29,004 bases of DNA, taken from a virus. Taxonomy: Duplodnaviria; Heunggongvirae; Uroviricota; Caudoviricetes. Of this stretch, positions 1 to 29,004 are shown piece after piece. How positions within the stretch are numbered: position 1 is the stretch's first letter; each line of letters starts with the position of its first letter. The stretch lies in the IMG/VR virus record IMGVR_UViG_643348547_000007; one strand, 5' to 3'. The notes under the pieces were generated by a model. It made no database searches. It was not told where the DNA came from and saw nothing but the letters and a program-made list of their open reading frames with translations. The position numbers were made by a program, and so were the translations under genes.

Positions 1-1284
1 TTACAGACTTCTTGAAGGTTGCGCAGCTGCTACAACACGCGGTTGATCTTCCGCGGCATCTTCCAGTGCACTTAAATCACGGTCTTTCACTTCTGGCATT
101 TTCAGCGCAGAGATTAAACCAATCACTGAATATGCCATGATCATAATGGCGATCGGATACCAGGATTCCGTCATGGTGCAGAAAATACCCGCCAGGATAG
201 GACCAAAACCGGAAGCGATAAGACCACCAATTTCTTTAGAAATAGCCATCCGGGTAAAGCGGTTTTTACAGCCGAACATTTCTGCCATGGTAATGTTTTC
301 CAGAGCAAATAATCCCAGCACCGCACAGTTATGAATCACAATCAGTGCAACCATAATGGTGCTCGGGGCATAGCTTTTATCTACGATGATAGAAAGCATT
401 GGCCACGCCAGCACAATCGCAGAGGTATTCATAATAATATACGGGATCCGGCGACCTATTTTATCGGATAACCAACCAAGGAACGGAATGGTCATAAAGC
501 CGAGAATCGAACTGATCATCAATGCATCTGTTGGAATTGCTTTGTTAAACAATAACGTCTGCACTAAATAGCCTGCAAGGAAAGTCTGAATTAAACCGGA
601 GTTACCAGCCTGACCAAAACGCAGCCCTGTTGCCAGCCAGAAGGATTTGCTCTGGAACATGCTACCAGCAGGTGCAGGTTTTGCTGTCGGTTGGTTACTG
701 TCGTTAACCTTCTCAAAGACCGGGCTTTCTTTCAGATTCATACGCAACCAGATAGCAAAGACCATCACGACAACGCTCGCCAGGAAAGGTATACGCCATC
801 CCCACGCCAGCAGTTCCTCTTTACTGAGAATGAAGAACATAAAGGCCCAGATTGCCGTTGCGCTCAAGGTTCCGCAGTTAGTTCCCATAGCCACAAATGA
901 GGAGATAATTCCGCGCTTACCTTTTGGCGCATATTCCGCCAGCATCGTACCGGCACCGGAAATTTCCGCGCCAGCCCCCAGCCCCTGAATAATACGCAGC
1001 GTCACCAGCAAAATTGGCGCAAACACACCAATTTGTGCATAGGTCGGCAGCACACCAATTAAGGTGGTACAGATCCCCATCATGGTGATGGTAATAAAGA
1101 GCACTTTTTTACGCCCTATTCTGTCGCCCATTTTGCCGAAAATAAATGCTCCGACAATACGTGCCACATAACCTGCACCATAGGTTCCCATTGCCAGAAT
1201 TAACGCCATTGCCGTTGACGATTCAGGAAAAAATATTTCATGAAAAACTAACGCTGCGCCGAGCGAATATAACTGGAAATCCAT
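1..1284 (-). CDS. ydfJ: MFS (metabolite:H+ symporter-type) transporter, 427 aa; N-terminus appears to begin inside the first conserved motif, consistent with a 5' end replaced at a prophage junction
   Basis: Complete 427-aa ORF with its stop at positions 1-3; hydrophobic multi-TM protein with MFS-like motifs (GxLxDRxGRKK-type loop). Its position next to ydfK and pin matches the Qin-type prophage context as I recall it. Confidence 0.75.
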   Translation of the reverse strand: MDFQLYSLGAALVFHEIFFPESSTAMALILAMGTYGAGYVARIVGAFIFGKMGDRIGRKKVLFITITMMGICTTLIGVLPTYAQIGVFAPILLVTLRIIQGLGAGAEISGAGTMLAEYAPKGKRGIISSFVAMGTNCGTLSATAIWAFMFFILSKEELLAWGWRIPFLASVVVMVFAIWLRMNLKESPVFEKVNDSNQPTAKPAPAGSMFQSKSFWLATGLRFGQAGNSGLIQTFLAGYLVQTLLFNKAIPTDALMISSILGFMTIPFLGWLSDKIGRRIPYIIMNTSAIVLAWPMLSIIVDKSYAPSTIMVALIVIHNCAVLGLFALENITMAEMFGCKNRFTRMAISKEIGGLIASGFGPILAGIFCTMTESWYPIAIMIMAYSVIGLISALKMPEVKDRDLSALEDAAEDQPRVVAAAQPSRSL

Positions 1285-1525
1285 AATTCACAGGTGTTTT
1301 TTCCCATCCTGTGGTTTCCTTGGCGTTTTCTAGGTTTTTTCAGATAGTTGCATTTTTTAAAAAGCATCCTAAGTTCGATCTCAGTGTCTATCTGGGGCCT
1401 ATTTCTGTCCCATATATGCCCCAAAAAAACTCCTCAACAGATAAGTAGTTTTTTCATGGAGTTACGCGTAAAATCAATAACGGCTGGAAATCATTCAATA
1501 CTCGCACTATCGAAAAATTTACCAG

Positions 1526-1569
1526 CCAACCGCAGCACGTTCTTGCATAAGGCGTGTCTGCGGTTTTTC
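1526..1569 (+). terminator. Intrinsic-terminator-like hairpin (interrupted ~10-bp stem CCGCAGCACG/CGTGTCTGCGG, then TTTTT) in the ydfJ-ydfK spacer
   Basis: Inverted repeat at 1530-1539 and 1553-1563 followed by a T-run at 1564-1568, read directly from the sequence; no upstream plus-strand gene identified. Confidence 0.3.
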
Positions 1570-1887
1570 AACTATTCAGATACATCACTCCCATCACATT
1601 CATTCCTCCGCATCAAAGGCATATAGGCTATATCACCTTGATATTTTTCTTCTTCAGATAAAAACTGTTATCTATGTATACTTTTAAACCCAATCCGTGT
1701 AGAGTCTCTGCATAAGATAGTTTGCAGTTGCCACTTCAGCTTGCGCCATAAACCGCCTGATTTTTGCCGCCATCTGTTAGCATTCCTGTATACCTGAAAC
1801 GACAATGTTTATCTACGAACTTTAAGAACACCCAGGATAAAAATTGTCAACTATATCATATATAACACATTACTAATTCGAGGCTAT

Positions 1888-2001
1888 ATGAACAGCATAC
1901 TGATAATCACTTCGCTCCTTATCATATTCAGCATTTTTAGTCATGCTCTAATAAAATTAGGGATTGGCATATCCAATAACCCAGACAAAACCGATGTATA
2001 A
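1888..2001 (+). CDS. Candidate small hydrophobic protein (37 aa, [37 protein letters not shown]), single predicted TM helix
   Basis: ATG at 1888 preceded by GAGG 4 nt upstream; uninterrupted 37-codon frame to TAA at 1999-2001; strongly hydrophobic core. Below the 60-aa cutoff of the supplied ORF track. Confidence 0.35.
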
Positions 2002-2069
2002 GTCAACATATCCTGAATCAGACATACAATATCGCAATGAAAATCAATAATATTTTAAGGAATATATTC

Positions 2070-2303
2070 ATGAAATCAAAAGACACCCTAAAGTGGTTCC
2101 CTGCGCAGCTTCCTGAAGTCAGAATTATCCTAGGGGATGCTGTAGTGGAAGTAGCAAAACAGGGAAGACCTATCAATACCAGAACATTGCTTGATTACAT
2201 TGAAGGAAACATAAAGAAAAAATCATGGCTGGATAACAAAGAATTATTACAAACAGCGATATCAGTTCTTAAAGACAACCAAAATTTAAATGGTAAAATG
2301 TAA
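2070..2303 (+). CDS. ydfK: Prophage cold-shock-type small protein (YdfK/YnaE family), 77 aa from the internal ATG
   Basis: ORF 2037-2303; likely true start is ATG 2070 (MKSKDTLKWF...) preceded by AAGGA; sequence matches the YdfK/YnaE prophage family from memory. Confidence 0.7.
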   Translation: MKSKDTLKWFPAQLPEVRIILGDAVVEVAKQGRPINTRTLLDYIEGNIKKKSWLDNKELLQTAISVLKDNQNLNGKM

Positions 2304-2619
2304 TATAATAAACTTACTTTTTTATCATTTTTCCACTTTAACAACATTTTGCTCCACTTTTCCACGACCAAACAACTTGAAATCTGGTTAAAATAACACG
2401 CAACACTATTCTTCTTCCTTGAGTCCGCCCGGAACTCGAAAAACAAACCGAGTTAAAGCCATTTTTCACAAAATCGATTTTGGGTCTCACCAAAATTACG
2501 GGGTTGCATACGCATTCGTTTATTTTCGAACGTGTACATACAAACATGCACAAAAATAATCAAAATTATTTTCTGAGATGCATTATGATATGAACACCAA
2601 TTTCGTATAGAGTCTCACT

Positions 2620-2982
2620 ATGTCTCGAATTTTTGCTTACTGTCGGATATCAACGCTGGATCAGACCACCGAAAATCAACGCCGGGAAATCGAAAGTGCA
2701 GGTTTTAAAATCAAACCTCAGCAAATAATCGAAGAACACATTAGCGGCTCAGCAGCAACCAGTGAGCGTCCTGGTTTTAACCGGTTGCTTGCTCGCCTGA
2801 AATGTGGTGATCAATTGATTGTGACAAAACTGGATCGCCTTGGTTGTAATGCAATGGATATCAGGAAAACAGTGGAACAACTGACCGAAACAGGTATCAG
2901 AGTGCATTGCTTAGCATTGGGGGGCATTGACCTGACCAGTCCAACAGGAAAAATGATGATGCAAGTAATTTCAGCAGTCTGA
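2620..2982 (+). pseudogene. pin: Serine recombinase / DNA invertase (Pin/Gin/Hin family), truncated after codon 120 by IS629; the TGA stop is supplied by the first 3 bases of the IS
   Basis: N-terminal resolvase catalytic domain ([15 protein letters not shown]..., catalytic Ser in the RIST motif). Full-length invertases are about 190 aa; the C-terminal HTH is absent. The ORF ends exactly at the IS629 inverted repeat (2980). Confidence 0.85.
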
Positions 2983-3021
2983 ACCGCCCCGGGTTTCCTG
3001 GAGAGTGTTTTATCTGTGAAC

Positions 3022-3912
3022 TCAGGCTGCCAGATCATCGTTTCCGATGGAAGCATAATAAGCTTTTTCTGCTTCTGCCGGAGGAGTATGGCCCAGCCTT
3101 TCCAGCAATCGTCGATTGTTATACCAGTCCACCCACGTGAGTGTGGCCAGTTCCACTTCTGCACGGTTTTTCCAGCTCTTACGGTGTATTACCTCCGCTT
3201 TGTAAAGACCATTGATGCTCTCCGCCATCGCGTTGTCATACGAGTCGCCTGTACTTCCTGTTGATGCCAGTAATCCGGCTTCCTTAAGCCGCTGTGTGTA
3301 GGCCAGCGATACATACTGAGAACCTTTATCACTGTGATGGACCGTGCCGGACGGTCGACGGGCCCATAACGCCTGCTCCAGTGCATCCAGCACGAATGTC
3401 GTTTCCATGGACGATGAGACCCGCCACCCCACGATGTATCCGGCAAACACATCAATGATGAACGCCACATAGACGAAGCCCCGCCATGTGCTGACGTAAG
3501 TAAAATCAGCCACCCACAGCTGGTCAGGTCGTTCTGCCACGAACTGACGGTTTACGCGGTCGCCTGCGGCAACGGCTTTCCGGCTGATGGTCGTACGGAC
3601 CTTTTTACCCCGGAGAACACCGGCAAGTCCCATAACCGCCATGAGACGTGCCACAGTGCATCTGGCCACTCTGATACCTTCCCGTAACAACTGACGCCAG
3701 ACTTTACGCACACCGTATACCTTGTGATTTTCATCGTATACGCGCTGTATCTCTTTCTTCAGCCAGTCATCGCGCTGCGCACGGGCACTGCGTTTATCCG
3801 GATGATGTCGCTGTTGCTGACAGTGGTAATACGTTGACGGGGCAATATGCAGTTCGCTGCATAGCGGTCCGACCCCGTACTGCTCACGCAGCTTATCCAG
3901 CAGTGGCATCAT
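3022..3912 (-). CDS. IS629 OrfB (DDE transposase catalytic part, normally made as an OrfAB frameshift fusion), 296 aa
   Basis: ORF overlaps the orfA end in the -1 frame, as is typical of the IS3 family; DDE-type integrase-core sequence. Confidence 0.9.
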
Positions 3913-4235
3913 TTTTTCCAGAGGCGGTCGAACTCCGCCTTCGCAAAATAAGCGGAAGCCTGGCGAAGGATATCGTTACTGCGGCGCAGTTCACGATTTT
4001 CACGTTCCAGCTCTTTCAGACGCTGACGTTCAGCGGTGGTGAGCCCTCCATCACCGCCCCCGGTATCCCGCTCATGCTGGCGAACCCAGACACGCAGAGT
4101 CTCCGGCGTACAGCCAATCTTTGGAGCAATGGAACAAATTGTCGCCCATTGTGAGTCATATTCGCTCTGACTTTCCAGAACCATACGGACTGCCCGTTGA
4201 CGGACTTCGGGGGAAAAACGAGTATTTTTAGTCAT
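3909..4235 (-). CDS. IS629 OrfA (transposase N-terminal, HTH/leucine-zipper part), 108 aa
   Basis: [21 protein letters not shown]... translation; identical ORF present in the second IS copy at 28199-28525. Confidence 0.9.
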
Positions 4236-4240
4236 CCTGT

Positions 4241-4894
4241 TTACCTCTTTCTCAGGAAGTTTAGTCTCCAGGATTCCCGGGGCGGTTCAACCAGACGTTC
4301 GTACATTACACCTTCGGCAACAAGGCCATTGCTGGAAATAGCTTCAGGAGCATCATTCTCGTTAGCTGGTCGCCAGTGAACAAACTGAGGGGCAATTTCT
4401 CCTACTTCCTCGGCAATCAATCCATAGAATCCCCAATCGCGCCTGTCATTTTCGCATTGCGACCTGTACCACACAGGGCGCATCCTGAAAATGAGATCGG
4501 CGTGCTCCGAATCTATCGTCTCTACTGAATGTTTATAGCGGATAGACGATGTGGACCGCAGTACAGACGAAATTGCGGGGTCAGGATTAAGATAAAGGTT
4601 TGCCGCCGCTGTAGTCGTGCCCAATCCCCACAAATAAAACGCTTCACGACCAGTCAGCGGGTAAAAATCTCCACCATAACGACCACTTTCCAGATCGTTC
4701 ACTTCCACTTTGTTTTTCAGCTTATTATCAACTTCAGTTTTTGTGTATCTGGTGCTGATATCCTGCTTTGCACTGGTCATATCAGTCTGAAGCGTTGATA
4801 CTTTTCCGTTAATTGAGGAAATATCTTCCTTGGCTTTACTGACATCTCCCTTTAACGTGGTGATGTCTCCTGGAATTACTGTCGATGTAGCCAT
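4241..4894 (-). pseudogene. Tail-fibre-associated protein with a coiled-coil N-terminus, 3'-truncated by IS629 (native part 4290-4894; last 16 codons are read from IS sequence)
   Basis: Own start with a GAGGGAGA Shine-Dalgarno before ATG 4894; Ser/Thr/Lys-rich heptad-like N-terminus; the ORF runs across the IS629 boundary at 4289/4290. The C-terminal region is loosely reminiscent of fibre intramolecular-chaperone domains (tentative). Confidence 0.55.
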
Positions 4895-4903
4895 TTGTCT
4901 CCC

Positions 4904-5185
4904 TCACATCCAGCCACGAAGTTGATGCTCAACAACAATCGCGTATTTATCGAATATTGACGATTTTTTTGCATCATTAATGATGCGCACGTTTACAAAA
5001 TATCCGTCCTCCTTAACACATACCGGTTCGCCATCTTCAGTCAGTTCTCCGGTTTCTTTGTACACGTTACCTATCACGTCAATAAGAATATCATCCTGCA
5101 TCGACTCGTCATCATAATAGCCAATACTCTCCATAAAGGCCGAAAAGTCGGCCCTGTCTGCAAATTTGAGCGTTAAATCTTTCAT
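4904..5185 (-). CDS. Hypothetical acidic 93-aa protein, translationally coupled to stf (ATGA overlap)
   Basis: ATG 5185 overlaps the stf TGA (5182-5184); strong GGGGGAGAG Shine-Dalgarno; no family recognised from the sequence. Confidence 0.55.
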   Translation of the reverse strand: MKDLTLKFADRADFSAFMESIGYYDDESMQDDILIDVIGNVYKETGELTEDGEPVCVKEDGYFVNVRIINDAKKSSIFDKYAIVVEHQLRGWM

Positions 5186-7581
5186 TTAATACTCTCCCCC
5201 ATTTGCGCATCAGTTAATTCTTTATGCCAGAGACGAAGATTTCTCAAATGGCCGAATAGATGACGAGTTCCCGATGTGGCTTGACCTCCAATTCGAATAA
5301 AGGTCCGTGTTTTTACGCCCGTCCACTCCGTTTTCATGGTTTTAGTAGCCTCACCGTTAGAAACTACTCGTTTAGTACCATCAGAATAAATATTAAAACC
5401 ACCAATGAATTTTCGAACATCAGTTCGACCAGCAAACACACTAGAAACGTAAGTACTTGTCGACGCTTTATAAGTTTGCATATAAAGCTGACCGTAATAT
5501 TTCTCAGTTGTGTTAAAAGCGTATGTAATTGACTCAATAGGTGGCACACCAGAAAAATCAAAAATACGCGGTGCTACATTAGGAGGAATATCGCCCCAAT
5601 TTCTATTAACCTCGACCAGGCACGTAAGCGGTCTATTATAGATATTATTTTCAGTTGGGATCGTCACCATATCACTGGAGCGGGTTGCGGGTACAGTTGT
5701 CGTAATAACAAAAGATGAAGCACATCCGCCGTTTTCAAATTGTGGTGTTGCAAGGTAAATATAATCTCCCGCTTCAGTTACACCACCTTTTTTCGGCGCA
5801 TACTGAATCATTGCGCCAATTAAGGTTTCACCTTCAACAGCTTCTATAGTTGCCTCATAGAAAATCCACCCTGTAACCGGATCTTTAGTTGCAGTAGCTG
5901 CTATTCTATTGGCTGCTCCGCCAGTTTTTTCTATTATCAGAGTTCCGAAAGTTAAATAAGCATCTCCTAAAAATGTATAAACCGACCCATCGTATTTTTC
6001 AAAACGCAAACGACAACGAAGACCATCAGGAGCTTTAACCCTGCATGAAACAGTGCAATACTTATTATCGCCACTAACATCAATCCCCCGGGATGCACTG
6101 CATGTATGCAGACTAAGTGCAGATGATTGTCCTGTCATATTATCTTTTGTTCGCATTTTGGCATATGAAAAACCAAATTCATCAACACCATTATTAGTTT
6201 TATCGATATTGCTGGTACTCGTCCATTCAGCGGGGATATTGGATTTAACAAAATAGTTAGTGCGCTGTCCTTCAATCAATAAACCTTCTTTTTCAAATCG
6301 TGGCTCATCAATTTTAGCAACACTAAATACGCCTGATTTATTGATATATGTGGCAGTTGATGCGCGTTTAAACTTTACAACCTTATCGCCAGGCATCGTT
6401 ATTTCATCATCACCAATAACAATCTTTTTATATGACGGCGAAAAGCCCGTAATCATATCCAGTGAATCGTTAAACGGTATCCACACATCGGGAAGCGGCT
6501 GCAAAACTTGTTTATACGGCTCCGCAGCCTGGCTTGCATACTCTCTGGCTGCGTCTTCACTTGCTTTTGCAGCCGTCTGGCTTGCTGCCGATGCTTTCGC
6601 TGAGTTAGCCGCCGCAGTCTCGCTCGCCTTTGCGTTGGTTTCACTGGTTTTTGCAGCTTTTTGACTGTTGGCTGATGCAGAGGCAGAAGAAGCCGCCGCA
6701 CTTGCAGAACCAGCTGCGGCACTCTCGCTTTGGGCTGCTGCATCCTGACTGTTTTTCGCCGCAGTTTCACTGGCTTTGGCATTCGTTTCGCTGGTCTTCG
6801 CTGCCGTCTGGCTGGACTTTGCGTTAGTTTCACTCGTCTTCGCAGCTTTCTGGCTGTTAGCCGCAGCAGTTGCTGATCCAGTTGCTGAAGTCGCAGAACC
6901 GGCTGCCGCGCTCTCGCTTTGGGCTGCTGCAACCTGGCTGTTTTTTGCCGCAGTTTCACTGGCTTTGGCATTCGTTTCGCTGGTCTTCGCTGCCGTCTGG
7001 CTGGACTTTGCGTTGGTTTCGCTCGTCTTTGCGGCTGTCTCGCTATTTTTCGCGTTGGTTTCTGATTTTTTGGCTGCTGTCGCGGAGTTTTCTGATGCAG
7101 TCTGTGAGGTCGCTGCCGCCTGTGCACTATTAGCTGCATTCGTTTCTGAGGTTTTCGCCGCGTTCTTCGATGATGCCGCTGCAGTTTCGGATTTCTTTGC
7201 CGCCGCTGCGCTCTGAGAGGCGGCTTCGGCGTTGCGTGCCGCTTCTTCCACCATTTCCTCAAAACGACGCAATGCCTCCGGCATGACATCATCTTCCGTC
7301 ATGGCACCGAGAAAATCATTCAGCGTACCTGGTCTGGAACCTTCATAGACGGTAATGGTTCCGGCATGTGAAGGCGGAAAACCTTCAACAAGCAGGATAA
7401 CGCTGTACTGGCCATACTCAACATCCATGCTGTAACGCCCGGCTTCATCCGGATTTTCAGAGGCCACCGTGTTCACCAGTACCGTGGTGCTGTTACGCTT
7501 TGCCTTCAGTTGAATAGTGCAGTTCTGTATTGGTTTTCCCGCACCATCTTTCAGCACACCTGAGATTTTTACTGCTGCCAT
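5182..7581 (-). CDS. stf: Side tail fibre protein (lambda Stf-like N-terminal domain, Ala/Ser/Thr-rich fibre repeats, divergent lectin-like C-terminal domain)
   Basis: N-terminus MAAVKISGVLKDG...GTITVYE matches the lambda Stf N-terminal domain from memory; likely start is ATG 7581 with GGAG upstream (the track's 7587 start is a GTG). Central KTSETNAKxSETAAK repeats. Confidence 0.85.
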   Translation of the reverse strand: MAAVKISGVLKDGAGKPIQNCTIQLKAKRNSTTVLVNTVASENPDEAGRYSMDVEYGQYSVILLVEGFPPSHAGTITVYEGSRPGTLNDFLGAMTEDDVMPEALRRFEEMVEEAARNAEAASQSAAAAKKSETAAASSKNAAKTSETNAANSAQAAATSQTASENSATAAKKSETNAKNSETAAKTSETNAKSSQTAAKTSETNAKASETAAKNSQVAAAQSESAAAGSATSATGSATAAANSQKAAKTSETNAKSSQTAAKTSETNAKASETAAKNSQDAAAQSESAAAGSASAAASSASASANSQKAAKTSETNAKASETAAANSAKASAASQTAAKASEDAAREYASQAAEPYKQVLQPLPDVWIPFNDSLDMITGFSPSYKKIVIGDDEITMPGDKVVKFKRASTATYINKSGVFSVAKIDEPRFEKEGLLIEGQRTNYFVKSNIPAEWTSTSNIDKTNNGVDEFGFSYAKMRTKDNMTGQSSALSLHTCSASRGIDVSGDNKYCTVSCRVKAPDGLRCRLRFEKYDGSVYTFLGDAYLTFGTLIIEKTGGAANRIAATATKDPVTGWIFYEATIEAVEGETLIGAMIQYAPKKGGVTEAGDYIYLATPQFENGGCASSFVITTTVPATRSSDMVTIPTENNIYNRPLTCLVEVNRNWGDIPPNVAPRIFDFSGVPPIESITYAFNTTEKYYGQLYMQTYKASTSTYVSSVFAGRTDVRKFIGGFNIYSDGTKRVVSNGEATKTMKTEWTGVKTRTFIRIGGQATSGTRHLFGHLRNLRLWHKELTDAQMGESIK
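6700..7077 (-). repeat. Tandem duplication of about 189 bp (63 codons) within the stf repeat region, embedded in shorter fibre-repeat periodicity
   Basis: CTCTCGCTTTGGGCTGCTGC and the following roughly 100 bp recur at 6722 and 6911 with few mismatches; the protein shows AAKTSETNAKSSQTAAKTSETNAKASETAAKNSQ twice. Confidence 0.6.
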
Positions 7582-7591
7582 ATCCACTCCA

Positions 7592-7618
7592 CAAAAAAGC
7601 CCGCCTGAACCGGCGGGC
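7592..7618 (-). terminator. Intrinsic terminator downstream of lom (stem GCCCGCC/GGCGGGC followed by a U-run on the minus strand)
   Basis: Inverted repeat at 7599-7605 and 7612-7618; on the minus strand it is followed by TTTTTTG (plus-strand A-run 7592-7597). Confidence 0.5.
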
Positions 7619-7645
7619 TGTCATAACACTGTGTTACCTGGCTAA

Positions 7646-8245
7646 TCAGAACTTATAACCGACACCCACGATGAAACCGTCAGTGCGCCAGTCGCCACTG
7701 CCGGAGCCTTCATAAGCAATATCAATGGCCACGGATTCGGTCGGGTTAAACTGCACGCCAGCTCCCCACGCCAGAGACGTGTTGCTGTGGCGATCGTCAT
7801 CACTTCCGGTCAGCACATCGTGCGTTTTCCCCTTGTTGTCAGTTACGCGGAGATAATCCCCGGAGAACGTCGAAACACGGCTGTAAGCCACACCCGCCAT
7901 CGCATACGCGCTGAACCATTCATTCACGCGCACAGACGGCCCCGCCATTACGCTGAACCAGCGGTTACGCACGGAATCTTCATGCCAGCGGGTATCGCTG
8001 TAATGCGTTTTTTGTTCATCTTCTGCGTCGGCATAACTGAAAGACGTAATCAGCCCCAGCGTGTCCGTAAATTCATAACGGTATTTCACGTTAATCCCGT
8101 TCAGATTATCGCTTCCTGGCATATCAGTGTGGGTCTGAAGATACCCGGCGCTTAGTGTGGACTGATGCTCTGCTGCGCTCGCTGGCGTACCAGCGGCAAC
8201 CAGCCAGACTACTGCGGACAGAATAACAGCACATAATTTACGCAT
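7646..8245 (-). CDS. lom: Lom outer-membrane protein (Ail/Lom/PagC family beta-barrel), 199 aa with signal peptide
   Basis: N-terminal signal peptide; C-terminus ...VAIDIAYEGSGSGDWRTDGFIVGVGYKF matches lambda Lom as recalled; located between J and stf as in lambda. Confidence 0.9.
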   Translation of the reverse strand: MRKLCAVILSAVVWLVAAGTPASAAEHQSTLSAGYLQTHTDMPGSDNLNGINVKYRYEFTDTLGLITSFSYADAEDEQKTHYSDTRWHEDSVRNRWFSVMAGPSVRVNEWFSAYAMAGVAYSRVSTFSGDYLRVTDNKGKTHDVLTGSDDDRHSNTSLAWGAGVQFNPTESVAIDIAYEGSGSGDWRTDGFIVGVGYKF

Positions 8246-8275
8246 AATTACCTCTCGCTTTTCTGCAATAAAAAA

Positions 8276-8303
8276 GGCGTCATTTCTGACGCCCGTATTG
8301 GGG
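8276..8303 (-). terminator. Intrinsic terminator between J and lom (stem GGCGTCA/TGACGCC, then a U-run on the minus strand)
   Basis: Inverted repeat at 8286-8292 and 8297-8303 with loop TTTC; on the minus strand it is followed by TTTTTTTATT. Confidence 0.5.
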
Positions 8304-8312
8304 TTATAAAAT

Positions 8313-11300
8313 TCAGCTAATCGTGATGCCTGCAGTGGCTTTCTTCATCACCACAACCAGCAAATCGCTGATACTTGCTGTGGGATACCAGTCATTTACC
8401 AGCCATGCTGACACCGAAAACTCCAGCGTCATGTGACCGTGACCGGCAGGCATATCAATAACGCCACTGTAAATCAGCGTATTATCCAGCGCGGTACGGT
8501 TATAAATTTCAGCACCGTTTTTCCGCACTATCAGACGGCATGAGGAGTAAATATCAGTATGCTCTCTCTCATGTTTAGCGCCGCTGAATGCCACCGCCGG
8601 AATAACAATCTGCCGGTCAAACGGCTGATCGTCATAAATCCTGACGGTAATGGTCCCTGATGGCCACCGTTCCGGTGCACGGGAGTCACGGGGGAAAGCC
8701 TTACCCACTGTTTTAACGAGATCGCCTTCAATCTGGTTTGCAGACAGTTTCCCTCTGATGACACAGTTCTCGTTAATGGTGACATTATTGAGCGTGCCGG
8801 TATTCGCCGTGATGGCTCCACTGATATCCGCATTGCGGGCTGTCAGCCTGCCATCCGGCGTCAGGGAAAACGTCGGAGGATTGCCGGATGACGTGATGCT
8901 CACCGCAAACAGTCGCTTCAGGAACACGTCGTTCATGAACAGCTGATTCCCCTGCGCCACAAATAACGGCGTGGTGTTACCGTTCTCCGGAGTAATCATC
9001 GCAATGCGATCGGCCTGCAGCAGAATGTTACTCAGCGTCTGACCATCGACATCCTCGATCCCCGCGCCAATCCCGGCCACATACGGAATACCCTTCTTCG
9101 TTTTCTGCACCTTCAGCATATACATGGCATTCAGATTATCGCGCGTGTCTGACTGAACCCGCTGGATTTGCTGTATGGTCACGGCCTGGTCACCCAGTTT
9201 TTTATCCGTGGTCGAGGCAATTTCACTCCCTTTTTCATCCACGTACTGACGGACCTGTGCTATCTGCCGGGCGTTTTCTGACTGGCCCTGGCTGACTGTC
9301 TGCTTGATTTCACTTTGCTTTTTGTCCACGTACTGGCGGACCTGTGCTATCTGTCGGGTATTTTCCTCACTGCTCTGACTGACCGTCTGTGAGATTTCAC
9401 TGCTGACACGGTCCACTTTCTGACTCACCTGCGCGATGGCCAGCGTCTGATCCTCATTCTTTTTCGCAACCAGCTGCGTGAGGCTGTTTTCCGCCTCCCC
9501 GATTTTCCGGGTCACTTCCGCAATATCCGTGTCCATCCGCTGACGGATGTCTTCTTCCAGTTGTCCGATATTCTCTTCCAGTTGAGTGACATCCGATCGC
9601 AGGGCTGACGCATCAATGCGCTTTTTCAGTGCCTGCCCCAGCAGCGTCTCATCTATCAGACCACGGAAAAATTCCAGATACCCTTTTGCATCATTGCTGG
9701 CCTGCCCGCTGGCTTCCACAAATGCAGACTTGCCCACCAGGTTGACACTGCGCACATAAAACCAGAAATCCATCCCCGGCTTAATCCGATCGCCCTGGAC
9801 AGTCCACTGACTGCCGGTCCCCAGATAACGGGCAGATTTTTCCACCTGTGCCGTGTTCGTGATGCGTTTTTCTGAGAACCAGAATTCAAACTGTATCGTC
9901 GGATCATACACCGCAAGACGCGGGACCGCCGTTATCTGAAAATACCCCGGCGTCAGCTCAATGGTGGCGGGTTTTGCAGGCGCGTTAATCCGGAAGGTGG
10001 TGGTCGCAGGTTCGCCCTGCTGGCCGTAGCTGTTAATGGCCCGCACCGTCAGGGTGTATTCCCCCAGCGGCAGACCACTGAAACGGTGCTCCGTGTCTGC
10101 GGTGATGGCGGTGCTCACCAGACGGCTGTCTTCTCCGCTTCCGCTGGTCAGACGCAGACTGAAGCGCACACCCTTCACCACCCGCGGCGTGTCCCATTTC
10201 GCCTGTGCCAGATACTGACCGTCAGCTGCACTCACCTCCACCGTCAGGTGCTGCACTGCCGGTGGGATAACGCTGTTCAGGCTGCCTGACTGCGGCTCAA
10301 AGCGGGCACCGTTATCCACAATGGCTTCTTTTTCCGGTACGTGCTGCACCGCCGTGATGGCGAACGTGCCGTCCGTGTTTTCCCGGATGGAGACACAGCG
10401 GAACAGGCGACGACGCAGTGACGGCAGGGAGAGTCCCCACACCCCGTATGTCTCCACACCATCCGGCAGGGTGCTGACCTGTATCCGGTCAGGCGCGGGG
10501 TGTGCGGTGATGGCCACGCTCGCCGGCTTACCGCTGCCGTTAATCAGATTAACAGTGGCCGTGCCGGTCTCCGGCAGTGTCACCTCCCGGTCCAGCGTCA
10601 GGGTACGGCTGGCGGCATCGATGGACAGGACACGTCCGCCGGTCATGGTCCCGGCATAGTCGTTATCACAGATTTCAATGATGTCACCGGGTGTGTGCCG
10701 CAGCCCCTGAGACCCGAGCGTGAAATCCACCGTCTGCGTTTCCAGCAGTTCGGTCTTTATCACCCACAGCCCGGCACGGTGGGCCTGACCGCGGCTGGTA
10801 CAGCCGAACGCGTCCATCTTCAGCAGGTTGCGTCCGTAGCGCAGTATGGCTTCCGGGTCTTCCACCAGTTCCGTGGAGGTCTGCCAGCCGTTCTGCGGGT
10901 CGGTGTAATTCACCTCCACCGCCGTGTGCCGGTCCTTCAGGGCACTGAAGCTGTAGCGGAACCCCACGCCGTTATCATCCACCACCACATCGCTGTTGGT
11001 GTACGGCCACACCACATCCGACGGGCGGTCCTGAACGAACGTCAGCGTCTGACCGTTCCATACCGGCATACAGCGCATCGCAGAGCAGAAATCACTGAGA
11101 ACGTCCCACGCCTTACGCTGTTGTGCCAGGTACGCATTAAAGGTCATCCGCGGCTCGGTCCCCCCGAAACCATCCGGGACCGTCTGGTCGCAGTACTGCC
11201 CGATGGCATACAGCGCCCACTTGTCCACATCCGCCGCCCCCAGACGTTTTCCCATGCCGTAGCGCGGGTGAGTCAGCATGTCCCACAGGCACCAGGCCGG

Positions 11301-12113
11301 GTTGTTGCTGTATGCCGGTTTCAGACTGCCGTCCCAGATACCACTGTACGTGCGTTTTTCCGGGTCATAGTTTGACGGCACCTGGATGATGCGACCGCGG
11401 ATATGGTAGTTCACCGTCATCTGCTGGCCGCCGAACTGCTCCGCATCCACCTGCAGCCCCACAATGGCCGTGTTCGGGTAGCACTGTTTCACATCGATGA
11501 TTTCGGTGTATGACGACCACAGCGTCTTATTCTGCAGCTGGTCCGTGGTGCTGTCCGCCGTCTCCCTGACCATCCGGATGTTAAAGGGCCGGGGAGGCAG
11601 ATTATCCAGAATCACCGAGGCCAGGAACTGCGAGGTGGTCTTGCCGTTAATGGTGACATCCTTTTCCGTCACCCAGCGGCCATTACGCTGTAACTGAATC
11701 AGAATCCGGACAGAGGAAGGATTACGGTCGCCCTTTGACGTGGTCTCCACCAGTGACTGCACCCCGAAGGTAACCCGCAGGCGGTCAATGTTCGCGGACG
11801 TAATGGTGCGCGTCACCGGTTTTGCCTTCGTCACTTCCACGCCCAGTCCGGTTTCAGCTCCGGAGGACTCAAAGCCTTCCGGTGGTGTCTGCTCCTGCTC
11901 CCCGGCACGCCAGACCGCGGTCACACCGTGTATCACGGGATTGCCGTCCGTGTCCGTCAGTGGGGTTTTGTTCACCAGAATACTCTGCAGTCCCTTCACC
12001 GGACCTTCTATCGGTCCCTCACCAATCGCATCAATCACACTCATCATCTGCGTGGATTTGAGATTATCCTTCGCCTCACGAGGCGTGTGTGCCTTACCGC
12101 CACCTTTTCCCAT
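8313..12113 (-). CDS. J: Tail tip / host specificity protein J (central tail fibre), 1266 aa
   Basis: Collinear with lambda J along its length ([22 protein letters not shown]... N-terminus; [10 protein letters not shown] and C-terminal regions conserved), with an extra internal repeat-containing segment. Confidence 0.95.
9238..9410 (-). repeat. Two tandem copies of an imperfect ~87-bp repeat (plus a partial third upstream) inside J, encoding repeated [10 protein letters not shown](K/E)K-type motifs
   Basis: TCCACGTACTG(A/G)CGGACCTGTGCTATCTG... recurs at 9238 and 9323; the protein shows ...[25 protein letters not shown]...[19 protein letters not shown]... Confidence 0.55.
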
Positions 12114-12216
12114 ACAGCCTTCCCCTGAATAAATTAACCGCCACTTGCCATTCCGTACAGAAGTCGGATATCCTTCGCCCGAAAAGCATGAAACACATTT
12201 CTGCCATGCTAAAGAG

Positions 12217-12252
12217 AAACCCCGGTATCAGCAGATACCGGGGTTTTCTTTC
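12217..12252. terminator. Strong hairpin (10-bp stem CCCCGGTATC/GATACCGGGG, loop AGCA) flanked by T-rich runs on both strands; candidate bidirectional intrinsic terminator in the I-J intergenic region
   Basis: Perfect inverted repeat at 12220-12229 and 12234-12243; plus strand continues TTTTCTTTC; minus strand continues TTTCTCTTT. Confidence 0.55.
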
Positions 12253-12318
12253 ATGCCCACCGATAATCCTGTTGGTTAAAACCGGTAATGGCATAAAAAT
12301 TCTGAATATCTTCACATT

Positions 12319-12346
12319 TTCACAAACTGACTGTGGCGCGTATAAT
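12319..12346 (+). promoter_or_regulatory. Sigma70-like promoter candidate (TTCACA, 16-nt spacer, TATAAT) antisense to the tail operon
   Basis: TTCACA at 12319-12324 and a perfect TATAAT at 12341-12346, read directly; no experimental support. Confidence 0.35.
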
Positions 12347-12352
12347 TTCGCT

Positions 12353-12450
12353 GCGTTAATTTTTTTGTCGTGATATAAGAATAATTCCTTACACTTAATC
12401 TTCGTAACTCTCCCGCAGTTCCTGTCCGCGATCACTGCGGGATTTTTTTA
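12353..12450 (+). ncRNA. Candidate small RNA of about 100 nt, from the promoter-like element to the intrinsic terminator, in the I-J intergenic region
   Basis: Predicted start about 7 nt after the -10; ends at the terminator 12411-12450; no credible ORF or RBS inside; sits in a 343-bp gap between I and J that is not part of lambda's I-J arrangement as I recall it. Confidence 0.3.
12411..12450 (+). terminator. Intrinsic terminator on the plus strand (stem TCCCGCAG/CTGCGGGA, 16-nt loop, then TTTTTTT)
   Basis: Inverted repeat at 12411-12418 and 12435-12442, T-run 12443-12449; on the minus strand no U-run follows, so it is orientation-specific. Confidence 0.5.
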
Positions 12451-12456
12451 TTCTTT

Positions 12457-13137
12457 TTACCCCTGCCGCCCGATAACCACGACCTTTCCGCCCCCGCCTT
12501 CATCACGGGTGCTGATGTCCTGGGATATACGGCGGGAGCCAACCAGCATTTCCCCGTAAGGCACCGGCATCGGGTTCCCCTGGGCAATCATGTTATCCAG
12601 CGAGGAAAAGTACGTGTTCTGTCTGCCGTTATCCGTTGCGCGGTAATCCGGTGTTTTTGCCTTCGGGGCCAGCATCTGTGCCACACCGCCCAGTATCATG
12701 CTGGCCCCCAGTGAAAACAGCATCGTGGTGGCAGAAAAACCACCGGCTGCCAGGGCTGAACCCCATAACGCCATCGAGGCACCGGCCGTGAAGAAAGAGC
12801 CCACGATGGCTGCCGCCCCCAGCACAATCTGCAGTCCGCCCTTTCCGGCTCCGGCCAGTCGCGGCACAATGTGGATGACCGTTCCCTCACCCAGCTGTTC
12901 GTGAAGACGGGCGTACACCGCCTCCGGTGCCGTGTCATCACCGGCAATACGTATCTGGTACCAGCCTTCGTTCATCTGACGGCGAAAGCCCGGCATCTGC
13001 ATCGACAGGGCGCGAATGGCTTCCGCTGCCGTGTTCACATACAGGCTGAGGCGGCGGCCAAATCGTTGCAAATCCCCGTGAAGGCAGATGCGTGCCAGTG
13101 GCGGTGACGCCAGACAGAATGCGTTCGTCGTTGCCAT
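12457..13137 (-). CDS. I: Tail assembly protein I, 226 aa
   Basis: Matches lambda gpI from memory (ARICLHGDLQRFGRR, QNTYFSSLDNM, C-terminal GGG...VVVIGR). Confidence 0.9.
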   Translation of the reverse strand: MATTNAFCLASPPLARICLHGDLQRFGRRLSLYVNTAAEAIRALSMQMPGFRRQMNEGWYQIRIAGDDTAPEAVYARLHEQLGEGTVIHIVPRLAGAGKGGLQIVLGAAAIVGSFFTAGASMALWGSALAAGGFSATTMLFSLGASMILGGVAQMLAPKAKTPDYRATDNGRQNTYFSSLDNMIAQGNPMPVPYGEMLVGSRRISQDISTRDEGGGGKVVVIGRQG

Positions 13138-13778
13138 TTTTCGGAATACCTCTCCCGTTTACTCAGTTGTTCAGGCAGATGGTGAAGCAGCTCACCGTTG
13201 CCGCAGTAAATGGCGGCATGGTTCGGTACCGAAGCACCAAAGCAGCACAGCAGAATATCGCCCGCCTGTGCAGAGGACAGGGGCACCCGGTAAAAGCCGG
13301 TGACCGCCATATTGTCCAGGTAAAGGTTCTGACCGTTGCGCCACCAGTCATCCTCGCGATGAAAATCCGGCATTTCAGTCCCCGCCAGATGGTATGCATC
13401 CCGGAACAGCGTGTAACAGTCCGTCACCCCGTGCTCAAAGCGCCGTCCCGTCAGGTGCGGCACGCAGCGGAATTTGTGAATGTCACCCCGGCAGACCAGC
13501 CACCAGGGCAGTGCGCTTTTTATCTGCAGCCGCCGGTCAGCCTCGCTCAGCCAGGGCAGCCCACCGGGATGACTGTGGACCAGTGCCACAATCTCCCCCT
13601 GCATCTCTGCCCGCAGCCAGTCTTCCGGTGCGATACGAAAATACGCCTCCGGCTCTGCGGAAATATTCACACAAGGGATATACCGCTCCCCCTCCGGCGT
13701 GCTTATCACGAAGCCGCACGACTCCGCAGGCGCACACCGCCGGGCATGCGCCAGAATCGCTGATTCTGTCTGTGTCAT
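13035..13778 (-). CDS. K: Tail assembly protein K (JAB/MPN metalloprotease-like and NlpC/P60-like domains), 247 aa as the longest frame
   Basis: JAMM-type motif HSHPGG...SEAD and a Cys/His NlpC-P60-like region; positioned between L and I. The ORF overlaps I by 103 nt, so the true C-terminus is uncertain. Confidence 0.8.
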   Translation of the reverse strand: MTQTESAILAHARRCAPAESCGFVISTPEGERYIPCVNISAEPEAYFRIAPEDWLRAEMQGEIVALVHSHPGGLPWLSEADRRLQIKSALPWWLVCRGDIHKFRCVPHLTGRRFEHGVTDCYTLFRDAYHLAGTEMPDFHREDDWWRNGQNLYLDNMAVTGFYRVPLSSAQAGDILLCCFGASVPNHAAIYCGNGELLHHLPEQLSKRERYSEKWQRRTHSVWRHRHWHASAFTGICNDLAAASACM

Positions 13779-13783
13779 TGGAT

Positions 13784-14482
13784 TTACTGCGAAAGTTTGT
13801 TAATGGAAAGGAAACCGCCAAAATTAGCCACCATGCCGCGCATCTCACACCCGCGCATGCACTTGCTGCATCTGTCCTTACGGATATCCGTGGTGGGGTT
13901 GTCGAACTCATCCGCCACCGCAGGACCGTTATACCCGCATTCATCTCCCCGGTAATCCCACATACAGGTGTTCGCCAGCATGATGCGACCGGGAAACAGC
14001 GCCCCGTCCGTCTCGGTCGGTGTAGCCAGCACAAACGAGGCCGTCATGGCTGTCAGCTGCGACATCTGCTCCACCACCCAGCGGTCACTCAGCTCCTGCT
14101 CCGGGTCCGCCTCCGGATTGCCCGCAACGAAATTCACCGCATCCAGAAAACGGGCATACACCCGGCGGCGGACCACCGTGGCCCCCACCAGACTCTGCAG
14201 GTCTTCCGCCATCCCGGTGACCAGACCGAACAGATTGGACACCGTCAGCGACGGTCTGGCACTGCTGCCCCGGCCGTTCATCTCAAAGCCGCTGCCGTCA
14301 ATCGGGTATGCCTCATACTTACGCCCCTGCCAGGTGACCGGCTCCCCTTTTTCATTCAGCTCATTACAGAAAAAATACCGCTCACCACCCTGTACCGTCA
14401 GGTCGATTTCCCAGAGTACCACCCGCGGTGACTGCTCTGACTTAACCGACTCGTTCAGACTTTCTTCGCGAATATCCTGCAT
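13784..14482 (-). CDS. L: Minor tail protein L, 232 aa
   Basis: Lambda gpL-like, including the C-terminal cysteine cluster (CSKCMRGCE...). Confidence 0.95.
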   Translation of the reverse strand: MQDIREESLNESVKSEQSPRVVLWEIDLTVQGGERYFFCNELNEKGEPVTWQGRKYEAYPIDGSGFEMNGRGSSARPSLTVSNLFGLVTGMAEDLQSLVGATVVRRRVYARFLDAVNFVAGNPEADPEQELSDRWVVEQMSQLTAMTASFVLATPTETDGALFPGRIMLANTCMWDYRGDECGYNGPAVADEFDNPTTDIRKDRCSKCMRGCEMRGMVANFGGFLSINKLSQ

Positions 14483-14811
14483 CAGTTCACCACCTGCTTA
14501 AACTCCGCGCTGAACTCAACGCGCAACATCCCGACCCGCGCAGACCACCCGGCACAGGTCACCTTTATCTGCCGGTATGCATAGGGTGGCTTCCACAAAA
14601 ATGCCTTCCAGCCACCGTGCTCTGCCAGGAACGCTTCCAGATGCCGGGCCTCCTCCCGGGTCACGGAAAGCGTCACCCTGTATGTTTTCAGGTCAGCATT
14701 CAGCCCTGCCGCCATACGCTGTGAGTACCCGTCACCAAAACGCACTTCACGCACCGATGGCTGCGAGTTCACCTCCATATCCGGCTTCACTTTCCAGCGA
14801 AAGGTTTTCAT
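14482..14811 (-). CDS. M: Minor tail protein M, 109 aa
   Basis: Lambda gpM-like; stop/start overlap with L and with H, as expected for a coupled tail operon. Confidence 0.95.
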   Translation of the reverse strand: MKTFRWKVKPDMEVNSQPSVREVRFGDGYSQRMAAGLNADLKTYRVTLSVTREEARHLEAFLAEHGGWKAFLWKPPYAYRQIKVTCAGWSARVGMLRVEFSAEFKQVVN

Positions 14812-17369
14812 CGACCGCTCCCTGATAACAGACCGCCATCACGCAACTGCAGCCGGAGTTCATCCTGTGCCCCCTTGCGGGCCATGTCATACACCGCCTT
14901 CATCAGCTGCGACCCCGCCTGTCCGTTGATACCGTCGTTCTGAATCACCACGTGATTGTTCTGATTAAAATTAATACCTTCGGCCCGCCGCATCTGCGCC
15001 GGACTTCCGGCACCGCCGACATAACCACCTTCCGCATACCCGCGCATCAGACGATACAGGTTGCCGACACCAATCCGGCTGGTTGCCTCCTTCGTGAAGA
15101 CAAATTCACCACGGTGAACAATCCCCGCTGGCTCATATTTGCCGCCGGTTCCCGTAAATCCTCCGGTTGCAAAATGGAATTTCGCCGCAGCGGCCTGAAT
15201 GGCTGTACCGCCTGACGCGGATGCGCCGCCACCGGTAGCCCCGCCAATGGCGCTGCCGATACTCCCGACAATCCCCACCATTGCCTGCTTAAGCAGAATT
15301 TCTGTCATCATGGACAGCACGGAGCGGGTGAAGCTGCGCCAGTTCTGCTCACTGCCGGTCAGCATCGCCGCCATATTCTGCGCAATACCATCAAAGGTCT
15401 GCGTGGCAGCACTTTTAACCTGCGACATACTGTCCGTGGCACTCTCTTTCCACTCGCTCCAGCCGGACCTGAGGCCTGCCATCCAGTTCCCGCGAAGCAG
15501 GTCTTCAGCCGCCCAGGTCTTTTTCTGCTCTGACATGACATTATTCAGCGCCAGAGGATTATCGCCATACTGTTCCTTCAGGCGCTGTTCTGTGGCTTCC
15601 CGTTCTGCCTGCCGGTCAGTCAGCCCCCGGCTTTTCGCATCAATGGCGGCCCGTTTTGCCCGTTGCTGCTGTGCGAATTTATCCGCCTGCTGCGCCAGCG
15701 CGTTCAGGCGCTCCTGATACGTAACCTTGTCGCCAAGTGCAGCCAGCTGGCGTTTGTACTCCAGCGTCTCATCTTTATGCGCCAGCAGGGATTTCTCCTG
15801 TGCAGACAGCTGGCGACGTTGCGCCGCCTCCTCCAGTACCGCGAACTGACTCTCCGCCTTCCACAAATCCCGGCGCTGCTGGCTGATTTTCTCATTCGCT
15901 CCGGCATGCTTCTCCAGCGTCCGGAGTTCTGCCTGAAGCGTCAGCAGGGCAGCATGAGCACTGTCTTCCTGACGATCGCCCGCAGACACCTTCACGCCGG
16001 ACTGTTTCGGCTTTTTCAGCGTCGCTTCATAATCCTTTTTCGCCGCCGCCATCAGCGTGTTGTAATCCGCCTGCAGGATTTTCCCGTCTTTCAGTGCCTT
16101 GTTCAGTTCTTCCTGACGGGCGGTATATTTCTCCAGCGGCGTCTGCAGCCGTTCGTAAGCCTTCTGCGCCTCTTCGGTATATTTCAGCCGTGACGCTTCG
16201 GTATCGCTCTGCTGCTGCGCATTTTTGTCCTGTTGAGTCTGCTGCTCAGCCTTCTTTCGGGCGGCTTCAAGCGCAAGACGGGCCTTTTCACGATCATCCC
16301 AGTAACGCGCCCGCGCTTCATCGTTAACAAAATAATCATCCTTGCGCAGATTCCAGATGTCGTCTGCTTTCTTAAACGCAGCCTCTGCCTTAATCAGCAT
16401 CTCCTGCGCGGTATCAGGACGACCAATATCCAGCACCGCATCCCACATGGATTTGAATGCCCGCGCTGTCCTGTCTGCCCAGGTCTCCAGCGTGCCCATG
16501 TTCTCTTTCAGGCGGCGGGTCTGGTCATCAAACCCTTTCGTTGCGGCCTCGTTCGCCGCCTGCAATGCCCCGGTTTCATCGCCGGAACGCTGCAACTGAG
16601 CAACATACGCAATCTGCTCCGCCGTCACGTTATGGAACTGCTTCGCCATCGCAATCAGCCCCGACGTCGGGTCAGTGGTCAGTTTTCCGAAAGCCTCTGC
16701 AACCTTGTCCACCTCCACACCGGATGCAGAAGCAAAACGCGCGACACTCTGGTTGATGGCATCAAACTGTTCACCACCACGCACACCGGCATTCACCATG
16801 GCTGCCAGTGACTCACTCGCCTGGTTAAACGTCAGCCCTGCGGCCTGTCCGGCTCTGGAGAGCGTCAGCATGCGATCGGCAGTCAGTCCGGACTGATTAC
16901 CGGAAAGAACCAGGGTTTTATTAAACGCTGAAAGCGTGGAATCTCCCTGGTACCAGGCGTACACCAGCGCACCTGTCGCCACCGCCAGCGAGGTGACCCC
17001 GACCATCGGCAGGGTGATCGCACCGGCAAGCCCCCTGAACATGGGGATCATCCCGCCGAAGGAGTCCTTCACCTGACCGCCCTGTTGCAGCAGGATCAGC
17101 CAGGGATTCTGACCACCGGCAAGCTGCGTGGCGATATCCGTAAACTGTGCGGGCAGGGTTCGCATGGCCGCTTTATACTGCCCGACGGAAATCCCGGCTT
17201 TTTGTGCAGCCAGCGCCTGGCGGCTCAGGCCCTGTTCAACAGCACTGGCGGTTTTTCTGGCGTCGGTATCCAGACCTGAAAAATGACGCCTTACCCGGCT
17301 CATCTGCTCATCGAAACGGACAGCATCCAGACTAAGGTCAATAACAAGATCACCAACCGGCTGGGACAT
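14808..17369 (-). CDS. H: Tail tape measure protein H, 853 aa
   Basis: Same length as lambda gpH as I recall it; coiled-coil-rich centre and glycine-rich C-terminal region; position between T and M. Confidence 0.95.
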   Translation of the reverse strand: MSQPVGDLVIDLSLDAVRFDEQMSRVRRHFSGLDTDARKTASAVEQGLSRQALAAQKAGISVGQYKAAMRTLPAQFTDIATQLAGGQNPWLILLQQGGQVKDSFGGMIPMFRGLAGAITLPMVGVTSLAVATGALVYAWYQGDSTLSAFNKTLVLSGNQSGLTADRMLTLSRAGQAAGLTFNQASESLAAMVNAGVRGGEQFDAINQSVARFASASGVEVDKVAEAFGKLTTDPTSGLIAMAKQFHNVTAEQIAYVAQLQRSGDETGALQAANEAATKGFDDQTRRLKENMGTLETWADRTARAFKSMWDAVLDIGRPDTAQEMLIKAEAAFKKADDIWNLRKDDYFVNDEARARYWDDREKARLALEAARKKAEQQTQQDKNAQQQSDTEASRLKYTEEAQKAYERLQTPLEKYTARQEELNKALKDGKILQADYNTLMAAAKKDYEATLKKPKQSGVKVSAGDRQEDSAHAALLTLQAELRTLEKHAGANEKISQQRRDLWKAESQFAVLEEAAQRRQLSAQEKSLLAHKDETLEYKRQLAALGDKVTYQERLNALAQQADKFAQQQRAKRAAIDAKSRGLTDRQAEREATEQRLKEQYGDNPLALNNVMSEQKKTWAAEDLLRGNWMAGLRSGWSEWKESATDSMSQVKSAATQTFDGIAQNMAAMLTGSEQNWRSFTRSVLSMMTEILLKQAMVGIVGSIGSAIGGATGGGASASGGTAIQAAAAKFHFATGGFTGTGGKYEPAGIVHRGEFVFTKEATSRIGVGNLYRLMRGYAEGGYVGGAGSPAQMRRAEGINFNQNNHVVIQNDGINGQAGSQLMKAVYDMARKGAQDELRLQLRDGGLLSGSGR

Positions 17370-17763
17370 ATCTCACACCTCCCGGAATCCCCGCTGAAGC
17401 CATCATTAATGCGGCATCATCCACCATGACATCCGCCACATCCACAGACGATAAAATATCGCGCCCTCCGTCCCCACCGAACCGGACGCCTCCGGCAAGT
17501 CCTGCCGCTTTCTGCATCAGCATTTTGTCCTCATCCGGCCTCTCCACCTGCTCTTCCTCATGCCGGGGGACAAGCAGACTGAAATCAGAGGGATGCATAT
17601 CCGGATCGCAAAAAAACAGGCTGAGTACAGCGTACGTCAGCCCGGAAAAATGCATATCCAGCTGGGTATCCTGAAAATAATGCGTGCGGTAAAAACGGTG
17701 CCAGTCGGCATATTCGGTGGATGTCATCCCGGCAAGCATGGCGCGCCAGTCGGGTCTCCCCAT
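17350..17763 (-). CDS. T: T portion of the G-T tail assembly chaperone, expressed by a -1 frameshift from G
   Basis: The frame continues from the G slippery site in the -1 register (GKVFDGELNFALRLAREMGRPDWRAM...), giving the G-T fusion spanning 17350-18221. Confidence 0.85.
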   Translation of the reverse strand: MGRPDWRAMLAGMTSTEYADWHRFYRTHYFQDTQLDMHFSGLTYAVLSLFFCDPDMHPSDFSLLVPRHEEEQVERPDEDKMLMQKAAGLAGGVRFGGDGGRDILSSVDVADVMVDDAALMMASAGIPGGVRYVPAGW

Positions 17764-17789
17764 CTCACGCGCCAGTCTGAGGGCAAAGT

Positions 17790-18221
17790 TCAGCTCGCCG
17801 TCGAAGACTTTCCCGCAGAAAAATCATCATCAGTCAGCGTGTTATTTTTCGCCACTTCAGTAATATCAGTATCCGGACGAACAGCTTCGATCATCCCGGA
17901 CAGGCACAACACCACGTCTTCCGCCCGGGCAATGGCATCGGCAGGCCAGGTGGTGAGCACTTCCTGCTCTATCTTCATCACGGCCTCATTCATTGACGGT
18001 GACTGCGTTTTCTGTGGATGGTTATGCCACAGGGACATCGCCACCAGAAACGCGCCGGTTCTGACAAGATCTTCCACACTCACCTGCAGGTTGCCGCTGG
18101 CTTCAGCCTCTTCTGCCCGCCGTTTCAGGAGGGCAAGATGCTCAATACGCTGCAGCGCAGACAGCTCAGAAAGCGTGACGGATACACCGTTATATTCAAA
18201 TTGTTCTGTTTTCAGGAACAT
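17790..18221 (-). CDS. G: Tail assembly chaperone G, 143 aa
   Basis: MFLKTEQFEYNGVSVTLSELSALQRIEHLAL... matches lambda gpG from memory. Confidence 0.9.
   Translation of the reverse strand: MFLKTEQFEYNGVSVTLSELSALQRIEHLALLKRRAEEAEASGNLQVSVEDLVRTGAFLVAMSLWHNHPQKTQSPSMNEAVMKIEQEVLTTWPADAIARAEDVVLCLSGMIEAVRPDTDITEVAKNNTLTDDDFSAGKSSTAS
17808..17814 (-). other. Programmed -1 ribosomal frameshift slippery heptamer G GGA AAG at the 3' end of G
   Basis: Minus-strand GGGAAAG lies 5 codons before the G stop, the same heptamer and placement as lambda G-T as recalled; the downstream -1 frame is open into T. Confidence 0.8.
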
Positions 18222-18239
18222 CGCTTATCTCTCAGCTCT

Positions 18240-18986
18240 TTAGCCACCCGGCACATTATTAACGGTAATTTCAGCCACCGCAGCAAACTGACCATTACCG
18301 GAAATCACAGGGATGCTGACTTTTCCATCCTTAACCCCCGTCACAGTAATCGTCATATCTTTCACGCTAATGGTGGCTTTTGATGGATCGGCGGAAATCG
18401 CCCTGAATGTCTTATCCGTTGCATTTTCCGGTTCCACAGTAACGGTCAGGGTGGTTGTTTTCCCTTTTTCAACCGTACCTGTCGGCGTTACCTTAATCGC
18501 AGTGACCGGCGTAATTTTGCTGCGTTCTTCCGCTACAGAAGGTTTACCCACGTTAGTGACTTTCACCGTGCGGGTGATCACTTCTTTCGCCGTCACGGCC
18601 TTACCGATACTGCTGACCCAGCCACGAAACACATCCACCGTGCCATTCGGAAAACGGATTTTATAGGCCCGGACATCGCCGCTTTCAAACCAGCCTATAA
18701 GCCCTTTCTGGCCTTCCTCTCCCGGTTTCCAGGCTAGCGTAAAACTGGTATCACCTGCAGATTTCTGCCCCTGCCCGGTCGCGCTCCAGTCCGCGTCTTC
18801 ATCATCCAGGTAGTTATCATCGTAGGATTCAGCCGTCATCTCGCCCGGCGTCAGATCCTTCACCTTAGCCAGTCGCTGCCAGTCATCGTCTGACAACGGG
18901 TTTGCATAAGCATCAGCCTTGCCGTTGTAAACCCACAGAGTGGTACCGGCACCTTTTACCGGCTCCAGGGGATTTGGTGTTGCCAT
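18240..18986 (-). CDS. V: Major tail tube protein V (with C-terminal Ig-like domain), 248 aa
   Basis: Lambda gpV-like ([10 protein letters not shown]..., [40 protein letters not shown]). Confidence 0.95.
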
Positions 18987-18993
18987 ATCGTCC

Positions 18994-19389
18994 TCACATC
19001 TCGTATGTAATGGAATAAGTCAGATCTGCAGAACTCCATAACGCCATATCGTCATCACGACGATACTCATAGCCCTGCGTAACCATCGTGGTAATCAGTC
19101 CTGCCAGTGCCGGGATCGCAGTCATCGCCGGGTAAATCCGGCTTTCCATCCACTGATCAAGCTCTGAATCCGGTACCTGTGCCGGTAAAAACACCTCAAT
19201 ATGCAGCGTGGCCCGCCAGGTATCTGCATCCAGCTCTTCACCGGTATACTCTGCATCCGTCAGATAAACCGCGATCGCAGGAAAATCCTCTTCGTCAAAA
19301 ACAACGGGGCGACCATCAAACAGCGTCGCCCCGTGTTCATGCTGCTCGAGTGCATCCAGCACTGCGGCACGAATGTCAGTGTGTTTCAT
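18994..19389 (-). CDS. U: Tail terminator protein U, 131 aa
   Basis: Lambda gpU-like; same length as I recall for lambda; stop/start overlap with Z. Confidence 0.95.
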
Positions 19390-19919
19390 CGTTTTATCGC
19401 AATCCTCAGTTGTTGTTTCAGCGCGTATGCCAGTTCTTTAGGCAGGCGTTCACGCCGGATACGGTCAATATTCTCATCAAATGCCTGTTTCAGTGGGGCC
19501 GCCATCGGGATTTTCACCACATCAATAGGGTAACGGTTTTTCCCGGCCACACGCTGCATGACATGCCAGCGACCGTTTTTTAATCGCTGAATGAATGCCC
19601 GCTGATACCGATGCTGACCGGCTTTAAGTATGCTGTTCGGACGACGGCCCAGCATCCTGATCCCCAGCTTAATCACTGGAAGATCACCGCGGTTAACGAT
19701 AATTTTTGCGTTCGGATTTCTGACCGTCGCCCGTTTCAGTCTGGACCGTTCCTTTACCAGTTTCCGGCGTACCTTTGTCTCCCGGGCAACCTGTGATGAA
19801 GACTGATTAATCGCCGTTGTGGCCACGCGGTTAATGGCCATTGCTGAAGCCGCCGGAATGGCGTTTTTACGAACCCGGCTCAGATTATCAATCGCCTGAT
19901 CAAGCCCTTTTATCGCCAT
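19386..19919 (-). CDS. Z: Tail completion protein Z, 177 aa
   Basis: Lambda gpZ-like, basic protein between FII and U. Confidence 0.9.
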   Translation of the reverse strand: MAIKGLDQAIDNLSRVRKNAIPAASAMAINRVATTAINQSSSQVARETKVRRKLVKERSRLKRATVRNPNAKIIVNRGDLPVIKLGIRMLGRRPNSILKAGQHRYQRAFIQRLKNGRWHVMQRVAGKNRYPIDVVKIPMAAPLKQAFDENIDRIRRERLPKELAYALKQQLRIAIKR

Positions 19920-19934
19920 AATTTCACCCTGCGT

Positions 19935-20288
19935 TTATCGTCGCCGGTTAACAGCGGGTGGTTGCCCACGGTTGAGCCAGAGATAACAGCTTCCCCCGTC
20001 ATCCGGAGAAACACGATCCACCCAGAACATCTCGCCGTTAATGGTCAGCGTGTCACCACGCCGCACGGCACGCACCGTATCCGTCCGCACAAATAATGAC
20101 GGGCTGCTTCCTTCAATACGGACCCCGCCACCGGCAAAACCCAGCGACTCCGGATCGTCAAAAACCCCCTGAACTTCGCCGCCACGTTGTGCTCCGGAGG
20201 TGAACTGCGCACGGATCCCCATCACTTCAACAATCGTGCTGTCCACCCCGGCAAGGGCAGCATCAAAGGCATTCTGAAAATCACGCAT
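19935..20288 (-). CDS. FII: Head-tail joining protein FII, 117 aa
   Basis: Lambda gpFII-like (GSSPSLFVRTD...VDRVSPDDGGSC.LWL.RG.PPAVNRRR). Confidence 0.9.
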   Translation of the reverse strand: MRDFQNAFDAALAGVDSTIVEVMGIRAQFTSGAQRGGEVQGVFDDPESLGFAGGGVRIEGSSPSLFVRTDTVRAVRRGDTLTINGEMFWVDRVSPDDGGSCYLWLNRGQPPAVNRRR

Positions 20289-20664
20289 GCTCAGCCGTTC
20301 CGTGCTGTATCATGGCTGTCGCCAGTGGTGATGGCACCATAACACGCATGCCCCGGTACGTCAGTTCAACGGGACGGCCTGTCTCCGGGCAATACCCCAT
20401 CACATGCAGGCATTTCCGCACACGGACCGCTTTAACATCATCCGTAGCATCAGTGTTGTGCAACTGCTCACCATCGTCTGTGTGATTTTGATCAGCCCCG
20501 CTCTCATCAGAGTGCATAATGCCCTCCGGGGAAACAGCAAGCTCCTCTTCCCACTCAGACACACGTTGAGCAATATCCGCAGCACTCCCCGACATATCCG
20601 CCTCGCGCCCCAGCAGGCCAGCCAGTTGACGAAGACGATTCAGATTTTCTTCTTTTGTTGCCAT
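20281..20664 (-). CDS. FI: DNA-packaging / head completion protein FI-like, about 127 aa from ATG 20664
   Basis: Sits between E and FII as in lambda; acidic central region; start chosen at the ATG preceded by AGGAGG rather than the track's upstream start at 20712. Confidence 0.7.
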   Translation of the reverse strand: MATKEENLNRLRQLAGLLGREADMSGSAADIAQRVSEWEEELAVSPEGIMHSDESGADQNHTDDGEQLHNTDATDDVKAVRVRKCLHVMGYCPETGRPVELTYRGMRVMVPSPLATAMIQHGTAEHA

Positions 20665-20715
20665 CTCAGCCTCCTGTGAAAAAAGACACGGGGGCATTTC
20701 GCCCCCGCTCACGGA

Positions 20716-21744
20716 TTATTTCACCTGTACCACCACAAACTCATCCGGATCCGGCAGCACCATCAGCGGTGCGGACTGCGTCATGGTGAATTCACGGGCC
20801 GGATCGCCCACAGTCAGCCAGTGTTTCGGATAACGGGAAGAGGCCACCACACCTTCGGACAACGCCTGCGCATCCTGAATGGCACCATAGCAACGAATGC
20901 CCTCTGCTGCCGTATTCCCCAGGACCAGTGTGCCCTCCGGCAGATAACGTTTTTCGGTACCGTCCTCTGCCACATAAGACGTTTTCGCCACCACAATGGC
21001 CAGATCGCCGTAATACCCCTTGAAGGACACCACCGCCCCCAGGTCTTTCACTGCCGTTTCGAGTTGTGAATTTGAGCCGCGACGGGTATCCAGTTTTTCG
21101 CGGAACAGCTTAAAGCCATTCAGCAGACGCCAGACCGTACCGTCCATAATGGCGATATTCACAAGGCCGCTGGCCTGATCGCAGTAGAGGTCAATATCAT
21201 GCGTCGGATCAAACGTATCACGGTCCTGCTCAGACCATTTTTTACCGTCAGCCTGCTCAATGTTATTTCCTTCAGAGCGCCCGAAATCCACCTCGACAGT
21301 ATCAAACTGATCCCCTTCCATGGTGTATTTGCCATACAGCACGGCATTCACCGCCTGCATTTCTTCCACCTGGACAATGGCGTGCTCTTCCTGTTTGAGG
21401 TTATCGGTAATGATACGCAGACGACGGTAGGCCGGGTCGTTCAGCTGAGCCGGATCTTCACCAGGAAGGCGCTCAACCGCCTGCTGGTAATTAAATTCGT
21501 GTTTGGGCTTGACGTAGCCCGGACGTAACACGCGGGTTTCACCACCGCGATGGCGAAGCACTTTTCCTTCAACGATCGGGGAGACATAGGCCGCCACCGG
21601 CGTTTTTCCGGTAATTTTGTCCAGCATCACCTCTTCGGTGTGGAAATTCACCGTACGGCGGAAAAACAGCTCCAGAAACAGCGCACGGAATTTCACTTTT
21701 TGTTCGGTATAACCGAGTAACTGGCGGGTCGTAAACAATCCCAT
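20716..21744 (-). CDS. E: Major capsid protein E, 342 aa
   Basis: Collinear with lambda gpE (KLDTRRGSNS.LETAVKDLG..., GDPAREFTM.QSAPLM.L.DPDEFV). Confidence 0.95.
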   Translation of the reverse strand: MGLFTTRQLLGYTEQKVKFRALFLELFFRRTVNFHTEEVMLDKITGKTPVAAYVSPIVEGKVLRHRGGETRVLRPGYVKPKHEFNYQQAVERLPGEDPAQLNDPAYRRLRIITDNLKQEEHAIVQVEEMQAVNAVLYGKYTMEGDQFDTVEVDFGRSEGNNIEQADGKKWSEQDRDTFDPTHDIDLYCDQASGLVNIAIMDGTVWRLLNGFKLFREKLDTRRGSNSQLETAVKDLGAVVSFKGYYGDLAIVVAKTSYVAEDGTEKRYLPEGTLVLGNTAAEGIRCYGAIQDAQALSEGVVASSRYPKHWLTVGDPAREFTMTQSAPLMVLPDPDEFVVVQVK

Positions 21745-21801
21745 AAATCAGTTCCTTTCATTAAGAAATCAGTCAGGCCAACGCGGTGGCCTGATAACGT
21801 G

Positions 21802-22149
21802 TTACGGCAGCGCCGCGTGACTCAGGGCACTGCCGGTAAAGGCGTTGGCCTTTTTGTGTTCATCCACACTTTCAGGCCAGCGGATTGCCTCCGTCGCAAA
21901 GGTCCCCGACTTGTAATACGTCAGCACCGCCTCTGTGCCTTCAAGCGGCAGTACCAGTATGCCAACCGCACTACCGGCTTTCTGTCCGTCCCAGACCACC
22001 AGTTTCCCGGTGGCCCCATCCAGCATCAGGGGTGTCAGTGCCGGTGTTGCCGAGGAAATCCCGCTGCTGCCTGTGGCGGTGTGAGCCGGATCATTACCGG
22101 CAAAAATACGTACTTCCGCACGCTGTTCAGTGATGGTTTTCGTTACCAT
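21802..22149 (-). CDS. D: Capsid decoration protein D, 115 aa
   Basis: Lambda gpD-like (DPAHTAT...TPLMLD...YKSGTF). Confidence 0.9.
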   Translation of the reverse strand: MVTKTITEQRAEVRIFAGNDPAHTATGSSGISSATPALTPLMLDGATGKLVVWDGQKAGSAVGILVLPLEGTEAVLTYYKSGTFATEAIRWPESVDEHKKANAFTGSALSHAALP

Positions 22150-22185
22150 ATTGTAAAAACCTCATATTGATGGTCAGCACTGACT

Positions 22186-23691
22186 TCATGGCATGGCCAT
22201 GAGCATTTTCACGTCCGCATCACCGTCTGCTGACGTCTGTGACACGCCACCCCGCACCGCTGCCGGTGAATGATTCGCCATGAAATGTTCAAACAGGGCG
22301 GTTGTGGATGCAGAGACCGGTTCTGCCTTACCTGATCCCGCAGCCAGCACAGCCCGGGCGCTCTCCACAGTCATTCCCGGGCAGGCAGCCAGCTGTTCAG
22401 CCTGCGCCTCAGCCCCTTTTGCCTCATCCAGTGCCATGATCTGATCACGAAGTGAGGGCCCGGCATCCGCCAGTGGTGCAGCCGCAAGGATCGGGCGGGC
22501 TTTTTCCACCGTCATCTCCGGCATCGCCGCCAGCGTTGCCGCCAGTTGTTCACGACCTTTAGCCTCTTCACACGCCATAATGCGATCGGCTTCACTCTGT
22601 GCGGATGCCACCGGCTGCTGCGGTGCCGCCGCGGCCAGAATCGCCCGGGCCTGTTCAACGCTCATGCCCTGTTGCCCTGCCAGCATCGTGGCAAGCTGTT
22701 CACGTCCTTTCGCTTCCTGGCATGTCAGGATCCCCATCACTCGCTGGTTCTCCTGCACGGCGGCTTCCGTTGCAGTTAATTGCGGCATAGTGCCTCCTCT
22801 GACATTACTGTTCAGCGCCGCAGCCATCACGCTGATGGCATCCGACGCATTGATTAATTCATCCGCCAGCCCGGCCTCAATGCCGGACTGACCTTCAAAA
22901 ACGGCGGCCTCTGTTCCCGTGACTGCATCAACAGACAGACCGGTATACATCGCCACTTTTTCGGCAAACATCCGGTGCGCCGCATCAACCCGCTGCTGCA
23001 TGTCCTGACGCACCTCTGCCGGTAAGGCTTCAAACTGATTGCCATCCACCTTGTGCGCCCCGGCATAAATCAGCGTGATATCCACCCCGGCCTGCGCCAG
23101 ATGACCGGCATAGCTGACATGGCTCATCATCACGCCAATGGAGCCGATACGGGATGTCTGGGTAACCAGCCGTCGGGAGCAGGCCGACGCCAGCAGCATG
23201 GCTGCAGAACAGGCCGTGTCATTGCACAGTGCCCAGACCGGCTTCTGCTGACGGAGGCGGTAAATCATGTCAGCGCAGTCAAACGCGCCGGCGGCCTGCC
23301 CGCCCGGACTGTCAATGTCCAGCAGTACGCCCCGCACCTGGCTATCTGCCATTGCCTGCTGAAGACAGGCGACAATGCCGTCATAGCCTGTCATTCCGGA
23401 AAATGGCCGCATACCGCCCAGCCGGTGCACCAGCGTGCCGGTCACCGGCAGTACAGCAATACCGTTCACCACCCGGTAAACACGGGCCGGTCGTTTACCT
23501 CCGGCCATGTACTCGTCCGTTTCAGCCAGCATTCCGGGAGCATCAAGCTGTACCTGTTGTTGTGGTACCGAAAGACTTGCTGCCCCCATCTCGCGCCCGA
23601 GCGCGCAAAAGAAAACCCGCGCATAGGCGGGCTCCAGAAGCAGCGGTTCATTGAATGCTGCGGCAATAATGTGTGAAAGATTACGTCTCAC
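22186..23691 (-). CDS. C: Head maturation protease C (S49/ClpP-like) with nested scaffold (Nu3-like) C-terminal region, 501 aa
   Basis: S49 peptidase-like N-terminal two-thirds (GGQAAGAFDCADMI, SACS motif); the C-terminal region carries repeats related to the lambda Nu3 segment (RIMGIL.C.EA.GRE...). Confidence 0.9.
   Translation of the reverse strand: MRRNLSHIIAAAFNEPLLLEPAYARVFFCALGREMGAASLSVPQQQVQLDAPGMLAETDEYMAGGKRPARVYRVVNGIAVLPVTGTLVHRLGGMRPFSGMTGYDGIVACLQQAMADSQVRGVLLDIDSPGGQAAGAFDCADMIYRLRQQKPVWALCNDTACSAAMLLASACSRRLVTQTSRIGSIGVMMSHVSYAGHLAQAGVDITLIYAGAHKVDGNQFEALPAEVRQDMQQRVDAAHRMFAEKVAMYTGLSVDAVTGTEAAVFEGQSGIEAGLADELINASDAISVMAAALNSNVRGGTMPQLTATEAAVQENQRVMGILTCQEAKGREQLATMLAGQQGMSVEQARAILAAAAPQQPVASAQSEADRIMACEEAKGREQLAATLAAMPEMTVEKARPILAAAPLADAGPSLRDQIMALDEAKGAEAQAEQLAACPGMTVESARAVLAAGSGKAEPVSASTTALFEHFMANHSPAAVRGGVSQTSADGDADVKMLMAMP
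22327..22740 (-). repeat. Three diverged tandem copies of a roughly 40-codon module in the C/Nu3 scaffold region
   Basis: Protein repeats MGILTCQEAKGREQLATMLAGQQGMSVEQARAILAAAAP / IMACEEAKGREQLAATLAAMPEMTVEKARPILAAAPL / IMALDEAKGAEAQAEQLAACPGMTVESARAVLAAGSG. Coordinates are computed from residue positions and are approximate. Confidence 0.5.
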
Positions 23692-25273
23692 GTGGTGTTG
23701 TCTCCTCTTCCGGCCTGCGACTCTCCGCTATCTGCTGCTGATACGCCTGCGCTATCCACACCGGGCGTGAGAGTCCGGCTTTTTCCCGCTCTGCAGATTC
23801 CCTGACCTGCTGGCGGAAAATGTCCTGATAATCCTCGCCCATCAGCGCCAGCTCTTTCTCATACGTGCTCAGTCCGGCCTCAATGCGCATCACTGATTCC
23901 TGGACTTCCTTGAGCCCGTCAATGGCCATTCTTCCGGCACCAATCCACTCTGCCCGTGACCAGGCTGATCGCGCCTGATAAAAATCAAAACGTGCCCGTG
24001 GCGGACGAATAATCCCCCGAAGAAGTGCCTCTTCCAGCCAGCAGGAAAACATCTGCGTGGCCAGTCGGGCCGCAATAAATTTTCGCCGCCCCATAAAATA
24101 GCGCCACGACTCATTGGCGGAGGCGCGGGCACTTGAGTAACTGACCTTCGAGTAATCACGGGACAACTGTTCGTAGGAAACGCCAAGACCGGCGGCGATA
24201 TACCGCAGCAGCGCCTGTTCAAGCGCCGAAAATCCATTGTCTGAATCCTGCGCTGTCTGCAGTTTCAGATCATCACCAGGGAAAAGGTGCGGAATTTTGA
24301 CACCGCCCAGCGTCACGTTATTCGTGTCATACCAGCTGGAGAACTTCTCCAGAATATTAATAAGCGGATTATCCTTCTGCCCCTGCGGCGCACCGGCGAT
24401 ATATTCAAAGGCCTTTTCGGTATCCAGTTCACTTTCAATCGTCGCTGCATACATCGCCTTCACTATGGCCGACTGAAGCTGTGTTGCCTGCAGGGAATCG
24501 AGCATCTTCAGCCGTTCCATGACGCTGTAAAACTGATTGGCCCCACGGGTCTGCCCGTCCTCCACCGGCTCGAAAATATGCAGCATGGCCGGACGCCCGG
24601 TGGGTAGTTCACGCGGGATCCGTTCCCATCGTCCACTCCCGGAGCGAGGAAAATCATCCTCACAGATATGGTACGCAACGGCACGGCCATATCGATCAAC
24701 CTCCACACCGGCCCGCAGAAAACGGTTCCCGATACCGCGTCCTGGCGTGTCCACCCGTTTCGGACTCACGGCTTTAAAACGCGTACGGAATAACTGCGTG
24801 GTTTCCGTATCCCAGACCGGCTGCACAAAGATTTCGCCGTTAAACGCATGAACGCCCACACCTTCACGGATAAATTCCGTAAACGTGCGTTTCCCTTCCA
24901 CGTCGATCTCACCAAACATCCCTTCTGCGTATTCTGACCAGGCCGCCTCCACCTCATCGACAAAACTTTTTGCCGCGGTCTCCCGCATCCCCAGCCAGCG
25001 CCAGTTCGGACGGTAGCTAATCAGAAACATATGCCCGACAATGTGATCCTTATGCAGGGCCACCGCATTGGCCGCTATTCCGTTATTGCGCACCAGATCA
25101 TCTGCACGGGCATTCCCCAGACGCAACGCGGGCAGCAGGGCCGCATCGGCACTCTGCGAGGGTGGCAACCACTCTGCCATTTGCCCGCCAAATCCTGCAC
25201 CGCCACCGTTGTAGCTGAGGCTCTCCCGAAGCGGAACGCCGTTCACATCAATCAGGACAGGCGTTCGTTTCAT
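23681..25273 (-). CDS. B: Portal protein B, 530 aa
   Basis: Lambda gpB-like along its length; position between W and C. Confidence 0.95.
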   Translation of the reverse strand: MKRTPVLIDVNGVPLRESLSYNGGGAGFGGQMAEWLPPSQSADAALLPALRLGNARADDLVRNNGIAANAVALHKDHIVGHMFLISYRPNWRWLGMRETAAKSFVDEVEAAWSEYAEGMFGEIDVEGKRTFTEFIREGVGVHAFNGEIFVQPVWDTETTQLFRTRFKAVSPKRVDTPGRGIGNRFLRAGVEVDRYGRAVAYHICEDDFPRSGSGRWERIPRELPTGRPAMLHIFEPVEDGQTRGANQFYSVMERLKMLDSLQATQLQSAIVKAMYAATIESELDTEKAFEYIAGAPQGQKDNPLINILEKFSSWYDTNNVTLGGVKIPHLFPGDDLKLQTAQDSDNGFSALEQALLRYIAAGLGVSYEQLSRDYSKVSYSSARASANESWRYFMGRRKFIAARLATQMFSCWLEEALLRGIIRPPRARFDFYQARSAWSRAEWIGAGRMAIDGLKEVQESVMRIEAGLSTYEKELALMGEDYQDIFRQQVRESAEREKAGLSRPVWIAQAYQQQIAESRRPEEETTPRET

Positions 25274-25476
25274 AACCTCACTCCCAGCGGACGACGGCGA
25301 CGGCGGGTTGTCCCCAGTACCGACTCCGCATCATTGATCGCCCGGTTAAGCTCATCCAGAGAAGCTGCCGTATATTCAATTCTGCGACCATCTTTCTGGA
25401 CAGACACCACCCGTTTACCGGTTAATAAATCAAGGCGCGCCTGACGCAGCGCCTGCAGTTCAGCGACTGTAACCAT
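25270..25476 (-). CDS. W: Head-tail connector protein W, 68 aa
   Basis: Same length as lambda gpW as I recall it; start overlaps the A stop region. Confidence 0.9.
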   Translation of the reverse strand: MVTVAELQALRQARLDLLTGKRVVSVQKDGRRIEYTAASLDELNRAINDAESVLGTTRRRRRPLGVRL

Positions 25477-27388
25477 TCACTCCTCCGGACAGCTTCGCTG
25501 CCAGTTCTTTAAGGGTTGGCCGGGTCGTCTCTTCTTCCCGGGATTTTGCCAGTACAGCCAGATCAAGCTGCCAGCGTTGCACGGACACACGTAATGCCGC
25601 GTAGGCATACACCAGGCAGTCCAGCGCTTCGTTACGCCGCTTTTTGTTATCCCACAGCAGACGCATCTTTCCTTTTTCCCACTTCTCCACAAGCTCTTCC
25701 GCCACCAGTTGCTGCGCCTCTGTCTGCGAAAAAATCTCCGGATCATCAGGAAAACGGATGGCATACGACGTGGCTTCATCCGCAGGCGTGGGATCGGCTT
25801 TCATACGGGCATAGAGAATTTCTTTTGCGGTGTCCGTCCCCACTTCGCACAGATACACGCCCCGCTGATTGCGGGTTTTTGGCATGGTGATCACCGGCTT
25901 GCCATAAACAGATGCACCTTTTACCGGCAGCACCCGGAAAACACCGTGTTTTTTTGACCTCTGATAGACAATTTCGCCATCGATCCCCCCGGTGTCCCAG
26001 CAGACACGGGAAATGGTCATTTCGGTTCCGTCTGCATGGCGGTATTTTTTGTTGATCGCCACATCCACACGTAACAGCGTCTCTTCCTCATCGGGACGCC
26101 CCATAATGATGATTTTATCCACCAGAAAGGCTTCCTCTCCCGGAGCCCATCCCCAGACATACATCTCAAAACGGTTTCGCTGCGAGTCAATGCCCGCCGT
26201 CAGATAAACCACCCGGGCTGGCACCGCCGCCGTGTAATGCACGACCTTATCCATCAGTACCTGGTGATCGAGTTTTTCGCCCACGGCCTCTTCCCAGGTC
26301 TCGCCCAGCGTGGTGTTCACAAAGGTTTTCAGGCCGTTGGGATCTTTCAGTGCATCCAGCCAGTCATAGACTATCTGTACCCAGGTGGTGAACGGACTGT
26401 ACGCCGTCCAGATATGGAACGTGATGGAGCGCGGCGGCGGAATTTCATTATCCGCGGCGCTGAAAAACGTCAGACCGTCACGGGTCCACATCCCCGTGTT
26501 TTCACAGATCCACCGCCCGTTGCTCTGGTCAAGCTCAGACTGATGGATCACGCAGCCATGATGTTCACAGAGGTAGAAAACGCTTTCGGGGCTGTCCTTC
26601 TCCCATTTAAGGCCAAAAGGCGTGGACTCATCGCCAAATTTCAGATACTGCGCCTCCCCACAGTGCGGGCAGGGCACATAAAAACGCATGAAATGCGCCG
26701 ACTCGTTGGCCGCTTTTTCGATCTGGCAGGAGCCTTTTATTTTAGGCGTCGAGCCGCGAATGGATTTTGGCCATACCGAGCCCTCAATACGCTTATCCCC
26801 CAGCAGGGTTGGCGAGCCCTCTTTTTCGACATCCGGCTCGAACGAGGAAAGTTCGTCATAGCAGACCACGTCCACGGATTTTTCACGGTAGTTTTTGGCG
26901 GCAGCGCCGCCCAGGCACCAGAAGCCCACACCCGATGAAAAGCGTTTCAGCGTGATGGTATTATCACGATGTTTACGTCCCAGCCAGGGAGAAAGTTTTT
27001 TCAGGCAGGGAACATCGCGAATCGTCGCCTCCACGTGAGACTTCATAAAATCTTCAGCGGCAGAATCCGTGGGCTGAAAAAGCAGACTGTTTCGGGATTT
27101 ATGCTCAATAAAATACCCGGCGACTCCCAGCAACATCTTTGTATAGCCAACACGGGCAGATTTAATCAGATTAACAGTCCGGATCTGATCATTCCCCATG
27201 CTGTTCATGATGGCGATCTGGAACGGCAGCGTTTTCCATTCTCCCTCACCATATGAAGATTCTTTAGGCAGATAATAATTTTGATCAGCCCATTCAACTG
27301 GCGTCACCGGCAATGCCCTTATCAGGGGCTGTAATGCTGTTGTGACAGCACTCATCATATTATTCAGTTGTTGCTCTGATATATTCAT
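25460..27388 (-). CDS. A: Terminase large subunit A, 642 aa from ATG 27388
   Basis: Collinear with lambda gpA (VEWADQNYYLPKES, Walker A-like region, C-terminal nuclease part). Start set at MNISEQQ, matching lambda's MNIS start, rather than the track's upstream start at 27445. Confidence 0.95.
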   Translation of the reverse strand: MNISEQQLNNMMSAVTTALQPLIRALPVTPVEWADQNYYLPKESSYGEGEWKTLPFQIAIMNSMGNDQIRTVNLIKSARVGYTKMLLGVAGYFIEHKSRNSLLFQPTDSAAEDFMKSHVEATIRDVPCLKKLSPWLGRKHRDNTITLKRFSSGVGFWCLGGAAAKNYREKSVDVVCYDELSSFEPDVEKEGSPTLLGDKRIEGSVWPKSIRGSTPKIKGSCQIEKAANESAHFMRFYVPCPHCGEAQYLKFGDESTPFGLKWEKDSPESVFYLCEHHGCVIHQSELDQSNGRWICENTGMWTRDGLTFFSAADNEIPPPRSITFHIWTAYSPFTTWVQIVYDWLDALKDPNGLKTFVNTTLGETWEEAVGEKLDHQVLMDKVVHYTAAVPARVVYLTAGIDSQRNRFEMYVWGWAPGEEAFLVDKIIIMGRPDEEETLLRVDVAINKKYRHADGTEMTISRVCWDTGGIDGEIVYQRSKKHGVFRVLPVKGASVYGKPVITMPKTRNQRGVYLCEVGTDTAKEILYARMKADPTPADEATSYAIRFPDDPEIFSQTEAQQLVAEELVEKWEKGKMRLLWDNKKRRNEALDCLVYAYAALRVSVQRWQLDLAVLAKSREEETTRPTLKELAAKLSGGVNGYSR

Positions 27389-27869
27389 CGAGTAAATCCG
27401 GTAATTTATCCCCCGCCCGCGCACACTGATTTGCCCCCTTCGCAATAAGGGTTTTCAGATGGTCAAGATGGCGCGGTGTTAAATCAGGAAACTGTCGCTG
27501 CATGGATAAAGGGATGGAATCAAGCGTACTGGATAACGCCATTGCCAGCTTGCTGAGGGCAAAAATACAGAACCCGGTGTCAATAAGTTTTCCTTTTGAC
27601 ACCTCATTTTTTAACTGCTGTGTAACAGCCTGTTCTGCTGTCAGTTCCCATCTGGCAATAAGCAATTTCTCCTCATAGTCGTCTTCGCTATCGCCATCAG
27701 GCACATCGTTTTTACTTCTTCTCAGATACGATATGTAAAAATCGCGCCAGGCATCCAGATCCAGTTGCCCTCGCTTATTCGATATCGGGGCACCCGGCAA
27801 TTTCTGCAATCTGCGAAGCTGGCGATCGGTCAGACTTAAATGCCTGGCAACTTCAGTCTGCGTAGCCAC
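27360..27869 (-). CDS. nu1: Terminase small subunit (Nu1-type) with N-terminal HTH; GTG start
   Basis: C-terminal two-thirds resemble lambda Nu1; the N-terminal DNA-binding region differs from lambda; GTG at 27867-27869 with GAGG upstream; 3' end overlaps A. Confidence 0.8.
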   Translation of the reverse strand: MATQTEVARHLSLTDRQLRRLQKLPGAPISNKRGQLDLDAWRDFYISYLRRSKNDVPDGDSEDDYEEKLLIARWELTAEQAVTQQLKNEVSKGKLIDTGFCIFALSKLAMALSSTLDSIPLSMQRQFPDLTPRHLDHLKTLIAKGANQCARAGDKLPDLLDEYIRATTE

Positions 27870-27917
27870 TCCTCACCTCGCAAAAAACTCTCACCTCACA
27901 ATCACAACAAAACCGGT

Positions 27918-28017
27918 CATGTCCGGTTTTAGTGTCTATTTTTTGCGCATGTCCGGTTCATGGAAAGCATGTTTTTATATTTTTCATATGGTTAACTTGC
28001 AGAGAAACCGGACATGG
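27918..28017. promoter_or_regulatory. Candidate cosB: three copies of the 11-bp motif CATGTCCGGTT (two direct at 27918 and 27948, one inverted at 28007) separated by an AT-rich stretch
   Basis: Motifs read directly from the sequence; the location between cosN and the small terminase gene matches the layout of terminase-binding R sites and an IHF bend site in lambda cosB. Confidence 0.45.
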
Positions 28018-28053
28018 ATCCCGGAAAATTTTCATAAATAGTGAAAATCCGCG

Positions 28054-28065
28054 AGGTCGCCGCCC
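28054..28065 (-). other. cosN cohesive-end site (minus-strand GGGCGGCGACCT, identical to the lambda 12-nt cohesive end)
   Basis: Exact 12-mer; flanking sequence on the Nu1 side (CGCGGATTTTCACTATTTATGAAAATTTTCCGG) is near-identical to the start of the lambda genome as recalled. Confidence 0.85.
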
Positions 28066-28144
28066 CGTAACCGGTCGGATCGCCGGAAAGGACCCACGAA
28101 AATGATAATGATTATCATCTATATAAGGTTTATCACAACATGTG
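28066..28144 (-). other. Phage right-end segment (cosQ-containing, about 79 bp) retained between cosN and IS629
   Basis: Sequence closely resembles the last roughly 80 bp of the lambda genome as recalled (GATAATGATTATCATC core); abuts the IS629 inverted repeat at 28145. Confidence 0.55.
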
Positions 28145-28198
28145 TGAACCGCCCCGGGAATCCTGGAGACTAAACTTCCTGAGAAAGAGGTAAACAGG

Positions 28199-28525
28199 AT
28201 GACTAAAAATACTCGTTTTTCCCCCGAAGTCCGTCAACGGGCAGTCCGTATGGTTCTGGAAAGTCAGAGCGAATATGACTCACAATGGGCGACAATTTGT
28301 TCCATTGCTCCAAAGATTGGCTGTACGCCGGAGACTCTGCGTGTCTGGGTTCGCCAGCATGAGCGGGATACCGGGGGCGGTGATGGAGGGCTCACCACCG
28401 CTGAACGTCAGCGTCTGAAAGAGCTGGAACGTGAAAATCGTGAACTGCGCCGCAGTAACGATATCCTTCGCCAGGCTTCCGCTTATTTTGCGAAGGCGGA
28501 GTTCGACCGCCTCTGGAAAAAATGA
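28199..28525 (+). CDS. IS629 OrfA (second copy), 108 aa
   Basis: Translation identical to the copy at 3909-4235. Confidence 0.9.
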
Positions 28526-28939
28526 TGCCACTGCTGGATAAGCTGCGTGAGCAGTACGGGGTCGGACCGCTATGCAGCGAACTGCATATTGCCCCGTCAA
28601 CGTATTACCACTGTCAGCAACAGCGACATCATCCGGATAAACGCAGTGCCCGTGCGCAGCGCGATGACTGGCTGAAGAAAGAGATACAGCGCGTATACGA
28701 TGAAAATCACAAGGTATACGGTGTGCGTAAAGTCTGGCGTCAGTTGTTACGGGAAGGTATCAGAGTGGCCAGATGCACTGTGGCACGTCTCATGGCGGTT
28801 ATGGGACTTGCCGGTGTTCTCCGGGGTAAAAAGGTCCGTACGACCATCAGCCGGAAAGCCGTTGCCGCAGGCGACCGCGTAAACCGTCAGTTCGTGGCAG
28901 AACGACCTGACCAGCTGTGGGTGGCTGATTTTACTTACG
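28522..28939 (+). pseudogene. IS629 OrfB, 3'-truncated or interrupted after about 139 codons
   Basis: Identical to copy 1 OrfB up to ...QLWVADFTY, then unrelated sequence (GVPGVQGGHGCLNEPRVCLEY) to the window end. Confidence 0.8.
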
Positions 28940-29004
28940 GTGTGCCCGGAGTTCAGGGCGGGCATGGATGCTTAAATGAACCGCGAGTCTGTCTGGAATA
29001 TTGA

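Follow-up and report, generated by a model that had tools for sequence, protein, structure and literature searches.

A 37-codon frame between ydfJ and ydfK at a prophage end is ynfT, a conserved gene for a predicted single-helix membrane peptide

The locus raises the question of whether a very short open frame, lying close to a prophage end and just upstream of the cold shock gene ydfK, is a true gene, and what its product may do for the prophage or its host. The window, by which we mean the whole stretch of 29,004 nucleotides that was analyzed, had been described in a first-pass annotation as carrying an unlisted 37-codon frame for a strongly hydrophobic, single-helix peptide, and epitope tagging, ribosome profiling and analysis of codon-level selection had been suggested as checks. 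Here we analyzed the identity, conservation, published expression and genomic neighborhood of this frame. It is ynfT, the Qin-type YnaM/YnfT gene of lambdoid and other temperate enterobacterial phages; its identity as ynfT, its coding status and the single-helix nature of its product, taken jointly, are held to be very likely. The features of the locus are the following.

1..1284, minus strand: ydfJ, MFS transporter gene, with its 5′ end truncated by the prophage insertion (ORF list)
1836..1866, plus strand: conserved upstream block, candidate promoter region (GATAAAAA-TGTCAA ... TATAAC/CATAAT in the alignment of E. coli with the Salmonella phage)
1880..1883, plus strand: Shine-Dalgarno sequence GAGG of ynfT, 4 nt 5′ of the ATG
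1888..2001, plus strand: ynfT coding sequence, 37 codons and TAA; YnaM/YnfT family, predicted single TM helix
2002..2069, plus strand: ynfT-ydfK spacer, 68 nt, which carries the ydfK ribosome-binding site AGGA at 2058-2061
2070..2303, plus strand: ydfK, cold shock protein of 77 aa, the conserved cassette partner, with a predicted YmgB/AriR-like fold

The frame was read correctly in the first-pass annotation. The ATG at 1888-1890 and the TAA at 1999-2001, which give a product of 37 aa, are found both in the sequence and in the ORF list, and the GAGG ahead of the ATG is invariant among E. coli, phage 2H10 and Salmonella phage 118970_sal3 in a three-way DNA alignment. The setting had also been given properly as an AT-rich spacer near the prophage boundary and upstream of ydfK: it is 785 nt long between the truncated ydfJ and ydfK, with 31% A and 32% T, and ynfT lies about 610 nt inside the prophage end and 68 nt 5′ of ydfK. 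The boundary falls at about 1276-1284. In K-12 the Qin feature begins 8 nt within the ydfJ coding sequence, and the RefSeq label of the gene at matching loci is ‘MHS family MFS transporter YdfJ, incomplete, missing N-terminus’. Many IMG/VR provirus contigs (L072-L139) begin about 2069 nt 5′ of ydfK, as the window does, and the left edge of the window is probably a provirus-boundary call which took in about 1.28 kb of the host ydfJ.

The hydrophobic stretch that had been quoted for the peptide is correct, and the single helix agrees with the AlphaFold2 model, in which YnfT forms one helix over residues 2-30 (pLDDT 88.7) followed by a less ordered tail. The maximum 19-residue Kyte-Doolittle mean is 2.52, and by these two measures the helix is hydrophobic and long enough to span a bilayer.

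The identity of the peptide was established with curated protein models and by direct comparison. The Pfam model PF23676 ‘Protein YnaM-like’ matched residues 1-37 of 37 with 96.2 bits (E 6.5e-28, cutoff 27), the NCBIfam model NF041477 ‘YnaM/YnfT family protein’ matched with 63.9 bits against a cutoff of 35, and PHROG 35882, an entry without assigned function, was matched as well. The peptide is identical to WP_120795384.1, which is both YnfT (b4748, Qin prophage) and YnaM (b4744, Rac prophage) of K-12. In the K-12 genome NC_000913.3, ynfT occupies 1632890-1633003 between ydfJ and ydfK, and ynaM occupies 1434293-1434406 in Rac, where it adjoins ynaE. The order of the family is found in the window also, namely prophage end (truncated ydfJ), ynfT, ydfK and pin, and the same succession of prophage end, small ORF, ydfK or ynaE, and pin is shared by K-12 Qin, Rac and the phages Tritos and 2H10. 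As for the name of the gene, Table 1 of VanOrsdel et al. 2018 gives ynfQ for the sORF between ydfJ and ydfK, in conflict with ynfT at the same NC_000913.3 coordinates (L003:2391-2504), and the y-ome paper (PMC11551758) places both ynfT and ynfQ in Qin.

By megablast, 2789 of 5426 complete E. coli genomes contain the full length of a 721-nt stretch (window 1600-2320) that includes the gene. Annotation was checked in an evenly spaced sample of 30 records, the 30th of which holds a 15% fragment only, and a coding sequence of the YnaM/YnfT family was annotated under the match in all 29 full-length records sampled. The word ‘unlisted’ does not hold, since RefSeq has ynfT in K-12 MG1655 (b4748) and also in the near-identical O7:K1 strain CE10, the closest complete genome to the window, where it is listed as CE10_RS30080; records derived from EcoCyc name the gene ynfT too. 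Of the proposal that a small single-helix membrane protein is encoded at the prophage end, the gene, its coding nature and the predicted helix stand, and its novelty falls. As a gene call, ynfT is a rediscovery of what was already known, annotated and experimentally detected.

The experimental detection is due to VanOrsdel et al. 2018 (PMC6001520), who tagged 80 sORFs with SPA on the MG1655 chromosome. Both K-12 copies, with the exact 37-aa sequence, are among the small proteins that their Table 1 gives as detected; the chromosomal SPA tag together with the immunoblot demonstrates synthesis, in K-12 and during ordinary growth, of a peptide identical to YnfT, and the suggested epitope-tagging check had thereby a positive outcome for the identical peptide. 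The same authors remark that both copies had been unannotated positives in a tetracycline ribosome-profiling screen. Weaver et al. (bioRxiv 10.1101/511675) reported a YnaM-SPA level above that of most newly detected small proteins, and no retapamulin or Onc112 density at the YnaM start codon. Since ynfT and ynaM of K-12 share every nucleotide from 52 nt upstream of the ATG to position 23 of the ORF, initiation footprints would multi-map, and this may explain the missing start peak of YnaM. In one RNA-seq study (PMC13058169) the mRNA of ynfT rose along with those of the helicase genes deaD and rhlE, and ynfT was still listed as uncharacterised in the 2024 y-ome survey (PMC11551758). A full-text literature search with the peptide sequence returned only the 2018 paper (PMC6001520), and no fractionation or topology results for YnfT/YnaM were found in the literature searched.

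The conservation check had likewise a positive outcome. The window allele differs from K-12 ynfT at 3 positions, all of them synonymous third positions, and from the copy of Salmonella phage 118970_sal3 at 21 positions, 13 of them third positions. By the Nei-Gojobori method the E. coli and 118970_sal3 copies are separated by 13 synonymous and 8 non-synonymous differences (dS 0.92, dN 0.099), which gives a dN/dS of 0.107 (binomial p 1e-4); ydfK has a dN/dS of 0.079 over the same pair, and ynfT is as constrained as its neighbor. The two other frames of the region are filled with stops in both the E. coli and the Salmonella phage sequence. Among E. coli alleles, 6 polymorphic sites are at third positions against 1 at a first position. 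Of the IMG/VR proviral copies in which the region is included, 70 of 70 have an intact frame; 69 of them were parsed by script and one (L120), in which a synonymous change made the script miss its anchor, was read from the printed start. The protein is identical in 68 of the 69 parsed copies, the remaining one carrying H19Y, and the other polymorphic sites are at third positions. The gene is under purifying selection. Decayed copies were also met: E. coli ECGI0523 has one with a frameshift in a second prophage (L065:2319-2428) and Shigella flexneri has a disrupted one (L069:2276-2384), and ynfT is therefore dispensable in some cryptic prophages.

The surrounding DNA was analyzed for signals of transcription and RNA structure. 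The conserved TTGTCA and TATAAC hexamers of the upstream block are just 11 nt apart, a non-canonical spacing, and in a consensus scan around ynfT the promoter-like sites were no commoner than in shuffled sequence, with no convincing sigma-70 promoter. In a genomic SELEX study (PMC3946193) the RpoD holoenzyme is reported to bind within the spacers ydfI/ydfK and ynaE/uspF, and the hexamers given there for ydfK and ynaE (TTCCCA-16-GATAAT and CTGACA-17-TACCAT) are absent from the spacer of the window. No terminator-like hairpin was found between ynfT and ydfK (2002-2069), and two blocks of this spacer, AACATxTCCTGAAT and AATATTTTRAGGAA, are kept in the Salmonella copy, as is the ydfK ribosome-binding region. 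To judge from the sequence, a spacer which carries the ydfK ribosome-binding site and has no terminator fits co-transcription of ynfT and ydfK. RNA folding of 1870-2100 was no stabler than that of shuffles (z +0.55), and on this result neither an RNA thermosensor nor a leader structure was considered further. A search with Rfam over 1-2600 gave no RNA family near ynfT, the only matches in the window being two IS3 ALIL pseudoknots.

These pseudoknots belong to two IS3-family elements elsewhere in the window. In the region 2620-4240 the pin invertase gene is cut after codon 120 by one element on the minus strand (about 2983-4240; ALIL frameshift pseudoknot at 3838-3954), and a second copy in opposite orientation occupies 28199-29004 and runs off the end (pseudoknot at 28480-28596), so that most structural genes of the prophage lie between the two copies. 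Compared with strain CE10, about 865 nt are missing beside the first element (the 3′ half of pin, a tfa remnant and a 294-nt gene), which looks like an IS-adjacent deletion fusing the IS end to the tail-fibre-domain ORF at 4241-4894.

The pair of ynfT and ydfK is not confined to integrated prophages. Tblastn of the peptide against phages aligned residues 23-37 only, as the low-complexity filter masks the helix, and it was replaced by a DNA search, which gave 11 isolated E. coli phages with the pair lying between attP/int and pin. Temperate phages such as Tritos, mEp460, 2H10 and HannyBb, along with others, carry int, the attP region, ynfT, ydfK, pin and tail-fibre genes; from the order int-attP-ynfT-ydfK it follows that after integration the pair ends up at one prophage end. 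A Salmonella phage with a baseplate has the pair as well, flanked by int and the tail-fibre genes, and conservation there is limited to a segment that begins about 50 nt upstream of ynfT and stops where ydfK ends. In several isolated-phage records the 37-codon frame is left unannotated. Metagenome-assembled genomes labelled Caldithrix (L008), Alistipes (L010) and Draconibacterium (L013) carry ynfT and ydfK 100% identical to those of E. coli, which is most simply explained by mis-binned contigs of E. coli prophages.

The predicted fold of YdfK, the product of the partner gene, matches the solved structure of YmgB. In sequence YdfK stands apart from the ycgZ-ymgA-ariR(ymgB) connectors, since it scored 15.9 bits with YcgZ_fam, far below the cutoff of 80, and is outside the AriR/YmgB-YcgZ-YmgA family by sequence model; sequence searches of the PDB returned nothing relevant for YnfT nor for the YdfK profile. 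We know of no YnfT-like membrane peptide in the ycgZ operon. YdfK is described as drastically up-regulated at low temperature (cited in PMC10654059), and proteins of the AriR family are reported to activate the Rcs phosphorelay via the membrane kinase RcsC (PMC11451591). Some phage records, e.g. Tritos (L007:3338-3604), start ydfK at an upstream ATG for 88 aa (window 2037-2303), a product labelled ‘predicted DNA-binding transcriptional regulator’ in Tritos; the Salmonella copy does not share this ATG, an observation in favor of the start at 2070 and a product of 77 aa.

Relatives of the peptide are few when searched directly, with 4 clusters only among 1.84 billion representative proteins, probably in part because genes of 37 codons are rarely called. 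The wider family was therefore sought through its neighbor: an alignment of YdfK led to 63 Enterobacterales loci, which were scanned for short hydrophobic ORFs. In six of these loci, two of Pantoea (L019, L068), one of an uncultured genome (L049), two of Raoultella (L058, L059) and one of Superficieibacter (L064), YdfK-like genes have beside them, on the same strand, a peptide of 37-43 aa that combines a helix and an SNNxD-acidic tail, and none was found in the remaining loci of the 63. The identity of these diverged peptides is 29-50%, and over seven peptides of 29-78% identity the residues A20, S29, N30, N31 and D33 are invariant. Against PF23676 the Raoultella and Superficieibacter peptides scored 19-22 bits, below the cutoff, with three of them reaching E 1e-3 to 2e-4, and the Pantoea-type peptides gave no match at all; the latter are putative members assigned by shared motif and synteny.

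In both Raoultella loci the order is reversed, with the peptide gene downstream of a YdfK-like gene; in L058 it occupies 3240-3359, 34 nt after a second YdfK-like paralogue (2970-3206). The reversal speaks against a mere leader peptide and in favor of products that are functionally linked. Second, highly diverged YdfK-like paralogues lie beside the first in Raoultella (L058:2970-3206) and in Superficieibacter (L064:3082-3372). The commonest homologues of YdfK, about 62% identical, are chromosomal and have no YnfT-like peptide nearby, and YdfK-family proteins therefore do not need one. In 26 loci (L020, L022, L026-L046, L051, L052, L054) of Enterobacter, Klebsiella, Raoultella, Leclercia, Citrobacter, Pantoea and Brenneria, such a chromosomal homologue has an LpxP-like gene no more than 2.5 kb away; in the sole copy tested (L030:708-1616, minus strand) the neighbor scored as LpxP palmitoleoyltransferase with 535.7 bits against a cutoff of 517.

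From these observations a working model may be put forward. YnfT would consist of a hydrophobic helix (about residues 2-30) and a short polar tail with the invariant SNNxD, and the predicted structure suggests that it may insert in the inner membrane as a single-pass protein. It would be made from the same transcript as the downstream ydfK, and the two genes would form a prophage-end ‘moron’ cassette expressed in the lysogen. In the membrane YnfT might bind a larger membrane protein together with YdfK, a small helical protein of AriR/YmgB-like type; it could, for instance, bring YdfK to a membrane sensor or modulate that sensor. That YnfT may act with YdfK on a host membrane protein is proposed by analogy with known small membrane proteins, and we hold it tentatively, as a possibility on the doubtful side. 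A more specific form, in which YnfT as membrane anchor and YdfK as AriR-like connector would be a two-component prophage module that reprograms a host envelope sensor (e.g. the Rcs kinase) in the cold, with SNNxD as the contact and with the lpxP-linked YdfK as the ancestral, peptide-independent state, is considered unlikely as a whole.

Other explanations of the locus were weighed against joint action with YdfK. One is that the frame is a chance opening in AT-rich DNA and no gene, and by length alone a frame of 37 codons is not beyond chance: first-order Markov simulations gave about 1.95 expected ATG-initiated ORFs of at least 37 codons per 785-nt spacer over both strands, and T-rich sequence favours hydrophobic codons. 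When a Shine-Dalgarno sequence and a TM-grade hydrophobic window were also demanded, the expectation per spacer fell to just 0.0017; the third-position-dominated substitutions, the stop-filled alternative frames, the matched curated models and the detected protein all speak against chance, which the conservation pattern and the published immunoblots refute, leaving it hardly any probability. A frame that is translated could still be a regulatory uORF or leader peptide which tunes ydfK, the peptide itself being functionless. Cold-shock mRNAs often have long regulatory leaders, and the frame lies 68 nt ahead of a strongly cold-induced gene with no terminator between; however, its amino-acid constraint is as tight as that of ydfK, the SNNxD tail survives in peptides of 29-50% identity, the gene is downstream of its partner in Raoultella, and the tagged peptide is stable enough for detection, which makes a leader highly improbable.

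Where the peptide itself is functional, it might act on the inner membrane in the manner of a type I toxin or a holin, by damaging or depolarising it, with an antisense RNA that normally restrains the peptide. The type I toxins Hok, Ldr, TisB and PepG1 are likewise short, hydrophobic and often prophage-associated, a weak NCBIfam match to PepG1 was obtained (13.1 bits, E 0.055), and one promoter-like site on the opposite strand is present at 2079-2052. The PepG1 score does not, however, come near the cutoff of 70 bits, and hydrophobic composition accounts for it; promoter-like sites are no more numerous than chance would give, no minus-strand terminator was found and Rfam gave nothing over 1-2600, although such sequence scans could miss a novel antisense RNA, and the mRNA region has no unusual structure. 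Type I toxins are moreover tightly repressed, whereas tagged YnfT is readily detected in growing and stationary cells, with the reservation that a C-terminal tag could mask toxicity; a toxin is thus very unlikely, if slightly less so than a leader. Somewhat better placed, and still rather improbable, is that YnfT is an independent membrane factor of benefit to the phage, active in superinfection exclusion or in modification of a transporter or receptor, and that its adjacency to ydfK reflects shared moron architecture. Prophages are known to encode small inner-membrane proteins which block the entry of phage DNA, in active temperate phages ynfT takes the prophage end with the tail-fibre and invertase genes as neighbors, and YdfK homologues occur without the peptide. 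The expression of the peptide in lysogens during normal growth (PMC6001520) would suit such a factor also. Against it, no defence model was matched by PADLOC, the PHROG entry has no function, and the adjacency of peptide and YdfK persists at 29-50% peptide identity, even reversed in Raoultella, which exceeds what hitch-hiking would predict.

Joint action of YnfT with YdfK provides a testable hypothesis for two y-genes which are found in about half of the complete E. coli genomes. The selection figures, the diverged family with helix and SNNxD, and the repeated occurrence next to YdfK-like genes, along with the AriR/YmgB-like fold predicted for YdfK, have no counterpart in the literature that was searched.

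Compared with K-12, the 37-aa protein is the same as YnfT/YnaM and takes the same position between the prophage end and ydfK/ynaE-pin; the DNA allele here is the K-12 ynaM allele, and the host prophage here is a full-length lambdoid one with head and tail genes and an IS3 in pin, whereas Qin and Rac of K-12 are defective remnants. Among functionally understood proteins the nearest likeness is to the class of AcrZ, MgtS, MgrB and PmrR, which were found by sORF tagging and have fewer than 50 residues, one hydrophobic helix and a short polar tail, as is predicted for YnfT. YnfT has no sequence relationship to them and is prophage-borne, whereas they are core genes. The members of this class act by binding a larger membrane protein, and this is the mode of action that would be expected for YnfT.

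Follow-up and report, generated by a model that had tools for sequence, protein, structure and literature searches.

Only 21 of the 47 IS629 sites in four O157 genomes carry a matching duplication of 3-4 bp (PMC3271280), and experiments on the IS3 transposase have shown that adjacent DNA can be deleted while the IS itself is preserved, with more such events when IEE is present and with endpoint homology of no more than 6 bp (PMC8860574). The IEE-dependent deletions that adjoin IS629 can be as short as a few nucleotides or exceed 40 kb (PMC9943667); both deletions next to IS629 or IS3 and IS629 copies without a duplication are thus on record for E. coli O157 and related strains (Ooka et al. 2009, as cited in PMC9943667; PMC3271280; PMC8860574). 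IS629-linked deletion without a duplication is an ordinary and well-known form of IS-driven prophage decay, already documented for IS629 as well as for IS3.

The DNA analysed here, a stretch of 29,004 nucleotides from a lambdoid prophage (hereafter the window), contains a locus of this kind; its source is the single 5.13-Mb contig of E. coli IAI39 (O7:K1; CU928164.2, GCA_000026345.1). As in the IS629 and IS3 adjacent deletions of O157, the IS is intact, the deletion starts from its terminal nucleotide, the duplication copy on that side is gone and the endpoints share little or no homology; the lambdoid setting is likewise shared, most IS629 copies lying in such prophages. Unlike the O157 cases, the host is an extraintestinal strain. 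The genes to the left of pin (ydfI, ydfJ', ynfT and ydfK) indicate a prophage integrated at ydfJ, and its end resembles the cryptic Qin/Rac-type prophage ends of K-12, which presumably occupy the same chromosomal site with the gene order ydfJ'-ynfT-ydfK-pinQ: in both, pin converges on tail-fibre genes and no functional invertible segment is found. In contrast to the K-12 ends, tfa was here already a 36-codon stub, pin is split by IS629, and the fibre module takes the form 'phage_tail_N fibre / 93-aa / S74-domain / 97-aa'.

We interpret the locus as the product of two successive events in the O7:K1 lineage, an insertion of IS629 with duplication of GTC and then, in IAI39, an IS-adjacent deletion of 865 bp, and we assign this reading a probability of roughly 0.88. 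It explains the missing duplication of the IS629 copy in pin and defines the prophage genes that IAI39 has lost relative to its clone-mates. As one more case of IS629 eroding cryptic prophages, the locus has little importance beyond annotation; its insertion, deletion and IS-IS recombination junctions are usable as lineage markers within the O7:K1 clone.

The IS629 copy in pin and its ancestral setting

The element that interrupts pin (Table 1) is complete, with ends TGAACCGCCCCGGGTTTCC... on the 2980 side and ...CCCGGGGCGGTTCA on the 4289 side, and alignment of IRL with IRR gives the imperfect terminal inverted repeats, beginning TGAACCGCCCCGG, that together with a length of about 1310 bp characterize IS629. 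Pfam HTH_Tnp_1 and rve are recorded for its transposase ORFs, which overlap at 3909-3912 in the ORF list and display the two-ORF, -1 frameshift organization of the IS3 group. The whole element is 100% identical to a copy in strain CE10 (L006 7190-8499); the name IS629 follows the annotation of near-identical copies, such as that of strain AR_0013, which PGAP calls 'IS3-like element IS629 family transposase'.

Table 1. Features of the pin-fibre locus and segments absent from the window. Positions are those of the window; the breakdown of the 862 lost native bases is taken from the annotation of NCTC9022 and CE10.
Feature	Position	Strand	Length	Remarks
pinQ-type serine invertase gene, truncated	2620-2982	+	120 native codons	TGA stop at 2980-2982, the first three bases of the IS
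GTC	2977-2979			surviving copy of the 3-bp target-site duplication; on both sides in CE10, single at the NCTC9022 empty site
IS629-type IS3-family element, complete	2980-4289	-	1310 bp	IRR at 2980, IRL (orfA-proximal end) at 4289
orfB	3022-3912	-	296 aa	matches NCBIfam IS3 transposase model (transpos_IS3)
ALIL frameshift pseudoknot	3838-3954	-		Rfam ALIL, 120 bits
orfA	3909-4235	-	108 aa	matches NCBIfam IS3 transposase model (transpos_IS3)
Tail-fibre-domain gene, 3'-truncated	4241-4894	-	217-aa ORF	Peptidase_S74 / intramolecular-chaperone type
Deletion junction	4289-4290			865 bp missing relative to CE10 and N32: one GTC copy plus 862 bp of prophage DNA
Second IS629 copy	28145-29004	+		in opposite orientation to the first; next to the gene for the terminase small subunit; not involved in the 865-bp deletion
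Lost: pin codons 121-196 and stop			231 nt	
Lost: spacer after pin			97 nt	
Lost: C-terminal tfa stub			111 nt	36 codons, annotated pseudogene; Pfam Caudo_TAP positions 95-130 of 131
Lost: spacer between tfa stub and 97-aa ORF			19 nt	
Lost: 97-aa hypothetical ORF			294 nt	without Pfam or NCBIfam match
Lost: spacer between 97-aa ORF and fibre-domain gene			10 nt	
Lost: end of the 705-nt fibre-domain gene			100 nt	last 32 codons and stop

The original prediction described an IS629 without a target-site duplication, flanked by GTC (2977-2979) and ACC (4290-4292), and its coordinates and sequence proved accurate: the window has no direct repeat of 3 or 4 bp at these ends. The setting of the element was compared across 5426 complete E. 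coli genomes, a set that does not include IAI39 and is hence independent of it. Only two strains, CE10 (O7:K1) and N32 (isolated from CSF), cover the whole length of a query spanning window positions 1900-5300, and in both the match falls into two pieces with about 865 extra bases between them. In dozens of IS-free genomes the matches to the two flanks always span 2953 bp, with 862 bp in between; as the original prediction held, the locus as it stands is not a simple insertion.

Local alignment with CE10 places the missing DNA exactly. Window positions 1-4289 correspond to CE10 locus L001 1102-5390 with one mismatch, and positions 4288-8300 to L001 6254-10266; over window positions 4290-7750 there are no differences, and the sole local difference is a gap of 865 bp that starts from the last base of the IS (L001 5391-6255, directly after the IRL end), with the IS intact and the flank contiguous in the ancestral arrangement. 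The position of the junction is ambiguous by 2 bp (CA). The junctions themselves bear this out at the level of single bases: in CE10 they read ...TTTCAGCAGTC, IS629, GTCGCTGAATTT..., a clean GTC duplication that is also present in N32; the empty site of NCTC9022 reads ...CAGCAGTC followed directly by GCTGAATTT..., with one GTC; and in the window they read ...CAGCAGTC, IS629, ACCAGACGTT..., where ACCAGACGTT is preceded in CE10 by ...AGTGGAACA and lies 865 bp farther along. In CE10 and N32, IS629 interrupts pin at the same base as in the window and has the same orientation; theirs is a simple insertion with the expected 3-bp duplication, the second GTC of which is absent from the window copy after the later deletion.

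The left junction, between pin codon 120 and IRR, is common to four complete genomes (CE10, N32, AR_0013 and AF57), whereas the window's right-hand junction is found in 0 of the 5426, and the fusion protein encoded across it is carried by IAI39 only, according to a lookup in a gene-position index. The absence of the junction elsewhere and the confinement of the fusion ORF to IAI39 mark the deletion as derived and private to the strain, and by parsimony the distribution would reflect one insertion in an ancestor of the clone followed by a deletion in IAI39.

Gene content of the lost interval

Both genes that face each other across the IS are shortened, as had been claimed from the window. The invertase indeed stops at codon 120, with a stop codon supplied by the end of the IS, and the 120 residues that remain match the start of the 196-aa PinQ of the IS-free strain NCTC9022 (residues 1-120) with 100% identity. 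They retain positions 1-120 of the 145-position Pfam Resolvase match and lack positions 121-145; the HTH_7 domain, which occupies residues 147-190 of the intact protein, is gone, whereas the NCTC9022 orthologue has both domains. The window protein thus has neither the complete catalytic domain nor the C-terminal HTH by which Din-family invertases are recognized, and because its catalytic domain is shortened and its DNA-binding domain absent, this Pin would be expected to be inactive.

On the other side, the ORF associated with the tail fibre has lost its 3' end, a loss limited to 32 codons. It consists of 202 native codons (4289-4894, minus strand) followed by 15 codons encoded by the IS, with a stop inside the element; the 202 residues are identical to those of the 234-aa 'tail fiber domain-containing protein' WP_000235984.1, and the Pfam Peptidase_S74 match (residues 116-172) is kept. 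With its last 32 residues lost and a foreign tail of 15 residues in their place, the protein is probably misfolded. A dead invertase and a fibre-domain protein damaged at its C terminus, in a prophage already riddled with ISs, would be the outcome, one that fits the general picture of prophage decay.

The neighbouring tail-fibre gene, which encodes 801 aa, is a single open frame in the window (5182-7587, minus strand) with internal direct repeats of about 190 bp that are 84% identical, for example 6610-6855 and 6799-7044. PGAP annotates its equivalent in CE10, N32 and NCTC9022 as several fragments and pseudogenes; since window positions 4290-7750 do not differ from CE10, this fragmentation is, at least for CE10, a difference of annotation and not of sequence.

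The content of the interval before the deletion bears on the question of an invertible fibre system at this locus. The statement that no tfa gene or crossover sites remain is borne out near pin in the window, where we found neither a tfa gene nor a Din-type crossover core (searched as AAACCNNGGTTT with at most one mismatch, the conserved core only). The further suggestion that an IS-linked deletion removed a pin-tfa-stf invertible system does not stand. In the IS-free relatives, NCTC9022 and the dozens of genomes with the 2953-bp spacing, the interval between pinQ and the fibre gene holds only the tfa stub and the 97-aa ORF; the same core-pattern search over the whole of an IS-free locus (L002) returned no Din-type core, and the pin-fibre locus of these relatives showed no convincing inverted repeats. 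Judged by the core pattern and by inverted repeats, two inverted 26-bp sites flanking alternative fibre/tfa cassettes, the arrangement typical of the Din family, are not present at this locus. Both tfa and the invertible segment had accordingly been lost before IS629 inserted, given that IS-free relatives have the stub only and no crossover core, which corrects the view that the IS removed the system.

Insertion, deletion and their alternatives

The two events can be reconstructed as follows. An ordinary copy-out/paste-in transposition placed IS629 after codon 120 of the pinQ-type gene and duplicated the target GTC. On the IAI39 branch only, 865 bp abutting the IRL end were then deleted and the IS left intact, with the loss of the right-hand GTC, pin codons 121-196, the tfa stub, the 97-aa ORF and the last 32 codons and stop of the fibre-domain gene, which is convergent with pin. 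An endpoint at the IS terminus, an intact IS and the disappearance of one copy of the duplication are the marks of an IS-adjacent deletion, and we consider the 865-bp deletion most likely to be IS-dependent. The comparison shows directly what the locus looked like before, how far the deletion reaches and that the IS was kept, whereas the dependence on the IS and the route are inferences. It could have arisen in one step, as an adjacent deletion initiated by the transposase at the IRL end, or through the insertion of a second direct IS629 862 bp away and homologous recombination between the two copies; the two routes give identical products, and the mechanism cannot be read from the product.

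The two-step route, a sub-case of the main explanation, would require a second direct IS629 in the fibre-domain gene, at ...GGAACA/ACC..., and RecA-dependent recombination that removed one IS together with the 862 bp. Homologous recombination between direct copies likewise leaves one IS with non-matching triplets, as demonstrated for the pin copy in AR_0013 and AF57, where it underwent recombination with a further direct copy located in the same prophage; with at least three direct IS629 copies in the CE10 prophage, local hopping followed by recombination would give the observed product. What differs here is that an IS629 at the distal site (...GTGGAACA / ACCAGACG...) occurs in 0 of the 5426 genomes, and the final sequence would in any case look the same as that of a one-step adjacent deletion. 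We regard the route as a serious possibility that falls somewhat short of even odds. Of the two origins proposed in the original prediction, deletion associated with the IS is thus upheld by DNA that goes missing exactly at the IS end, and recombination between two IS copies operated at this very IS in AR_0013 and AF57, though on a different scale; for the window's event, none of the 5426 genomes has a second copy at the endpoint. Its suggestion that the 3' half of pin might lie beside another IS629 does not hold in the window, and by comparison with CE10 that half has simply been deleted. A surrogate IS end at the endpoint on the deleted side was also considered and is unconvincing, with only 5 of the last 8 bases matching the terminal repeat of the IS by eye.

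Explanations that dispense with the IS, or with the deletion itself, fare much less well. Replication slippage or illegitimate recombination might have ended at the IS terminus by chance, and the 2-bp CA overlap at the junction could be taken as its trace, but about 1 junction in 16 would share two bases by chance, the deletion ends within 2 bp of the final IS base, the IS is untouched, and other IS629 copies of the clone are also flanked in the manner of a deletion (ydaT'-IS-'exo in CE10); we think such an origin improbable. An assembly artefact, in which the repeat was collapsed and IAI39 is really CE10-like or has the 862 bp between two direct IS629 copies, is slightly harder still to credit: IS629 is multicopy, with two copies in the window alone, and the junction is known from one strain only, yet the assembler would have had to throw out the reads of a unique 862-bp stretch, the flanking DNA otherwise agrees with CE10 base for base, and the finished state of the chromosome, assembled from Sanger paired-end libraries, also counts against it. 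That the flanks are contiguous without the IS and a 3-bp duplication was misread, the finding that was to overturn the original prediction, is ruled out by the IS-free relatives, and simple insertion has next to no chance of being correct given the 862 bp that separate the flanks in every such relative examined.

Among five genomes, the pin copy of IS629 displays three right-hand junctions: the intact duplication, the adjacent loss of 865 bp and a deletion of about 49.5 kb between two IS copies. A more ambitious and tentative proposal, which we would sooner doubt than assert, is that this one copy has been a repeated nucleus of deletion within a single O7:K1 clone and that the 865-bp event was a natural one-step, transposase-initiated, IS-retaining adjacent deletion. 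If true, the locus would be a natural case of a class of deletion documented so far mainly on laboratory plasmids, and the O7:K1 clone would provide a natural series well suited to the question of whether IEE is required for them.

Other IS629 copies in the O7:K1 clone and beyond

The large deletion is seen in AR_0013 (L007 7121-10700) and in AF57 (L008, same coordinates), in which the left junction of the insertion in pin is as in the window, the IS629 carries a group II intron, and the IRL end abuts a 5'-truncated exonuclease gene, exo, followed by xis, int and rspB. The right flank in these strains, GAACGGTCATC..., is exactly the right flank of a CE10 IS629 (L009 19355-20664, IRL end at 20664) that lies in the same prophage and the same orientation as the pin copy, about 49.5 kb away. 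In AR_0013 and AF57, recombination between two direct IS629 copies thus deleted the intervening 49.5 kb or so, almost the whole prophage, and the existence of this third right-hand junction shows that IS629-linked deletion is active in the O7:K1 clone.

The CE10 prophage at ydfJ also carries IS100, two copies of IS600 and at least three of IS629. The flanks of the CE10 IS629 copies vary. The copy at L009 19355-20664 has unmatched triplets (...TTCAG-IS-GAACGG) and sits between truncated ydaT and truncated exo, whereas at L009 11167-12476 the element stands between perfectly matching AAG triplets. The copy at L006 7190-8499, near terS, is again flanked by unmatched triplets (...CACAG-IS-CACATG).

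The second IS629 of the window is identical to the first for 795 bp and then diverges. Its 860 bp in the window align throughout with the intron-bearing IS629 of AR_0013 at 99.9% identity, a match that identifies the divergent part as a group II intron (ltrA type) after IS nucleotide 795; no intron is present in the corresponding CE10 copy. We rejected this second copy as a cause, by inversion or recombination, of the missing duplication: beyond the right end of the first IS the DNA runs colinear with that of CE10 and of the IS-free strains, without inversion, and the flank of the second copy is the same as in CE10.

Over its full length, the window is chimeric, with segments of two CE10 prophages. 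Its first part, up to about position 8750, matches the prophage at ydfJ, and positions 7686-28939 match, at 98.5% and in reverse orientation, a prophage next to ompW and trp about 325 kb away. This pattern suggests that IAI39 and CE10 may differ by a large inversion between two lambdoid prophages, with a crossover in the lom/J region (window positions of about 7700-9000, from lom to the 3' end of gpJ).

In other E. coli, PSS-12 for example, independent IS3-family insertions of the IS1203/IS629 type lie in or beside pinR or pinQ at different positions; prophage invertase loci (pinR/pinQ) have been hit repeatedly by IS3-family insertions.

What the first reader, a model, noticed from the sequence alone, without database searches (positions are those of the whole stretch)
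4290..5185. Two unrecognised genes where tfa is expected: a 93-aa acidic protein coupled to stf, and a truncated coiled-coil fibre-like protein
In lambda, stf is followed by tfa. Here it is followed by a 93-aa acidic ORF whose ATG overlaps the stf stop (ATGA) behind a strong Shine-Dalgarno, and then a 217-aa ORF whose 3' end is cut by IS629. Neither resembles lambda Tfa. The coupling suggests a dedicated fibre chaperone or adaptor; the second gene may be a separately encoded distal fibre segment or a cargo gene.
Basis: partly seen in the sequence, partly recalled or inferred. Interest (0 to 1): 0.5.

Follow-up and report, generated by a model that had tools for sequence, protein, structure and literature searches.

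The report
Two-part side tail fibre cassette, IS-damaged
The two genes after stf belong to a widespread three-gene tail-fibre cassette of E. coli phages (long fibre, small helper protein of unknown role, short second fibre); here an IS629-linked deletion has cut off the end of the second fibre gene.

Summary
On the minus strand an intact 801-aa stf (5182-7587) is followed by a 93-aa acidic ORF (4904-5185) whose ATG overlaps the stf stop. Nine bases later comes a 217-aa ORF (4241-4894). Only 201 of its codons (4290-4894) are genuine; the rest reads into IS629.

Neither gene is novel as a gene. Both belong to a conserved cassette found in lambdoid prophages and in virulent Tequintavirus, Seuratvirus/Nonagvirus, Drexlerviridae and Dhillonvirus phages. 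The cassette comprises:
- a lateral fibre ending in a ConA/LamG-like domain;
- a ~92-aa protein (PHROG 1361, function unknown);
- usually a second fibre with a conserved N-terminal peptide (MxTxTxIPxDIxxLK) and a C-terminal self-cleaving chaperone domain (Peptidase_S74).

Published models of the IrisVonRoten homologues treat the first and third proteins as proximal and distal fibre.

Intact relatives encode 234 aa. An 865-bp IS629-adjacent deletion removed the last 33 codons, a 97-aa membrane-protein gene and the tfa remnant.

The small protein has no Tfa, Pfam or solved-structure relative. It always follows the LamG-tipped fibre and persists in one clade that lacks the second fibre. I read it as a Stf-dedicated assembly or attachment factor; its role is inferred, not shown. 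Interest is modest.

The parts
5182..7587 (-). stf: 801-aa side tail fibre. Lambda-type N-terminal attachment domain, Ala/Ser/Thr-rich coiled-coil repeats, and a C-terminal ~440 aa made of a GTA head-spike-fibre domain plus a ConA/LamG-like domain ending ...RHLFGHLRNLRLWHKELTDAQMGESIK.
   Evidence: Pfam phage_tail_N E 6e-67. NCBIfam GTA_spike_fiber, residues 437-637. PHROG 1419 over the full length. Sub-threshold Laminin_G_3 on the last 182 aa, E 5e-4. 44% identity over 749 aa to IrisVonRoten Gp22, the 'proximal fiber'.
5192..5199 (-). Shine-Dalgarno GGGGAGAG, 6 nt upstream of the 93-aa ORF's ATG and inside the end of stf.
   Evidence: Read directly from the sequence.
4904..5185 (-). 93-aa acidic protein (PHROG 1361, function unknown), translationally coupled to stf through an ATGA overlap.
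   Evidence: PHROG 1361 E 2e-46 over the full length; no Pfam or NCBIfam hit. 50 clusters at 50% identity among 1.8 billion proteins. AF2 pLDDT 88, compact alpha/beta fold. No informative fold match. dN/dS about 0.3.
4290..4894 (-). Codons 1-201 of the second (distal) fibre gene. Intact relatives encode 234 aa.
   Evidence: 100% identical to the CE10 homologue up to the junction. PHROG 3299 C-terminal part E 3e-123.
4820..4894 (-). Conserved N-terminal ~25-residue peptide MATSTVIPGDITTLKGDVSKAKEDI, the putative docking module. It is followed by coiled coil to about residue 65.
   Evidence: Invariant columns across 234-, 345- and 351-aa variants. Shared with IrisVonRoten, AKFV33 and Drexlerviridae homologues. 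As an ORF start it was found only directly downstream of a PHROG-1361 gene: 111 of 111 real cases.
4290..4549 (-). Remnant of the intramolecular chaperone domain (Peptidase_S74), residues 116-201. Ser116 and Lys121 are present; the C-terminal helix (33 aa) is missing.
   Evidence: Pfam PF13884 27.4 bits against a cut-off of 22. S116 and K121 invariant. Aligned to the DT57C LtfA ICD, 8hqz_d residues 952-1067, E 7e-7.
4241..4289 (-). 16 foreign codons plus a stop, read through into the IS629 end. Not part of the gene.
   Evidence: Alignment with the CE10 IS end. Terminal repeat TGAACCGCCCCGGG.
2980..4289 (-). IS629 (IS3 family, 1310 bp). orfA 3909-4235, orfB 3022-3912. Inserted in pin. Its right flank carries no target duplication.
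   Evidence: CE10 has a GTC duplication on both sides; the window has it on the pin side only.
2620..2979 (+). 5' part of the pin-type recombinase gene, cut by IS629 at the same junction as in CE10.

Best explanation
The two ORFs are genes 2 and 3 of a conserved lateral-fibre cassette of E. coli siphoviruses.

- Gene 1 (stf here) makes the proximal fibre. It attaches to the tail by its lambda-Stf N-terminus and ends in a ConA/LamG-like lectin domain with an almost invariant last ~40 residues.
- Gene 2 (93 aa) is made in step with Stf by translational coupling. I infer that it is a Stf-dedicated accessory protein acting on that conserved C-terminal end, either helping the fibre end fold or capping it. 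I further infer that, with the Stf end, it provides the site where gene 3's conserved N-terminal peptide docks.
- Gene 3 is a short trimeric distal fibre: docking peptide, coiled coil, a small tip, and a C-terminal intramolecular chaperone domain. That domain folds the trimer and then cleaves itself off at Ser116, using a Ser/Lys dyad.

In this window an 865-bp deletion next to IS629 removed four things: the last 33 codons of gene 3 (the chaperone domain's C-terminal helix), a 97-aa membrane-protein gene, the old tfa remnant, and the 3' part of pin. The distal fibre is therefore probably unable to assemble. stf and the 93-aa gene remain intact.

Shown: gene identities, synteny, conservation, the truncation.
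Inferred: physical interactions, the role of the 93-aa protein, loss of function of the truncated gene.
For: Cassette and synteny:
- The same order, fibre then ~90-aa gene (start overlapping or abutting the fibre's stop) then a 9-13 nt gap then the second fibre, is seen in 15 inspected loci. These cover lambdoids, Tequintavirus, Seuratvirus/Nonagvirus, Drexlerviridae and Dhillonvirus.
- The small protein occurs in 161 phage records.
- In 110 IMG/VR loci with flanks, 108 have the upstream fibre's LamG-end motif and 2 have a frameshifted remnant of it.
- 86 of the 110 are followed by the second fibre at a 9-nt gap.
- The second fibre's N-terminal motif, as an ORF start, always lies behind a PHROG-1361 gene: 111 of 111.

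A conserved island flanked by variable sequence:
- The last ~27 stf codons, the small gene and the first ~15 codons of gene 3 are 88-89% identical in DNA to 2G7b, ESCO3 and Tritos. The rest of both fibre genes does not match at that level.
- Between the window and 2G7b the small protein is 90% identical, while the last 160 aa of Stf are 41% identical.

Other support:
- The small gene persists without a second fibre in one clade of 23 loci, which includes the isolated phages Lambda_ev203 and 4A7. ORFs there are intact and pN/pS is 0.37.
- Gene 3 has Peptidase_S74, invariant S116 and K121, and a match to the LtfA ICD. Short full-length homologues occur in about 45 virulent Drexlerviridae.
- IrisVonRoten Gp22 and Gp24, homologues of genes 1 and 3, are modelled as proximal and distal fibre (PMC11990801). 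AKFV33 ORF137, the gene 1 homologue, was detected in virions by mass spectrometry (PMC3326045).
- Deletion.
Against: - No direct evidence exists that the 93-aa protein binds Stf or the second fibre, or that it is or is not in virions.
- The correlation of the small protein's divergence with the adjoining fibre ends (Mantel rho 0.75 and 0.57) can be explained by linkage alone.
- The clade lacking the second fibre is a single shallow lineage.
- The fold has no characterised relative, so it gives no functional hint.
- Loss of function of the truncated gene rests on recalled knowledge of endosialidase ICDs, not on a test.
Confidence: 0.6

Rival explanations
1. The 93-aa protein is a structural joint or adaptor that stays in the virion. 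It would sit on the distal end of Stf and hold the N-terminal peptides of the distal fibre trimer, working like T4 gp35/gp36 at the long-fibre knee.
For: - The second fibre's N-terminal motif is found only behind this gene: 111 of 111. Every full-length match whose phage could be checked against one search also carries the small protein.
- The Stf end, small protein and fibre-2 N-terminus form one conserved island.
- DT57C LtfB, which attaches to LtfA in another way, has a different N-terminus, and DT57C has no such small gene.
- Coupled, roughly equimolar expression with Stf.
Against: - The gene is retained, intact and under constraint, in a clade with no second fibre.
- No fold similarity to any known fibre connector.
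- No virion detection was found in the papers read.
Confidence: 0.3
2. The 93-aa protein is a purely non-structural folding chaperone of the LamG-tipped Stf, taking the place of Tfa. The second fibre would dock directly on Stf.
For: - Obligate pairing with the LamG-ended fibre: 110 of 110.
- Retention without the second fibre.
- It occupies the position held by tfa in lambda, and it is small and acidic.
- This Stf has no ICD and no Tfa of its own.
Against: - It stays 90% identical while the receptor-binding LamG domain drops to 41%. Tfa- or gp38-type chaperones, as I recall, follow the fibre tip they serve.
- ConA/LamG-like domains are usually taken to fold on their own; this rests on general knowledge and was not tested here.
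- No homology to any chaperone family.
Confidence: 0.3
3. The two ORFs are decaying leftovers of earlier fibre-module swaps, with no present function.
For: - Gene 3 aligns to the C-terminal end (positions 1147-1361 of 1385) of a long single-chain fibre family, PHROG 3299.
- tfa remnants are stacked downstream in relatives.
- The window copy of gene 3 is truncated.
Against: - Both genes are intact, with their own Shine-Dalgarno sequences, in virulent plaque-forming phages of five lineages.
- dN/dS is about 0.3.
- Spacing is fixed at 9 or 12 nt.
Confidence: 0.05
4. The 93-aa protein is an unrelated passenger, such as a regulator or anti-defence factor, that happens to sit between fibre genes.
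For: Function unknown, and no structural or family clue.
Against: - Invariant position and translational coupling to the fibre gene in temperate and virulent phages alike.
- No PADLOC hit.
- It moves with the fibre ends, not with other genome regions.
Confidence: 0.05

Closest known systems
IrisVonRoten (Bas32, Tequintavirus) lateral fibre locus gp22-gp23-gp24, and AKFV33 ORF137-136-135 (LtpA / hypothetical / LtpB)
   Same: - Same three-gene order and spacing.
- Window Stf is 44% identical to Gp22 over 749 aa, including the whole C-terminal 440 aa.
- The small protein is 37% identical to gp23.
- The second fibre shares the N-terminal MxTxTxIPxDITxLK peptide and a C-terminal ICD.
- The authors model Gp22 as the proximal fibre with a protruding galectin-like domain and Gp24 as the distal fibre (PMC11990801).
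   Different: - Here the proximal fibre carries a lambda-Stf N-terminus rather than a T5 Ltf N-terminus.
- The distal fibre is the short 234-aa type with a ~115-aa mature part, not the 574-aa T-shaped dual-RBD type.
- The copy here is truncated by IS629.
- The small protein is not given a role in those papers.
Branched lateral fibres of T5-like phages DT57C and DT571/2 (LtfA + LtfB) and phiEco32 gp14/gp15
   Same: - A second fibre protein rides on a first one that anchors to the tail.
- Both carry receptor-binding parts (PMC4728585, PMC10713586).
- The ICD of the window's second fibre matches the LtfA ICD, 8hqz_d, E 7e-7.
   Different: - DT57C has no small gene between ltfA and ltfB.
- The LtfB N-terminus is unrelated to the motif here.
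- LtfA ends in its own ICD rather than a LamG-like domain, and LtfB is thought to attach mid-shaft.
Lambda Stf/Tfa (also P2 and Mu fibre/chaperone pairs)
   Same: - Same genome position after J and lom.
- Same N-terminal Stf attachment domain (Pfam phage_tail_N).
- A small gene directly follows the fibre gene.
   Different: - The C-terminal half of Stf is unrelated: lectin-type domains rather than a gp37-like tip.
- The 93-aa protein has no similarity to Tfa/Caudo_TAP.
- An extra fibre gene follows.
- A true tfa remnant lies further downstream in relatives.
Intramolecular chaperone domain fibres and spikes (K1F endosialidase, T5 pb1; Peptidase_S74)
   Same: The second protein has the S74 domain with the Ser/Lys pair at its start, placed C-terminally.
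   Different: - The mature part is very short (~115 aa).
- It needs another fibre for attachment.
- The window copy lacks the domain's last 33 residues.
T4 long tail fibre knee (gp34-gp35-gp36-gp37)
   Same: Functional analogy only: a small non-fibrous protein encoded between the genes of two fibre segments could join proximal and distal halves.
   Different: No sequence or fold similarity was found. gp35 is, as I recall, about four times larger. A structural role for the 93-aa protein has not been shown.

Membership tests
Peptidase_S74 / intramolecular-chaperone tail fibre proteins (217-aa ORF) | Pfam PF13884 match above the gathering score | tested here: met
   27.4 bits against a cut-off of 22, residues 116-172. 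The same holds for the intact CE10 protein and for the 345-aa 2G7b variant at 52.3 bits.
Peptidase_S74 / intramolecular-chaperone tail fibre proteins (217-aa ORF) | Ser and Lys (Ser+5) at the start of the domain, the autocleavage dyad | tested here: met
   S116 and K121 are invariant in six homologues, 26-94% identical to the window copy. The identity of the dyad is recalled from endosialidase work, not tested.
Peptidase_S74 / intramolecular-chaperone tail fibre proteins (217-aa ORF) | Complete domain including the C-terminal helix | tested here: not met
   The window copy stops at residue 201 of 234. The missing VPLIHHIQKLTERVDELESELKLL... is present in CE10, PhiR49_1 and IdasGreatGrand. The family assignment holds for the gene, but this copy is a truncated pseudogene-like allele.
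Peptidase_S74 / intramolecular-chaperone tail fibre proteins (217-aa ORF) | Trimerisation and self-cleavage | not testable with these tools
   Needs expression and SDS-PAGE or mass spectrometry.
Lambda-type tail fibre assembly protein Tfa (Caudo_TAP) for the 93-aa ORF | Sequence match to Tfa/Caudo_TAP models | tested here: not met
   No Pfam, NCBIfam or PHROG Tfa family at E up to 0.1. No PDB sequence match with the family profile.
PHROG 1361 (unknown function) for the 93-aa ORF | Full-length profile match | tested here: met
   E 2.2e-46, residues 1-93 on profile positions 1-92 of 92. Divergent members at 28-35% identity also match.
Three-gene LamG-tipped lateral fibre cassette (IrisVonRoten gp22-24 type) | Proximal fibre ending in the ConA/LamG-like domain with the ...GHxRNxRxW... 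end | tested here: met
   Window Stf ends RHLFGHLRNLRLWHKELTDAQMGESIK. Homology to Gp22 is shown. A sub-threshold Laminin_G_3 hit is shown.
Three-gene LamG-tipped lateral fibre cassette (IrisVonRoten gp22-24 type) | ~90-aa gene whose start overlaps or abuts the fibre stop | tested here: met
   ATGA overlap in the window. The overlap class is 4 or 1 nt in 109 of 110 loci.
Three-gene LamG-tipped lateral fibre cassette (IrisVonRoten gp22-24 type) | Second fibre with the N-terminal MxTxTxIPxDIxxLK peptide 9-13 nt downstream | tested here: met
   MATSTVIPGDITTLK, 9-nt gap.
Three-gene LamG-tipped lateral fibre cassette (IrisVonRoten gp22-24 type) | Physical assembly of fibre 2 on fibre 1 | not testable with these tools
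   Only AlphaFold-Multimer models published by others for the homologues (PMC11990801).
T4 gp35/gp36-type fibre joint proteins (93-aa ORF) | Fold or sequence similarity to a known joint protein | tested here: not met

The most novel reading that the evidence does not exclude
The ~92-aa PHROG-1361 protein is a previously undescribed structural joint. It would bind the invariant C-terminal strands of LamG-tipped lateral fibres and present a universal socket for the MxTxTxIPxDIxxLK peptide. Lambdoid, T1-like, T5-like, Seurat/Nonag-like and Dhillon-like phages could then swap distal fibres without touching the proximal fibre.
Probability: 0.3. Interest if true: 0.55.

Novelty: new member of a known kind. 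Interest (0 to 1): 0.33.

Why it matters
For this window the result is mainly annotation.
- The 'missing tfa' is explained.
- The second ORF is a truncated distal fibre gene.
- The prophage's two-part side fibre is probably crippled by an IS629-linked deletion.

More broadly, one small gene is embedded in the host-range cassette of several of the best-used coliphage groups (BASEL phages, T5-like biocontrol phages, lambdoid prophages) and still has no assigned role. Knowing whether it is a chaperone or a joint would matter for engineering chimeric Stf or lateral fibres. It would also help in predicting host range from sequence.

Tried and rejected
- Tfa-like chaperone by homology: rejected, no family hit.
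- Defence or anti-defence role: no PADLOC hit.
The interaction could not be modelled.
- The search for related loci with the family alignment failed for lack of a conserved stretch. With one protein it gave only 6 loci. I replaced it with degenerate DNA patterns.
- The Mantel test of co-divergence is positive for the adjoining fibre ends. I do not count it as evidence of interaction, because linkage explains it.
- Literature: no paper in the library mentions PHROG 1361, VOG7707, ECP_1187 or FIG00639828. The AKFV33 proteomics covered four gel bands only, none of them the ~10-kDa ORF136 product. The Eligo lambda-Stf engineering preprint has nothing on this cassette.
- Inversion between the two inverted IS629 copies as the origin of the junction: not excluded. 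A simple adjacent deletion suffices, because 4290-5300 is 100% identical to CE10.

Full report
**1. What is in the window**

All features of the finding lie on the minus strand.
- An intact 801-aa stf occupies 5182-7587.
- A 93-aa ORF occupies 4904-5185. Its ATG overlaps the stf TGA as ATGA, and a GGGGAGAG Shine-Dalgarno lies 6 nt upstream.
- Nine nucleotides after its stop, behind GGGAG, a 217-aa ORF runs from 4894 to 4241.
- The 93-aa protein is acidic: pI 4.3, with 20 D+E against 10 K+R.

The IS629 terminal repeat (TGAACCGCCCCGGG) ends at 4289. Only codons 1-201 of the 217-aa ORF (4290-4894) are genuine, and the last 16 are read from the IS.

**2. Where it comes from and what the IS did**

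The window is a lambdoid prophage in ydfJ, the Qin site. It closely resembles the prophage of E. coli O7:K1 CE10.
- Positions 1-4289 are 99.98% identical to CE10.
- Positions 4290-5300 are 100% identical to CE10.
- CE10 has 865 extra bases between these two stretches.

In CE10, IS629 sits in the pin recombinase gene with a clean GTC target duplication. The window has the same pin/IS junction but no duplication on the other side. No complete E. coli genome in the collection holds the window's junction. The simplest reading is an IS629-adjacent deletion.

That deletion removed four things:
- the 3' part of pin;
- a 3' remnant of a true tfa gene;
- a 97-aa membrane-protein gene;
- the last 33 codons of the second ORF, which is 234 aa when intact.

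This also answers 'where is tfa?'. In IS-free relatives a tfa fragment still lies downstream of these genes. It is a leftover of an older fibre module displaced by the present one.

**3. The 217-aa ORF**

The ORF has three parts:
- a conserved N-terminal peptide (MATSTVIPGDITTLK...);
- a coiled coil to about residue 65, then a ~50-residue tip;
- from Ser116 onwards, a Peptidase_S74 intramolecular chaperone domain.

Evidence for the chaperone domain:
- Pfam scores 27.4 bits against a cut-off of 22.
- The region aligns to the ICD of DT57C LtfA in PDB 8hqz, E 7e-7.
- Ser116 and Lys121 are invariant across variants of 234, 345 and 351 aa. These variants share the first ~25 residues and the ICD but differ completely in the middle.

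That layout is what a separately encoded, exchangeable receptor-binding fibre segment looks like. Short full-length homologues (48-55% identity over the mature part) occur in about 45 virulent T1-like phages, where they are usually mis-annotated as an 'endosialidase chaperone'. The gene is therefore a fibre gene, not cargo. The window copy lacks the ICD's C-terminal helix. From what I recall of endosialidase ICDs, that should prevent trimer folding; this was not tested.

**4. The 93-aa ORF**

It belongs to PHROG 1361, function unknown (E 2e-46, full length). It has no Pfam, NCBIfam, PADLOC or PDB sequence relative.

The family is small. It has 50 clusters at 50% identity among 1.8 billion proteins and is essentially confined to enterobacterial phages. 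Median dN/dS is about 0.3.

AlphaFold2 with a 25-sequence alignment gives a confident compact alpha/beta fold (pLDDT 88). The structure searches were uninformative:
- Foldseek against PDB: TM at most 0.46.
- BFVD: only uncharacterised viral proteins.

It is not a Tfa, gp38, gp57A or gp35 relative by any test I could run.

**5. The cassette**

tblastn finds the small protein in 161 phage records. These include lambdoids (PhiR49_1, 2G7b, IdasGreatGrand, ev203), Tequintavirus (IrisVonRoten gp23, AKFV33 orf136), Seuratvirus/Nonagvirus, Drexlerviridae and Dhillonvirus.

In every locus inspected the order is the same. A lateral or side tail fibre of 580-810 aa comes first. The small gene follows, its start overlapping or abutting the fibre's stop. 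After a 9-13 nt gap comes a second fibre gene.

The first fibre always ends with the same sequence...RHLFGHxRNxRIWHKxLTDxQ. This is the end of a ConA/LamG-like domain. The Laminin_G_3 match is sub-threshold (E 4e-4), and the published IrisVonRoten model calls this domain 'galectin-like' (PMC11990801).

Two independent degenerate-pattern scans of IMG/VR quantify the association:
- Of 110 loci holding the small gene with enough flank, 108 have the LamG-end fibre directly upstream and 2 have a frameshifted remnant of it.
- 86 of the 110 are followed by the second fibre. 23-24 are instead followed directly by the 97-aa membrane-protein gene.
- Conversely, the second fibre's N-terminal motif at an ORF start lay behind a PHROG-1361 gene in 111 of 111 real cases.

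**6. What the pattern says about mechanism**

Three stretches form one conserved island: the last ~27 codons of stf, the small gene, and the first ~15 codons of the second fibre gene. The island is 88-89% identical in DNA between the window and 2G7b, ESCO3 and Tritos. Both fibre bodies differ outside it. Between the window and 2G7b, the small protein is 90% identical while the last 160 aa of Stf are 41% identical.

The small protein therefore does not follow the receptor-binding surfaces. It follows the two fibre ends that would meet in a proximal/distal junction.

It is also kept, intact and under constraint (pN/pS 0.37), in a clade with no second fibre, which includes the isolated phages Lambda_ev203 and 4A7. 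Its primary partner must therefore be Stf.

I conclude that it is an Stf-dedicated accessory protein acting at the conserved distal end of the fibre. Whether it leaves after assembly (chaperone) or stays as a cap or socket for the second fibre (joint) is open. I give the two roughly equal weight. DT57C LtfA/LtfB, the experimentally supported branched fibre, uses a different arrangement: no small gene, a different LtfB N-terminus, and LtfA ending in its own ICD (PMC4728585, PMC10713586).

**7. Comparison with the literature**

- The BASEL papers note that lateral fibres of these siphoviruses can consist of one or several proteins (PMC8594841).
- They model IrisVonRoten Gp22 as the proximal fibre and Gp24 as the distal fibre (PMC11990801).
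- Window Stf is 44% identical to Gp22 over 749 aa.
- AKFV33 ORF137 was found in virions. ORF136, the small-protein homologue, was not among the four gel bands analysed (PMC3326045).
- I found no paper that assigns a role to the small protein.

**8. Verdict**

'Unrecognised' and 'cargo' do not.

The locus is a new, IS-damaged member of a known kind of two-part lateral fibre cassette. The one open item is the role of the PHROG-1361 protein. It is a well-posed but modest question for phage host-range biology and fibre engineering.

Noticed in passing
window 28145-29004: A second IS629 copy, inverted relative to the one at 2980-4289, starts at 28145 just beyond the terminase genes and runs off the window end. 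The prophage is therefore bracketed by inverted IS629 copies. This could mediate an inversion and might be involved in the junction at 4289/4290.
   Followed up: partly
L001 6652-6945 (CE10); also L143 4292-4585 and L142 4292-4585; deleted from the window: A 97-aa protein with 2-3 predicted membrane helices (PHROG 1443, function unknown) closes the fibre cassette in lambdoid relatives. It comes either after the second fibre or directly after the small protein. It is absent from the virulent phages inspected. A lysogeny-related role such as exclusion is a guess only.
   Followed up: partly
window 6450-7290 and L001 7948-10347: The Ala/Ser/Thr-rich repeat region of stf produces long spurious ORFs on both strands (279 aa, 146 aa, 134 aa). 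In CE10's RefSeq annotation the stf homologue is split into four CDS, including a plus-strand 'hypothetical protein'. The window's stf is one intact 801-aa ORF and differs from CE10's by 2.1% and 9 gaps.
   Followed up: partly
window 1-1284 and 2620-2979: ydfJ is truncated at the prophage boundary (the Qin integration site). The pin-type invertase gene is split by IS629 at the same position as in CE10, so any fibre-switching inversion system here is dead.
   Followed up: partly
L142 (phage 4A7) 1417-3833: Phage 4A7 carries an insertion sequence (three transposase CDS) where the 3' part of its stf should be. It still keeps the small gene and the 97-aa gene, next to sitABCD cargo.
   Followed up: no
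phage records OR848352.1 ('Listeria phage LM 4-14-1') and the 'Campylobacter phage' records: Records labelled as Listeria or Campylobacter phages carry fibre-cassette sequence 100% identical to T5-like coliphages. They look mislabelled or contaminated.
   Followed up: no

What the first reader, a model, noticed from the sequence alone, without database searches (positions are those of the whole stretch)
9150..9480. Repeat-containing insertion inside host-specificity protein J
Relative to lambda J as I recall it, this J carries an extra segment with two to three imperfect tandem copies of an ~87-bp unit encoding a predicted coiled coil ([22 protein letters not shown]...). Tandem repeats inside a tail tip protein are potential sites of length variation and could change tip geometry or host range.
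Basis: partly seen in the sequence, partly recalled or inferred. Interest (0 to 1): 0.4.

Follow-up and report, generated by a model that had tools for sequence, protein, structure and literature searches.

The report
Repeat-built helical shaft in tail-tip protein J
The phage tail-tip protein J in this window has a long alpha-helical stalk built from 29-amino-acid repeats, with one more repeat than the common E. coli version; this is a real but fairly ordinary length variant of a known part of the protein.

Summary
J (8313-12113, minus strand, 1266 aa) has 138 residues (aa 837-974) with no counterpart in lambda J. They lie inside lambda's alpha-helical shaft (AHS), between the second FNIII/Ig domain and the beta-prism fibre.

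The segment contains an 87-bp (29-aa) tandem repeat: three clear units plus two degenerate flanking units, all in register. AlphaFold2 predicts one continuous helix (aa 837-993, pLDDT >90). Hydrophobicity repeats every 3.63 residues (29/8), not 3.5.

The shaft is length-polymorphic among E. coli prophage J proteins. Anchor-to-anchor lengths are 81 (lambda), 109, 182, 218 (this one), 251, 262 and 280 aa. The clearly resolved indels measure 7, 11, 29 and 58 aa.

The extra unit is a chimera of its two neighbours, joined at a shared AGTGAAATC, which indicates unequal crossing-over. The three-unit allele occurs in 13 of 5426 complete E. coli genomes; the two-unit allele occurs in about 690. The same receptor-binding domain type is found with three shaft lengths.

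Most likely role: a modular rigid spacer that lengthens the central fibre, about 4 nm per unit. Its last unit is homologous to the lambda segment that refolds on receptor binding. Whether the whole shaft fold-switches like F-pyocin fibres is unresolved.

The parts
8313..12113 (-). Gene for tail-tip / host-specificity protein J (1266 aa)
   Evidence: ORF list and translation. 67% aa identity to lambda J. The Pfam domains FNIII-A_GpJ, Phage-tail_3, Ig_J, Ig_J_second, Phage_Tail_Tip and Ig_GpJ_C are all above their cut-offs. PDB lambda J 8iyk matches at E=0.
9666..9974 (-). Second Ig/FNIII domain (aa 714-816), immediately N-terminal to the shaft
   Evidence: Pfam PF24489 Ig_J_second, aa 714-816, E=4e-40.
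9135..9605 (-). Predicted continuous alpha-helix of the shaft (aa 837-993)
   Evidence: AlphaFold2 with a 52-sequence alignment gives helix over model residues 48-204 (J aa 837-993), with ten-residue pLDDT blocks of 92-96 over roughly aa 850-970. The hydrophobic periodicity peak is at 3.63-3.64 residues, power 175-184 against a shuffle 99th percentile of 89. No Pfam family covers aa 817-979.
9192..9605 (-). Segment with no counterpart in lambda J (aa 837-974)
   Evidence: Alignments to lambda J.
9543..9584 (-). Tandem duplicated heptad QLEENIG / QLEEDIR (aa 844-857); the common 182-class allele has only one copy
   Evidence: the repeat finder family D3: 21-nt copies at 76% identity. Alignment with PhiR49_2 shows a 7-aa gap. 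Related alleles carry 11-aa duplications at the same site.
9459..9545 (-). 29-aa unit u-1 (aa 857-885, [29 protein letters not shown]); degenerate but in register
   Evidence: Register table. 17-21% aa identity to u0-u2 with the hydrophobic positions kept.
9372..9458 (-). 29-aa unit u0 (aa 886-914, [29 protein letters not shown])
9285..9371 (-). 29-aa unit u1 (aa 915-943, [29 protein letters not shown]): the extra unit, absent from the common allele and chimeric
   Evidence: Nt 1-66 match the u2 units of other alleles at 52/66. Nt 67-87 match u0 tails at 15-18/21, against 4-10/21 for u2 tails. The junction lies in the shared AGTGAAATC. This unit is the 29-aa gap in PhiR49_2.
9198..9284 (-). 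29-aa unit u2 (aa 944-972, [29 protein letters not shown])
9111..9197 (-). 29-aa unit u3 (aa 973-1001, [29 protein letters not shown]); contains the homologue of lambda J 841-861, the part that turns from helix to beta-strands on LamB binding
   Evidence: The alignment places window D975 opposite lambda D840. The lambda refolding is described in PMC11101478.
8793..9176 (-). Beta-prism central straight fibre (aa 980-1107)
   Evidence: Pfam PF09327 Phage_Tail_Tip, aa 980-1107. Aligns to lambda J 840 onwards and to the gpJ713 structures 8xcj and 9wca.
8316..8708 (-). C-terminal receptor-binding domain (aa 1136-1266)
   Evidence: Pfam PF12421 Ig_GpJ_C. The closest solved chain is the 'A8 gpJ 713' chimera, 9wca, which is reported to use OmpC (PMC11338833).

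Best explanation
The feature is the alpha-helical shaft (AHS) of the trimeric central tail fibre formed by J. It is the rod between the FNIII/Ig collar that closes the tail tip and the beta-prism fibre that carries the receptor-binding domain. Here the shaft is about 187 residues, against about 53 in lambda.

It is built from five in-register 29-residue units. Each unit equals eight helical turns, and the hydrophobic seam repeats every 3.63 residues. Adding or removing a unit therefore lengthens the rod by about 4.3 nm without breaking the seam.

This allele gained one unit (u1) by unequal crossing-over between the two neighbouring units at a 9-nt shared sequence. It also gained one duplicated heptad.

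The most likely role is a rigid, modular spacer. It sets how far the receptor-binding domain projects from the tail tip: about 20 nm further than in lambda and about 5 nm further than in the common long allele. The last unit (u3) is the homologue of the lambda segment that refolds to beta-strands when the receptor is bound.

Shown here: the repeats, the helix prediction, the periodicity, the length polymorphism, and the chimeric junction. Inferred: the trimeric coiled-coil state, the added length in nm, the spacer function, and refolding of u3.
For: - **Position.** The extra segment lies between lambda residues 838 and 840, inside the lambda AHS (residues 809-861).
- **Helix.** AlphaFold2 gives a single helix at aa 837-993, with ten-residue pLDDT blocks of 92-96 over roughly aa 850-970.
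- **Periodicity.** The peak is at 3.63-3.64 residues with power 175-184. No shuffle out of 1000 reached it. Power at 3.5 is about 3.
- **Repeat units.** There are five 29-aa units in register; u0/u1/u2 are 38-62% identical at the aa level.
- **Length classes.** Anchor-to-anchor classes are 81, 109, 179, 182, 218, 251, 262 and 280 aa. The clearly resolved indels measure 7, 11, 29 and 58 aa, all near-integer numbers of turns at 3.625 residues per turn.
- **Origin of u1.** It has a chimeric structure with a microhomology junction.
- **Frequency.** The allele is found in 13 of 5426 complete genomes, always spanning 261 bp; about 690 genomes have the two-unit form.
- **Independence from the RBD.** The same RBD cluster occurs with shafts of 109, 182 and 218 aa. 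The same 218-aa shaft occurs on a J whose N-terminal 700 aa are only 68% identical.
- **Known homologous shafts.** Long AHS shafts in F-type pyocins are experimentally trimeric coiled coils (PMC13455828 and bioRxiv 2026.02.24.707460).
Against: - The structure prediction was for a monomer, so trimer formation and coiled-coil packing were not tested.
- No experiment links shaft length to adsorption, reach or host range.
- The polymorphism could be selectively neutral.
- A single allele (P0139, class 179) has a 3-aa deletion that does not fit the integer-turn rule.
- The two copies of the duplicated 87 bp are only about 75-82% identical. The event is therefore either old or involved two diverged alleles; the data do not say which.
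Confidence: 0.65

Rival explanations
1. Fold-switch energy store. As in the F7 pyocin central fibre, the whole shaft would be a metastable coiled coil that converts to beta-prism when the receptor is bound. Each 29-aa unit would become one beta-hairpin layer, so copy number would tune the stored energy or stroke.
For: - The topology matches: a long helical shaft between FNIII-2 and a beta-prism. In the F7 pyocin a 163-residue coiled coil refolds to beta-prism, and similar switches are predicted for 21 of 24 phage central fibres (PMC12874032).
- In lambda itself residues 841-861 change from helix to two beta-strands (PMC11101478). Their homologue here lies within the last 29-aa unit, u3.
- 29 residues is about the length of two strands plus turns.
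Against: - The published motif SxSxxMxxLxS has no match in the lambda-absent segment (aa 839-974) and only two matches in u3.
- This shaft has a 29-residue repeat with a 3.63 period. Distant J-like shafts that carry alternating motif hits have a 32-residue repeat with a 3.56 period.
- AlphaFold2 gave a confident helix.
- The motif test is weak, because lambda's own switching segment also scores zero.
Confidence: 0.18
2. Neutral length polymorphism. Unequal recombination between repeat units, and between the several lambdoid prophages in one cell, generates in-phase indels that a coiled coil tolerates, with no functional consequence.
For: - E. coli genomes hold a median of 2 and up to 13 J-like places, which gives ample recombination partners.
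- J is mosaic: the same shaft is found on different N-termini.
- The three-unit allele is rare, at 13 of about 704 genomes carrying the long shaft.
Against: - Discrete length classes persist over wide divergence. The 182 class includes alleles only about 57-59% identical to the window segment.
- The resolved indels are nearly all integer-turn multiples, which points to selection for an intact rod at least. This does not exclude neutrality of the length itself.
Confidence: 0.25
3. Docking platform. The extra shaft length would provide binding sites for side tail fibres or accessory proteins, as in F2/F7 pyocins, where three side-fibre trimers attach to a kink in the AHS.
For: Side-fibre attachment to the AHS has been shown for F-type pyocins (PMC13455828 and bioRxiv 2026.02.24.707460). 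A side tail fibre gene lies just downstream of J and lom in the window.
Against: No kink or insertion domain is predicted; the helix is continuous. No co-variation between shaft length and the stf gene was examined.
Confidence: 0.05
4. Contingency (phase-variable) repeat whose copy number changes at high frequency by slippage.
For: It is a tandem repeat inside a host-interaction gene.
Against: The units are only 75-82% identical. All 13 genomes with this allele span exactly 261 bp, and the listed two-unit alleles all span 173 bp.
Confidence: 0.03

Closest known systems
Lambda gpJ alpha-helical shaft (AHS, residues 809-861; PDB 8iyk, 8xcj/8xck; Ge & Wang 2024, PMC11101478)
   Same: Same protein family and the same position, between FNIII-2 and the beta-prism fibre. 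The flanking sequence is homologous on both sides, and the last unit (u3) aligns to lambda 840-868.
   Different: Lambda has about 53 residues and essentially one unit. This J has about 187 residues, with five 29-aa units and a duplicated heptad.
Central fibre shaft of F-type pyocins (F7 CFP, F2 PyoF10/PA0641; PMC12874032, PMC13455828, bioRxiv 2026.02.24.707460)
   Same: A long trimeric helical shaft follows two FNIII domains and precedes a beta-prism. The N-terminal hub of J is homologous (PDB 25vf matches aa 3-696, E=2e-121).
   Different: The pyocin shaft is described as heptad-based, with a kink and bound side fibres, and carries the SxSxxMxxLxS fold-switch motif. This shaft has a 29-residue repeat with a 3.63 period, no predicted kink and no motif match in the repeats. 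The two shafts show no detectable sequence similarity.
Common long-shaft E. coli prophage J alleles (for example Escherichia phage PhiR49_2, PV340570; 1230-1232 aa)
   Same: Same shaft cassette. PhiR49_2 is 83% identical over the whole protein, and the shaft is nearly identical apart from the indels.
   Different: These alleles lack unit u1 (29 aa) and the second heptad (7 aa). They are about 50 times more frequent in complete genomes.
Non-heptad coiled coils built from 7+11+11 residue periodicities (hendecad-containing bundles such as tetrabrachion and trimeric autotransporter stalks); comparison from general knowledge, not tested here
   Same: The hydrophobic period is close to 3.63-3.67 rather than 3.5. 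Beta-branched Ile/Val occupy the core positions, with polar Gln/Asn/Ser layers in between.
   Different: There is no sequence relationship, and the context here is a phage tail fibre.

Membership tests
Lambda-type tip attachment / host specificity protein J | Hub, FNIII/Ig, tail-tip-fibre and C-terminal RBD domains in the lambda order | tested here: met
   Pfam hits FNIII-A_GpJ (86-207), Phage-tail_3 (331-498), Ig_J (609-712), Ig_J_second (714-816), Phage_Tail_Tip (980-1107) and Ig_GpJ_C (1136-1266), all above their cut-offs.
Lambda-type tip attachment / host specificity protein J | Full-length sequence homology to lambda J | tested here: met
   67% identity. phmmer against 8iyk gives E=0 in two stretches that flank the extra segment.
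Lambda-type tip attachment / host specificity protein J | Gene order M-L-K-I-J-lom-stf | tested here: met
   ORFs in the window, together with the annotation of the closely related CE10 prophage and of phages PhiR49_2 and PhiR5_1.
Alpha-helical coiled-coil shaft | Long uninterrupted helix | tested here: met
   AlphaFold2 gives a helix at aa 837-993, with ten-residue pLDDT blocks of 92-96 over roughly aa 850-970.
Alpha-helical coiled-coil shaft | Regular amphipathic periodicity of 3.5-3.67 residues | tested here: met
   Peak at 3.63-3.64, power 175-184; 0 of 1000 shuffles reach it.
Alpha-helical coiled-coil shaft | Parallel trimer with knobs-into-holes packing | not testable with these tools
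   Only monomer prediction is available. A trimer is inferred from the lambda and pyocin structures.
F7-pyocin-type fold-switching shaft | Long coiled coil placed between FNIII-2 and a seeding beta-prism | tested here: met
   the architecture is as described in PMC12874032.
F7-pyocin-type fold-switching shaft | Repeated SxSxxMxxLxS motif in alternating orientation | tested here: not met
   No full match in aa 839-974 and two in u3. Distant J-like shafts show 6-11 matches that often alternate in orientation. The test is weak: counts are not above composition shuffles, and lambda's own switching segment scores zero.
F7-pyocin-type fold-switching shaft | Both a coiled-coil and a beta-prism conformation are obtained (by experiment or by trimer prediction with deep and shallow alignments) | not testable with these tools
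   Only a monomer AlphaFold2 run was possible, and it gave a helix.
Contingency / phase-variable tandem repeat | Near-identical units and copy-number differences among close relatives | tested here: not met
   Units are 75-82% identical. Copy number is constant in all 13 genomes carrying the allele.

The most novel reading that the evidence does not exclude
The 29-residue units could be modular fold-switch cassettes. Each would be eight helical turns in the virion and would refold into one beta-hairpin layer on top of the beta-prism after receptor binding, extending what lambda residues 841-861 do. The natural allelic series of about 1 to 7 units on the same receptor-binding domain would then tune the energy or stroke available for opening the tail tip and crossing the outer membrane. 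That series would be a ready-made test set for the fold-switch model in a genetically tractable lambda-like phage.
Probability: 0.15. Interest if true: 0.7.

Novelty: new variant of a known kind. Interest (0 to 1): 0.35.

Why it matters
The shaft between the tail-tip collar and the receptor-binding fibre is the element that refolds when lambda binds LamB. In F-type pyocins it is proposed to store the energy for envelope penetration.

E. coli lambdoid prophages carry a natural series of shaft lengths. The series is built from an in-phase 29-residue unit and occurs on the same receptor-binding domain type. This gives a simple experimental handle: swap 1, 2, 4, 5 or 6 units into lambda J.

Such swaps could test whether shaft length sets reach through O-antigen or capsule, sets triggering energy, or does nothing. 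It is also practical information for people who engineer chimeric gpJ delivery particles.

If the length turns out to be neutral, this is just an ordinary coiled-coil length polymorphism.

Tried and rejected
- **Protein searches with the shaft alone.** They returned almost only short partial proteins. These were useful for length classes but not for a deep alignment of the repeat. The full-length search was needed.
- **F7-pyocin motif scan.** The result was negative for the repeats, but the test has low power. Motif counts in positive-looking proteins are not above composition shuffles, and lambda's known switching segment also scores zero. I do not treat this as excluding a fold switch.
- **Retrieving the F-pyocin shaft sequence through a PDB search with a distant homologue.** Only N-terminal alignments were printed, so no direct periodicity comparison with the solved pyocin shaft could be made.
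- **Identifying the source genome.** The shaft is 100% identical to that of E. coli O7:K1 CE10 over 751 bp, and the whole J gene is 98.5% identical (3745 of 3801 nt). The window as a whole is not in the RefSeq complete-genome set; the best match covers 79% at 96% identity. No claim is made about the strain.
- **Link between long shafts and capsulated or extra-intestinal strains.** I considered this, but the search tools list too few rows to cross-tabulate, so it remains an untested idea.
- **Phage records.** No deposited phage carries the 6-7-unit shaft; it appears only in prophages.
- **Second structure-prediction job and fold searches.** These were not used, because a monomer model cannot discriminate between the rival explanations.
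- **Plus strand of 9150-9480.** It holds no ORF of 80 aa or more.
Full report
**What is there**

The finding lies in the minus-strand ORF 8313-12113, which encodes a 1266-aa protein. This is a lambda-type tip attachment / host-specificity protein J.
- It is 67% identical to lambda J.
- It matches lambda J structures at E=0.
- It carries the full set of gpJ Pfam domains in the lambda order.
- It sits in the usual order after the M, L, K and I homologues and before lom and a side-tail-fibre gene.

**Checking the observation**

Tandem Repeats Finder reports a period-87 array at 9230-9431, with 2.0-2.2 copies, 76-82% matches and scores of 209-237. The repeat finder reports two 87-nt copies, 9220-9306 and 9307-9393, at 75% identity.

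At the protein level the repeat is 29 aa and is far above chance. The mean BLOSUM62 self-score at lag 29 is 1.52. The best lag in 500 shuffles never exceeded 0.39.

Lambda residues 1-838 align to residues 1-836 here, and lambda 840-1131 align to 975-1265. Residues 837-974 (nt 9192-9605) therefore have no lambda counterpart.

**Anatomy**

Written in a 29-residue register, residues 857-1001 form five units:
- u-1: [29 protein letters not shown]
- u0: [29 protein letters not shown]
- u1: [29 protein letters not shown]
- u2: [29 protein letters not shown]
- u3: [29 protein letters not shown]

Units u0-u2 are 38-62% identical to each other. The outer two units are degenerate but keep the hydrophobic positions.

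Upstream there is a tandemly duplicated heptad, [14 protein letters not shown]. No Pfam model covers aa 817-979, which is the gap between Ig_J_second and Phage_Tail_Tip.

**Structure**

AlphaFold2 was run on aa 790-1130 as a monomer with a 52-sequence alignment. It predicts one uninterrupted helix over aa 837-993, with ten-residue pLDDT blocks of 92-96 over roughly aa 850-970.

The hydrophobicity spectrum of that helix has a single strong peak at 3.63-3.64 residues, which equals 29/8. Its power is 175-184; none of 1000 shuffles reached it, and power at the canonical 3.5 is essentially nil. Each 29-aa unit is therefore exactly eight turns of an amphipathic helix.

Core positions 8, 11, 15, 22 and 26 are Ile or Val, and the remaining core positions are polar. 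This fits a non-heptad, nearly straight helical bundle.

In lambda the corresponding region is the 'AHS', residues 809-861. It is a three-helix bundle that clamps the FNIII domains above the beta-prism fibre (PMC11101478). The extra segment sits in the middle of it. At 0.15 nm per residue, the shaft would be about 20 nm longer than lambda's. That figure is an inference.

**Variation among relatives**

I used two conserved anchors, VGKSAF and YVAGIG, to measure shaft length. The classes found are:

| Class (aa) | Where found | Source |
|---|---|---|
| 81 | lambda | |
| 109 | most common class; Stx-phage type | |
| 179 | one protein, with a 3-aa deletion | |
| 182 | common long form | |
| 218 | this window | |
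| 251 | 22 complete genomes | |
| 262 | one complete-genome allele | |
| 280 | one representative protein (P0259) | |

The differences that can be resolved are as follows:
- a 7-aa heptad and a 29-aa unit (182 to 218);
- an 11-aa and a 58-aa duplication (182 to 251);
- an exact 11-aa duplication (251 to 262);
- an exact 29-aa duplication (251 to 280).

At 3.625 residues per turn, all of these are within 0.07 turn of an integer. The only out-of-phase event seen is the single 3-aa deletion.

Among 50%-identity representatives of J-like proteins from all sources, the linker between the two flanking domains ranges from 45 to more than 400 residues. Lambda is therefore at the short end, and 'insertion' is only a relative term.

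In 5426 complete E. coli genomes, 704 match the three-unit stretch. Only 13 of these are colinear over all 261 bp, at 98-100% identity. The other hits listed span 173 bp, which is the two-unit form.

**Origin of the extra unit**

Unit u1 is a chimera.
- Its first 66 nt match the u2 units of other alleles at 52/66. A run of about 34 nt (positions 14-47) is identical to the u2 unit of PhiR49_2.
- Its last 21 nt match u0 tails at 15-18/21, against 4-10/21 for u2 tails.
- The switch occurs in AGTGAAATC (Ser-Glu-Ile), which both parental units share.

This is the signature of unequal crossing-over, or slippage, between adjacent units. The two copies of the duplicated 87 bp differ by about 18-25%. 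The event is therefore either old or occurred between two diverged J alleles. The second is plausible because E. coli genomes carry a median of two and up to 13 J-like loci. This last point is inference.

**Modularity**

The same receptor-binding-domain cluster (at least 80% identity over the last 165 aa) is found with shafts of 109, 182 and 218 aa. The 218 shaft also occurs on J proteins whose first 700 residues are only 68% identical to this one. Shaft length is thus inherited independently of both the hub and the receptor-binding domain. It does not by itself define receptor specificity.

The closest solved C-terminal region is the 'A8' gpJ chimera (9wca). It was engineered from a natural E. 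coli gpJ and uses OmpC (PMC11338833). An OmpC-like porin receptor is therefore a reasonable guess for this J, but it was not tested.

**How it most likely works**

I consider the shaft a rigid modular spacer of the trimeric central fibre. Its length is adjusted in in-phase quanta. Unit u3 is homologous to lambda 841-861, which changes from helix to two beta-strands on LamB binding, so u3 is the likely trigger element.

[quoted passage not shown] A shaft 20 nm longer would roughly double that reach. This might help the fibre reach a porin through long O-antigen or capsule, but that is speculation.

**The main rival: a pyocin-like fold switch**

In the F7 pyocin a 163-residue coiled coil at the same position converts entirely to beta-prism and drives penetration. 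Similar switches are predicted for many siphophage central fibres (PMC12874032).

I could not test trimers. The published SxSxxMxxLxS motif is absent from the repeats, and Gln occupies several would-be 'small' positions. The repeat class also differs: 29 residues with a 3.63 period here, against 32 residues with a 3.56 period in distant J-like shafts that show alternating motif hits. However, the motif also fails on lambda's own switching segment, so this evidence is weak.

**Other rivals**
- Neutral polymorphism remains possible (see the rival list).
- A docking role for side fibres, as in F-pyocins, has no evidence here.
- A phase-variable repeat is excluded by the divergence between units and by the constant copy number.

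**Verdict**

This is a real feature. It is a repeat-built, length-polymorphic version of a known structural element of a well-known protein. I found no description of the 29-residue unit or of the allelic length series in the papers searched. It is nevertheless the kind of variation expected in fibrous coiled-coil proteins. Interest is moderate to low. It would rise if the units prove to be fold-switch cassettes.

Noticed in passing
window 6683-7062 (minus-strand ORF 5182-7587, side tail fibre gene): A second tandem repeat: period 189 bp, 1.8 copies, 92% matches, score 598, with nested 42- and 21-bp sub-periods. It lies in the gene annotated in relatives as 'prophage tail fiber N-terminal domain-containing protein'. 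It may be another length-variable fibre segment.
   Followed up: no
window 12114-12456 (between the I homologue and J): The I-J gap is about 340 bp, against 60 bp in lambda and PhiR49_2 and 240 bp in PhiR5_1. It contains a 113-aa minus-strand ORF (12094-12435, GTG start) that overlaps the J start and has no Pfam or PHROG match.
   Followed up: partly
window 9543-9584, and L009 / L010: [quoted passage not shown] There is a 7-aa duplication here, an 11-aa insertion in the 251-class allele, and an exact 11-aa tandem duplication (QLENAINREMT twice) in strain F1022.
   Followed up: partly
P0259, P0004 (L009): Some E. coli prophage J alleles have 6-7 units, made by an exact 29-aa duplication and a 58-aa (two-unit) duplication. 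The 251-class allele is in 22 complete genomes, many of them from chickens. It is absent from deposited phage genomes.
   Followed up: partly
P0317, P0310, P0379, P0347 (distant J-like proteins): Their shafts have a 32-residue sequence repeat and a 3.56-residue hydrophobic period (32/9). Hits to the F7-pyocin SxSxxMxxLxS motif often alternate in orientation at about 15-17-residue spacing. This is a different repeat class from the E. coli 29-residue one.
   Followed up: partly
P0138: An 1882-aa protein labelled Bacillus thuringiensis Sbt003 was the top-scoring hit to this E. coli J (2547 bits). It is probably a contaminant or a fused gene call in that assembly.
   Followed up: no
P0024: A 251-aa E. 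coli J fragment has a 54-aa direct duplication that spans the end of the shaft and the start of the beta-prism (TRNEIT...YVAG repeated). It could be an assembly artefact or an out-of-register recombination product.
   Followed up: no
whole window: Only about 8000-14000 of the window is colinear with the CE10 prophage (97-99% identity, lower towards the edges). The rest differs, and no complete RefSeq E. coli genome covers more than 79% of the first 25 kb. The prophage is a mosaic that is not represented as a whole in that collection.
   Followed up: partly

Follow-up and report, generated by a model that had tools for sequence, protein, structure and literature searches.

A PasB/EcOnc22-24 family small RNA gene, identified by homology, in the gap between tail genes I and J of a lambda-like prophage

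The gap that separates tail genes I and J in the stretch of viral DNA analyzed here (29,004 nucleotides, referred to below as the window) carries, as judged from its sequence, a small RNA (sRNA) gene of the PasB/EcOnc22-24 family. The gap very probably represents a self-contained, horizontally carried sRNA gene (a “moron”) that lies antisense to the tail operon, and the copy in the window aligns as a common, previously undescribed sequence variant of the PasB family. This homology supports the original prediction that a prophage sRNA of about 100 nt is encoded on the plus strand, antisense to the tail operon, and it corrects the accompanying statement that the locus could not be assigned to a named sRNA. 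The locus would be a genuine regulatory RNA gene of a known kind and opens no new category.

The open reading frame (ORF) list and PHROGs searches delimit a gap of 343 bp within a lambda-like tail operon on the minus strand, in the order tape measure, M, L, K, I, J, lom, and tail fiber genes (Table 1). The sRNA unit and the tail operon are convergent transcription units. Gene I is annotated as shorter (582 nt) by RefSeq in the related prophages of strains IAI39 and E2348/69. As stated originally for lambda, no comparable gap exists there, since I ends at 15444 and J starts at 15505, a distance of 60 bp. The whole 343 bp is 100% identical to a prophage of E. coli IAI39, and the spacer is found at a query coverage of at least 80% in 1,445 of 5,426 complete E. 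coli genomes. RefSeq has no annotated feature at this 343-bp spacer.

Table 1. Features of the I-J region and its flanking genes (positions are those of the window)
Feature	Position	Strand	Basis or remark
lom	7646-8245	minus	PHROGs
J, central tail fiber/host specificity	8313-12113	minus	phrog_31, E = 0
I-J spacer, 343 bp, two modules recombining independently	12114-12456		mosaic left/right modules in ten-spacer alignment
Left module, long type, noncoding, nearly invariant	12114-12292		1,446/5,426 E. coli genomes
Weak promoter-like site TTGCCA-18-TATCCT	12145-12174	plus	9/12 match
Bidirectional terminator-like hairpin	12217-12252	both	13-bp stem, loop AGCA
Right module, complete PasB-family sRNA gene (predicted)	12293-12456	plus	operator, promoter, RNA, terminator
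CRP-like 22-mer AATTCTGAATATCTTCACATTT	12298-12319	plus	core TCTGA-N6-TCACA
Promoter P1, TTCACA-16-TATAAT	12319-12346	plus	11/12 consensus positions
Predicted primary transcript from P1, 97 nt	12353-12449	plus	alignment to 83-nt PasB
Alternative -10 TAATTT (form TAnnnT), possible promoter P2	12357-12362	plus	start near 12367-12370
(A-R-N)3 run AAG-AAU-AAU, candidate Hfq distal-face site	12377-12385	plus	
Single-stranded candidate seed region	12385-12403	plus	UUCCUUA 12385-12391, UUAAUCUUC 12395-12403
Intrinsic terminator and putative Hfq-binding 3' end	12412-12449	plus	stem, then A and U7
Tail assembly gene I	12457-13137	minus	phrog_4244, E = 5.6e-88; phrog_32, E = 1.8e-79
K	13035-13778	minus	PHROGs
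Tape measure	14808-17369	minus	PHROGs

It is highly improbable that the spacer is a decayed protein-coding gene, such as a former moron ORF whose promoter and terminators are leftovers or chance matches. ORFs do cross the gap (113 aa on the minus strand; 94 aa and 44 aa on the plus strand), and small hypothetical proteins are annotated there in some phage records, but none of these ORFs matched a Pfam family and the best PHROGs match was not significant (E = 0.14, for the 94-aa ORF). These searches bear out the original view of a 343-bp gap with no credible ORF and speak against the degraded coding gene that had been named as the finding that would count against an sRNA. Furthermore, indels within the family are not multiples of three, as in a T-run of 5 to 9 residues, conservation tracks the promoter, the RNA motifs, and the terminator rather than a reading frame, and the homologues are proven RNAs.

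One of these homologues is PasB (E2348CN_0006), an 83-nt RNA encoded in prophage PP6 of enteropathogenic E. coli (EPEC) O127:H6 E2348/69 (NC_011601.1, 1466343 to 1466261; Pearl Mizrahi et al. 2021, PMC8550237, table S6). Its site is the 240-bp gap between the end of the tail assembly gene (1466255) and the start of gpJ (1466496), antisense to both. The reverse complement of the PasB Northern probe (AATCCCGCAGTGATCGCGGAGCT; PMC8550237, table S6) agrees with the window at 20 of 23 positions at 12425-12444, and the spacers of the window and E2348/69 align from the promoter block through the terminator. Along the whole mature RNA, the window sequence is 71% identical to PasB and 70% identical to the copy in Sp15 of strain Sakai. 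The window gene and PasB share the I-J gap, the orientation, and a 3' end abutting the stop codon of I. From the upstream box through the -10 hexamer (window positions 12296-12346), the two are nearly identical and differ at three positions. Both genes also have GCGTTA with a T-run and a UUAAUCUUC-type motif, and their terminators, which include the probe site, are identical. They differ in the A-rich run, in the bases around the conserved motifs, and in the terminator loop, which is 5 nt longer in one of the two; in addition, the E2348/69 spacer is 240 bp long and has a short left module.

EcOnc22, EcOnc23, and EcOnc24 are homologous Hfq-crosslinked RNAs from prophages Sp15, Sp14, and Sp11, respectively, of EHEC O157:H7 Sakai (Tree et al. 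2014, PMC4104026). Their shared Northern probe maps to the homologous RNA body on the plus strand in the I-J gaps of all three prophages. The coordinates in the table of that study are ~128 nt lower than those in NC_002695.2, a shift that we infer to reflect an older genome version. Read from the published coordinates, EcOnc22 would be an RNA of the left module, but this reading was rejected, as the probe sequence showed a PasB homologue instead. The EcOnc22-24 genes share with the window gene the locus, the strand, the upstream box, a GCGTTA-type start, AAUAACUCC, GUUAAUCUUC, and the terminator stem; they differ in having AATAAT as the -10 hexamer and in lacking the -35 hexamer TTCACA. PasB of EPEC and EcOnc22-24 of EHEC are therefore assigned, by their alignment, to the same family. 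The PasB papers do not make this link: Zhu et al. 2026 (bioRxiv 10.64898/2026.05.13.724894) never mentions EcOnc, and the table of Pearl Mizrahi et al. notes no EHEC homologue. Elsewhere in the literature searched, the EcOnc22-24 names occur in one review table only.

No Rfam 15 model matches the window or two reference loci of the family (L002 and L011). At the gathering threshold on the window, and at E values up to 10 on positions 12000-12600, only terminator-like noise far below the thresholds was returned (STnc310, CopA, and others). Because Rfam 15 has no model of the family even at reference loci, a covariance search cannot name this RNA; neither Rfam nor RefSeq annotates the family, and a covariance model built from the present alignment would fill this gap. 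Identity with AgvB or AsxR (RF02702 and RF02703) was considered and rejected given the lack of an Rfam match, the different location and size, and the unrelated sequence. The RNAs are alike in being short, prophage-borne, Hfq-binding sRNAs of lambdoid prophages in pathogenic E. coli whose 3' part is conserved and whose 5' part varies, whereas AgvB and AsxR are 51 to 60 nt long and come from the moron site that lies downstream of PR'.

At least 120 loci were obtained by an exact-pattern scan of IMG/VR; together with loci from phages and genomes, they gave 144 usable copies with 51 distinct RNA sequences. At least 126 loci have both the I and the J flanking signatures. In this comparison of I-J spacers, which had been suggested along with the original prediction, the promoter, RNA body, and terminator recur as one unit in the 144 copies. 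The order common to the copies begins with an A-run, TCTGA-N6-TCACA, 24 nt, the -10 hexamer, GCGTTA (present in 121 of the 144 copies among the matches listed), and a T-run of 5 to 9 residues. The body then consists of a variable segment, an A-rich A-R-N run, (C/U)UCCUU, variable bases, UUAAUCUUC, and further variable bases, and the 3' end consists of the stem CCCGCAG/CTGCGGG followed by A and T6-10.

The TTCACA-16-TATAAT element is present where it had originally been placed, with its -10 hexamer at 12341-12346 and a predicted start near G12353. It is the best promoter-like site of the 20-kb structural region (8000-27900), in which 6 such sites were found versus 11.2 expected from shuffles. 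Among the matches listed, the -10 hexamer is nATAAT or TATCAT in 135 of 144 family copies; over all copies, TATAAT occurs in 76, AATAAT in 33, TATCAT in 20, and CATAAT in 4, besides a few other forms. No more than 90 of the 144 copies retain TTCACA as the -35 hexamer. A divergent promoter on the minus strand, making use of the conserved box for a transcript ending at the hairpin, was rejected, as no convincing -10/-35 pair was seen by eye and the scanner reported none. RIL-seq in EPEC reported no RNA of the tail-operon strand from the I-J gap.

The start site may lie at P1 or slightly further downstream. P1 predicts an RNA of 97 nt here and 90 nt in Sp15, and, among the matches listed, family copies measure 90 to 104 nt between the P1 start and the last residue of the T-run. 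The reported 5' end of the 83-nt PasB is ~15 nt downstream of the start predicted from TATAAT; its equivalent in the window is at ~12366, which would give an RNA of 84 nt. Possibly, a second promoter, P2, directs initiation ~15 nt downstream of the P1 start. GTTA and the following T-run, which form the TAnnnT of P2, are nearly invariant across the family, and the predicted P2 transcript of ~83 nt has the size reported for PasB. The Hfq-CRAC clusters, positioned using the inferred coordinate offset, begin 4 to 6 nt past the P1 start and include the U-run, which favors initiation at P1 followed by processing. The originally proposed length of about 100 nt thus agrees with the 97 nt predicted from P1 but exceeds the ~83 to 85 nt measured for the homologues.

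Upstream of the promoter, the core palindrome TCTGA-ATATCT-TCACA (12301-12316, centered at 12308.5) of the CRP-like 22-mer has one mismatch to TGTGA-N6-TCACA (9 of 10 core positions). The textbook CRP consensus is AAATGTGATCTAGATCACATTT, and AATTCTGAATATCTTCACATTT agrees with it at 14 of 16 nonspacer positions. The TCTGA and TCACA half-sites are invariant in all 144 copies among the matches listed, and the 6-nt spacer between them takes 7 forms in the same copies; the search pattern fixed the right half-site and left the left half-site and extra paralogous copies free. Invariant half-sites around a variable spacer are the pattern expected of a site for a dimeric DNA-binding protein, and the palindrome probably binds such a regulator. 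The best guess for its identity is cAMP-CRP, an assignment that comes from the textbook consensus. One-mismatch CRP-type cores in the whole 29-kb window show no excess over chance (2 found versus 1.15 expected).

The palindrome is centered at -44.5 from the P1 start (12353) and at about -60.5 from the putative P2 start (~12369). The canonical positions for activation by CRP are -41.5 and -61.5. Thus, the site is not at a canonical CRP position with respect to P1, and only the weaker P2 puts its center near one, at -60.5. The one circumstantial point is that PasB is higher in overnight LB than in DMEM, with the CRP-repressed Spot 42 behaving oppositely. Growth phase and oxygen also vary between the conditions that raise PasB and those that do not, and CRP is hence not singled out. 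An invariant CRP-like operator offers a directly testable idea of how the family is controlled.

The terminator that had been predicted on the plus strand at 12411-12450 is present, with a 7-bp stem (CCCGCAG at 12412-12418 and CTGCGGG at 12435-12441) and a T7 run (12443-12449) that ends 7 nt from the stop codon of I. Essentially no variation occurs in this stem, with one pair lost in each of 3 of the 51 variants among the matches listed; no covariation was found across the 51 variants, a test that the near invariance leaves without power. RNAalifold predicts the terminator stem as the only structure of the family, which indicates that the RNA is mostly single stranded. An A-rich run is present in every variant (AACAAAAACAAC in E2348/69), and the run in the window conforms to the A-R-N rule given by Tree et al. 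2014 (PMC4104026), which makes it a candidate Hfq distal-face site. UUCCUUA and UUAAUCUUC are the most conserved unpaired columns across the 51 distinct variants among the matches listed. We take UUCCUUA to resemble the 16S rRNA end that carries the anti-Shine-Dalgarno sequence, and the motif may accordingly pair with ribosome-binding sites. Both motifs lie in the candidate seed region, and the seed of PasB has likewise been proposed to lie directly upstream of the terminator (Zhu et al. 2026, bioRxiv 10.64898/2026.05.13.724894).

Expression and Hfq binding have been measured for the homologues. PasB was found by RIL-seq and Northern blotting as an 83-nt Hfq-dependent RNA in EPEC E2348/69 (PMC8550237), and EcOnc22, detected by Hfq-CRAC, is ~85 nt on a Northern blot and is destabilized without hfq (Tree et al. 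2014, PMC4104026). On Hfq, PasB has 37 distinct RNA partners, 30 of which are coding sequences or 5' untranslated regions, and it is the second RNA in 99 to 100% of chimeric fragments, a position that is the signature of an sRNA. PasB fragments numbered 1,820 under the nonactivating condition versus 258 under the activating condition; the cultures compared were overnight static LB and exponential DMEM, both at 37 °C, with PasB higher in LB. Table S2 gives a log2 fold change for PasB of -6.8 on one sheet and -2.4 on another, which we read, from the signs of other sRNAs, as the hfq mutant versus the wild type and the activating condition versus the nonactivating one, respectively. By homology, the window allele would be expressed as an Hfq-dependent RNA of ~83 to 85 nt that pairs with multiple mRNAs.

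These data also bear on whether the RNA acts in cis, by pairing with the I-J intercistronic region of the late mRNA to control J expression or mRNA stability, or is itself titrated by the late mRNA on induction. Complementarity between the sRNA gene and the I-J spacer of the convergent late transcript is complete, and the position is kept in the at least 126 loci with both flanks, which could reflect a local function. On the other hand, the RNA overlaps no coding sequence or ribosome-binding site, as it ends 7 nt from the stop codon of I and starts ~240 nt from J, and the RNA body is highly variable between phages with similar I and J genes. In E2348/69, the mean RNA-seq count of PasB was 482 to 1,082 versus ~5 and ~15 for tail genes I and J, which indicates that the lysogen produces the sRNA at a time when the late operon is silent; an RNA that is abundant while I and J are nearly silent fits a cis role poorly. 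Moreover, >98% of the partner fragments ligated to PasB on Hfq were core-genome RNAs, with at most 2% from the accessory genome of EPEC. A cis-antisense role is thus unlikely. By analogy with the EPEC partners, and given the lack of coding overlap, the sRNA behaves as a trans-acting RNA rather than an antisense regulator of the tail genes.

The spacer is a mosaic of its two modules. The long left module is at least 99% identical in 1,442 records, and tests for coding potential and covariation are thus without power there. Many other spacers have a shorter left module of ~70 bp; among the matches listed, short spacers of ~240 to 260 bp account for at least 75 loci versus at least 47 of the long type. 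In Stx-converting and other lambdoid phages, BLAST matches are confined to query positions 177/180-343, which is the right module. Phages of the PPompW type combine the window left module with an RNA of the E2348 type, and PhiR5_1 combines a short left module with a window-type RNA.

The second GC-rich hairpin, originally noted at 12217-12252 with T-runs on both strands, is present in the left module as a perfect 13-bp stem (12217-12229/12234-12246) with A-rich and T-rich runs on its two sides, and its fold z-scores are -6.7 (plus strand) and -5.6 (minus strand). Read on the minus strand, that of the tail operon, the hairpin is followed by UUUCUCUUU. The pattern scanner omitted this hairpin, probably because its T-run forms pairs with the A-run. 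The hairpin of short-type spacers is another one (GGCACCC-CGGA-GGGTGCC), with a T-run on the tail-operon strand only; the scanner called it as a terminator, and the spacer alignment shows a compensatory C-G to T-A change in it. What both spacer types have in common is thus an intrinsic terminator that lies between the sRNA promoter and J and acts on the tail-operon strand. The window hairpin is most likely such a terminator in front of J, and it would block transcription not modified by Q from entering J, lom, and the tail fiber genes. It would also stop plus-strand transcripts in the window.

The plus-strand face of this hairpin raises the question of whether the left module encodes a second sRNA of ~75 nt, with a start near 12181 and an end at the hairpin. 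The region 12181-12258 folds very stably and ends in the hairpin plus UUUUCUUUC, a weak promoter-like site lies upstream (Table 1), and the left module is nearly invariant in 1,446 genomes. A second plus-strand RNA that ends at 12252 could arise from this promoter-like site alone. However, there is no Rfam match above noise, no RNA has been reported from the left side of the gap in EPEC or EHEC, and the shared probe shows that EcOnc22-24 correspond to PasB, with table coordinates that fit after the inferred ~128-nt shift. Short-type spacers leave only ~45 nt from J to the hairpin, with no room for an equivalent promoter, and their hairpin has its T-run on the other strand only; the left module of the window type has no sequence variation to test. 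A second sRNA is rather improbable, and of the one or two short transcripts originally envisaged, one is supported by the homologues and nothing was found in support of the other, ending at 12252.

Within the preferred reading, a self-contained sRNA gene in the right module, the late operon would be silent in the lysogen and host RNA polymerase would start at the strong sigma-70 promoter P1 or possibly ~15 nt downstream. Transcription would stop at the terminator next to gene I and yield a largely unstructured RNA of ~84 to 97 nt with four conserved elements, namely, the A-R-N run, UCCUU, UUAAUCUUC, and the 7-bp terminator stem with its U7 tail. By homology, this RNA should bind Hfq and pair in trans with host mRNAs, mostly of the core genome, via the single-stranded region upstream of the terminator; as its body is unlike that of E2348/69 PasB, its target set may differ. 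Binding of cAMP-CRP at the palindrome would tie expression to glucose-poor or stationary conditions, and the hairpin terminator in the left module would be overridden by Q antitermination during lytic growth.

Some I-J gaps contain more than one copy of the gene. A gap of ~920 bp (locus L065) contains a tandem row of four PasB-like genes, every one of which has a box, a promoter, and a terminator of its own and a distinct body, and other gaps hold three (L055 and L060) or two (L018, L069, and L089). The tandem arrays indicate that the cassette is a unit able to be duplicated, and, together with the mosaic RNA bodies, they suggest that phages shuffle the seed regions of sRNAs. It is possible, although we advance this only tentatively, that the I-J gap is a dedicated cassette site for diversifying Hfq-dependent sRNAs and that the window allele has its own target set. 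The operator, promoter frame, and terminator would be kept and the recognition body swapped by recombination, with up to four copies per site. If so, expression would follow carbon status, and the adjacent Q-sensitive terminator would keep J, lom, and the tail fiber genes silent in lysogens.

The arrangement resembles the morons of lambdoid phages, a concept that we take from Juhala et al. 2000, cited by Tree et al. 2014 (PMC4104026). Two genes that are adjacent in lambda are separated here by additional DNA equipped with a promoter and a terminator. The arrangement differs in what this DNA carries, an RNA gene whose transcription opposes that of the late operon, and in the occurrence of tandem repeats of up to four.

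The window allele has diverged from PasB, with 25 nt as the longest exact run in common, but is about as widespread; strains IAI39 and ATCC 25922 are among its carriers. Megablast with the 83-nt PasB returned 956 of 5,426 complete E. coli genomes, all at ≥90% identity and none of the window type, whereas the RNA region of the window returned 800 of 5,426 (about 15%), with 649 records at one mismatch. The survey of Zhu et al. 2026 (bioRxiv 10.64898/2026.05.13.724894) used a word size of 28 with >75% query coverage, and PasB variants are said there to differ by only a few nucleotides; the window allele was presumably left out. An allele as common as canonical PasB has thus been missed by the BLAST settings used for PasB mapping, and the distribution of the family, including that in extraintestinal and commensal strains, is probably underestimated. 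In a pattern scan of GTDB species representatives, nothing pointed outside Escherichia: the module's sole matches were E. albertii and two short contigs assigned to unrelated genera, the latter apparent contaminants. We also found the window-type RNA in phages PhiR5_1 and JLK-2012, in Stx1a- and Stx2c-converting phages, and in E. albertii.

In some phages (L065, L055, L060, L018, L069, and L089), the gap between tail genes I and J holds two to four PasB-like sRNA genes in tandem. Every gene in these arrays has its own CRP-like TCTGA-N6-TCACA box, promoter, and terminator, and their bodies are distinct. One array copy carries a terminator stem (CTCCCGT...ACGGGAG) unlike the others.

The sRNA cassette is intact in two IMG/VR loci that are natural variants of the long, noncoding left module of the spacer. 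In L110, this module has lost the hairpin equivalent to 12217-12252 through an exact deletion bounded by TTTCT repeats. In L042, the whole sequence left of the point that corresponds to window position 12266 has given way to unrelated DNA, which contains a minus-strand ORF that, judging by its start, looked like a candidate IS transposase gene. In one genome (NZ_CP032791.1, 2133831 to 2133943), the left module is reduced to its first 112 bp, and this fragment, which lies under a "tail assembly protein" annotation, appears to be a spacer that has been either rearranged or misannotated.

The I-J spacers of the window and of the E. coli IAI39 prophage (L001) are 100% identical despite a difference in the length of J, which encodes 1,266 aa in the window (8313-12113) versus 1,230 aa in L001 (10308-14000). 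The window therefore represents either a different prophage or the second copy in IAI39, with a different J C terminus, and this difference is an additional instance of mosaicism next to a spacer that is the same in both. The window also contains two identical matches to the ALIL pseudoknot, the frameshift element found in IS3-family transposases. They bracket the prophage structural region and are inverted relative to each other, suggesting that about 24 kb is flanked by a pair of copies of one insertion sequence.

The related phages PhiR12_1 (L006) and Stx2a_WGPS8 (L009) carry an antirepressor-like gene within the tail operon. Transcripts starting in such an insert would cross K and I and reach the tail-operon-strand terminator in front of J; read-through of this kind could help to explain why a terminator is present there.

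Locations of the tandem array, pseudoknot matches, and tail operon insert
Feature	Location	Strand	Remark
L065 array	IMGVR_UViG_2728369607_000007, about 1235-320	minus	PasB-like tandem genes in I-J gap
ALIL pseudoknot	window 3838-3954	minus	120.2 bits
ALIL pseudoknot	window 28480-28596	plus	120.2 bits
Antirepressor-like gene	L006 and L009, locus positions about 3033-3168		between L and K

The E. coli phage cassette was also found in unrelated genera, on a 460-bp contig (L014) and a 3,408-bp contig (L016) of the GTDB representative assemblies of Parendozoicomonas haliclonae and Streptomyces flavalbus, respectively, most likely through contamination of those assemblies.

Follow-up and report, generated by a model that had tools for sequence, protein, structure and literature searches.

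In lambda, Q-modified RNA polymerase transcribing the late operon reads through terminators, and E. coli has bidirectional intrinsic terminators that can in principle stop polymerase from either direction and are mostly described where genes converge. For the tail genes of siphophages, three GenBank records label a feature at the boundary between I and J (I|J) as 'terminator', namely those of HK75 (14460–14483), KP36 (25461–25488) and the E. coli phage AHP24 (17529–17555), the latter two being virulent T1-like phages (Drexlerviridae in their records). A literature search on the I–J terminator of lambda or HK97 returned no functional study. Among small RNAs (sRNAs), the closest described are PasB of EPEC and EcOnc22, EcOnc23 and EcOnc24 of EHEC. 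PasB is an 83-nt Hfq-dependent sRNA of strain E2348/69 (NC_011601, 1466343–1466261), for which the Northern probe was AATCCCGCAGTGATCGCGGAGCT (Pearl Mizrahi et al. 2021, PMC8550237, Table S6). EcOnc22/23/24 were reported as Hfq-CRAC peaks, migrate at ~85 nt on Northern blots and are destabilised in the absence of hfq (Tree et al. 2014, PMC4104026, Table S2). To these known sRNAs and 'terminator' labels we add a PasB homolog in the stretch of viral DNA analysed here and a neighbouring hairpin that is older than the sRNA at this site.

The analysed stretch, termed the window, comprises 29,004 nucleotides of a Caudoviricetes virus (IMG/VR record IMGVR_UViG_643348547_000007). The long open reading frames around the hairpin all lie on the minus strand, and Pfam assigned the genes of a lambda-type tail module to them. 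The hairpin, its tails and its surroundings are as follows:

7646–8245, minus strand: Lom (Pfam)
8313–12113, minus strand: tip attachment / host specificity protein J (Pfam)
12114–12456: I–J gap of 343 bp, housing the hairpin
12185–12210, both strands: second, weak hairpin AGCATG-(14 nt)-CATGCT, with TTTTC after it on the minus strand (reading, 81-nt fold)
12211–12219, complement, minus strand: T-rich tail on the late-operon sense strand, TTTCTCTTT as read 5' to 3' on that strand (direct reading)
12217–12246, both strands: perfect 13-bp stem-loop AAACCCCGGTATC-AGCA-GATACCGGGGTTT (direct reading, fold, hairpin scan)
12244–12252, plus strand: T-rich tail TTTTCTTTC (direct reading)
12457–13137, minus strand: tail assembly protein I (Lambda_tail_I; Pfam)
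13035–13778, minus strand: K (JAB + NlpC/P60; Pfam)

Since I and J are both encoded on the minus strand, the hairpin is in the path of sense transcription through a lambda-type late operon, with the J start codon 104 nt downstream on the sense strand. This is where the first-pass annotation had placed it, and the two Pfam-assigned genes flanking it support that placement. The same annotation had described a 10-bp GC-rich stem with a tetraloop and U-runs on both strands, in full agreement with direct reading. The GC-rich core (12220–12229 / 12234–12243) consists of seven G-C and three A-T pairs closed by a 4-nt loop, and three further A-T pairs lengthen it to the 13-bp stem; the first three Ts of the plus-strand tail are also able to pair with the AAA at 12217–12219. 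Stem and loop fall within the range of intrinsic terminators (~5–14 bp GC-rich stem, 3–8 nt loop), and a U-rich tract follows the stem directly on its 3' side on the plus (UUUUCUUUC) as well as on the minus strand (UUUCUCUUU). Scanning the window for perfect stems of at least 9 bp with loops of 3–8 nt returned this hairpin alone, and in 200 runs of a first-order Markov simulation, hairpins of 10 bp or more arose 0.2 times on average and those of 13 bp or more never. Folded as a 58-nt RNA, the element reached -28.4 kcal/mol on the plus strand (z = -6.6) and -28.7 kcal/mol on the minus strand (z = -5.6), and none of 200 shuffles was as good on either strand. The hairpin carries the sequence features of an intrinsic (Rho-independent) terminator. 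A consensus terminator scan of the window did not list it; judging from the rules of that scan, this is because the stem was extended through G-T pairs that consumed the first Ts of the tail, and the omission thus appears to be a limit of the scan rather than of the hairpin. Taken alone it is an ordinary element resembling an intrinsic terminator, and its value comes from its context.

Further along the operon, the terminator scan detected two more candidates on the sense strand:

8275–8294, minus strand: terminator-like hairpin between J and lom, GGGCGTCA-GAAA-TGACGCCT followed by T5
7598–7619, minus strand: terminator-like hairpin after lom, AGCCCGCC-GGTTCA-GGCGGGCT followed by T5

J is bracketed by two sense-strand terminator-like hairpins, and in the distal late operon three successive junctions each carry a terminator-like site. 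A promoter scan with a threshold of at least 9/12 found no sense-strand promoter-like site in 7000–18000, which we count against the terminator reading, as it offers no origin for the transcripts to be stopped in a lysogen.

Between the hairpin and I, the gap contains a second element on the opposite strand:

12319–12346, plus strand: near-consensus promoter TTCACA-16-TATAAT (11/12) of a PasB-type sRNA gene (promoter scan), conserved in Sakai and E2348/69
about 12353–12449, plus strand, antisense to the late operon: homolog of the PasB / EcOnc22 sRNA family (alignment, Hfq-CRAC peak mapping)
12416–12441, plus strand: stem of the sRNA gene's own terminator, followed by T7 at 12443–12449, ~95 nt past the promoter

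By its genome coordinates, PasB of E2348/69 is encoded antisense to I and J, in the gap that separates them, and EcOnc22/23/24 map to the I–J gaps of the Sakai prophages Sp15, Sp14 and Sp11, which are mutually identical. The sRNA of the window is encoded in the same gap as its described relatives and shares promoter, core motif and terminator with them; aligned with the published 83-nt PasB, positions 12367–12449 (about) are identical at 58 of 83 sites. The PasB body is the most variable stretch, with 67–75% identity where the flanks are 100% identical. Neither RefSeq nor the phage records annotate anything at 12319–12449 on the plus strand.

Placing the Sakai peaks required a coordinate calibration: the PR' start and tR' end of the Stx1 phage (Sy et al. 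2020, PMC7547250) gave a shift of +135 from NC_002695.1 to NC_002695.2, and a second calibration via AgvB1 gave about +140. In the range from 1.94 to 2.93 Mb, coordinates given in the Sakai sRNA papers (Tree 2014, Sy 2020, Huecker 2017) carry an offset of +135 to +140 relative to the current RefSeq record. An apparent EcOnc22 Hfq peak on the Sakai-type hairpin turned out to be an artefact of uncorrected NC_002695.1 coordinates, as after the +135 correction the peak falls on the PasB body. The hairpin at 12217–12246 is not part of the PasB transcript: it lies outside that RNA, with 73 nt between its end and the -35 box of the downstream PasB promoter. It adjoins a known sRNA gene without belonging to it.

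Rfam searches of the whole window at the gathering threshold matched only IS3-type frameshift pseudoknots elsewhere, with no match at this locus, and the best sub-threshold scores for 12000–12600 at E up to 10 were below 20 bits; the families AgvB (RF02702), AsxR (RF02703), Esr41 and STnc100 were among those that did not match. An identity with AgvB, AsxR or HnrS could be ruled out, as the sequences differ, and AgvB and HnrS lie near the Sp10 lysis genes and not in a tail region. For annotation, the gap merits a PasB-family non-coding RNA and a terminator, not the hypothetical ORFs of some records and studies.

To describe variation in the gap, we scanned IMG/VR with the PasB terminator as an anchor, which yielded 120 gap segments (63 unique). 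In the interval separating the J start from the PasB promoter, they contain one of two unrelated modules, the window type of 185 nt or the Sakai/E2348 type of 82 nt (Sakai Sp11, Sp14 and Sp15, EPEC PP6). The two occupy the same slot and are interchangeable by recombination; left modules and PasB variants assort independently, and Sakai Sp12 combines a window-type hairpin with an E2348-type PasB. Of 5426 complete E. coli genomes, 1445 carry the window-type module; 1441 of the 1450 records that match it do so with at least 99% identity, and 13 phage records have identical copies. Among species-representative genomes, an exact-pattern scan for its hairpin hit a single record, from Escherichia albertii, a distant blastn search with 12114–12300 returned identical copies only, and relatives collected via protein I were all 98–100% identical and uninformative on diversity. 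As the module is near-clonal, it permits no covariation test.

The Sakai/E2348-type hairpin differs from the window type in sequence, carries its U tract (UUGUUUUU) on the minus, that is the sense, strand only, and shows variation within the stem (CAGGCAYCC-CGGA-GGRTGCCTG). Its 10 distinct sequences show full compensation at one pair (C-G to U-A), and each of the four cells with a C-A mismatch on the plus strand reads as a G-U pair on the minus strand, so that pairing amounts to 99% on the minus versus 96% on the plus strand in this small sample. The minus-strand pairing bias, together with the one-sided U tract, points to selection of the structure on the late-operon sense RNA, within the limits of the sample size. 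In the window type, a 1-nt deletion in the A tract of Sakai Sp12 improves the minus-strand U tract to TTTTCTTT. The sole stem variant of this type, CCTCGG, found in one sequence, pairs as U-G on the plus strand but is mismatched on the minus strand, and this single case runs against the prediction of a sense-strand role. A gap that had seemed to represent a third class (L022, IMG/VR 2541047932_000014) is in fact the window type interrupted by an IS element, inserted immediately beside the hairpin. IS elements have hit the I–J gap in at least two independent prophages, this one and Stx2a_WGPS2 (L215, 1–487).

We then compared I|J junctions across phages, using lambda and junctions from a 'spread' tblastn list, obtained with the J N-terminus as query against a phage collection and picked before their sequences were seen, 16 distinct junctions in all; at one more locus, WGPS2, the gap is interrupted by an IS element. 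Read on the sense strand as stem, loop, stem and tail, the hairpins are:

Lambda / E26: AAACCGCC-TGCG-GGCGGTTT, then TGTCATTT
Salmonella Fels-1: the stem of lambda with another loop
Sakai type: CAGGCAYCC-CGGA-GGRTGCCTG, then TTGTTTTT
Window type: AAACCCCGGTATC-TGCT-GATACCGGGGTTT, then CTCTTT
HK75: GGCCACC-TTCG-GGTGGC, then T6
Serratia Ulliraptor: AAAGCCCC-TGTCCT-GGGGCTTT, then T5
T1-like LHE71: AACCCGC-CTTGC-GCGGGTT, then T6
Pseudomonas BR141a: AACCGCC-AAGA-GGCGGTT, then T5
Klebsiella KP36: GCCTGGGGGC-ATA-GCCTCCGGGC, then CTTTTGTCG
Acinetobacter Acba_14: AAGGCGC-TTTA-GCGCCTT, then T4
AHP24: AACCCGC-CTAGT-GCGGGTT, then T4

Wherever the sampled gap measures 55 nt or more (11 junctions), it contains a sense-strand hairpin followed by a U tract, in a small sample that has no matched control junctions, and the stems are unrelated. 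The five junctions without a hairpin (Burkholderia PhiBP82.1, Vibrio pVa-6, Pseudomonas phiPMW, Dickeya Setonix, Psychrobacter Psymv2) have gaps of at most 24 nt or overlapping genes. Every sampled lambda-like or T1-like tail module with room for it thus has a terminator-like hairpin before J, an element for which we found no functional study.

The lambda gap measures 60 bp, and its hairpin, at about 15465–15490 (NC_001416), ends 27 nt before the J ATG. Lambda and the window agree in junction and strand, in a short GC stem with a tetraloop and AAA/TTT flanks, and in a T-rich tail followed by the J ribosome-binding site; they differ in the stem sequence, which is unrelated, in the number of G-C pairs (five versus seven) and in the distance to J (27 versus 104 nt). 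The lambda gap also has no sRNA gene, and its antisense U tract is weaker. The terminators annotated in HK75, KP36 and AHP24 likewise resemble the window hairpin in position and structure, without sequence similarity, and are confined to the sense strand.

Located in the I–J gap, in sense orientation and ahead of the J ribosome-binding site, the window hairpin groups by position with the annotated I|J terminators of HK75, KP36 and AHP24 and with the unannotated one of lambda. Its stem is unrelated to those of lambda, HK75 and KP36, and we regard it as an analogue by position and structure, not as a sequence homologue. This kept position and architecture, with a sequence that has turned over, is what one would expect if a functional element had been replaced repeatedly. 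The terminator-like character noted in the first-pass annotation accordingly finds a counterpart in lambda and many relatives, where the junction structure is maintained, and in the three records with a 'terminator' label. What did not hold is the implied peculiarity of this operon: because lambda has an I–J hairpin but no PasB, the hairpin predates the sRNA insertion and is an ancestral feature of the I|J boundary. Particular to the window variant is its two-sidedness, as the Sakai type, lambda and HK75 have the better or the only U tract on the sense strand. In LHE71 (L220, 297–380) and AHP24 (L227, 288–376), the I|J terminator is followed within ~10–15 nt by a -10-like box (TATAAT and TAGAAT, respectively), which suggests that J there starts a new transcription unit. 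Virulent T1-like phages are not known to have Q-type antitermination.

On balance, with a probability that we place slightly above even, the hairpin would be this prophage family's intrinsic terminator at the I|J boundary of lambda-like tail-tip modules. Against the observed background of its structure, rarity and position, the conservation of that position despite sequence turnover and the strand bias of the sister variant, we infer termination, Q read-through, attenuation of J and an insulating role. Unmodified polymerase producing the late-operon sense (minus-strand) RNA would stop ~100 nt before J, keeping J silent unless antitermination is on, and Q-modified polymerase from the late promoter would presumably pass the hairpin in lytic growth. 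A PasB-type cassette with its own promoter and terminator, in opposite orientation, would later have been inserted between the I stop codon and the hairpin. With A/T tracts on both sides of the stem, the hairpin should also block plus-strand transcripts, and those leaving J would be halted before the PasB promoter, making the element a two-way insulator. Like the bidirectional intrinsic terminators of E. coli, it has a symmetric stem placed between an A tract and a T tract, but it differs from that class in lying inside a co-directional operon, beside an antisense sRNA gene.

Since PasB/EcOnc22 is a documented lysogen-expressed, Hfq-dependent sRNA, there is real transcription to insulate. The earlier suggestion that the hairpin could insulate moron transcription thereby gains a concrete candidate object, the PasB/EcOnc22-type sRNA gene ~70 nt away on the antisense strand. 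The hairpin would thus mark the old I|J boundary, within a gap that has since become the landing site of a lysogen-expressed regulatory RNA. If termination holds true, it would define the transcriptional isolation of the sRNA and of lom-type morons from the virion genes in lysogens, and J expression would depend strictly on antitermination. Term-seq data exist for Sakai (Sy et al. 2020, PMC7547250).

The U tracts on both strands also allow the hairpin to be read from the other side, as the terminator of a further, so far undescribed sRNA of ~72 nt on the plus strand (about 12181–12252), antisense to the J leader and in tandem with PasB, which we regard as unlikely. Such an RNA would start with a 5' stem-loop, formed by the weak hairpin 12185–12210 on the plus strand and exposing a CA-rich loop AAACACAUUUCUGC, and continue through an A-rich ARN-like linker AAAGAGAAA into the terminator and U tail, a layout similar to that of Hfq-binding sRNAs (81-nt fold, z = -6.8) and with a plus-strand tail that at least equals the minus-strand one. 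At the right distance lies the sole promoter candidate for a plus-strand RNA ending at the hairpin:

12145–12174, plus strand: weak sigma-70-like site TTGCCA-18-TATCCT (9/12; promoter scan)

Sites scoring 9/12 are, however, at chance level, with four found versus 5.1 expected in 11 kb. The window-type module is ~100 nt longer than the Sakai type or lambda, a length that a bare terminator does not need, and XECs209, a 378-nt ORF of the Sakai Sp12 gap, was reported with plus-strand RNA-seq and ribosome-footprint reads over 57% of its length (Huecker et al. 2017, PMC5597208), compared with ~25% attributable to PasB alone, the read positions not being given. On the other hand, no Hfq-CRAC peak was reported in the Sp12 I–J gap, whereas PasB-type peaks are listed in Sp11, Sp14 and Sp15 (PMC4104026), and Rfam gave no match. 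A second sRNA would furthermore leave unexplained the sense-strand hairpins at the same junction in lambda, HK75, the T1-like phages and others. The wider proposal, that the gap is a two-gene sRNA island present in roughly one in four complete E. coli genomes and the I|J terminator a general siphophage checkpoint isolating J, appears improbable to us.

A role on the RNA level starts from the same lambda biology as the terminator reading: Q-modified polymerase is expected to ignore terminators, so that lytic-phase selection would fall on the RNA and any role in lytic growth would be post-transcriptional. In its strict form, the stem-loop would act only in this way, on the Q-antiterminated late mRNA, and set the I-to-J ratio without termination, either as a block to 3'-to-5' exonucleases that stabilises the upstream tail-gene segment or as a 5' stabiliser of a processed J mRNA, possibly following cleavage of a duplex between PasB and the late transcript. 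The conservation of the hairpin on the sense RNA and the perfect complementarity of PasB to a late-transcript segment immediately upstream of the hairpin are consistent with this. We nevertheless give it a low probability, as the U tract right after the stem, which termination needs and an exonuclease block does not, is kept at 11 of 11 junctions, and the -10-like boxes after the hairpin in the virulent T1-like LHE71 (TATAAT) and AHP24 (TAGAAT) resemble an operon boundary. Least probable is a functionless relic of module-boundary recombination or an old insertion, kept through the recent spread of the segment. The window-type segment is near-clonal and confined to Escherichia, and its flanks are equally identical between the compared phages, with no sign of special constraint, as a relic would predict; yet a perfect 13-bp stem is not expected by chance at this scale, and unrelated, independent hairpins stand at the same place in 10 other phage groups, one of them with a compensatory change. 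An intrinsic terminator at the I|J boundary remains our preferred reading.

ORFs that have been placed across the gap are not convincing as genes. XECs209, published as a 'novel gene', is a plus-strand ORF that takes in the hairpin together with PasB and its promoter; the frame in Sakai Sp12 (L131, 13415/13424–13792) depends on a 1-nt deletion absent from the window, and since the frame is not conserved we rejected it as a gene. Its equivalent in the window would lie at about 12136–12515 on the plus strand, where the actual plus-strand ORF runs from 12089 to 12373 and has no visible Shine-Dalgarno sequence. PasB and other plus-strand RNA offer a simpler explanation for the RNA-seq and footprint signal of XECs209. 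ASU11 gp9c, assessed from a read-off translation, and an 8-codon ORF (MKENPGIC) at 12254 both lack a plausible ribosome-binding site at normal spacing.

The Rfam matches elsewhere in the window are an identical pair of IS3-family frameshift pseudoknots (ALIL, 120 bits each) at 3838–3954 on the minus and 28480–28596 on the plus strand. They mark inverted IS copies that bracket the whole morphogenesis region, with IS ORFs at 3022–3912 / 3909–4235 on the minus and 28199–28525 / 28522–29004 on the plus strand. The copy at 28199 lies just beyond the ORF 27360–27869, taken from its position alone as the small terminase subunit, and the late operon may therefore be severed from the Q/PR' region. At the opposite end, an ORF of the MFS transporter family (1–1284, minus strand) runs off the left end of the window and is presumably a host gene beside the tail-fibre end of the prophage.

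What the first reader, a model, noticed from the sequence alone, without database searches (positions are those of the whole stretch)
22327..22740. Triplicated module of about 40 residues in the protease/scaffold gene C
The C-terminal scaffold-like part of C contains three diverged tandem copies of a motif that, as I recall, occurs once in lambda (RIMGIL.C.EA.GRE...). The ORF is 501 aa versus about 439 in lambda. Scaffold length changes could affect capsid assembly or the ratio of nested protease to scaffold products.
Basis: partly seen in the sequence, partly recalled or inferred. Interest (0 to 1): 0.4.

Follow-up and report, generated by a model that had tools for sequence, protein, structure and literature searches.

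The report
Phage 21 scaffold "Tri box" triplication
The head protease/scaffold gene of this phage-21-type prophage really does carry three diverged copies of a small helical module that lambda has once, but the triplication was already annotated in phage 21 (as "Tri boxes", function unknown) and is common in E. coli.

Summary
The minus-strand ORF 22186-23691 (501 aa) is the lambda C homologue. It has an S49 protease domain followed by three tandem copies of a module of about 40-45 aa: aa 307-356, 366-406 and 413-452. The copies are 43-57% identical to each other (z = 12-18 against shuffles). Lambda (439 aa) and phi80 (447 aa) have one copy.

It is not new. The gene is 97.3% identical at DNA level to phage 21 gene 5. 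This allele occurs in 1865 of 5426 complete E. coli genomes.

What this work adds:
- Each module is predicted with high confidence (pLDDT 92) to be a three-helix bundle, joined to its neighbours by poorly conserved linkers.
- The nested Shine-Dalgarno + ATG start (Met302) is conserved, giving a 200-aa Nu3-like scaffold against 131 aa in lambda.
- One copy is the rule: 100 of 102 module-bearing cluster representatives have one. Three copies is an old state found in Enterobacterales.
- A sister E. coli allele family has 4 or 5 near-identical copies.

The mechanism, a multivalent interaction module of the scaffold, is inferred and not shown. Interest is low.

The parts
22186..23691 (-). Gene 5 / lambda C homologue: S49 prohead protease with C-terminal scaffold region, 501 aa, GTG start overlapping the end of the portal gene
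   Evidence: ORF. PHROG 53 head maturation protease, E = 3.6e-228. 97.3% nt identity, colinear, with phage 21 gene 5. Annotated 'S49 family peptidase' in E. coli genomes.
22816..23256 (-). Peptidase S49 domain (aa 146-292)
   Evidence: Pfam PF01343, E = 2.1e-35, 122 bits against a cut-off of 24.9.
22793..22798 (-). Shine-Dalgarno sequence AGGAGG, 4 nt upstream of the internal in-frame ATG
   Evidence: Sequence read. The only in-frame start in the gene with a 6/6 AGGAGG match. An RBS is annotated at the same place in both phage 21 records.
22186..22788 (-). Nested gene 6 / Nu3 homologue: scaffold protein of 200 aa starting at Met302, in frame with gene 5 and sharing its stop codon
   Evidence: Annotated as CDS 'gene 6' in M81255.1 and as 'scaffolding protein' in OL657228. 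SD + ATG conserved in lambda (Met309), phi80 (Met311), the 4- and 5-copy alleles, Trabulsiella and Providencia.
22624..22773 (-). Module 1 (aa 307-356), which contains the Tri1 box (22618-22721). It is the orthologue of lambda's single module and has the full-length N-terminal helix.
   Evidence: HMM hit of 67-89 bits. Module tree. AF2 single-module model with pLDDT 91.9 and three helices. Tri1 mapping.
22474..22596 (-). Module 2 (aa 366-406), equivalent to the Tri (Tri2) box 22471-22581. It lacks about 7 residues of the N-terminal helix.
   Evidence: HMM hit of 52-77 bits. Alignment. Helices at Nu3-numbering 66-71, 80-87 and 94-103, pLDDT about 80.
22336..22455 (-). Module 3 (aa 413-452), equivalent to the Tri3 box 22327-22440. 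It is the most diverged copy (KGAE instead of KGRE).
   Evidence: HMM hit of 44-73 bits. Alignment. Helices at 113-118, 127-134 and 141-151.
22189..22335 (-). C-terminal tail (aa 453-501): one predicted amphipathic helix (TALFEHFMANH), an acidic stretch and a hydrophobic end (DADVKMLMAMP). It matches the lambda tail in pattern (TALDRLMQGAP...DAVNDLLNTPV).
   Evidence: Alignments. AF2 helix at Nu3 residues 160-173 with low pLDDT elsewhere. Only 8-31% identity among 3-copy orthologues.

Best explanation
WHAT IT IS (shown)
The window carries the phage-21-type allele of the lambda C/Nu3 gene pair. One reading frame yields a 501-aa S49 prohead protease (gp5). From a conserved internal SD + ATG at Met302 it should also yield a 200-aa scaffold protein (gp6), identical to the protease's C-terminal 200 residues. 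The three 'Tri boxes' are three copies of the one conserved folded element of this scaffold region. That element is predicted to be a three-helix bundle of about 40-45 residues. The copies are strung together by short, poorly conserved Ala/Pro/Gln-rich linkers and followed by a weakly conserved tail.

EVOLUTION (shown)
One copy is ancestral and by far the commonest state. The triplication is old: synonymous sites between copies look saturated, and the copies are positionally orthologous between E. coli and a Salmonella allele. It has been retained in E. coli, Shigella, E. albertii, Salmonella, Trabulsiella and Providencia prophages. A sister allele family carries 4 or 5 much more similar copies.

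HOW IT WORKS (inferred, not shown)
The module is the protein-protein interaction unit of the scaffold. It would bind the inner face of the major capsid protein, or other scaffold chains or the portal. Because the protease carries the same C-terminus, the module would also deliver the protease into the procapsid. Three to five copies per chain would make a multivalent scaffold. In length they take the place of the roughly 45-residue Ser/Thr/Ala-rich disordered linker that lambda Nu3 has upstream of its single module. Copy number would change by unequal recombination between repeats, without changing the capsid type.
For: IDENTITY
- 97.3% nt identity, colinear over 1506 nt, with phage 21 gene 5. 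Tri1/Tri/Tri3 boxes and the nested gene 6 with its RBS are annotated in M81255.1.
- S49 domain present. Gene order is portal, this gene, shp/D, major capsid protein.

REPEATS AND FOLD
- The single-module AF2 model has pLDDT 91.9 and pTM 0.73 with three helices.
- In the 200-aa model each module has pLDDT about 80, the linkers are below 60, and pTM is 0.28, which indicates beads on a string.

SELECTION ACTS ON THE PROTEIN MODULES
- Among 3-copy orthologues the modules are 50-78% identical, the linkers 12-38% and the tail 8-31%.
- Differences from phage 21 and from the O104:H4 allele fall mostly at third codon positions of this frame.
- Between copies, only 7-9 of 19-25 identical residues use the same codon.

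COPY NUMBER
- Among the 149 best 50%-identity cluster representatives, 100 have one module and one has three.
- Three copies are found only in Enterobacterales among the genome-contig hits.
- 4-copy (538 aa) and 5-copy (584 aa) alleles exist, with units up to 96% identical at DNA level.
- Rare 2-copy derivatives have junctions inside or between the repeats.

NESTED START AND LAMBDA BACKGROUND
- The nested start is conserved in every allele examined, giving products of 131-282 aa.
- In lambda, the capsid and scaffolding proteins alone self-assemble into shells (PMC9295703). Nu3-E, Nu3-Nu3 and Nu3-C interactions are reported (PMC3224144).
Against: - No experiment or complex model ties the module to any partner. 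The binding role is an inference from conservation and from the fact that small three-helix bundles are often tandemly repeated binding modules.
- In other nested protease/scaffold systems, such as the herpesvirus assemblin/scaffold pair (own knowledge), the extreme C-terminal tail binds the capsid protein. Here too there is a tail with a conserved pattern, so the modules could instead be oligomerisation or spacer units.
- Lambda gpNu3 has been described as intrinsically disordered (title of Medina et al. 2011, seen in reference lists). That sits uneasily with a confidently folded module, although the module is only about a third of lambda Nu3.
- The AF2 alignments were shallow (12 and 15 sequences).
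Confidence: 0.6

Rival explanations
1. The C-terminal tail (aa 453-501) is the capsid-binding element, as in herpesvirus and other scaffolds. On this reading the three-helix modules are self-association or spacer domains. They would set the reach and oligomeric state of the scaffold, and copy number would trade off against disordered linker length.
For: - The tail keeps a recognisable pattern between lambda and the 21-type: an amphipathic helix (F/L-x-x-F/L-M), an acidic stretch and a hydrophobic C-terminal end.
- Lambda has one module plus a linker of about 45 aa. The 21-type has three modules and almost no linker.
- Nu3 self-association is reported (PMC3224144).
Against: - The tail is the least conserved part among 3-copy orthologues (8-31% identity), while the modules are the most conserved.
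- The module, not the tail, is what is shared with distant S49 protease-scaffold proteins from Vibrio, alpha-proteobacteria and Leptospira.
Confidence: 0.25
2. The extra copies are functionally neutral. They would be an expandable, tolerated repeat in a largely disordered scaffold, produced by unequal recombination and carrying no selected role of their own.
For: - Copy number ranges from 1 to 5 beside capsid proteins of the same length, 84% identical between the 3- and 4-copy alleles.
- Rare 2-copy deletion variants exist.
- Lambda works with one copy.
Against: - Modules 2 and 3 keep the motif residues (EAKG-E, LA, PGMT-E-A, L-AA) across genera, while the linkers between them diverge freely.
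- The three copies have persisted long enough for synonymous sites to look saturated.
- All 80 IMG/VR loci of this allele keep the scaffold part at full length; 79 match over exactly 600 nt and one over 601 nt.
- The 2-copy forms are singletons or nearly so: 1-3 member sequences, and some may be assembly errors.
Confidence: 0.1
3. The repeat is conserved for a nucleic-acid-level reason: CII-binding sites, an antisense ORF, or an RNA structure controlling the nested start.
For: - OL657228 annotates two 'CII binding sites' (TTGYN6TTGY) inside gene 6. Both are present in the window at 22536-22549 and 22770-22783.
- Plus-strand ORFs of 63-103 aa overlap the region.
Against: - The TTGYN6TTGY pattern occurs 5 times in the window against 5.98 expected by chance.
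- The copies are only 51-61% identical in DNA but 43-57% identical in protein, with different codons for the same residues.
- Allelic differences fall on third positions of the minus-strand frame.
- The antisense ORFs have no support.
Confidence: 0.03

Closest known systems
Phage 21 genes 5 and 6 with Tri1/Tri2/Tri3 boxes (GenBank M81255.1; complete genome OL657228, PMC9119081). The original paper, as I recall, is Smith & Feiss 1993, Gene 126:1; it is not held in the library.
   Same: 97.3% nt identity over a colinear 1506 nt, with 14 aa differences. The nested gene 6 start and RBS are the same. The three repeat boxes are at the same positions, and the neighbours shp (115 aa) and the major capsid gene are the same.
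   Different: Nothing structural, only allelic substitutions. Nine of the 14 aa differences lie in the scaffold part.
Lambda C (capsid assembly protease) and nested Nu3 (scaffold)
   Same: S49 protease domain, position in the head operon, an in-frame nested start with SD, one homologous module and a tail of similar pattern. Identity is 53% over aa 3-344.
   Different: Lambda has one module preceded by a Ser/Thr/Ala/Gln-rich linker of about 45 aa. Nu3 is 131 aa against 200 aa here. Modules 2 and 3 here lack about 7 residues of the first helix.
E. coli prophage S49 peptidase alleles with 4 or 5 modules (WP_096934546.1, 538 aa; WP_235384680.1, 584 aa)
   Same: Same architecture and nested start. 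73% identical in the protease part. The adjacent major capsid protein is 84% identical.
   Different: The repeats have an exact 46-aa period and are much more alike (neighbouring units up to 96% identical in DNA), which implies recent expansion or homogenisation. They are found in about 104 of 5426 genomes; 9 of those have 5 copies.
Tandem three-helix-bundle binding modules (staphylococcal protein A domains, GA albumin-binding modules, UBA/CUE domains)
   Same: Predicted fold class and size. Occurrence as beads on a string.

Membership tests
Lambda C/Nu3-type S49 prohead protease with nested scaffold | Peptidase S49 (SppA-like) catalytic domain | tested here: met
   PF01343, E = 2.1e-35, 122.4 bits (cut-off 24.9), aa 146-292. 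TIGR00706 SppA_dom E = 3.8e-32, below its equivalog cut-off as expected for a phage paralogue.
Lambda C/Nu3-type S49 prohead protease with nested scaffold | Located between the portal gene and the decoration/major capsid genes of a lambda-like head operon | tested here: met
   Portal 23681-25273, this gene, D/shp homologue 21802-22149, E homologue 20716-21744. The order is the same in O104:H4 and phage 21.
Lambda C/Nu3-type S49 prohead protease with nested scaffold | In-frame internal translation start giving a scaffold identical to the protease C-terminus | tested here: met
   The sequence signals are present and conserved: AGGAGG-cact-ATG at Met302, GGAGGG-cga-ATG in lambda and GGAGGA-act-ATG in phi80. 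Actual use of the start in this prophage cannot be tested with these tools.
Lambda C/Nu3-type S49 prohead protease with nested scaffold | Proteolytic maturation activity and scaffold function in procapsid assembly | not testable with these tools
   Needs genetics or biochemistry. Inferred from homology only.
Phage 21 gene 5/6 allele (Tri-box type) | Three Tri boxes in the nested scaffold gene, colinear with M81255.1 | tested here: met
   Tri1, Tri2 and Tri3 map to window 22618-22721, 22471-22581 and 22327-22440 without indels.
Helix-hairpin-helix motif (PF00633) | Score at or above the Pfam gathering threshold | tested here: not met
P22-type / other structurally characterised scaffold coat-binding domains | Sequence or fold similarity to a solved scaffold domain | tested here: not met

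The most novel reading that the evidence does not exclude
The Tri module is a dedicated capsid-binding or portal-binding three-helix domain, absent from Pfam and NCBIfam. Its copy number (1, 3, 4 or 5 in E. coli prophages, with rare 2-copy forms) would be a naturally variable 'valency dial' of the scaffold. It would change scaffold:capsid stoichiometry or assembly kinetics without changing capsid geometry, and it would evolve by unequal recombination.
Probability: 0.3. Interest if true: 0.4.

Novelty: already known. Interest (0 to 1): 0.2.

Why it matters
It matters little for discovery. The triplication has sat in the phage 21 sequence record as 'Tri boxes' for decades, and the allele is in roughly a third of complete E. 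coli genomes.

Its residual value is as a natural experiment. Closely related lambda-like heads use nested scaffolds of 131, 200, 236 or 282 residues that differ mainly in the number of one small folded module. That series could be used to ask what the module binds, and how scaffold valency and length affect procapsid assembly. This is relevant to lambda-based particle platforms.

The module also lacks a Pfam or NCBIfam model, so a curated domain would improve annotation of 'S49 family peptidase' prophage genes.

Tried and rejected
- Tandem Repeats Finder on 21000-24000 found nothing relevant, because the copies are too diverged at DNA level.
- The search for homologous proteins with the 200-aa scaffold returned mostly gene fragments. 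These were useful only for spotting 2-, 3- and 4-copy forms.
- The same tool with a 66-sequence module profile returned only 6 tiny fragments. The architecture survey therefore rests on the representative search, genome contigs and the E. coli and IMG/VR scans.
- The PDB sequence search and Foldseek of the whole 200-aa model gave nothing.
- An HhH / DNA-binding reading was rejected as below threshold.
- A DNA-level or antisense function was rejected.
- I tested whether the lambda/21 chimera in phage D2 shows co-inheritance of scaffold and capsid against protease N-terminus and portal. It does not help: D2's portal is 93.5% identical to the window's and 66.9% to lambda's over the last ~500 residues, so the lambda-type stretch seen in C residues 1-110 is at most a short patch.
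- The primary papers were not available. These are Smith & Feiss 1993, Medina et al. 2011 and, presumably, Medina et al. 2010, which was not looked up. Statements about them rest on titles in reference lists or on my own recollection, and are marked as such.

Full report
THE OBSERVATION
The finding's span (22327-22740) lies inside a minus-strand ORF, 22186-23691, of 501 aa. Translated and numbered, the span covers aa 318-455. Three segments align with each other and with the single corresponding segment of lambda and phi80 C proteins:
- ENQRVMGILTCQEAKGREQLATMLAGQQGMSVEQARAILAAAAP
- EADRIMACEEAKGREQLAATLAAMPEMTVEKARPILAAAP
- LRDQIMALDEAKGAEAQAEQLAACPGMTVESARAVLAAGS

Pairwise identity between the copies is 43-57%. 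Local alignment scores are 83-108, against about 24 +/- 5 for shuffled sequences (z = 12-18; none of 2000 shuffles reaches them). At DNA level the copies are only 51-61% identical, and identical residues mostly use different codons (7/25, 8/19 and 9/24 share the same codon). This explains why Tandem Repeats Finder reports nothing, and it shows that the similarity is maintained at protein level. Lambda C is 439 aa and phi80 C is 447 aa, each with one module. The observation, including the 501 versus 439 aa comparison, is therefore correct.

WHAT THE GENE IS
The protein has a Peptidase_S49 domain (aa 146-292, E = 2e-35) and matches PHROG 53, 'head maturation protease', end to end. It sits between a portal gene (62% identical to lambda B) and homologues of D (54%) and E (61%, 342 aa against 341 aa). 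These all lie in a complete lambda-like late operon on the minus strand.

A megablast against phage genomes shows that the gene is 97.3% identical, colinear over all 1506 nt, to gene 5 of coliphage 21. Mapped onto the window, these are 22618-22721, 22471-22581 and 22327-22440. The 2022 complete genome of phage 21 (OL657228; PMC9119081) annotates the same pair as 'capsid protease/scaffolding protein' and 'scaffolding protein'. So the feature is real, and it is already recorded.

HOW COMMON IT IS
The 3-copy allele is present at 80% coverage or more, mostly at 95-99% identity, in 1865 of 5426 complete E. coli genomes. The lambda-type 1-copy allele is in 3140. All 80 best IMG/VR loci carry the 3-copy scaffold part at full length; 79 match over exactly 600 nt and one over 601 nt.

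THE NESTED START
The only in-frame start in the gene with a perfect AGGAGG upstream is the ATG of Met302 (window 22788-22786; SD at 22798-22793). The equivalent SD + ATG is present in:
- lambda (Met309, product 131 aa) and phi80 (Met311, 137 aa);
- the 4-copy and 5-copy alleles described below (236 and 282 aa);
- the Trabulsiella and Providencia relatives (202 and 191 aa).

Whether the start is used here cannot be tested in silico.

ANATOMY OF THE SCAFFOLD PART
An AlphaFold2 model of the 200-aa product gives three separate helical units at pLDDT about 80. The linkers are of low confidence, most of the tail is of low confidence, and pTM is 0.28, so no fixed arrangement between the units is predicted.

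Module 1 modelled alone, with 15 aligned sequences, gives pLDDT 91.9 and pTM 0.73. It forms a compact bundle of three helices. Modules 2 and 3 lack about 7 residues of the first helix.

SELECTION
Among full-length 3-copy orthologues (P0097, Trabulsiella, Providencia), identity to the window protein by region is:

| Region | Identity |
|---|---|
| Protease part | 63-80% |
| Module 1 | 76-78% |
| Module 2 | 61-71% |
| Module 3 | 50-63% |
| Linkers | 12-38% |
| Tail | 8-31% |

Allelic differences from phage 21 and from the O104:H4 prophage lie mostly at third codon positions of this frame, in both the protease and scaffold parts. All three modules therefore behave as constrained protein domains separated by free linkers.

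COPY NUMBER ACROSS RELATIVES
I built an HMM of the module and iterated it on the 149 best 50%-identity cluster representatives from an exhaustive search with the full protein (31,783 proteins at E <= 0.001). The counts were:
- 100 representatives with exactly one module;
- 47 with none detectable, many of them fragments or proteins with a different C-terminus;
- one (P0097, 505 aa) with three;
- one that is a deletion derivative of the window's own type.

In species-representative genomes found by motif scan, three modules occur in E. coli, Shigella flexneri, E. albertii, Trabulsiella guamensis and Providencia alcalifaciens. The Vibrio, alpha-proteobacterial, Leptospira and other hits all have one. 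Salmonella fragments also show three.

In a module tree, all first modules group with the single module of lambda and phi80. Modules 2 and 3 of the E. coli allele pair by position with those of a Salmonella allele; for more distant orthologues the 44-residue tree does not resolve position. The triplication is thus old and derived, and it is confined to an Enterobacterales lineage among the relatives sampled.

Rare 2-copy proteins with junctions inside or between repeats exist (P0013, P0018, P0022; 1-3 member sequences each). Some may be assembly artefacts.

A sister allele family in E. coli has four copies (538 aa) or five copies (584 aa) with an exact 46-residue period. It is 73% identical to the window in the protease part, and its neighbouring capsid protein is 84% identical. 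Neighbouring units are up to 96% identical in DNA. It is found in about 104 of 5426 genomes, nine of which have the 5-copy form. So in E. coli prophages the same kind of head operon comes with nested scaffolds carrying 1, 3, 4 or 5 modules.

MECHANISM
What is shown: the identity of the gene pair, the domain architecture, the constraint on each module and the copy-number series.

What is inferred: that the module is the interaction unit of the scaffold, with the capsid protein or with scaffold or portal; that it also targets the protease, which shares the same C-terminus, to the procapsid; and that three to five copies make the scaffold multivalent while replacing, in length, the linker of about 45 residues that lambda Nu3 has upstream of its one module.

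Background on lambda:
- The capsid and scaffolding proteins alone form shells (PMC9295703).
- Nu3-E, Nu3-Nu3, Nu3-C and Nu3-B relations are listed in PMC3224144.
- gpC as the protease and gpNu3 as a largely disordered assembly catalyst are known to me only from titles in reference lists and from memory.

The main rival is that the tail, as in other nested protease/scaffold systems, binds the capsid, and the modules serve for self-association or spacing. A neutral-repeat reading is disfavoured by the conservation pattern. A DNA-level reading is disfavoured because the annotated 'CII sites' match a pattern that occurs at chance frequency (5 observed against 5.98 expected).

Nothing in the sequence points to an altered capsid. 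The capsid protein is the same length as lambda's, phage 21 is an ordinary lambdoid phage, and alleles with 3-5 modules accompany capsid proteins of the same 342-aa length. The nested start signal is equally strong in all alleles, so there is no indication of a changed protease:scaffold ratio either. These points remain untested rather than refuted.

VERDICT
The modest additions here are the fold prediction, evidence that all three copies are constrained, and the 1/3/4/5 copy-number series (plus rare 2-copy forms). Interest is low (0.2).

Noticed in passing
window 2980-4289 and 28145-28939: A complete 1310-nt IS3-family element lies between the tail-fibre genes. It has orfA/orfB on the minus strand, a transposase ORF at 3022-3912, and a 100% full-length match in E. 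coli genomes. A truncated copy in inverted orientation lies just upstream of the small terminase gene. Together they form a perfect 795-nt inverted repeat, 23,855 nt apart, that brackets almost the whole virion-structural operon. The second copy diverges abruptly after nt 795. From memory the element is IS629/IS1203-like.
   Followed up: partly
L028 (NZ_CP041435.1), L029, L030 (NZ_CP091016.1): A sister allele family of the same gene in E. coli prophages has 4 modules (538 aa) or 5 modules (584 aa) with an exact 46-aa period. Neighbouring units are up to 96% identical in DNA. The 5-copy form is in 9 of 5426 complete genomes; the rows listed are STEC strains.
   Followed up: yes
L002 (phage D2, OM475427.1) 1486-3003: The C protein of phage D2 is a natural chimera. 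Residues 1 to about 110 are lambda-type and the rest is 21-type. This implies a recombination joint inside the protease gene, while most of the portal and the D and E homologues are 21-type.
   Followed up: partly
window 6610-7089: The 801-aa tail-fibre gene (5182-7587, minus strand) contains an array of direct repeats with spacings of 21, 42 and 126 nt, and a 189-nt duplication at 83% identity.
   Followed up: no
window 9220-9393: There is a tandem 87-nt duplication (75% identity) inside the J-like central tail fibre gene (8313-12113, minus strand).
   Followed up: no
window 22536-22549 and 22770-22783: The two 'transcription factor CII binding sites' annotated inside gene 6 of phage 21 (OL657228) are present here. 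However, the pattern TTGYN6TTGY occurs 5 times in the window against about 6 expected by chance, so the annotation looks like a pattern match only.
   Followed up: yes
window 1-1284 and 4241-4894: A 427-aa minus-strand ORF begins at the window's first base (its stop codon is not confirmed within the window) and matches only a PHROG of unknown function (phrog_2034). A 217-aa ORF matching only the C-terminal part of tail-fibre families abuts the IS element, which suggests that the IS insertion disrupted or truncated a tail-fibre gene.
   Followed up: no
window 20281-20712: The FI-like ORF is listed as 143 aa from a GTG, but the PHROG match starts at residue 17 (MATKEENL...). The real start is therefore probably the internal ATG, giving about 127 aa.
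   Followed up: no

What the first reader, a model, noticed from the sequence alone, without database searches (positions are those of the whole stretch)
27870..28144. Intact cos site retained in a prophage remnant that has lost its lysis and regulatory region
cosN is a perfect GGGCGGCGACCT, the cosQ-side right-end sequence is present, and the adjacent terminase genes Nu1 and A are full length. The remnant therefore keeps a potentially functional packaging origin and terminase plus a full set of head and tail genes, although its own induction machinery is not in the window. Such remnants can be packaged or complemented by helper phages, and can donate structural modules by recombination.
Basis: partly seen in the sequence, partly recalled or inferred. 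Interest (0 to 1): 0.5.

Follow-up and report, generated by a model that had tools for sequence, protein, structure and literature searches.

The report
Intact cos site in stranded prophage half
This is a real, undamaged lambda-family DNA-packaging (cos) site at the head of the late-gene half of a prophage in E. coli IAI39 that an insertion sequence has cut off from its lysis and control genes; this kind of defective prophage is well known, so the finding is correct but ordinary.

Summary
cosN (GGGCGGCGACCT) is exact at 28054-28065 on the minus strand. The cosQ heptamer GGGTCCT sits at the lambda spacing (28089-28095). All 20 genes from Nu1 to J are full length and uninterrupted.

The window is E. 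coli IAI39 (CU928164.2, 100% identity). Close relatives (CE10, AR_0013, AF57) keep lysis, Q, replication, immunity and int beyond the IS629 that starts 79 bp from cosN. In IAI39 the far side of that IS629, which is itself split by a group II intron, joins host DNA (dadX, dadA, ycgB, fadR). So the "remnant" reading is right, although the window alone cannot show it.

One correction: cosB and the small terminase are not lambda-type. cosB carries three CATGTCCGGTT repeats at bp 50, 108 and 138. The TerS N-terminal domain is unrelated in sequence to gpNu1. Both match the deposited PhiR12 phages (TerS 100%, cosB 97%), and this cos class occurs in 1,132 of 5,426 complete E. coli genomes. Lambda terminase would probably not initiate here.

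With no late promoter, one cos and no downstream termination site, the module is most likely silent. It could act only in trans or as recombination stock. Known kind; low interest.

The parts
28089..28095 (-). [quoted passage not shown]
   Evidence: Same sequence and spacing as lambda (coordinates). All 7 positions are invariant in 41 distinct cos sequences of this class, while the DNA upstream of it is only 9% invariant.
28054..28065 (-). cosN, the 12-nt cohesive-end sequence GGGCGGCGACCT (bp 1-12), flanked by CG on both sides
   Evidence: Exact single match. Aligned to the annotated cos of phage DE3/lambda. 12/12 invariant in the class.
28017..28053 (-). cosN-proximal segment (I2 region, bp 13-49)
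   Evidence: Identical to lambda through bp 45 except at bp 18 and bp 24. 89% of positions are invariant in the class. I2 is needed for packaging termination in lambda (PMC4669245).
28005..28016 (-). R3-position TerS-binding repeat CATGTCCGGTTT (bp 50-61, direct orientation)
   Evidence: Repeat family found. It occupies the position of lambda R3 (bp 50-65, PMC9026076). 12/12 invariant in the class.
27959..28004 (-). R3-R2 spacer (bp 62-107), AT-rich; candidate IHF-bend region equivalent to lambda I1
   Evidence: 74% invariant in the class. No match to WATCAANNNNTTR at <=1 mismatch falls here, so the IHF site is inferred by position only.
27948..27958 (-). R2 repeat AACCGGACATG (bp 108-118, inverted relative to R3)
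   Evidence: The 11-mer is nearly invariant while the bases immediately flanking it vary.
27910..27929 (-). R1 region: inverted repeat AAACCGGACATG (bp 137-148), overlapping a degenerate direct copy CATGACCGGTTT (bp 145-156). Together they form a palindrome.
   Evidence: The inverted copy is the conserved one (9/12 invariant, against 2/8 for the degenerate part). Also flagged as a terminator-like hairpin.
27360..27869 (-). Small terminase subunit (TerS, 169 aa; GTG start at bp 197, preceded by GAGG)
   Evidence: Pfam Phage_Nu1 matches aa 49-150 only. 46% identical to lambda Nu1 over aa 73-164 only. 100% identical to PhiR12_1 TerS. PHROG terminase small subunit.
25460..27388 (-). Large terminase subunit gpA (642 aa)
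   Evidence: Full GpA_ATPase and GpA_nuclease domains. 99.4% identical and full length against PhiR12_1.
8313..25476 (-). Head and tail morphogenesis genes W, B, C/Nu3, D, E, FI, FII, Z, U, V, G, T, H, M, L, K, I, J
   Evidence: Every gene is full length with no stops against PhiR12_1, at 76-100% aa identity; the J C-terminus diverges. Pfam portal, S49 protease and capsid E domains.
28066..28144 (-). 79-bp stub of the phage right end between cosN and IS629 (contains cosQ)
   Evidence: In IS-free relatives the sequence continues without loss. The reconstructed empty site is 3 bp longer than the uninterrupted relatives, which indicates a target duplication.
28145..28939 (+). IS629 (IS3 family), 5' 795 bp: left inverted repeat, orfA, ALIL frameshift pseudoknot, start of orfB. 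This is the element that severs the module from the rest of the prophage.
   Evidence: 100% identical to positions 1-795 of CE10's intact 1,310-bp IS629. Pfam HTH_Tnp_1 and HTH_21. Rfam ALIL at 28480-28596. RefSeq annotation 'IS3-like element IS629 family transposase'.
28940..29004 (+). 5' end of a group II intron inserted in IS629 orfB (continues beyond the window)
   Evidence: The same junction in AR_0013/AF57 carries the ltrA reverse transcriptase/maturase and an Rfam Intron_gpII match. In the source, RVT_1/GIIM genes follow.

Best explanation
This is a genuine lambda-family cohesive-end site with all known subsites intact. cosQ is the termination signal, cosN is the nicking site, I2 is the proximal segment, and cosB is a three-repeat site for the small terminase subunit. 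It sits directly upstream of its cognate terminase genes.

It belongs to a non-lambda cosB/TerS class with CATGTCCGGTT repeats and a divergent N-terminal DNA-binding domain. The conserved C-terminal half of TerS is the part that, in lambda, binds TerL. This class is common in E. coli prophages and is also found in the deposited PhiR12 phages.

By analogy with lambda (inferred, not shown here), the mechanism would be as follows. TerS dimers bind R3 and R2 across a bend in the AT-rich spacer. That positions gpA to nick cosN 12 bp apart. DNA is then packaged in the direction Nu1 to J, which is towards lower window coordinates.

In E. coli IAI39 this cos heads a stranded late-gene module. IS629 lies 79 bp from cosN and has served as a recombination joint to host DNA next to dadX. 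As a result the module is separated from pR'/Q, the lysis genes, replication, immunity and int/xis. Its other end has been exchanged with the Qin-site (ydfJ) prophage end.

The module is therefore structurally competent but most likely transcriptionally silent and unable to excise. Its intactness reflects how recent the rearrangement is, not selection for function. It could act only in trans, or as a source of modules for recombination.
For: Shown here:
- Subsite anatomy and spacing.
- Purifying pattern across 41 distinct sequences of the class: cosQ 7/7, cosN 12/12 and R3 12/12 invariant, R2 and R1 nearly invariant, while upstream DNA (9% invariant) and the spacers vary.
- Co-variation of the TerS N-terminus with the cosB repeats across four classes that share cosQ-cosN. 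The lambda specificity positions Q20/E24 are R/K here (roles from PMC4669245).
- TerS identical, and cosB 97% identical, to the deposited phages PhiR12_1 to PhiR12_5.
- All of Nu1 to J intact.
- The class is present in 1,132 of 5,426 complete genomes.
- Source identity and the host junction beyond IS629.
- Relatives carry a second, same-orientation IS629 at the dadX-LRR position.
- gpA and TerS are sequence-identical to those of complete prophages in relatives, which argues for a recent event.
- No significant promoter signal upstream of TerS.
- No second cosN downstream.

Against: - No experiment here shows cleavage or TerS binding.
- The IHF site between R3 and R2 has no consensus match at <=1 mismatch.
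- The conserved R1 copy is inverted relative to R3, unlike the lambda/21/Monarch pattern. The architecture is therefore not a perfect copy of the studied model.
- The winged-helix fold of the TerS N-terminus is only suggested. The best matches are MerR-like wHTH proteins and the 6hn7 TerS/Rpp entry, none with E <= 0.001.
- Silence of the module is inferred from the missing promoter context, not measured. dadA-dadX are transcribed towards the module, so read-through cannot be excluded.
- Whether the early half of the prophage, or a helper of the same class, exists elsewhere in IAI39 was not testable.
Confidence: 0.8

Rival explanations
1. The stranded module is biologically active in trans. A co-resident or superinfecting lambdoid phage of the same TerS/cosB class supplies terminase and late functions, cuts this cos in situ, and packages or transduces the adjacent DNA (Nu1 to J, ydfJ and beyond). 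Alternatively its structural proteins complement other defective prophages.
For: cos and all structural genes are intact. This cos class is very common, so matching helpers are plentiful. Defective O157 Sakai prophages are packaged with help from others; Sp4 is packaged although its nu1 is disrupted, probably by the terminase of Sp14, whose cos is nearly identical (PMC2669165). Termination by lambda-like terminases does not depend on cosB class (PMC4669245).
Against: Q acts in cis at its own late promoter, so a helper would not switch on these genes (own knowledge of lambda late control). The module cannot excise or replicate as concatemers. There is only one cos, and no second cosQ-cosN (<=1 mismatch) in the window, in the held source flanks, or in the 20 kb syntenic flank, about 48 kb downstream in all. 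Lambda-type packaging needs a downstream cos to terminate and complete heads (PMC4669245). No co-resident helper was demonstrated.
Confidence: 0.13
2. The cos site is inactivated by the IS629 insertion 79 bp from cosN, because sequences upstream of cosQ are needed for cos function.
For: Only 79 bp of the right-end sequence remain contiguous with cosN.
Against: All defined lambda cos subsites lie within about 200 bp, and cosQ is the outermost on this side (PMC4669245). cosQ is intact at -29 to -23. DNA upstream of -30 is the least conserved part among 41 relatives, at 9% invariant, and differs completely in PhiR12_1. The IS629 is a simple insertion with a 3-bp duplication and no loss of phage DNA.
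Confidence: 0.04
3. The prophage is complete and 'lost lysis and regulatory region' is only a window-edge artefact.
For: In CE10, AR_0013, AF57, NMBU_W05E18 and 2017C-4173W12 the same cos-IS629 junction is followed by ylcI, Rz, R, S, Q, replication, immunity and int.
Against: The window is 100% identical to IAI39 CU928164.2. There the IS629 right end joins an LRR-gene fragment, dadX, dadA, ycgB and fadR. The flank sequence is CTGTATACACTG..., not the phage flank CTGTGTACGCCATC....
Confidence: 0.02

Closest known systems
Bacteriophage lambda cos (cosQ-cosN-I2-cosB with R3-I1-R2-R1) and terminase gpNu1/gpA
   Same: Identical 12-nt cosN. Identical cosQ heptamer at the same spacing. The proximal segment is nearly identical (2 differences to bp 45). 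R3 sits at bp 50-61 and the TerS start at bp 197, against 191 in lambda. gpA has the same two-domain architecture. [quoted passage not shown]
   Different: The cosB repeats are CATGTCCGGTT rather than lambda's CGTTTCC(N)TTCT type. The TerS N-terminal DNA-binding domain shows no detectable sequence match, and lambda's specificity residues Q20/E24 are R/K here. The conserved R1 copy is inverted relative to R3. No IHF consensus was found.
Escherichia phages PhiR12_1 to PhiR12_5 (GenBank PV340549-PV340554; hosts given as MG1655 or E. coli C)
   Same: TerS 100% identical. The cosN-to-TerS interval is identical except for one T in a T-run. gpA is 99.4% identical. The order of head and tail genes is the same.
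   Different: Those records are complete phage genomes, with lysis genes directly upstream of cos and with int, cI, cro, O, P and Q. Here the upstream side is IS629 joined to host DNA. The sequence upstream of cosQ, the J C-terminus and V differ.
Phage 21 and N15/Monarch cosB specificity groups (Feiss laboratory)
   Same: The principle is the same: a shared cosQ-cosN-I2 core, with a class-specific triplet of R repeats paired with a class-specific TerS recognition domain. Examples of a 21-like class and an N15/Monarch-like class were found next to the same core (L094, L010/L011).
   Different: The repeat sequences differ: GGTTGTTGTT in the N15/Monarch-like class and CAGATCC(G/T)TTCT in the 21-like class. 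Both of those classes have R1 direct. The packaging specificity of the present class has not, to my knowledge, been tested experimentally.
Defective lambdoid prophages of E. coli O157 Sakai (Sp4/Sp14 and others; Asadulghani et al. 2009, PMC2669165), and K-12 cryptic prophages Qin and DLP12 with nohA/nohD
   Same: These are prophages crippled by IS insertions and deletions that keep cos and morphogenesis genes, and that can be packaged or recombined with help from co-resident prophages. This cos class is present in O157:H7 EDL933. The window's left end is the Qin integration site, ydfJ.
   Different: In Sakai the packaged defective prophages could still excise and replicate. Here the late module is physically severed from int/xis, replication and the late promoter, and is flanked by host DNA on both sides.
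cos sites of phage-inducible chromosomal islands (EcCICFT073-type PICIs; PMC9026076)
   Same: Both have a lambda-like cosQ and cosN with a non-lambda cosB region.
   Different: PICI cos sites lack repeated R sequences and are followed by rpp, not by terminase genes (PMC9026076). Here there are three R repeats and a full TerS/TerL/head/tail set.

Membership tests
Lambda-like cos site (12-nt 5' cohesive ends) | 12-nt cohesive-end sequence matching lambda's, especially the left half, with conserved CG dinucleotides at both nick positions | tested here: met
   Exact GGGCGGCGACCT at 28054-28065 in the context ACG|GGGCGGCGACCT|CG. The criterion comes from PMC4669245.
Lambda-like cos site (12-nt 5' cohesive ends) | cosQ heptamer GGGTCCT about 23-29 bp upstream of cosN | tested here: met
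   28089-28095, the same spacing as lambda. Invariant in 41 relatives.
Lambda-like cos site (12-nt 5' cohesive ends) | Conserved cosN-proximal segment (I2) between cosN and R3 | tested here: met
   Two differences from lambda between bp 13 and bp 45. 89% invariant in the class.
Lambda-like cos site (12-nt 5' cohesive ends) | Complex cosB: three related R sequences, with R3 near bp 50-65 and R2 inverted relative to R3 and R1 | tested here: inconclusive
   Three exact CATGTCCGG cores lie at bp 50 (direct), 108 (inverted) and 138 (inverted). The position of R3 and the orientation of R2 fit. The conserved R1 is inverted, and only a degenerate direct copy overlaps it.
Lambda-like cos site (12-nt 5' cohesive ends) | IHF binding site (I1) between R3 and R2 | tested here: inconclusive
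   The spacer is AT-rich and conserved (74% invariant), but no WATCAANNNNTTR match at <=1 mismatch falls in it.
Lambda-like cos site (12-nt 5' cohesive ends) | Small and large terminase genes immediately downstream, with TerS starting about 190 bp from cosN | tested here: met
   TerS GTG at bp 197, and gpA overlaps its end.
Lambda-like cos site (12-nt 5' cohesive ends) | Staggered nicking by terminase and use as a packaging start and stop | not testable with these tools
   Needs in vitro cleavage or in vivo packaging assays.
Lambda packaging-specificity group (cosB-lambda / gpNu1) | R sequences of the lambda type (R3 = AGGCGTTTCCGTTCTT, with T at bp 56 and C at bp 58) | tested here: not met
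   The alignment diverges from lambda from bp 46 onward. The repeats here are CATGTCCGGTT.
Lambda packaging-specificity group (cosB-lambda / gpNu1) | TerS N-terminal winged-helix domain homologous to gpNu1, with recognition residues Q20 and E24 | tested here: not met
   Pfam Phage_Nu1 covers profile positions 62-163 only. BLASTP to lambda Nu1 covers aa 73-164 only. No PDB sequence hit. The aligned positions are R and K. The fold is still compatible with a MerR-like wHTH, but not significantly so.
Defective (stranded) lambdoid prophage remnant | Late morphogenesis genes present, but lysis, late-promoter/Q, replication, immunity and int/xis absent from the contiguous element | tested here: met
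   In the source genome, host genes (LRR fragment, dadX, dadA, ycgB, fadR) follow the IS629::intron. ydfJ and ydfI flank the other end. Whether the early half survives elsewhere in IAI39 was not tested.

The most novel reading that the evidence does not exclude
The CATGTCCGGTT cosB, paired with the 'MATQTEVARHL...' TerS DNA-binding domain, may be a fourth, experimentally uncharacterised packaging-specificity group of lambda-like cos phages, alongside lambda, 21 and N15/Monarch. It would have a variant architecture in which R1 is inverted and forms a palindrome. Because it occurs in about a fifth of complete E. coli genomes, including O157:H7, it would partition the E. coli prophage pool into packaging-compatibility groups. 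Stranded modules like this one could then be initiated on only by helpers of the same class. The universally shared cosQ-cosN-I2 core would act both as a class-independent termination signal and as a hotspot for module exchange. An example of such exchange is L094, where the same cosQ-side sequence and IS629 remnant are joined to a 21-like cosB/TerS.
Probability: 0.5. Interest if true: 0.3.

Novelty: already known. Interest (0 to 1): 0.15.

Why it matters
The finding matters little by itself. Intact cos sites in IS-damaged lambdoid prophages, and their possible mobilisation or recombination within a prophage pool, are established (PMC2669165).

Three practical points are useful:
- This cos is not lambda-specific at cosB, so any experimental test must use a terminase or helper of the matching class.
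- The locus shows clearly how IS629 recombination can strand a complete packaging and morphogenesis module between host genes.
- The cosB/TerS class is very common in pathogenic E. coli and appears not to have been characterised functionally. It would be a reasonable target for anyone mapping which prophages can package which.

Tried and rejected
(1) Window-edge artefact, a provisional conclusion that I rejected. CE10, AR_0013 and AF57 carry the complete prophage beyond the same IS629, so I first read 'lost lysis/regulatory region' as an artefact of the window edge. Exact-protein look-ups found the true source, IAI39, and overturned this. The source is not in the 'E. coli genomes' collection, so BLAST alone was misleading.

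(2) IHF consensus search: no match at <=1 mismatch in cosB, and window-wide matches were no more than chance.

(4) Literature. I found no paper describing the PhiR12 phages. The Virology 2015 N15 paper (PMC4461450) is not held. I therefore could not read printed phage 21 R-site sequences and call L094 only '21-like'.

(5) Genome-contig scan for TerS relatives: only 4 loci. It was still useful, because two were N15/Monarch-like.

(6) Simple single-crossover origin of the lom/J hybrid from CE10-like parents. The mismatch pattern is mosaic, not a clean switch.

(7) Simple deletion between the two direct IS629 copies. I consider it implausible because the interval in CE10 contains pth, prs, ispE, lolB, hemA, prfA and kdsA. 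That these genes are essential is from my own knowledge of K-12.

(8) Promoter scan upstream of TerS: one weak match, not above the shuffled expectation.

Full report
OBSERVATION

The 12-nt lambda cohesive-end sequence GGGCGGCGACCT occurs once in the window. It is exact and lies on the minus strand at 28054-28065. About 0.0035 exact matches are expected by chance.

Read on the minus strand, the region aligns base for base with the annotated cos of lambda/DE3:
- The cosQ heptamer GGGTCCT lies at 28089-28095, with exactly the lambda spacing from cosN.
- The CG dinucleotides at both nick positions are present.
- The cosN-proximal segment is identical to lambda up to bp 45, except at bp 18 and bp 24.

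A 105-bp stretch is about 91% identical to lambda-type phages.

They run from the base next to the TerS start codon to the base next to the left inverted repeat of an IS629 element.

The genes on the minus strand are the lambda late genes in lambda order. All 20 genes from Nu1 to J align end to end, without stops, with the proteins of the deposited phage PhiR12_1.

WHAT KIND OF COS IT IS

From bp 46 onward the sequence stops resembling lambda. It carries three copies of CATGTCCGGTT:
- bp 50-61, direct, at the position of lambda R3 (bp 50-65, PMC9026076);
- bp 108-118, inverted;
- bp 137-148, inverted, overlapping a degenerate direct copy at bp 145-156.

The TerS start is at bp 197, against 191 in lambda.

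The small terminase subunit matches lambda Nu1 and Pfam Phage_Nu1 only in its C-terminal part. Among 50,697 phage records, only the five PhiR12 phages share it over its full length. Lambda, 434, N15, Gifsy-1 and the others match only from about residue 57-73 onward.

I collected 80 viral-contig loci that encode this TerS. They gave 41 distinct cos sequences, 68-97% identical to the window. Across them, cosQ (7/7), cosN (12/12) and R3 (12/12) are invariant. R2 and the inverted R1 are almost invariant. The DNA upstream of cosQ (9% invariant), the cosQ-cosN spacer and the R2-R1 spacer vary freely. That is the pattern expected for functional subsites.

Loci whose TerS has a different N-terminus carry different triplicated repeats on the same cosQ-cosN core. 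L010 and L011 have GGTTGTTGTT, which is N15/Monarch-like. L094 has CAGATCC(G/T)TTCT together with a 21-like TerS.

In an alignment of the four TerS N-termini the helix-turn-helix region is alignable. The two lambda residues known to set specificity, Q20 and E24 (PMC4669245), are R and K here. L010's TerS has a different N-terminal domain but a nearly identical C-terminal half. This shows that the DNA-binding domain and cosB are exchanged as a unit.

A structure prediction gives a confident small N-terminal domain: strand, two helices, a loop, then a long helix. Its best structural matches are MerR-like winged-helix proteins and the TerS/Rpp entry 6hn7, but none is statistically significant.

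This cos class is common. It occurs in 1,132 of 5,426 complete E. coli genomes, including O157:H7 EDL933.

CONTEXT, AND A REVERSAL

IS629 begins 79 bp from cosN, at 28145. It is 100% identical to the first 795 bp of CE10's intact IS629, and it is then interrupted at 28940 by a group II intron.

In the closest complete genomes the same junction is followed by ylcI, Rz, lysozyme, holin, tRNAs, Q, replication genes, the immunity region, xis and int next to ompW. These genomes are CE10, N32, AR_0013, AF57 and others; 15 records share the exact junction. On that basis I first judged the 'remnant' claim to be a window-edge artefact.

No genome in that collection contains the window contiguously, however. 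An exact look-up of the window's J protein found one record only, CU928164.2. An exact look-up of gpA returned the same record with 10 kb of flank. The window is 100% identical to it.

In IAI39 the far end of the IS629::intron does not join phage DNA. It joins a leucine-rich-repeat gene fragment followed by dadX, dadA, ycgB and fadR. The relatives carry a second IS629 at exactly that dadX-LRR position, in the same orientation and about 100 kb away. The IAI39 junction therefore looks like the product of recombination between the two IS629 copies.

The interval between those copies in CE10 contains pth, prs, ispE, lolB, hemA, prfA and kdsA, which are essential in K-12 (own knowledge). A plain deletion is therefore implausible. 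The block has more likely been relocated, possibly with the early half of the prophage attached. I could not test this.

At the other end, the window from about 7656-9005 downward is collinear with the Qin-site (ydfJ) prophage of CE10 rather than with the ompW-site prophage. The module is thus flanked by host DNA from two different loci and has neither of its original attachment junctions in a matching pair.

HOW IT MOST LIKELY WORKS

The following is by analogy with lambda and is inferred. TerS dimers bind R3 and R2 across a bend in the conserved AT-rich spacer. That positions gpA to nick cosN, and DNA is translocated in the direction Nu1 to J. cosQ, cosN and I2 serve as the termination signal for a packaging run arriving from upstream (PMC4669245, PMC9026076).

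In IAI39 the module lacks several things. The late promoter and Q lie upstream of the lysis genes in relatives and are not next to this module in IAI39. There is no significant promoter signal between IS629 and TerS. The module cannot excise or replicate.

It also has no second cosN within the window, the held source flanks, or the 20 kb syntenic flank beyond ydfJ. An in-situ packaging run would therefore have nowhere to terminate.

The most likely state is a silent, recently stranded module. Its sequence is intact because little time has passed: its TerS and gpA are identical to those of complete prophages in relatives. Trans-activation by a helper of the same class remains possible but is unproven. 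Recombinational donation of modules is the better-supported role, because mosaic joints are visible both at cos (L094) and in lom/J.

COMPARISON AND NOVELTY

The site meets the defining features of a lambda-like cos: cosN, cosQ, I2, R3 position, inverted R2, and adjacent terminase genes. It fails the features of the lambda specificity group, namely the R sequence and the gpNu1-type recognition domain. It differs from the studied complex cosBs in the orientation of the conserved R1.

Stranded or defective lambdoid prophages with intact cos are well documented (PMC2669165). The finding is correct, already known in kind, and of low interest.

The least ordinary reading still open concerns the cosB/TerS pair. 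It may be a distinct, widespread and functionally uncharacterised packaging-specificity group.

Noticed in passing
window 28940-29004 (continues in L104 and L001:21641-23910): The IS629 next to cos is itself interrupted, after its base 795, by a group II intron. The intron has an ltrA-type reverse transcriptase/maturase and an Rfam Intron_gpII match in AR_0013. The same IS629::intron is present in AR_0013, AF57 and IAI39, but not in CE10 or N32.
   Followed up: partly
window 2980-4289 (minus strand): A second, complete IS629 copy is inserted in a pin-type recombinase gene at the Qin-like end of the element. Relative to CE10, the window lacks 864 bp immediately next to this IS: part of the recombinase, a tail-fibre-assembly fragment, a small ORF, and the 3' end of a tail-fibre-domain gene. 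This looks like an IS-adjacent deletion.
   Followed up: partly
window about 7656-9005 (lom and the 3' end of J): This is a hybrid joint. Below it the window is collinear with the ydfJ/Qin-site prophage of CE10, and above it with CE10's ompW-site prophage. In CE10 the two prophages are inverted relative to each other and lie about 325 kb apart. The mismatch pattern is mosaic rather than a single clean crossover.
   Followed up: partly
L104:1-5664 (IAI39, beyond the window) and L106 (CE10 1372500-1422499): The IS629 right end in IAI39 abuts an LRR-gene fragment next to dadX. Relatives have a second IS629 there in the same orientation. The roughly 100-kb interval between the copies contains pth, prs, ispE, lolB, hemA, prfA and kdsA, so IAI39 must carry that block elsewhere. 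dadA-dadX are transcribed towards the stranded terminase module.
   Followed up: partly
L094 (E. coli 2017C-4173W12, 4176961-4195060): The same cosQ-side sequence and the same IS629 junction (here an internally deleted IS remnant) are joined to a different, 21-like TerS and cosB (CAGATCC(G/T)TTCT repeats). This suggests that the conserved cosQ-cosN-I2 core acts as a crossover point between packaging modules.
   Followed up: partly
L010 and L011 (Escherichia albertii; Escherichia sp. MOD1-EC7003): The TerS has an N15/Monarch-like N-terminal domain and GGTTGTTGTT repeats (direct, inverted, direct), but a C-terminal half nearly identical to the window's TerS. This is a clear example of the DNA-binding domain and cosB being swapped as one unit.
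   Followed up: partly
window 27908-27931: The R1 region forms a 9-bp-stem palindrome (AAAACCGG ACATGA CCGGTTTT). The consensus scan flags it as terminator-like on both strands. It lies about 40 bp upstream of the TerS start.
   Followed up: no
window 28480-28596: An Rfam ALIL pseudoknot (120 bits), the programmed-frameshift element of IS3-family transposases, is intact in the truncated IS629.
   Followed up: no
L001/L002/L005 (AR_0013, CE10, AF57 relatives): In the relatives that keep the whole prophage, the Rz-type 'lysis protein' is annotated as frameshifted, and in CE10 the exonuclease gene is too. In NMBU_W05E18 and 2017C-4173W12 the lysis protein is intact. Decay had therefore begun in this lineage's prophage before the IAI39 rearrangement.
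   Followed up: no

What the first reader, a model, noticed from the sequence alone, without database searches (positions are those of the whole stretch)
27918..28017. Three-copy 11-bp motif in the cosB position, paired with a divergent Nu1 N-terminus
CATGTCCGGTT occurs twice in direct orientation (27918, 27948) and once inverted (28007, nearest cosN), separated by an AT-rich stretch. This is the layout expected for small-terminase binding sites flanking an IHF bend site. The Nu1 N-terminal HTH region differs from lambda's while its C-terminal part is lambda-like, suggesting a packaging specificity distinct from lambda (phage-21-like or other).
Basis: partly seen in the sequence, partly recalled or inferred. 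Interest (0 to 1): 0.45.

Follow-up and report, generated by a model that had tools for sequence, protein, structure and literature searches.

The report
Terminase binding sites of a prophage
The repeated 11-base motif marks where a lambda-like prophage's small terminase most likely binds to start DNA packaging; the layout is the ordinary lambda one, but the protein-DNA recognition pair is a common type that we did not find described.

Summary
A fourth 10/11 copy lies at 27911-27921 (-). Nothing else in the 29 kb comes close.

The motif sits in a complete lambda-type cos on the minus strand: cosQ, a lambda-identical cohesive end, R3 (bp 50-60), an A+T-rich I1 position (bp 72-84), R2 (bp 108-118), R1 (bp 138-155), then terS at bp 197.

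The TerS C-terminal half is Nu1-like. Its N-terminal winged helix-turn-helix matches neither lambda, 21 nor N15.

About 60 non-redundant loci share this N-terminus ("MATQ-type"), from E. coli to Pseudomonas, Aeromonas and Azospirillum. Nearly all carry TCCGGT(T) at the R3 position. Helix residue 20 co-varies with the base 5' of TCCGG: Arg goes with G, in two separate lineages, and N/D/S/T/E/K with T.

Best reading: a cosB with an apparently undescribed packaging specificity, present in about a fifth of complete E. coli genomes. It is a new member of a known kind and of moderate interest. Binding, IHF dependence and specificity are inferred, not shown.

The parts
28089..28095 (-). cosQ heptamer GGGTCCT, 24-30 nt to the left of the cohesive-end nick
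   Evidence: The sequence is identical to the heptamer upstream of cosN in phage 21 and in all related loci. PMC4669245 describes the 7-bp cosQ as highly conserved.
28054..28065 (-). cosN cohesive-end sequence GGGCGGCGACCT; bp 1 of the mature left end is window 28065
   Evidence: It is identical to lambda bp 1-12. Of the first 45 nt, 43 are identical to lambda.
28006..28016 (-). R3-equivalent TerS site CATGTCCGGTT (bp 50-60; core TCCGGTT at bp 54-60)
   Evidence: Exact copy. It is invariant in 41 distinct cos variants from E. coli prophages. It occupies the same position as lambda R3 (bp 50-65, contacts at bp 55-63; PMC9026076).
27982..27994 (+). Candidate IHF site (I1-equivalent) TTTCATATGGTTA, bp 72-84, preceded by the A/T tract 27969-27981
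   Evidence: It has 2 mismatches to WATCAANNNNTTR, which is not significant alone. The best or near-best match falls at bp 71-86 on the same strand in 10 of 11 complex cosBs, including the known I1 sites of lambda and 21. Relatives L113 and L114 have a perfect AATCAATTGGTTA there.
27948..27958 (+). R2-equivalent TerS site, inverted relative to R3 (bp 108-118)
   Evidence: Exact copy. It is nearly invariant among the 41 variants. R2-like inverted sites lie at the same distance in Klebsiella, Salmonella, Citrobacter and Enterobacter relatives.
27918..27928 (+). R1a site, parallel to R2 (bp 138-148)
   Evidence: Exact copy. The core CCGGACAT is invariant in all 41 variants.
27911..27921 (-). R1b, a 10/11 copy CATGaCCGGTT parallel to R3 (bp 145-155). 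It overlaps R1a to form a palindrome.
   Evidence: It is lost or mutated in 5 of 41 variants. It scores as a terminator-like hairpin on both strands, so its role as a binding site is the least certain of the four.
27360..27869 (-). terS (Nu1 homologue, 169 aa, GTG start at bp 197). The DNA-binding domain is about aa 1-54 and the predicted recognition helix TDRQLRRLQK (aa 14-23) is at 27801-27830.
25460..27388 (-). terL (gpA homologue), overlapping the end of terS
   Evidence: ORF list. Annotation of the 99%-identical phage PhiR12_1. GpA_ATPase and GpA_nuclease domains in relatives.

Best explanation
The motif copies are the R sites of cosB, the packaging-initiation site of a lambda-like cos prophage.

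**Proposed mechanism (inferred by analogy with lambda).**
1. The N-terminal winged helix-turn-helix of the small terminase encoded immediately downstream binds the boxes. The core is TCCGGTT and this sub-type reads ATG-TCCGGTT.
2. A TerS dimer docks on the inverted pair R3/R2. A bend in the A+T-rich spacer, probably made by IHF at bp 72-84, brings the two sites together.
3. R1 adds affinity.
4. The Nu1-like C-terminal half holds TerL (gpA), which nicks the lambda-identical cosN about 50 bp away and starts packaging towards terS.

**Specificity.** The DNA-binding domain and the boxes differ from those of lambda, 21 and N15. The specificity is therefore most likely a further, separate one, shared by the many co-resident prophages of this type.

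**What is shown.** The sequence architecture, the positional match with lambda and 21, conservation of the sites, and co-variation between protein and sites.

**What is inferred.** Binding itself, IHF use, and exclusivity of the specificity.
For: **1. A complete lambda-type cos, in register with lambda and 21.** It has cosQ GGGTCCT, a cohesive end identical to lambda, and 43 of the first 45 nt identical to lambda. R3 is at bp 50-60, R2 (inverted) at bp 108-118, R1 at bp 138-155 and terS at bp 197. In 21 the sites are at bp 50-65, 107-122 and 150-165 with gene 1 at bp 189.

**2. The sites are conserved, the spacers are not.**
- Among 41 distinct cos variants whose TerS is 99% identical, R3 never varies.
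- Only 4 of 33 motif columns are polymorphic, against 37 of 107 columns in the R3-R2, R2-R1 and R1-terS spacers.

**3. The core motif travels with the domain.**
- Of 34 diverse loci with this 'MATQ-type' N-terminus, 29 have TCCGGTT within 160 bp upstream of terS. They include Pseudomonas, Aeromonas, Microbulbifer, Enterobacter, E. whittamii, Azospirillum and several enterobacteria.
- The density there is 8.4 per kb, against 0.24 per kb elsewhere in the same loci.
- 21, N15, and Monarch-type and lambda-type relatives have none. Lambda has one, at bp 41-47, outside the R positions.

**4. Co-variation.**
- With Arg at helix residue 20, the base 5' of TCCGGT is G at 22 of 24 sites.
- With N, D, T, S, E or K it is T at 71 of 74 sites.
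- The Arg/G pairing recurs in an unrelated simple-cosB lineage, L169, whose TerS is 43% identical to the window's. There the tandem R3 (TGTCCGTGTCCGGTT) carries the G. So does an inverted copy inside terS (AAAACCGGACATG), encoded as K-P-D-M where relatives have K-P-E-V.
- Eight loci whose helix lacks the D/E-R..R pattern have no TCCGGT upstream.

**5. The domain is modular.** The same C-terminal half occurs fused to MATQ-type, N15/Monarch-type or lambda-type domains, each with its own R boxes.

**6. The fold fits.**
- The AF2 N-domain has pLDDT about 80.
- A lambda-family TerS DNA-binding domain, 7lxs, superposes at 1.6 A over 48 of 55 residues.
- hhalign puts the helix in register with the Nu1 recognition helix.

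**7. The type is in use.** It is found in 1148 of 5426 complete E. coli genomes, with up to 8 matching places per genome. It is also found in phage records PhiR12_1 to PhiR12_5, deposited with K-12 or E. coli C named as host.
Against: - No binding, cleavage or packaging data exist for this TerS or these sites. Everything rests on sequence.
- The IHF consensus match in this window is no better than chance by itself.
- The Arg20/G pairing rests on only two independent lineages. Most Arg20 loci may be one clade, and DBD plus cosB could simply be co-inherited as one recombination module.
- The R1 palindrome could act as an RNA or DNA hairpin rather than as a site.
- This copy of the prophage has an IS629 80 bp to the left of cosN, so the site may never be used in this strain.
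- The exact R1 copy has the opposite orientation to R1 of lambda and 21.
Confidence: 0.8

Rival explanations
1. The cosB has phage-21 specificity. On this view the boxes are 21-type R boxes and the phage belongs to the known 21 packaging group.
For: The R boxes of 21 are CGTGTCGG (R3) and CATGTCGG (R2 and R1). They differ from CATGTCCGG by one inserted C. The overall layout, including the I1 position, is the same.
Against: - The TerS N-terminus is not 21-like. 21 gp1 aligns with lambda Nu1 over its N-terminus (MKVNKKRLAEIF...), while this protein begins MATQTEVARHL....
- tblastn to 21 covers only aa 64-166.
- The similar strings are offset by 2-3 bp relative to cosN (bp 53-60 in 21, bp 50-58 here). 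PMC4669245 reports that this distance tolerates shifts of only 1-2 bp.
- Relatives with the same domain have TTCCGGTT with no CATG.
Confidence: 0.05
2. The repeats act as nucleic-acid structure or as sites for another factor. On this view they are a hairpin or terminator, or a regulator's operator, in front of the head operon, and not terminase sites.
For: - The R1a/R1b palindrome folds into a 9-bp hairpin followed by a U run on the late-transcript strand (dG -21.4 kcal/mol, z -2.4).
- It is picked up by the terminator scan on both strands.
- A second weak hairpin involves R3.
Against: - R3 and R2 are 47 nt apart and need no hairpin to explain them.
- Relatives keep the motif but not the palindrome: L114 and L118 have a single R1, and variants v14 and v16 lack R1b.
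- The motif co-varies with a TerS helix residue, which a terminator or an unrelated regulator would not explain.
Confidence: 0.07
3. This is an inert relic. The motif is real, but in this strain the cos is a remnant of a defective prophage and does nothing.
For: - An IS629, itself interrupted at 28939/28940, lies 80 bp left of cosN. It separates the head operon from the lysis genes and the late promoter.
- A second IS629 lies at 3495-4289.
- O157 prophages of this general kind are often defective (PMC2669165).
Against: - cosQ, cosN, all the boxes, terS and terL are intact.
- The site could still be used in trans. PMC2669165 reports packaging of a prophage that lacks its own terminase (Sp4), and suggests the terminase of a prophage with a nearly identical cos (Sp14) was responsible.
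- This rival concerns activity in one strain, not what the element is.
Confidence: 0.08

Closest known systems
Bacteriophage lambda cos: cosB (R3-I1-R2-R1) with gpNu1
   Same: - cosQ and the cohesive end are identical, and 43 of the first 45 nt are identical.
- R3, the I1 position, the inverted R2, R1 and the terS start fall within a few bp of the lambda positions.
- The TerS C-terminal half is 46% identical to Nu1.
- TerL is of the gpA type.
   Different: - The R-box sequence differs: CATGTCCGGTT here against CGTTTCC(T/G)TTCT in lambda.
- The N-terminal DNA-binding domain is not matched by the Pfam Nu1 profile or by BLASTP.
- The exact R1 copy is parallel to R2, not to R3.
- An extra overlapping 10/11 copy forms a palindrome.
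Phage 21 cosB with gp1
   Same: The layout is the same. The R-box core CATGTCGG differs from CATGTCCGG by one base, and the I1 core sits at the same place.
   Different: The gp1 N-terminus is lambda-like and unlike this TerS. The similar strings are offset by 2-3 bp relative to cosN.
N15 and the Monarch prophage group (Feiss et al. 2015; PMC4669245)
   Same: - One TerS recognition type occurs with two cosB architectures.
- Here the enterobacterial prophages have the complex R3-I1-R2-R1 form, like Monarch.
- Pseudomonas, Aeromonas and other relatives have a simple R3 just upstream of terS. They also have an inverted copy inside terS about 200 bp away, like the rR2 of N15.
   Different: The recognition helix and R sequence differ (N15 R3 is GAGGTTGTTGTTT). 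N15-type domains occur on the same C-terminal half in other prophages, with their own boxes.
PICI Rpp proteins and cosB-PICI (PMC6739421, PMC9026076)
   Different: Here the domain is part of a full-length TerS that has its own TerL-binding half. It is not a separate hijacker protein, and there is no sequence similarity to Rpp.

Membership tests
Lambda-like cos site (cosQ-cosN-cosB) | A 12-nt 5' cohesive-end sequence closely related to GGGCGGCGACCT | tested here: met
   Window 28065..28054 (-) is identical to lambda bp 1-12.
Lambda-like cos site (cosQ-cosN-cosB) | Conserved 7-bp cosQ upstream of cosN | tested here: met
   GGGTCCT lies at 28095..28089 (-), as in 21 and all relatives.
Lambda-like cos site (cosQ-cosN-cosB) | A repeated R element at about bp 50-65 (R3), with an inverted R2 and a further R1 before terS | tested here: met
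   Copies lie at bp 50-60, bp 108-118 (inverted) and bp 138-155. terS starts at bp 197.
Lambda-like cos site (cosQ-cosN-cosB) | An IHF site (I1) between R3 and R2 | tested here: inconclusive
   The match has 2 mismatches, which is not better than shuffles. It sits at bp 72-84, at the same place and on the same strand as I1 in lambda and 21 and in 10 of 11 complex cosBs. Two relatives have a perfect match.
Lambda-like cos site (cosQ-cosN-cosB) | Terminase binds the R sites and nicks cosN | not testable with these tools
   This needs EMSA or footprinting and in vitro cos cleavage or packaging assays.
Phage_Nu1 small terminase (PF07471) | Match to the family profile above the curated cut-off | tested here: met
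   67.9 bits against a cut-off of 30, but only for aa 49-150 (profile positions 62-163). The N-terminal DNA-binding part of the profile is not matched.
Phage_Nu1 small terminase (PF07471) | N-terminal winged helix-turn-helix DNA-binding domain of the Nu1 fold | tested here: inconclusive
   - The AF2 N-domain has pLDDT about 80, with helices 4-10, 15-22 and 38-54 and a loop (wing) between them.
- hhalign puts the domain in register with Nu1 aa 5-28.
- Foldseek gave no significant hit.
Lambda packaging specificity | Lambda-type recognition helix and R consensus CGTTTCC.. | tested here: not met
   The helix is TDRQLRRLQK against SIRTIQNWQE in lambda. The boxes are CATGTCCGGTT.
Phage 21 packaging specificity | 21-type gp1 recognition helix and R boxes C(A/G)TGTCGG at the 21 positions | tested here: not met
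   The helix differs. The box differs by one inserted base and is offset by 2-3 bp. Cross-packaging was not testable.
N15/Monarch packaging specificity | N15-type recognition helix (..SSLGISVQAFDKW..) and R3 GAGGTTGTTG.. | tested here: not met
   A Monarch-type relative, L119, has GGTTGTTGT boxes and no TCCGGTT.

The most novel reading that the evidence does not exclude
The 'MATQ-type' TerS domain and its TCCGGTT boxes are a fourth packaging specificity of the lambda-like cos phages, and one that has not been characterised.
- It spans Gamma-, Alpha- and Betaproteobacteria.
- It occurs in both complex (IHF-type) and simple-plus-remote-site cosB architectures.
- It has a natural one-residue/one-base recognition switch: Arg20 with G, Asn/Asp20 with T.
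- In E. coli it is the cos type shared by several co-resident prophages of EHEC strains, so it would set who can package whom in those prophage pools.
Probability: 0.55. Interest if true: 0.5.

Novelty: new member of a known kind. Interest (0 to 1): 0.38.

Why it matters
**Packaging specificity decides which DNA a terminase will encapsidate.** PMC4669245 states that only three specificities (lambda, 21, N15) have been documented among lambda-like phages.

**This cos/TerS type is common.** It is present in about one in five complete E. coli genomes, often in several prophages of one cell. If it is a separate specificity, it defines a large cross-packaging group. PMC2669165 suggested this kind of rescue for O157 Sakai, where Sp4 was packaged although it lacks its own terminase, probably by the terminase of Sp14. 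Members of the group would also be insulated from lambda-type and 21-type helpers, and perhaps from satellites that target those types.

**The natural Arg20/G against Asn/Asp20/T pairing gives a cheap, direct test of how a small terminase reads its site.**

The mechanism itself is the textbook lambda one, so this extends a known system and does not change it.

Tried and rejected
- **PDB by sequence:** nothing was found for the N-terminus.
- **Foldseek against PDB:** no hit at E <= 0.001. Only the ranking of weak MerR- and excisionase-type hits is suggestive.
- **IHF consensus scan of the whole window:** 188 matches against 201 expected, so the consensus alone says nothing.
- **Literature search for the motif strings:** only unrelated primer or construct sequences came up.
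- **Other literature searches:**
  - No description of this TerS or cosB type was found.
  - The two Virology 2015 papers from the Feiss laboratory (PMC4461450, PMC5006951) are not held, so prior mention there cannot be excluded.
  - A search for a paper on the PhiR12 phages found none.
- **A fifth, 'R4-like' copy (ACCGGTT at 28069-28076, just left of cosN):** rejected, because it is not conserved among variants.
- **Lambda's own TTTTCCGGTTT at bp 38-48:** noted, but it is outside the R positions and is not conserved in relatives. It was treated as coincidence.
- **Phage-21 membership:** rejected (see the rival explanations).
- **phmmer of the 59-aa domain against 1.84 billion representatives:** only 42 clusters matched, so it adds little beyond the locus scans.

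Full report
**Coordinates.** The prophage late region runs on the minus strand. I number cos positions as for lambda. [quoted passage not shown]

- CATGTCCGGTT occurs exactly at 27918-27928 (+), 27948-27958 (+) and 28006-28016 (-).
- A fourth copy with one mismatch (CATGaCCGGTT) lies at 27911-27921 (-). It overlaps the first copy and gives the near-palindrome AAAACCGGtCATGtCCGGTTTT.
- No other site in the 29 kb matches with fewer than two mismatches.
- It is the only 11-mer present three times within 100 bp in the window. None arose in 200 Markov simulations.
- The spacer between the second and the inverted copy is 70% A+T.

**2. Surroundings.**
- Immediately downstream on the minus strand lies a 169-aa Nu1 homologue (27360-27869, GTG start), followed by a gpA-type large terminase.
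- Pfam Phage_Nu1 matches only aa 49-150 of the Nu1 homologue. BLASTP against lambda Nu1 aligns only aa 73-164, at 46% identity.
- Upstream lies the cohesive-end sequence GGGCGGCGACCT, identical to lambda. Of the first 45 nt, 43 are identical to lambda. The cosQ heptamer GGGTCCT is at 28095-28089.
- An IS629 begins at 28145, which is 80 bp left of the nick and 50 bp beyond cosQ. The cos itself is therefore intact.
- The window is 100% identical to E. coli AR_0013.

**3. Register with lambda and 21.**

| Element | This window | Lambda / 21 |
|---|---|---|
| R3 | bp 50-60 (TCCGGTT at 54-60) | lambda bp 50-65, NMR contacts 55-63 (PMC9026076); 21 bp 50-65 |
| I1 core | bp 72-84 (candidate) | bp 74-86 in both |
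| R2 (inverted to R3) | bp 108-118 | 21 bp 107-122 |
| R1 | bp 138-148, plus 10/11 copy at 145-155 | 21 bp 150-165 |
| terS start | bp 197 | lambda 191; 21 189 |

Sources. PMC4669245 stresses that the cosN-to-R3 distance tolerates shifts of only 1-2 bp.

One difference stands out. The exact R1 copy is parallel to R2, whereas R1 in lambda and 21 is parallel to R3. Only the degenerate overlapping copy has the lambda orientation.

**4. The IHF site.**
- The window's best match (TTTCATATGGTTA, 27982-27994, 2 mismatches) is not significant alone. 1235 of 2000 shuffles of the spacer do as well, and the consensus is not enriched in the window.
- The evidence is positional. In 10 of 11 complex cosBs examined, including lambda and 21 where I1 is established, the best or near-best match lies at bp 71-86 on the same strand.
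- Two relatives, L113 and L114, carry a perfect AATCAATTGGTTA there.
- Among E. coli variants this core is polymorphic at one column only.

**5. Conservation among close relatives.**
- The terS-cos segment occurs in 1148 of 5426 complete E. coli genomes at 80% coverage or more, with up to 8 matching places per genome.
- It also occurs in phage records PhiR12_1 to PhiR12_5.
- 77 IMG/VR loci with 99% identical TerS gave 41 distinct cos sequences.
- R3 is invariant in all 41, R2 is nearly so, and the R1a core is invariant.
- Only 4 of 33 motif columns are polymorphic, against 37 of 107 columns in the R3-R2, R2-R1 and R1-terS spacers.
- R1b is lost or altered in 5 variants. One variant has a 30-bp deletion exactly from R2 to R1a.

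**6.
- Full-length relatives with the same N-terminus (MATQxEVAxHL.L[ST][DE]Rx.R.L) were collected from phage records, from one genome per species, and from IMG/VR.
- In Pseudomonas, Aeromonas, Microbulbifer, E. whittamii, Enterobacter mori, Azospirillum, Roseomonas and others, TTCCGGTT lies 15-35 bp upstream of the terS start. It is often a tandem TTCCGGTTCCGGTT, and a cosQ-like GGGTCCTT lies further upstream. This is a simple cosB like that of N15.
- In Aeromonas phage phiARM81ld, whose record starts at the cohesive end, the motif is at bp 54-68.
- Of 34 diverse loci, 29 have TCCGGTT within 160 bp upstream. That is 8.4 per kb, against 0.24 per kb elsewhere in the same loci.
- Controls: 21, N15, a Monarch-type relative and a lambda-type relative have none. 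Lambda has one, at bp 41-47, outside the R positions.
- Klebsiella, Salmonella, Citrobacter and Enterobacter prophages with this domain keep the complex layout: R3, an IHF-like spacer, an inverted R2, and sometimes R1.

**7. Co-variation.** Residue 20 lies in the predicted recognition helix (TDRQLR-R-LQK in the window).
- Across the non-redundant loci, when residue 20 is Arg the base 5' of TCCGGT is G at 22 of 24 sites.
- When it is N, D, T, S, E or K, that base is T at 71 of 74 sites.
- Most Arg20 loci are enterobacterial and may form one clade. L169, an IMG/VR contig with a Pseudomonas-like simple cosB and a TerS 43% identical to the window's, is separate.
- L169 has helix TDRHLRRLIQ. Its R3 reads TGTCCGTGTCCGGTT. 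Its inverted copy inside terS reads AAAACCGGACATG, which is the window's 11-mer. That copy is encoded as K-P-D-M where relatives have K-P-E-V.
- Eight loci whose helix lacks the D/E-R..R pattern have no TCCGGT upstream at all.
- This is what a direct helix-to-box contact predicts. Co-inheritance of DBD and cosB as one recombination module is an alternative that cannot be fully excluded.

**8. Modularity.**
- The window-like C-terminal half occurs fused to three N-terminal classes:
  - the MATQ type;
  - the N15/Monarch type (MAxLLNKSDMASSIGISVQAFDKW);
  - the lambda/21 type.
- The associated cosBs carry TCCGGTT boxes, GGTTGTTGT boxes and GATCCGTTCTTC-type boxes respectively.

**9. Fold.**
- The AF2 model has mean pLDDT 72.8, with the N-domain at about 80. 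It shows a short strand, helices 4-10 and 15-22, a 13-residue loop, and helix 38-54.
- Foldseek found nothing significant, although its weak top hits are MerR- or excisionase-type winged helices and 6hn7/6hlk.
- hhalign of the MATQ class against the lambda/21/N15 classes aligns window aa 4-28 with Nu1 aa 5-28. That places Arg20 opposite lambda Asn21.
- I take the domain to be a divergent Nu1-type wHTH, and I rate this as supported but not proven.

**10. Mechanism.** The best reading is the lambda mechanism with a different lock and key. A TerS dimer binds the inverted R3 and R2 across an IHF-assisted bend, R1 adds affinity, and the C-terminal half positions gpA on cosN. Binding, bending and exclusivity are inferred.

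**11. Rivals.**
- **21 specificity.** The 21 boxes CATGTCGG differ by one base, but the TerS domain is not 21-like and the strings are out of register.
- **Hairpin or terminator.** The R1 palindrome folds well. This cannot explain R3 and R2, the motif's persistence without a palindrome in relatives, or the co-variation.
- **Inert relic in this strain.** This is possible given the two IS629 copies, but it does not change what the element is.

**12. Known or new?**
- PMC4669245 (2015) states that three packaging specificities (lambda, 21, N15) have been documented among lambda-like phages.
- PMC2669165 aligned 'putative cos' sequences of O157 prophages without analysing R sites.
- My searches found no description of this domain or its boxes. 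Two relevant subscription papers could not be read.
- The architecture and mechanism are canonical, so I class this as a new member of a known kind.
- The family mirrors the N15/Monarch split. It has simple cosBs with a remote in-gene copy, and complex cosBs.

Noticed in passing
window 28145-28939 (+) and 3495-4289 (-): There are two IS629 copies, 100% identical over 795 bp. The copy next to cos starts 80 bp left of the nick, beyond cosQ. It cuts the head operon off from the lysis genes and the late promoter.
   Followed up: partly
window 28940-29004: The IS629 copy at the window end is itself interrupted at 28939/28940. The following sequence begins GTGTGCCCGG, which resembles a group II intron 5' end (GUGYG). 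The same junction is common in E. coli genomes. This was not verified.
   Followed up: no
window 27919-28041 (+): A 40-aa ORF annotated 'hypothetical protein' in the PhiR12 phage records lies entirely inside cosB. It is probably a spurious gene call.
   Followed up: partly
L003, L004, L005, L008, L009, L012-L019, L149, L152, L168-L173; +174 or +183 of terS: In relatives with a simple cosB, an inverted copy (A)ACCGGAA lies inside terS about 200 bp from R3. It is encoded as (K/E/R)-P-E in the acidic linker. This resembles the 'rR2' that Feiss et al. proposed for N15. In L169 it reads AAAACCGGACATG, matching that phage's G-type R3.
   Followed up: partly
IMG/VR variant v39 of the cos alignment, equivalent to window about 27929-27958: One natural variant has a 30-bp deletion running exactly from R2 to R1a. 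This looks like recombination between the direct repeats, and it leaves a two-box cosB.
   Followed up: no
P0056, P0060, P0069, P0073, P0076, P0087 against the window terS; L119, L120: The same TerS C-terminal half (60-90% identical) is joined in other prophages to N15/Monarch-type or lambda-type DNA-binding domains. Each has matching R boxes. This is natural domain-plus-site swapping.
   Followed up: partly
L002 (lambda) bp 38-48; L007 (phage 21) R boxes: Lambda itself has TTTTCCGGTTT between I2 and R3. The R boxes of phage 21 (CATGTCGG) differ from this window's by one base. Both resemblances are unexplained, and they could be coincidence or shared ancestry.
   Followed up: partly
P0105 (2465 aa), P0138 (2911 aa), P0125 (349 aa): Very long proteins match the 59-aa TerS DNA-binding domain in many repeated stretches (19 in P0105). 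Their nature is unknown.
   Followed up: no
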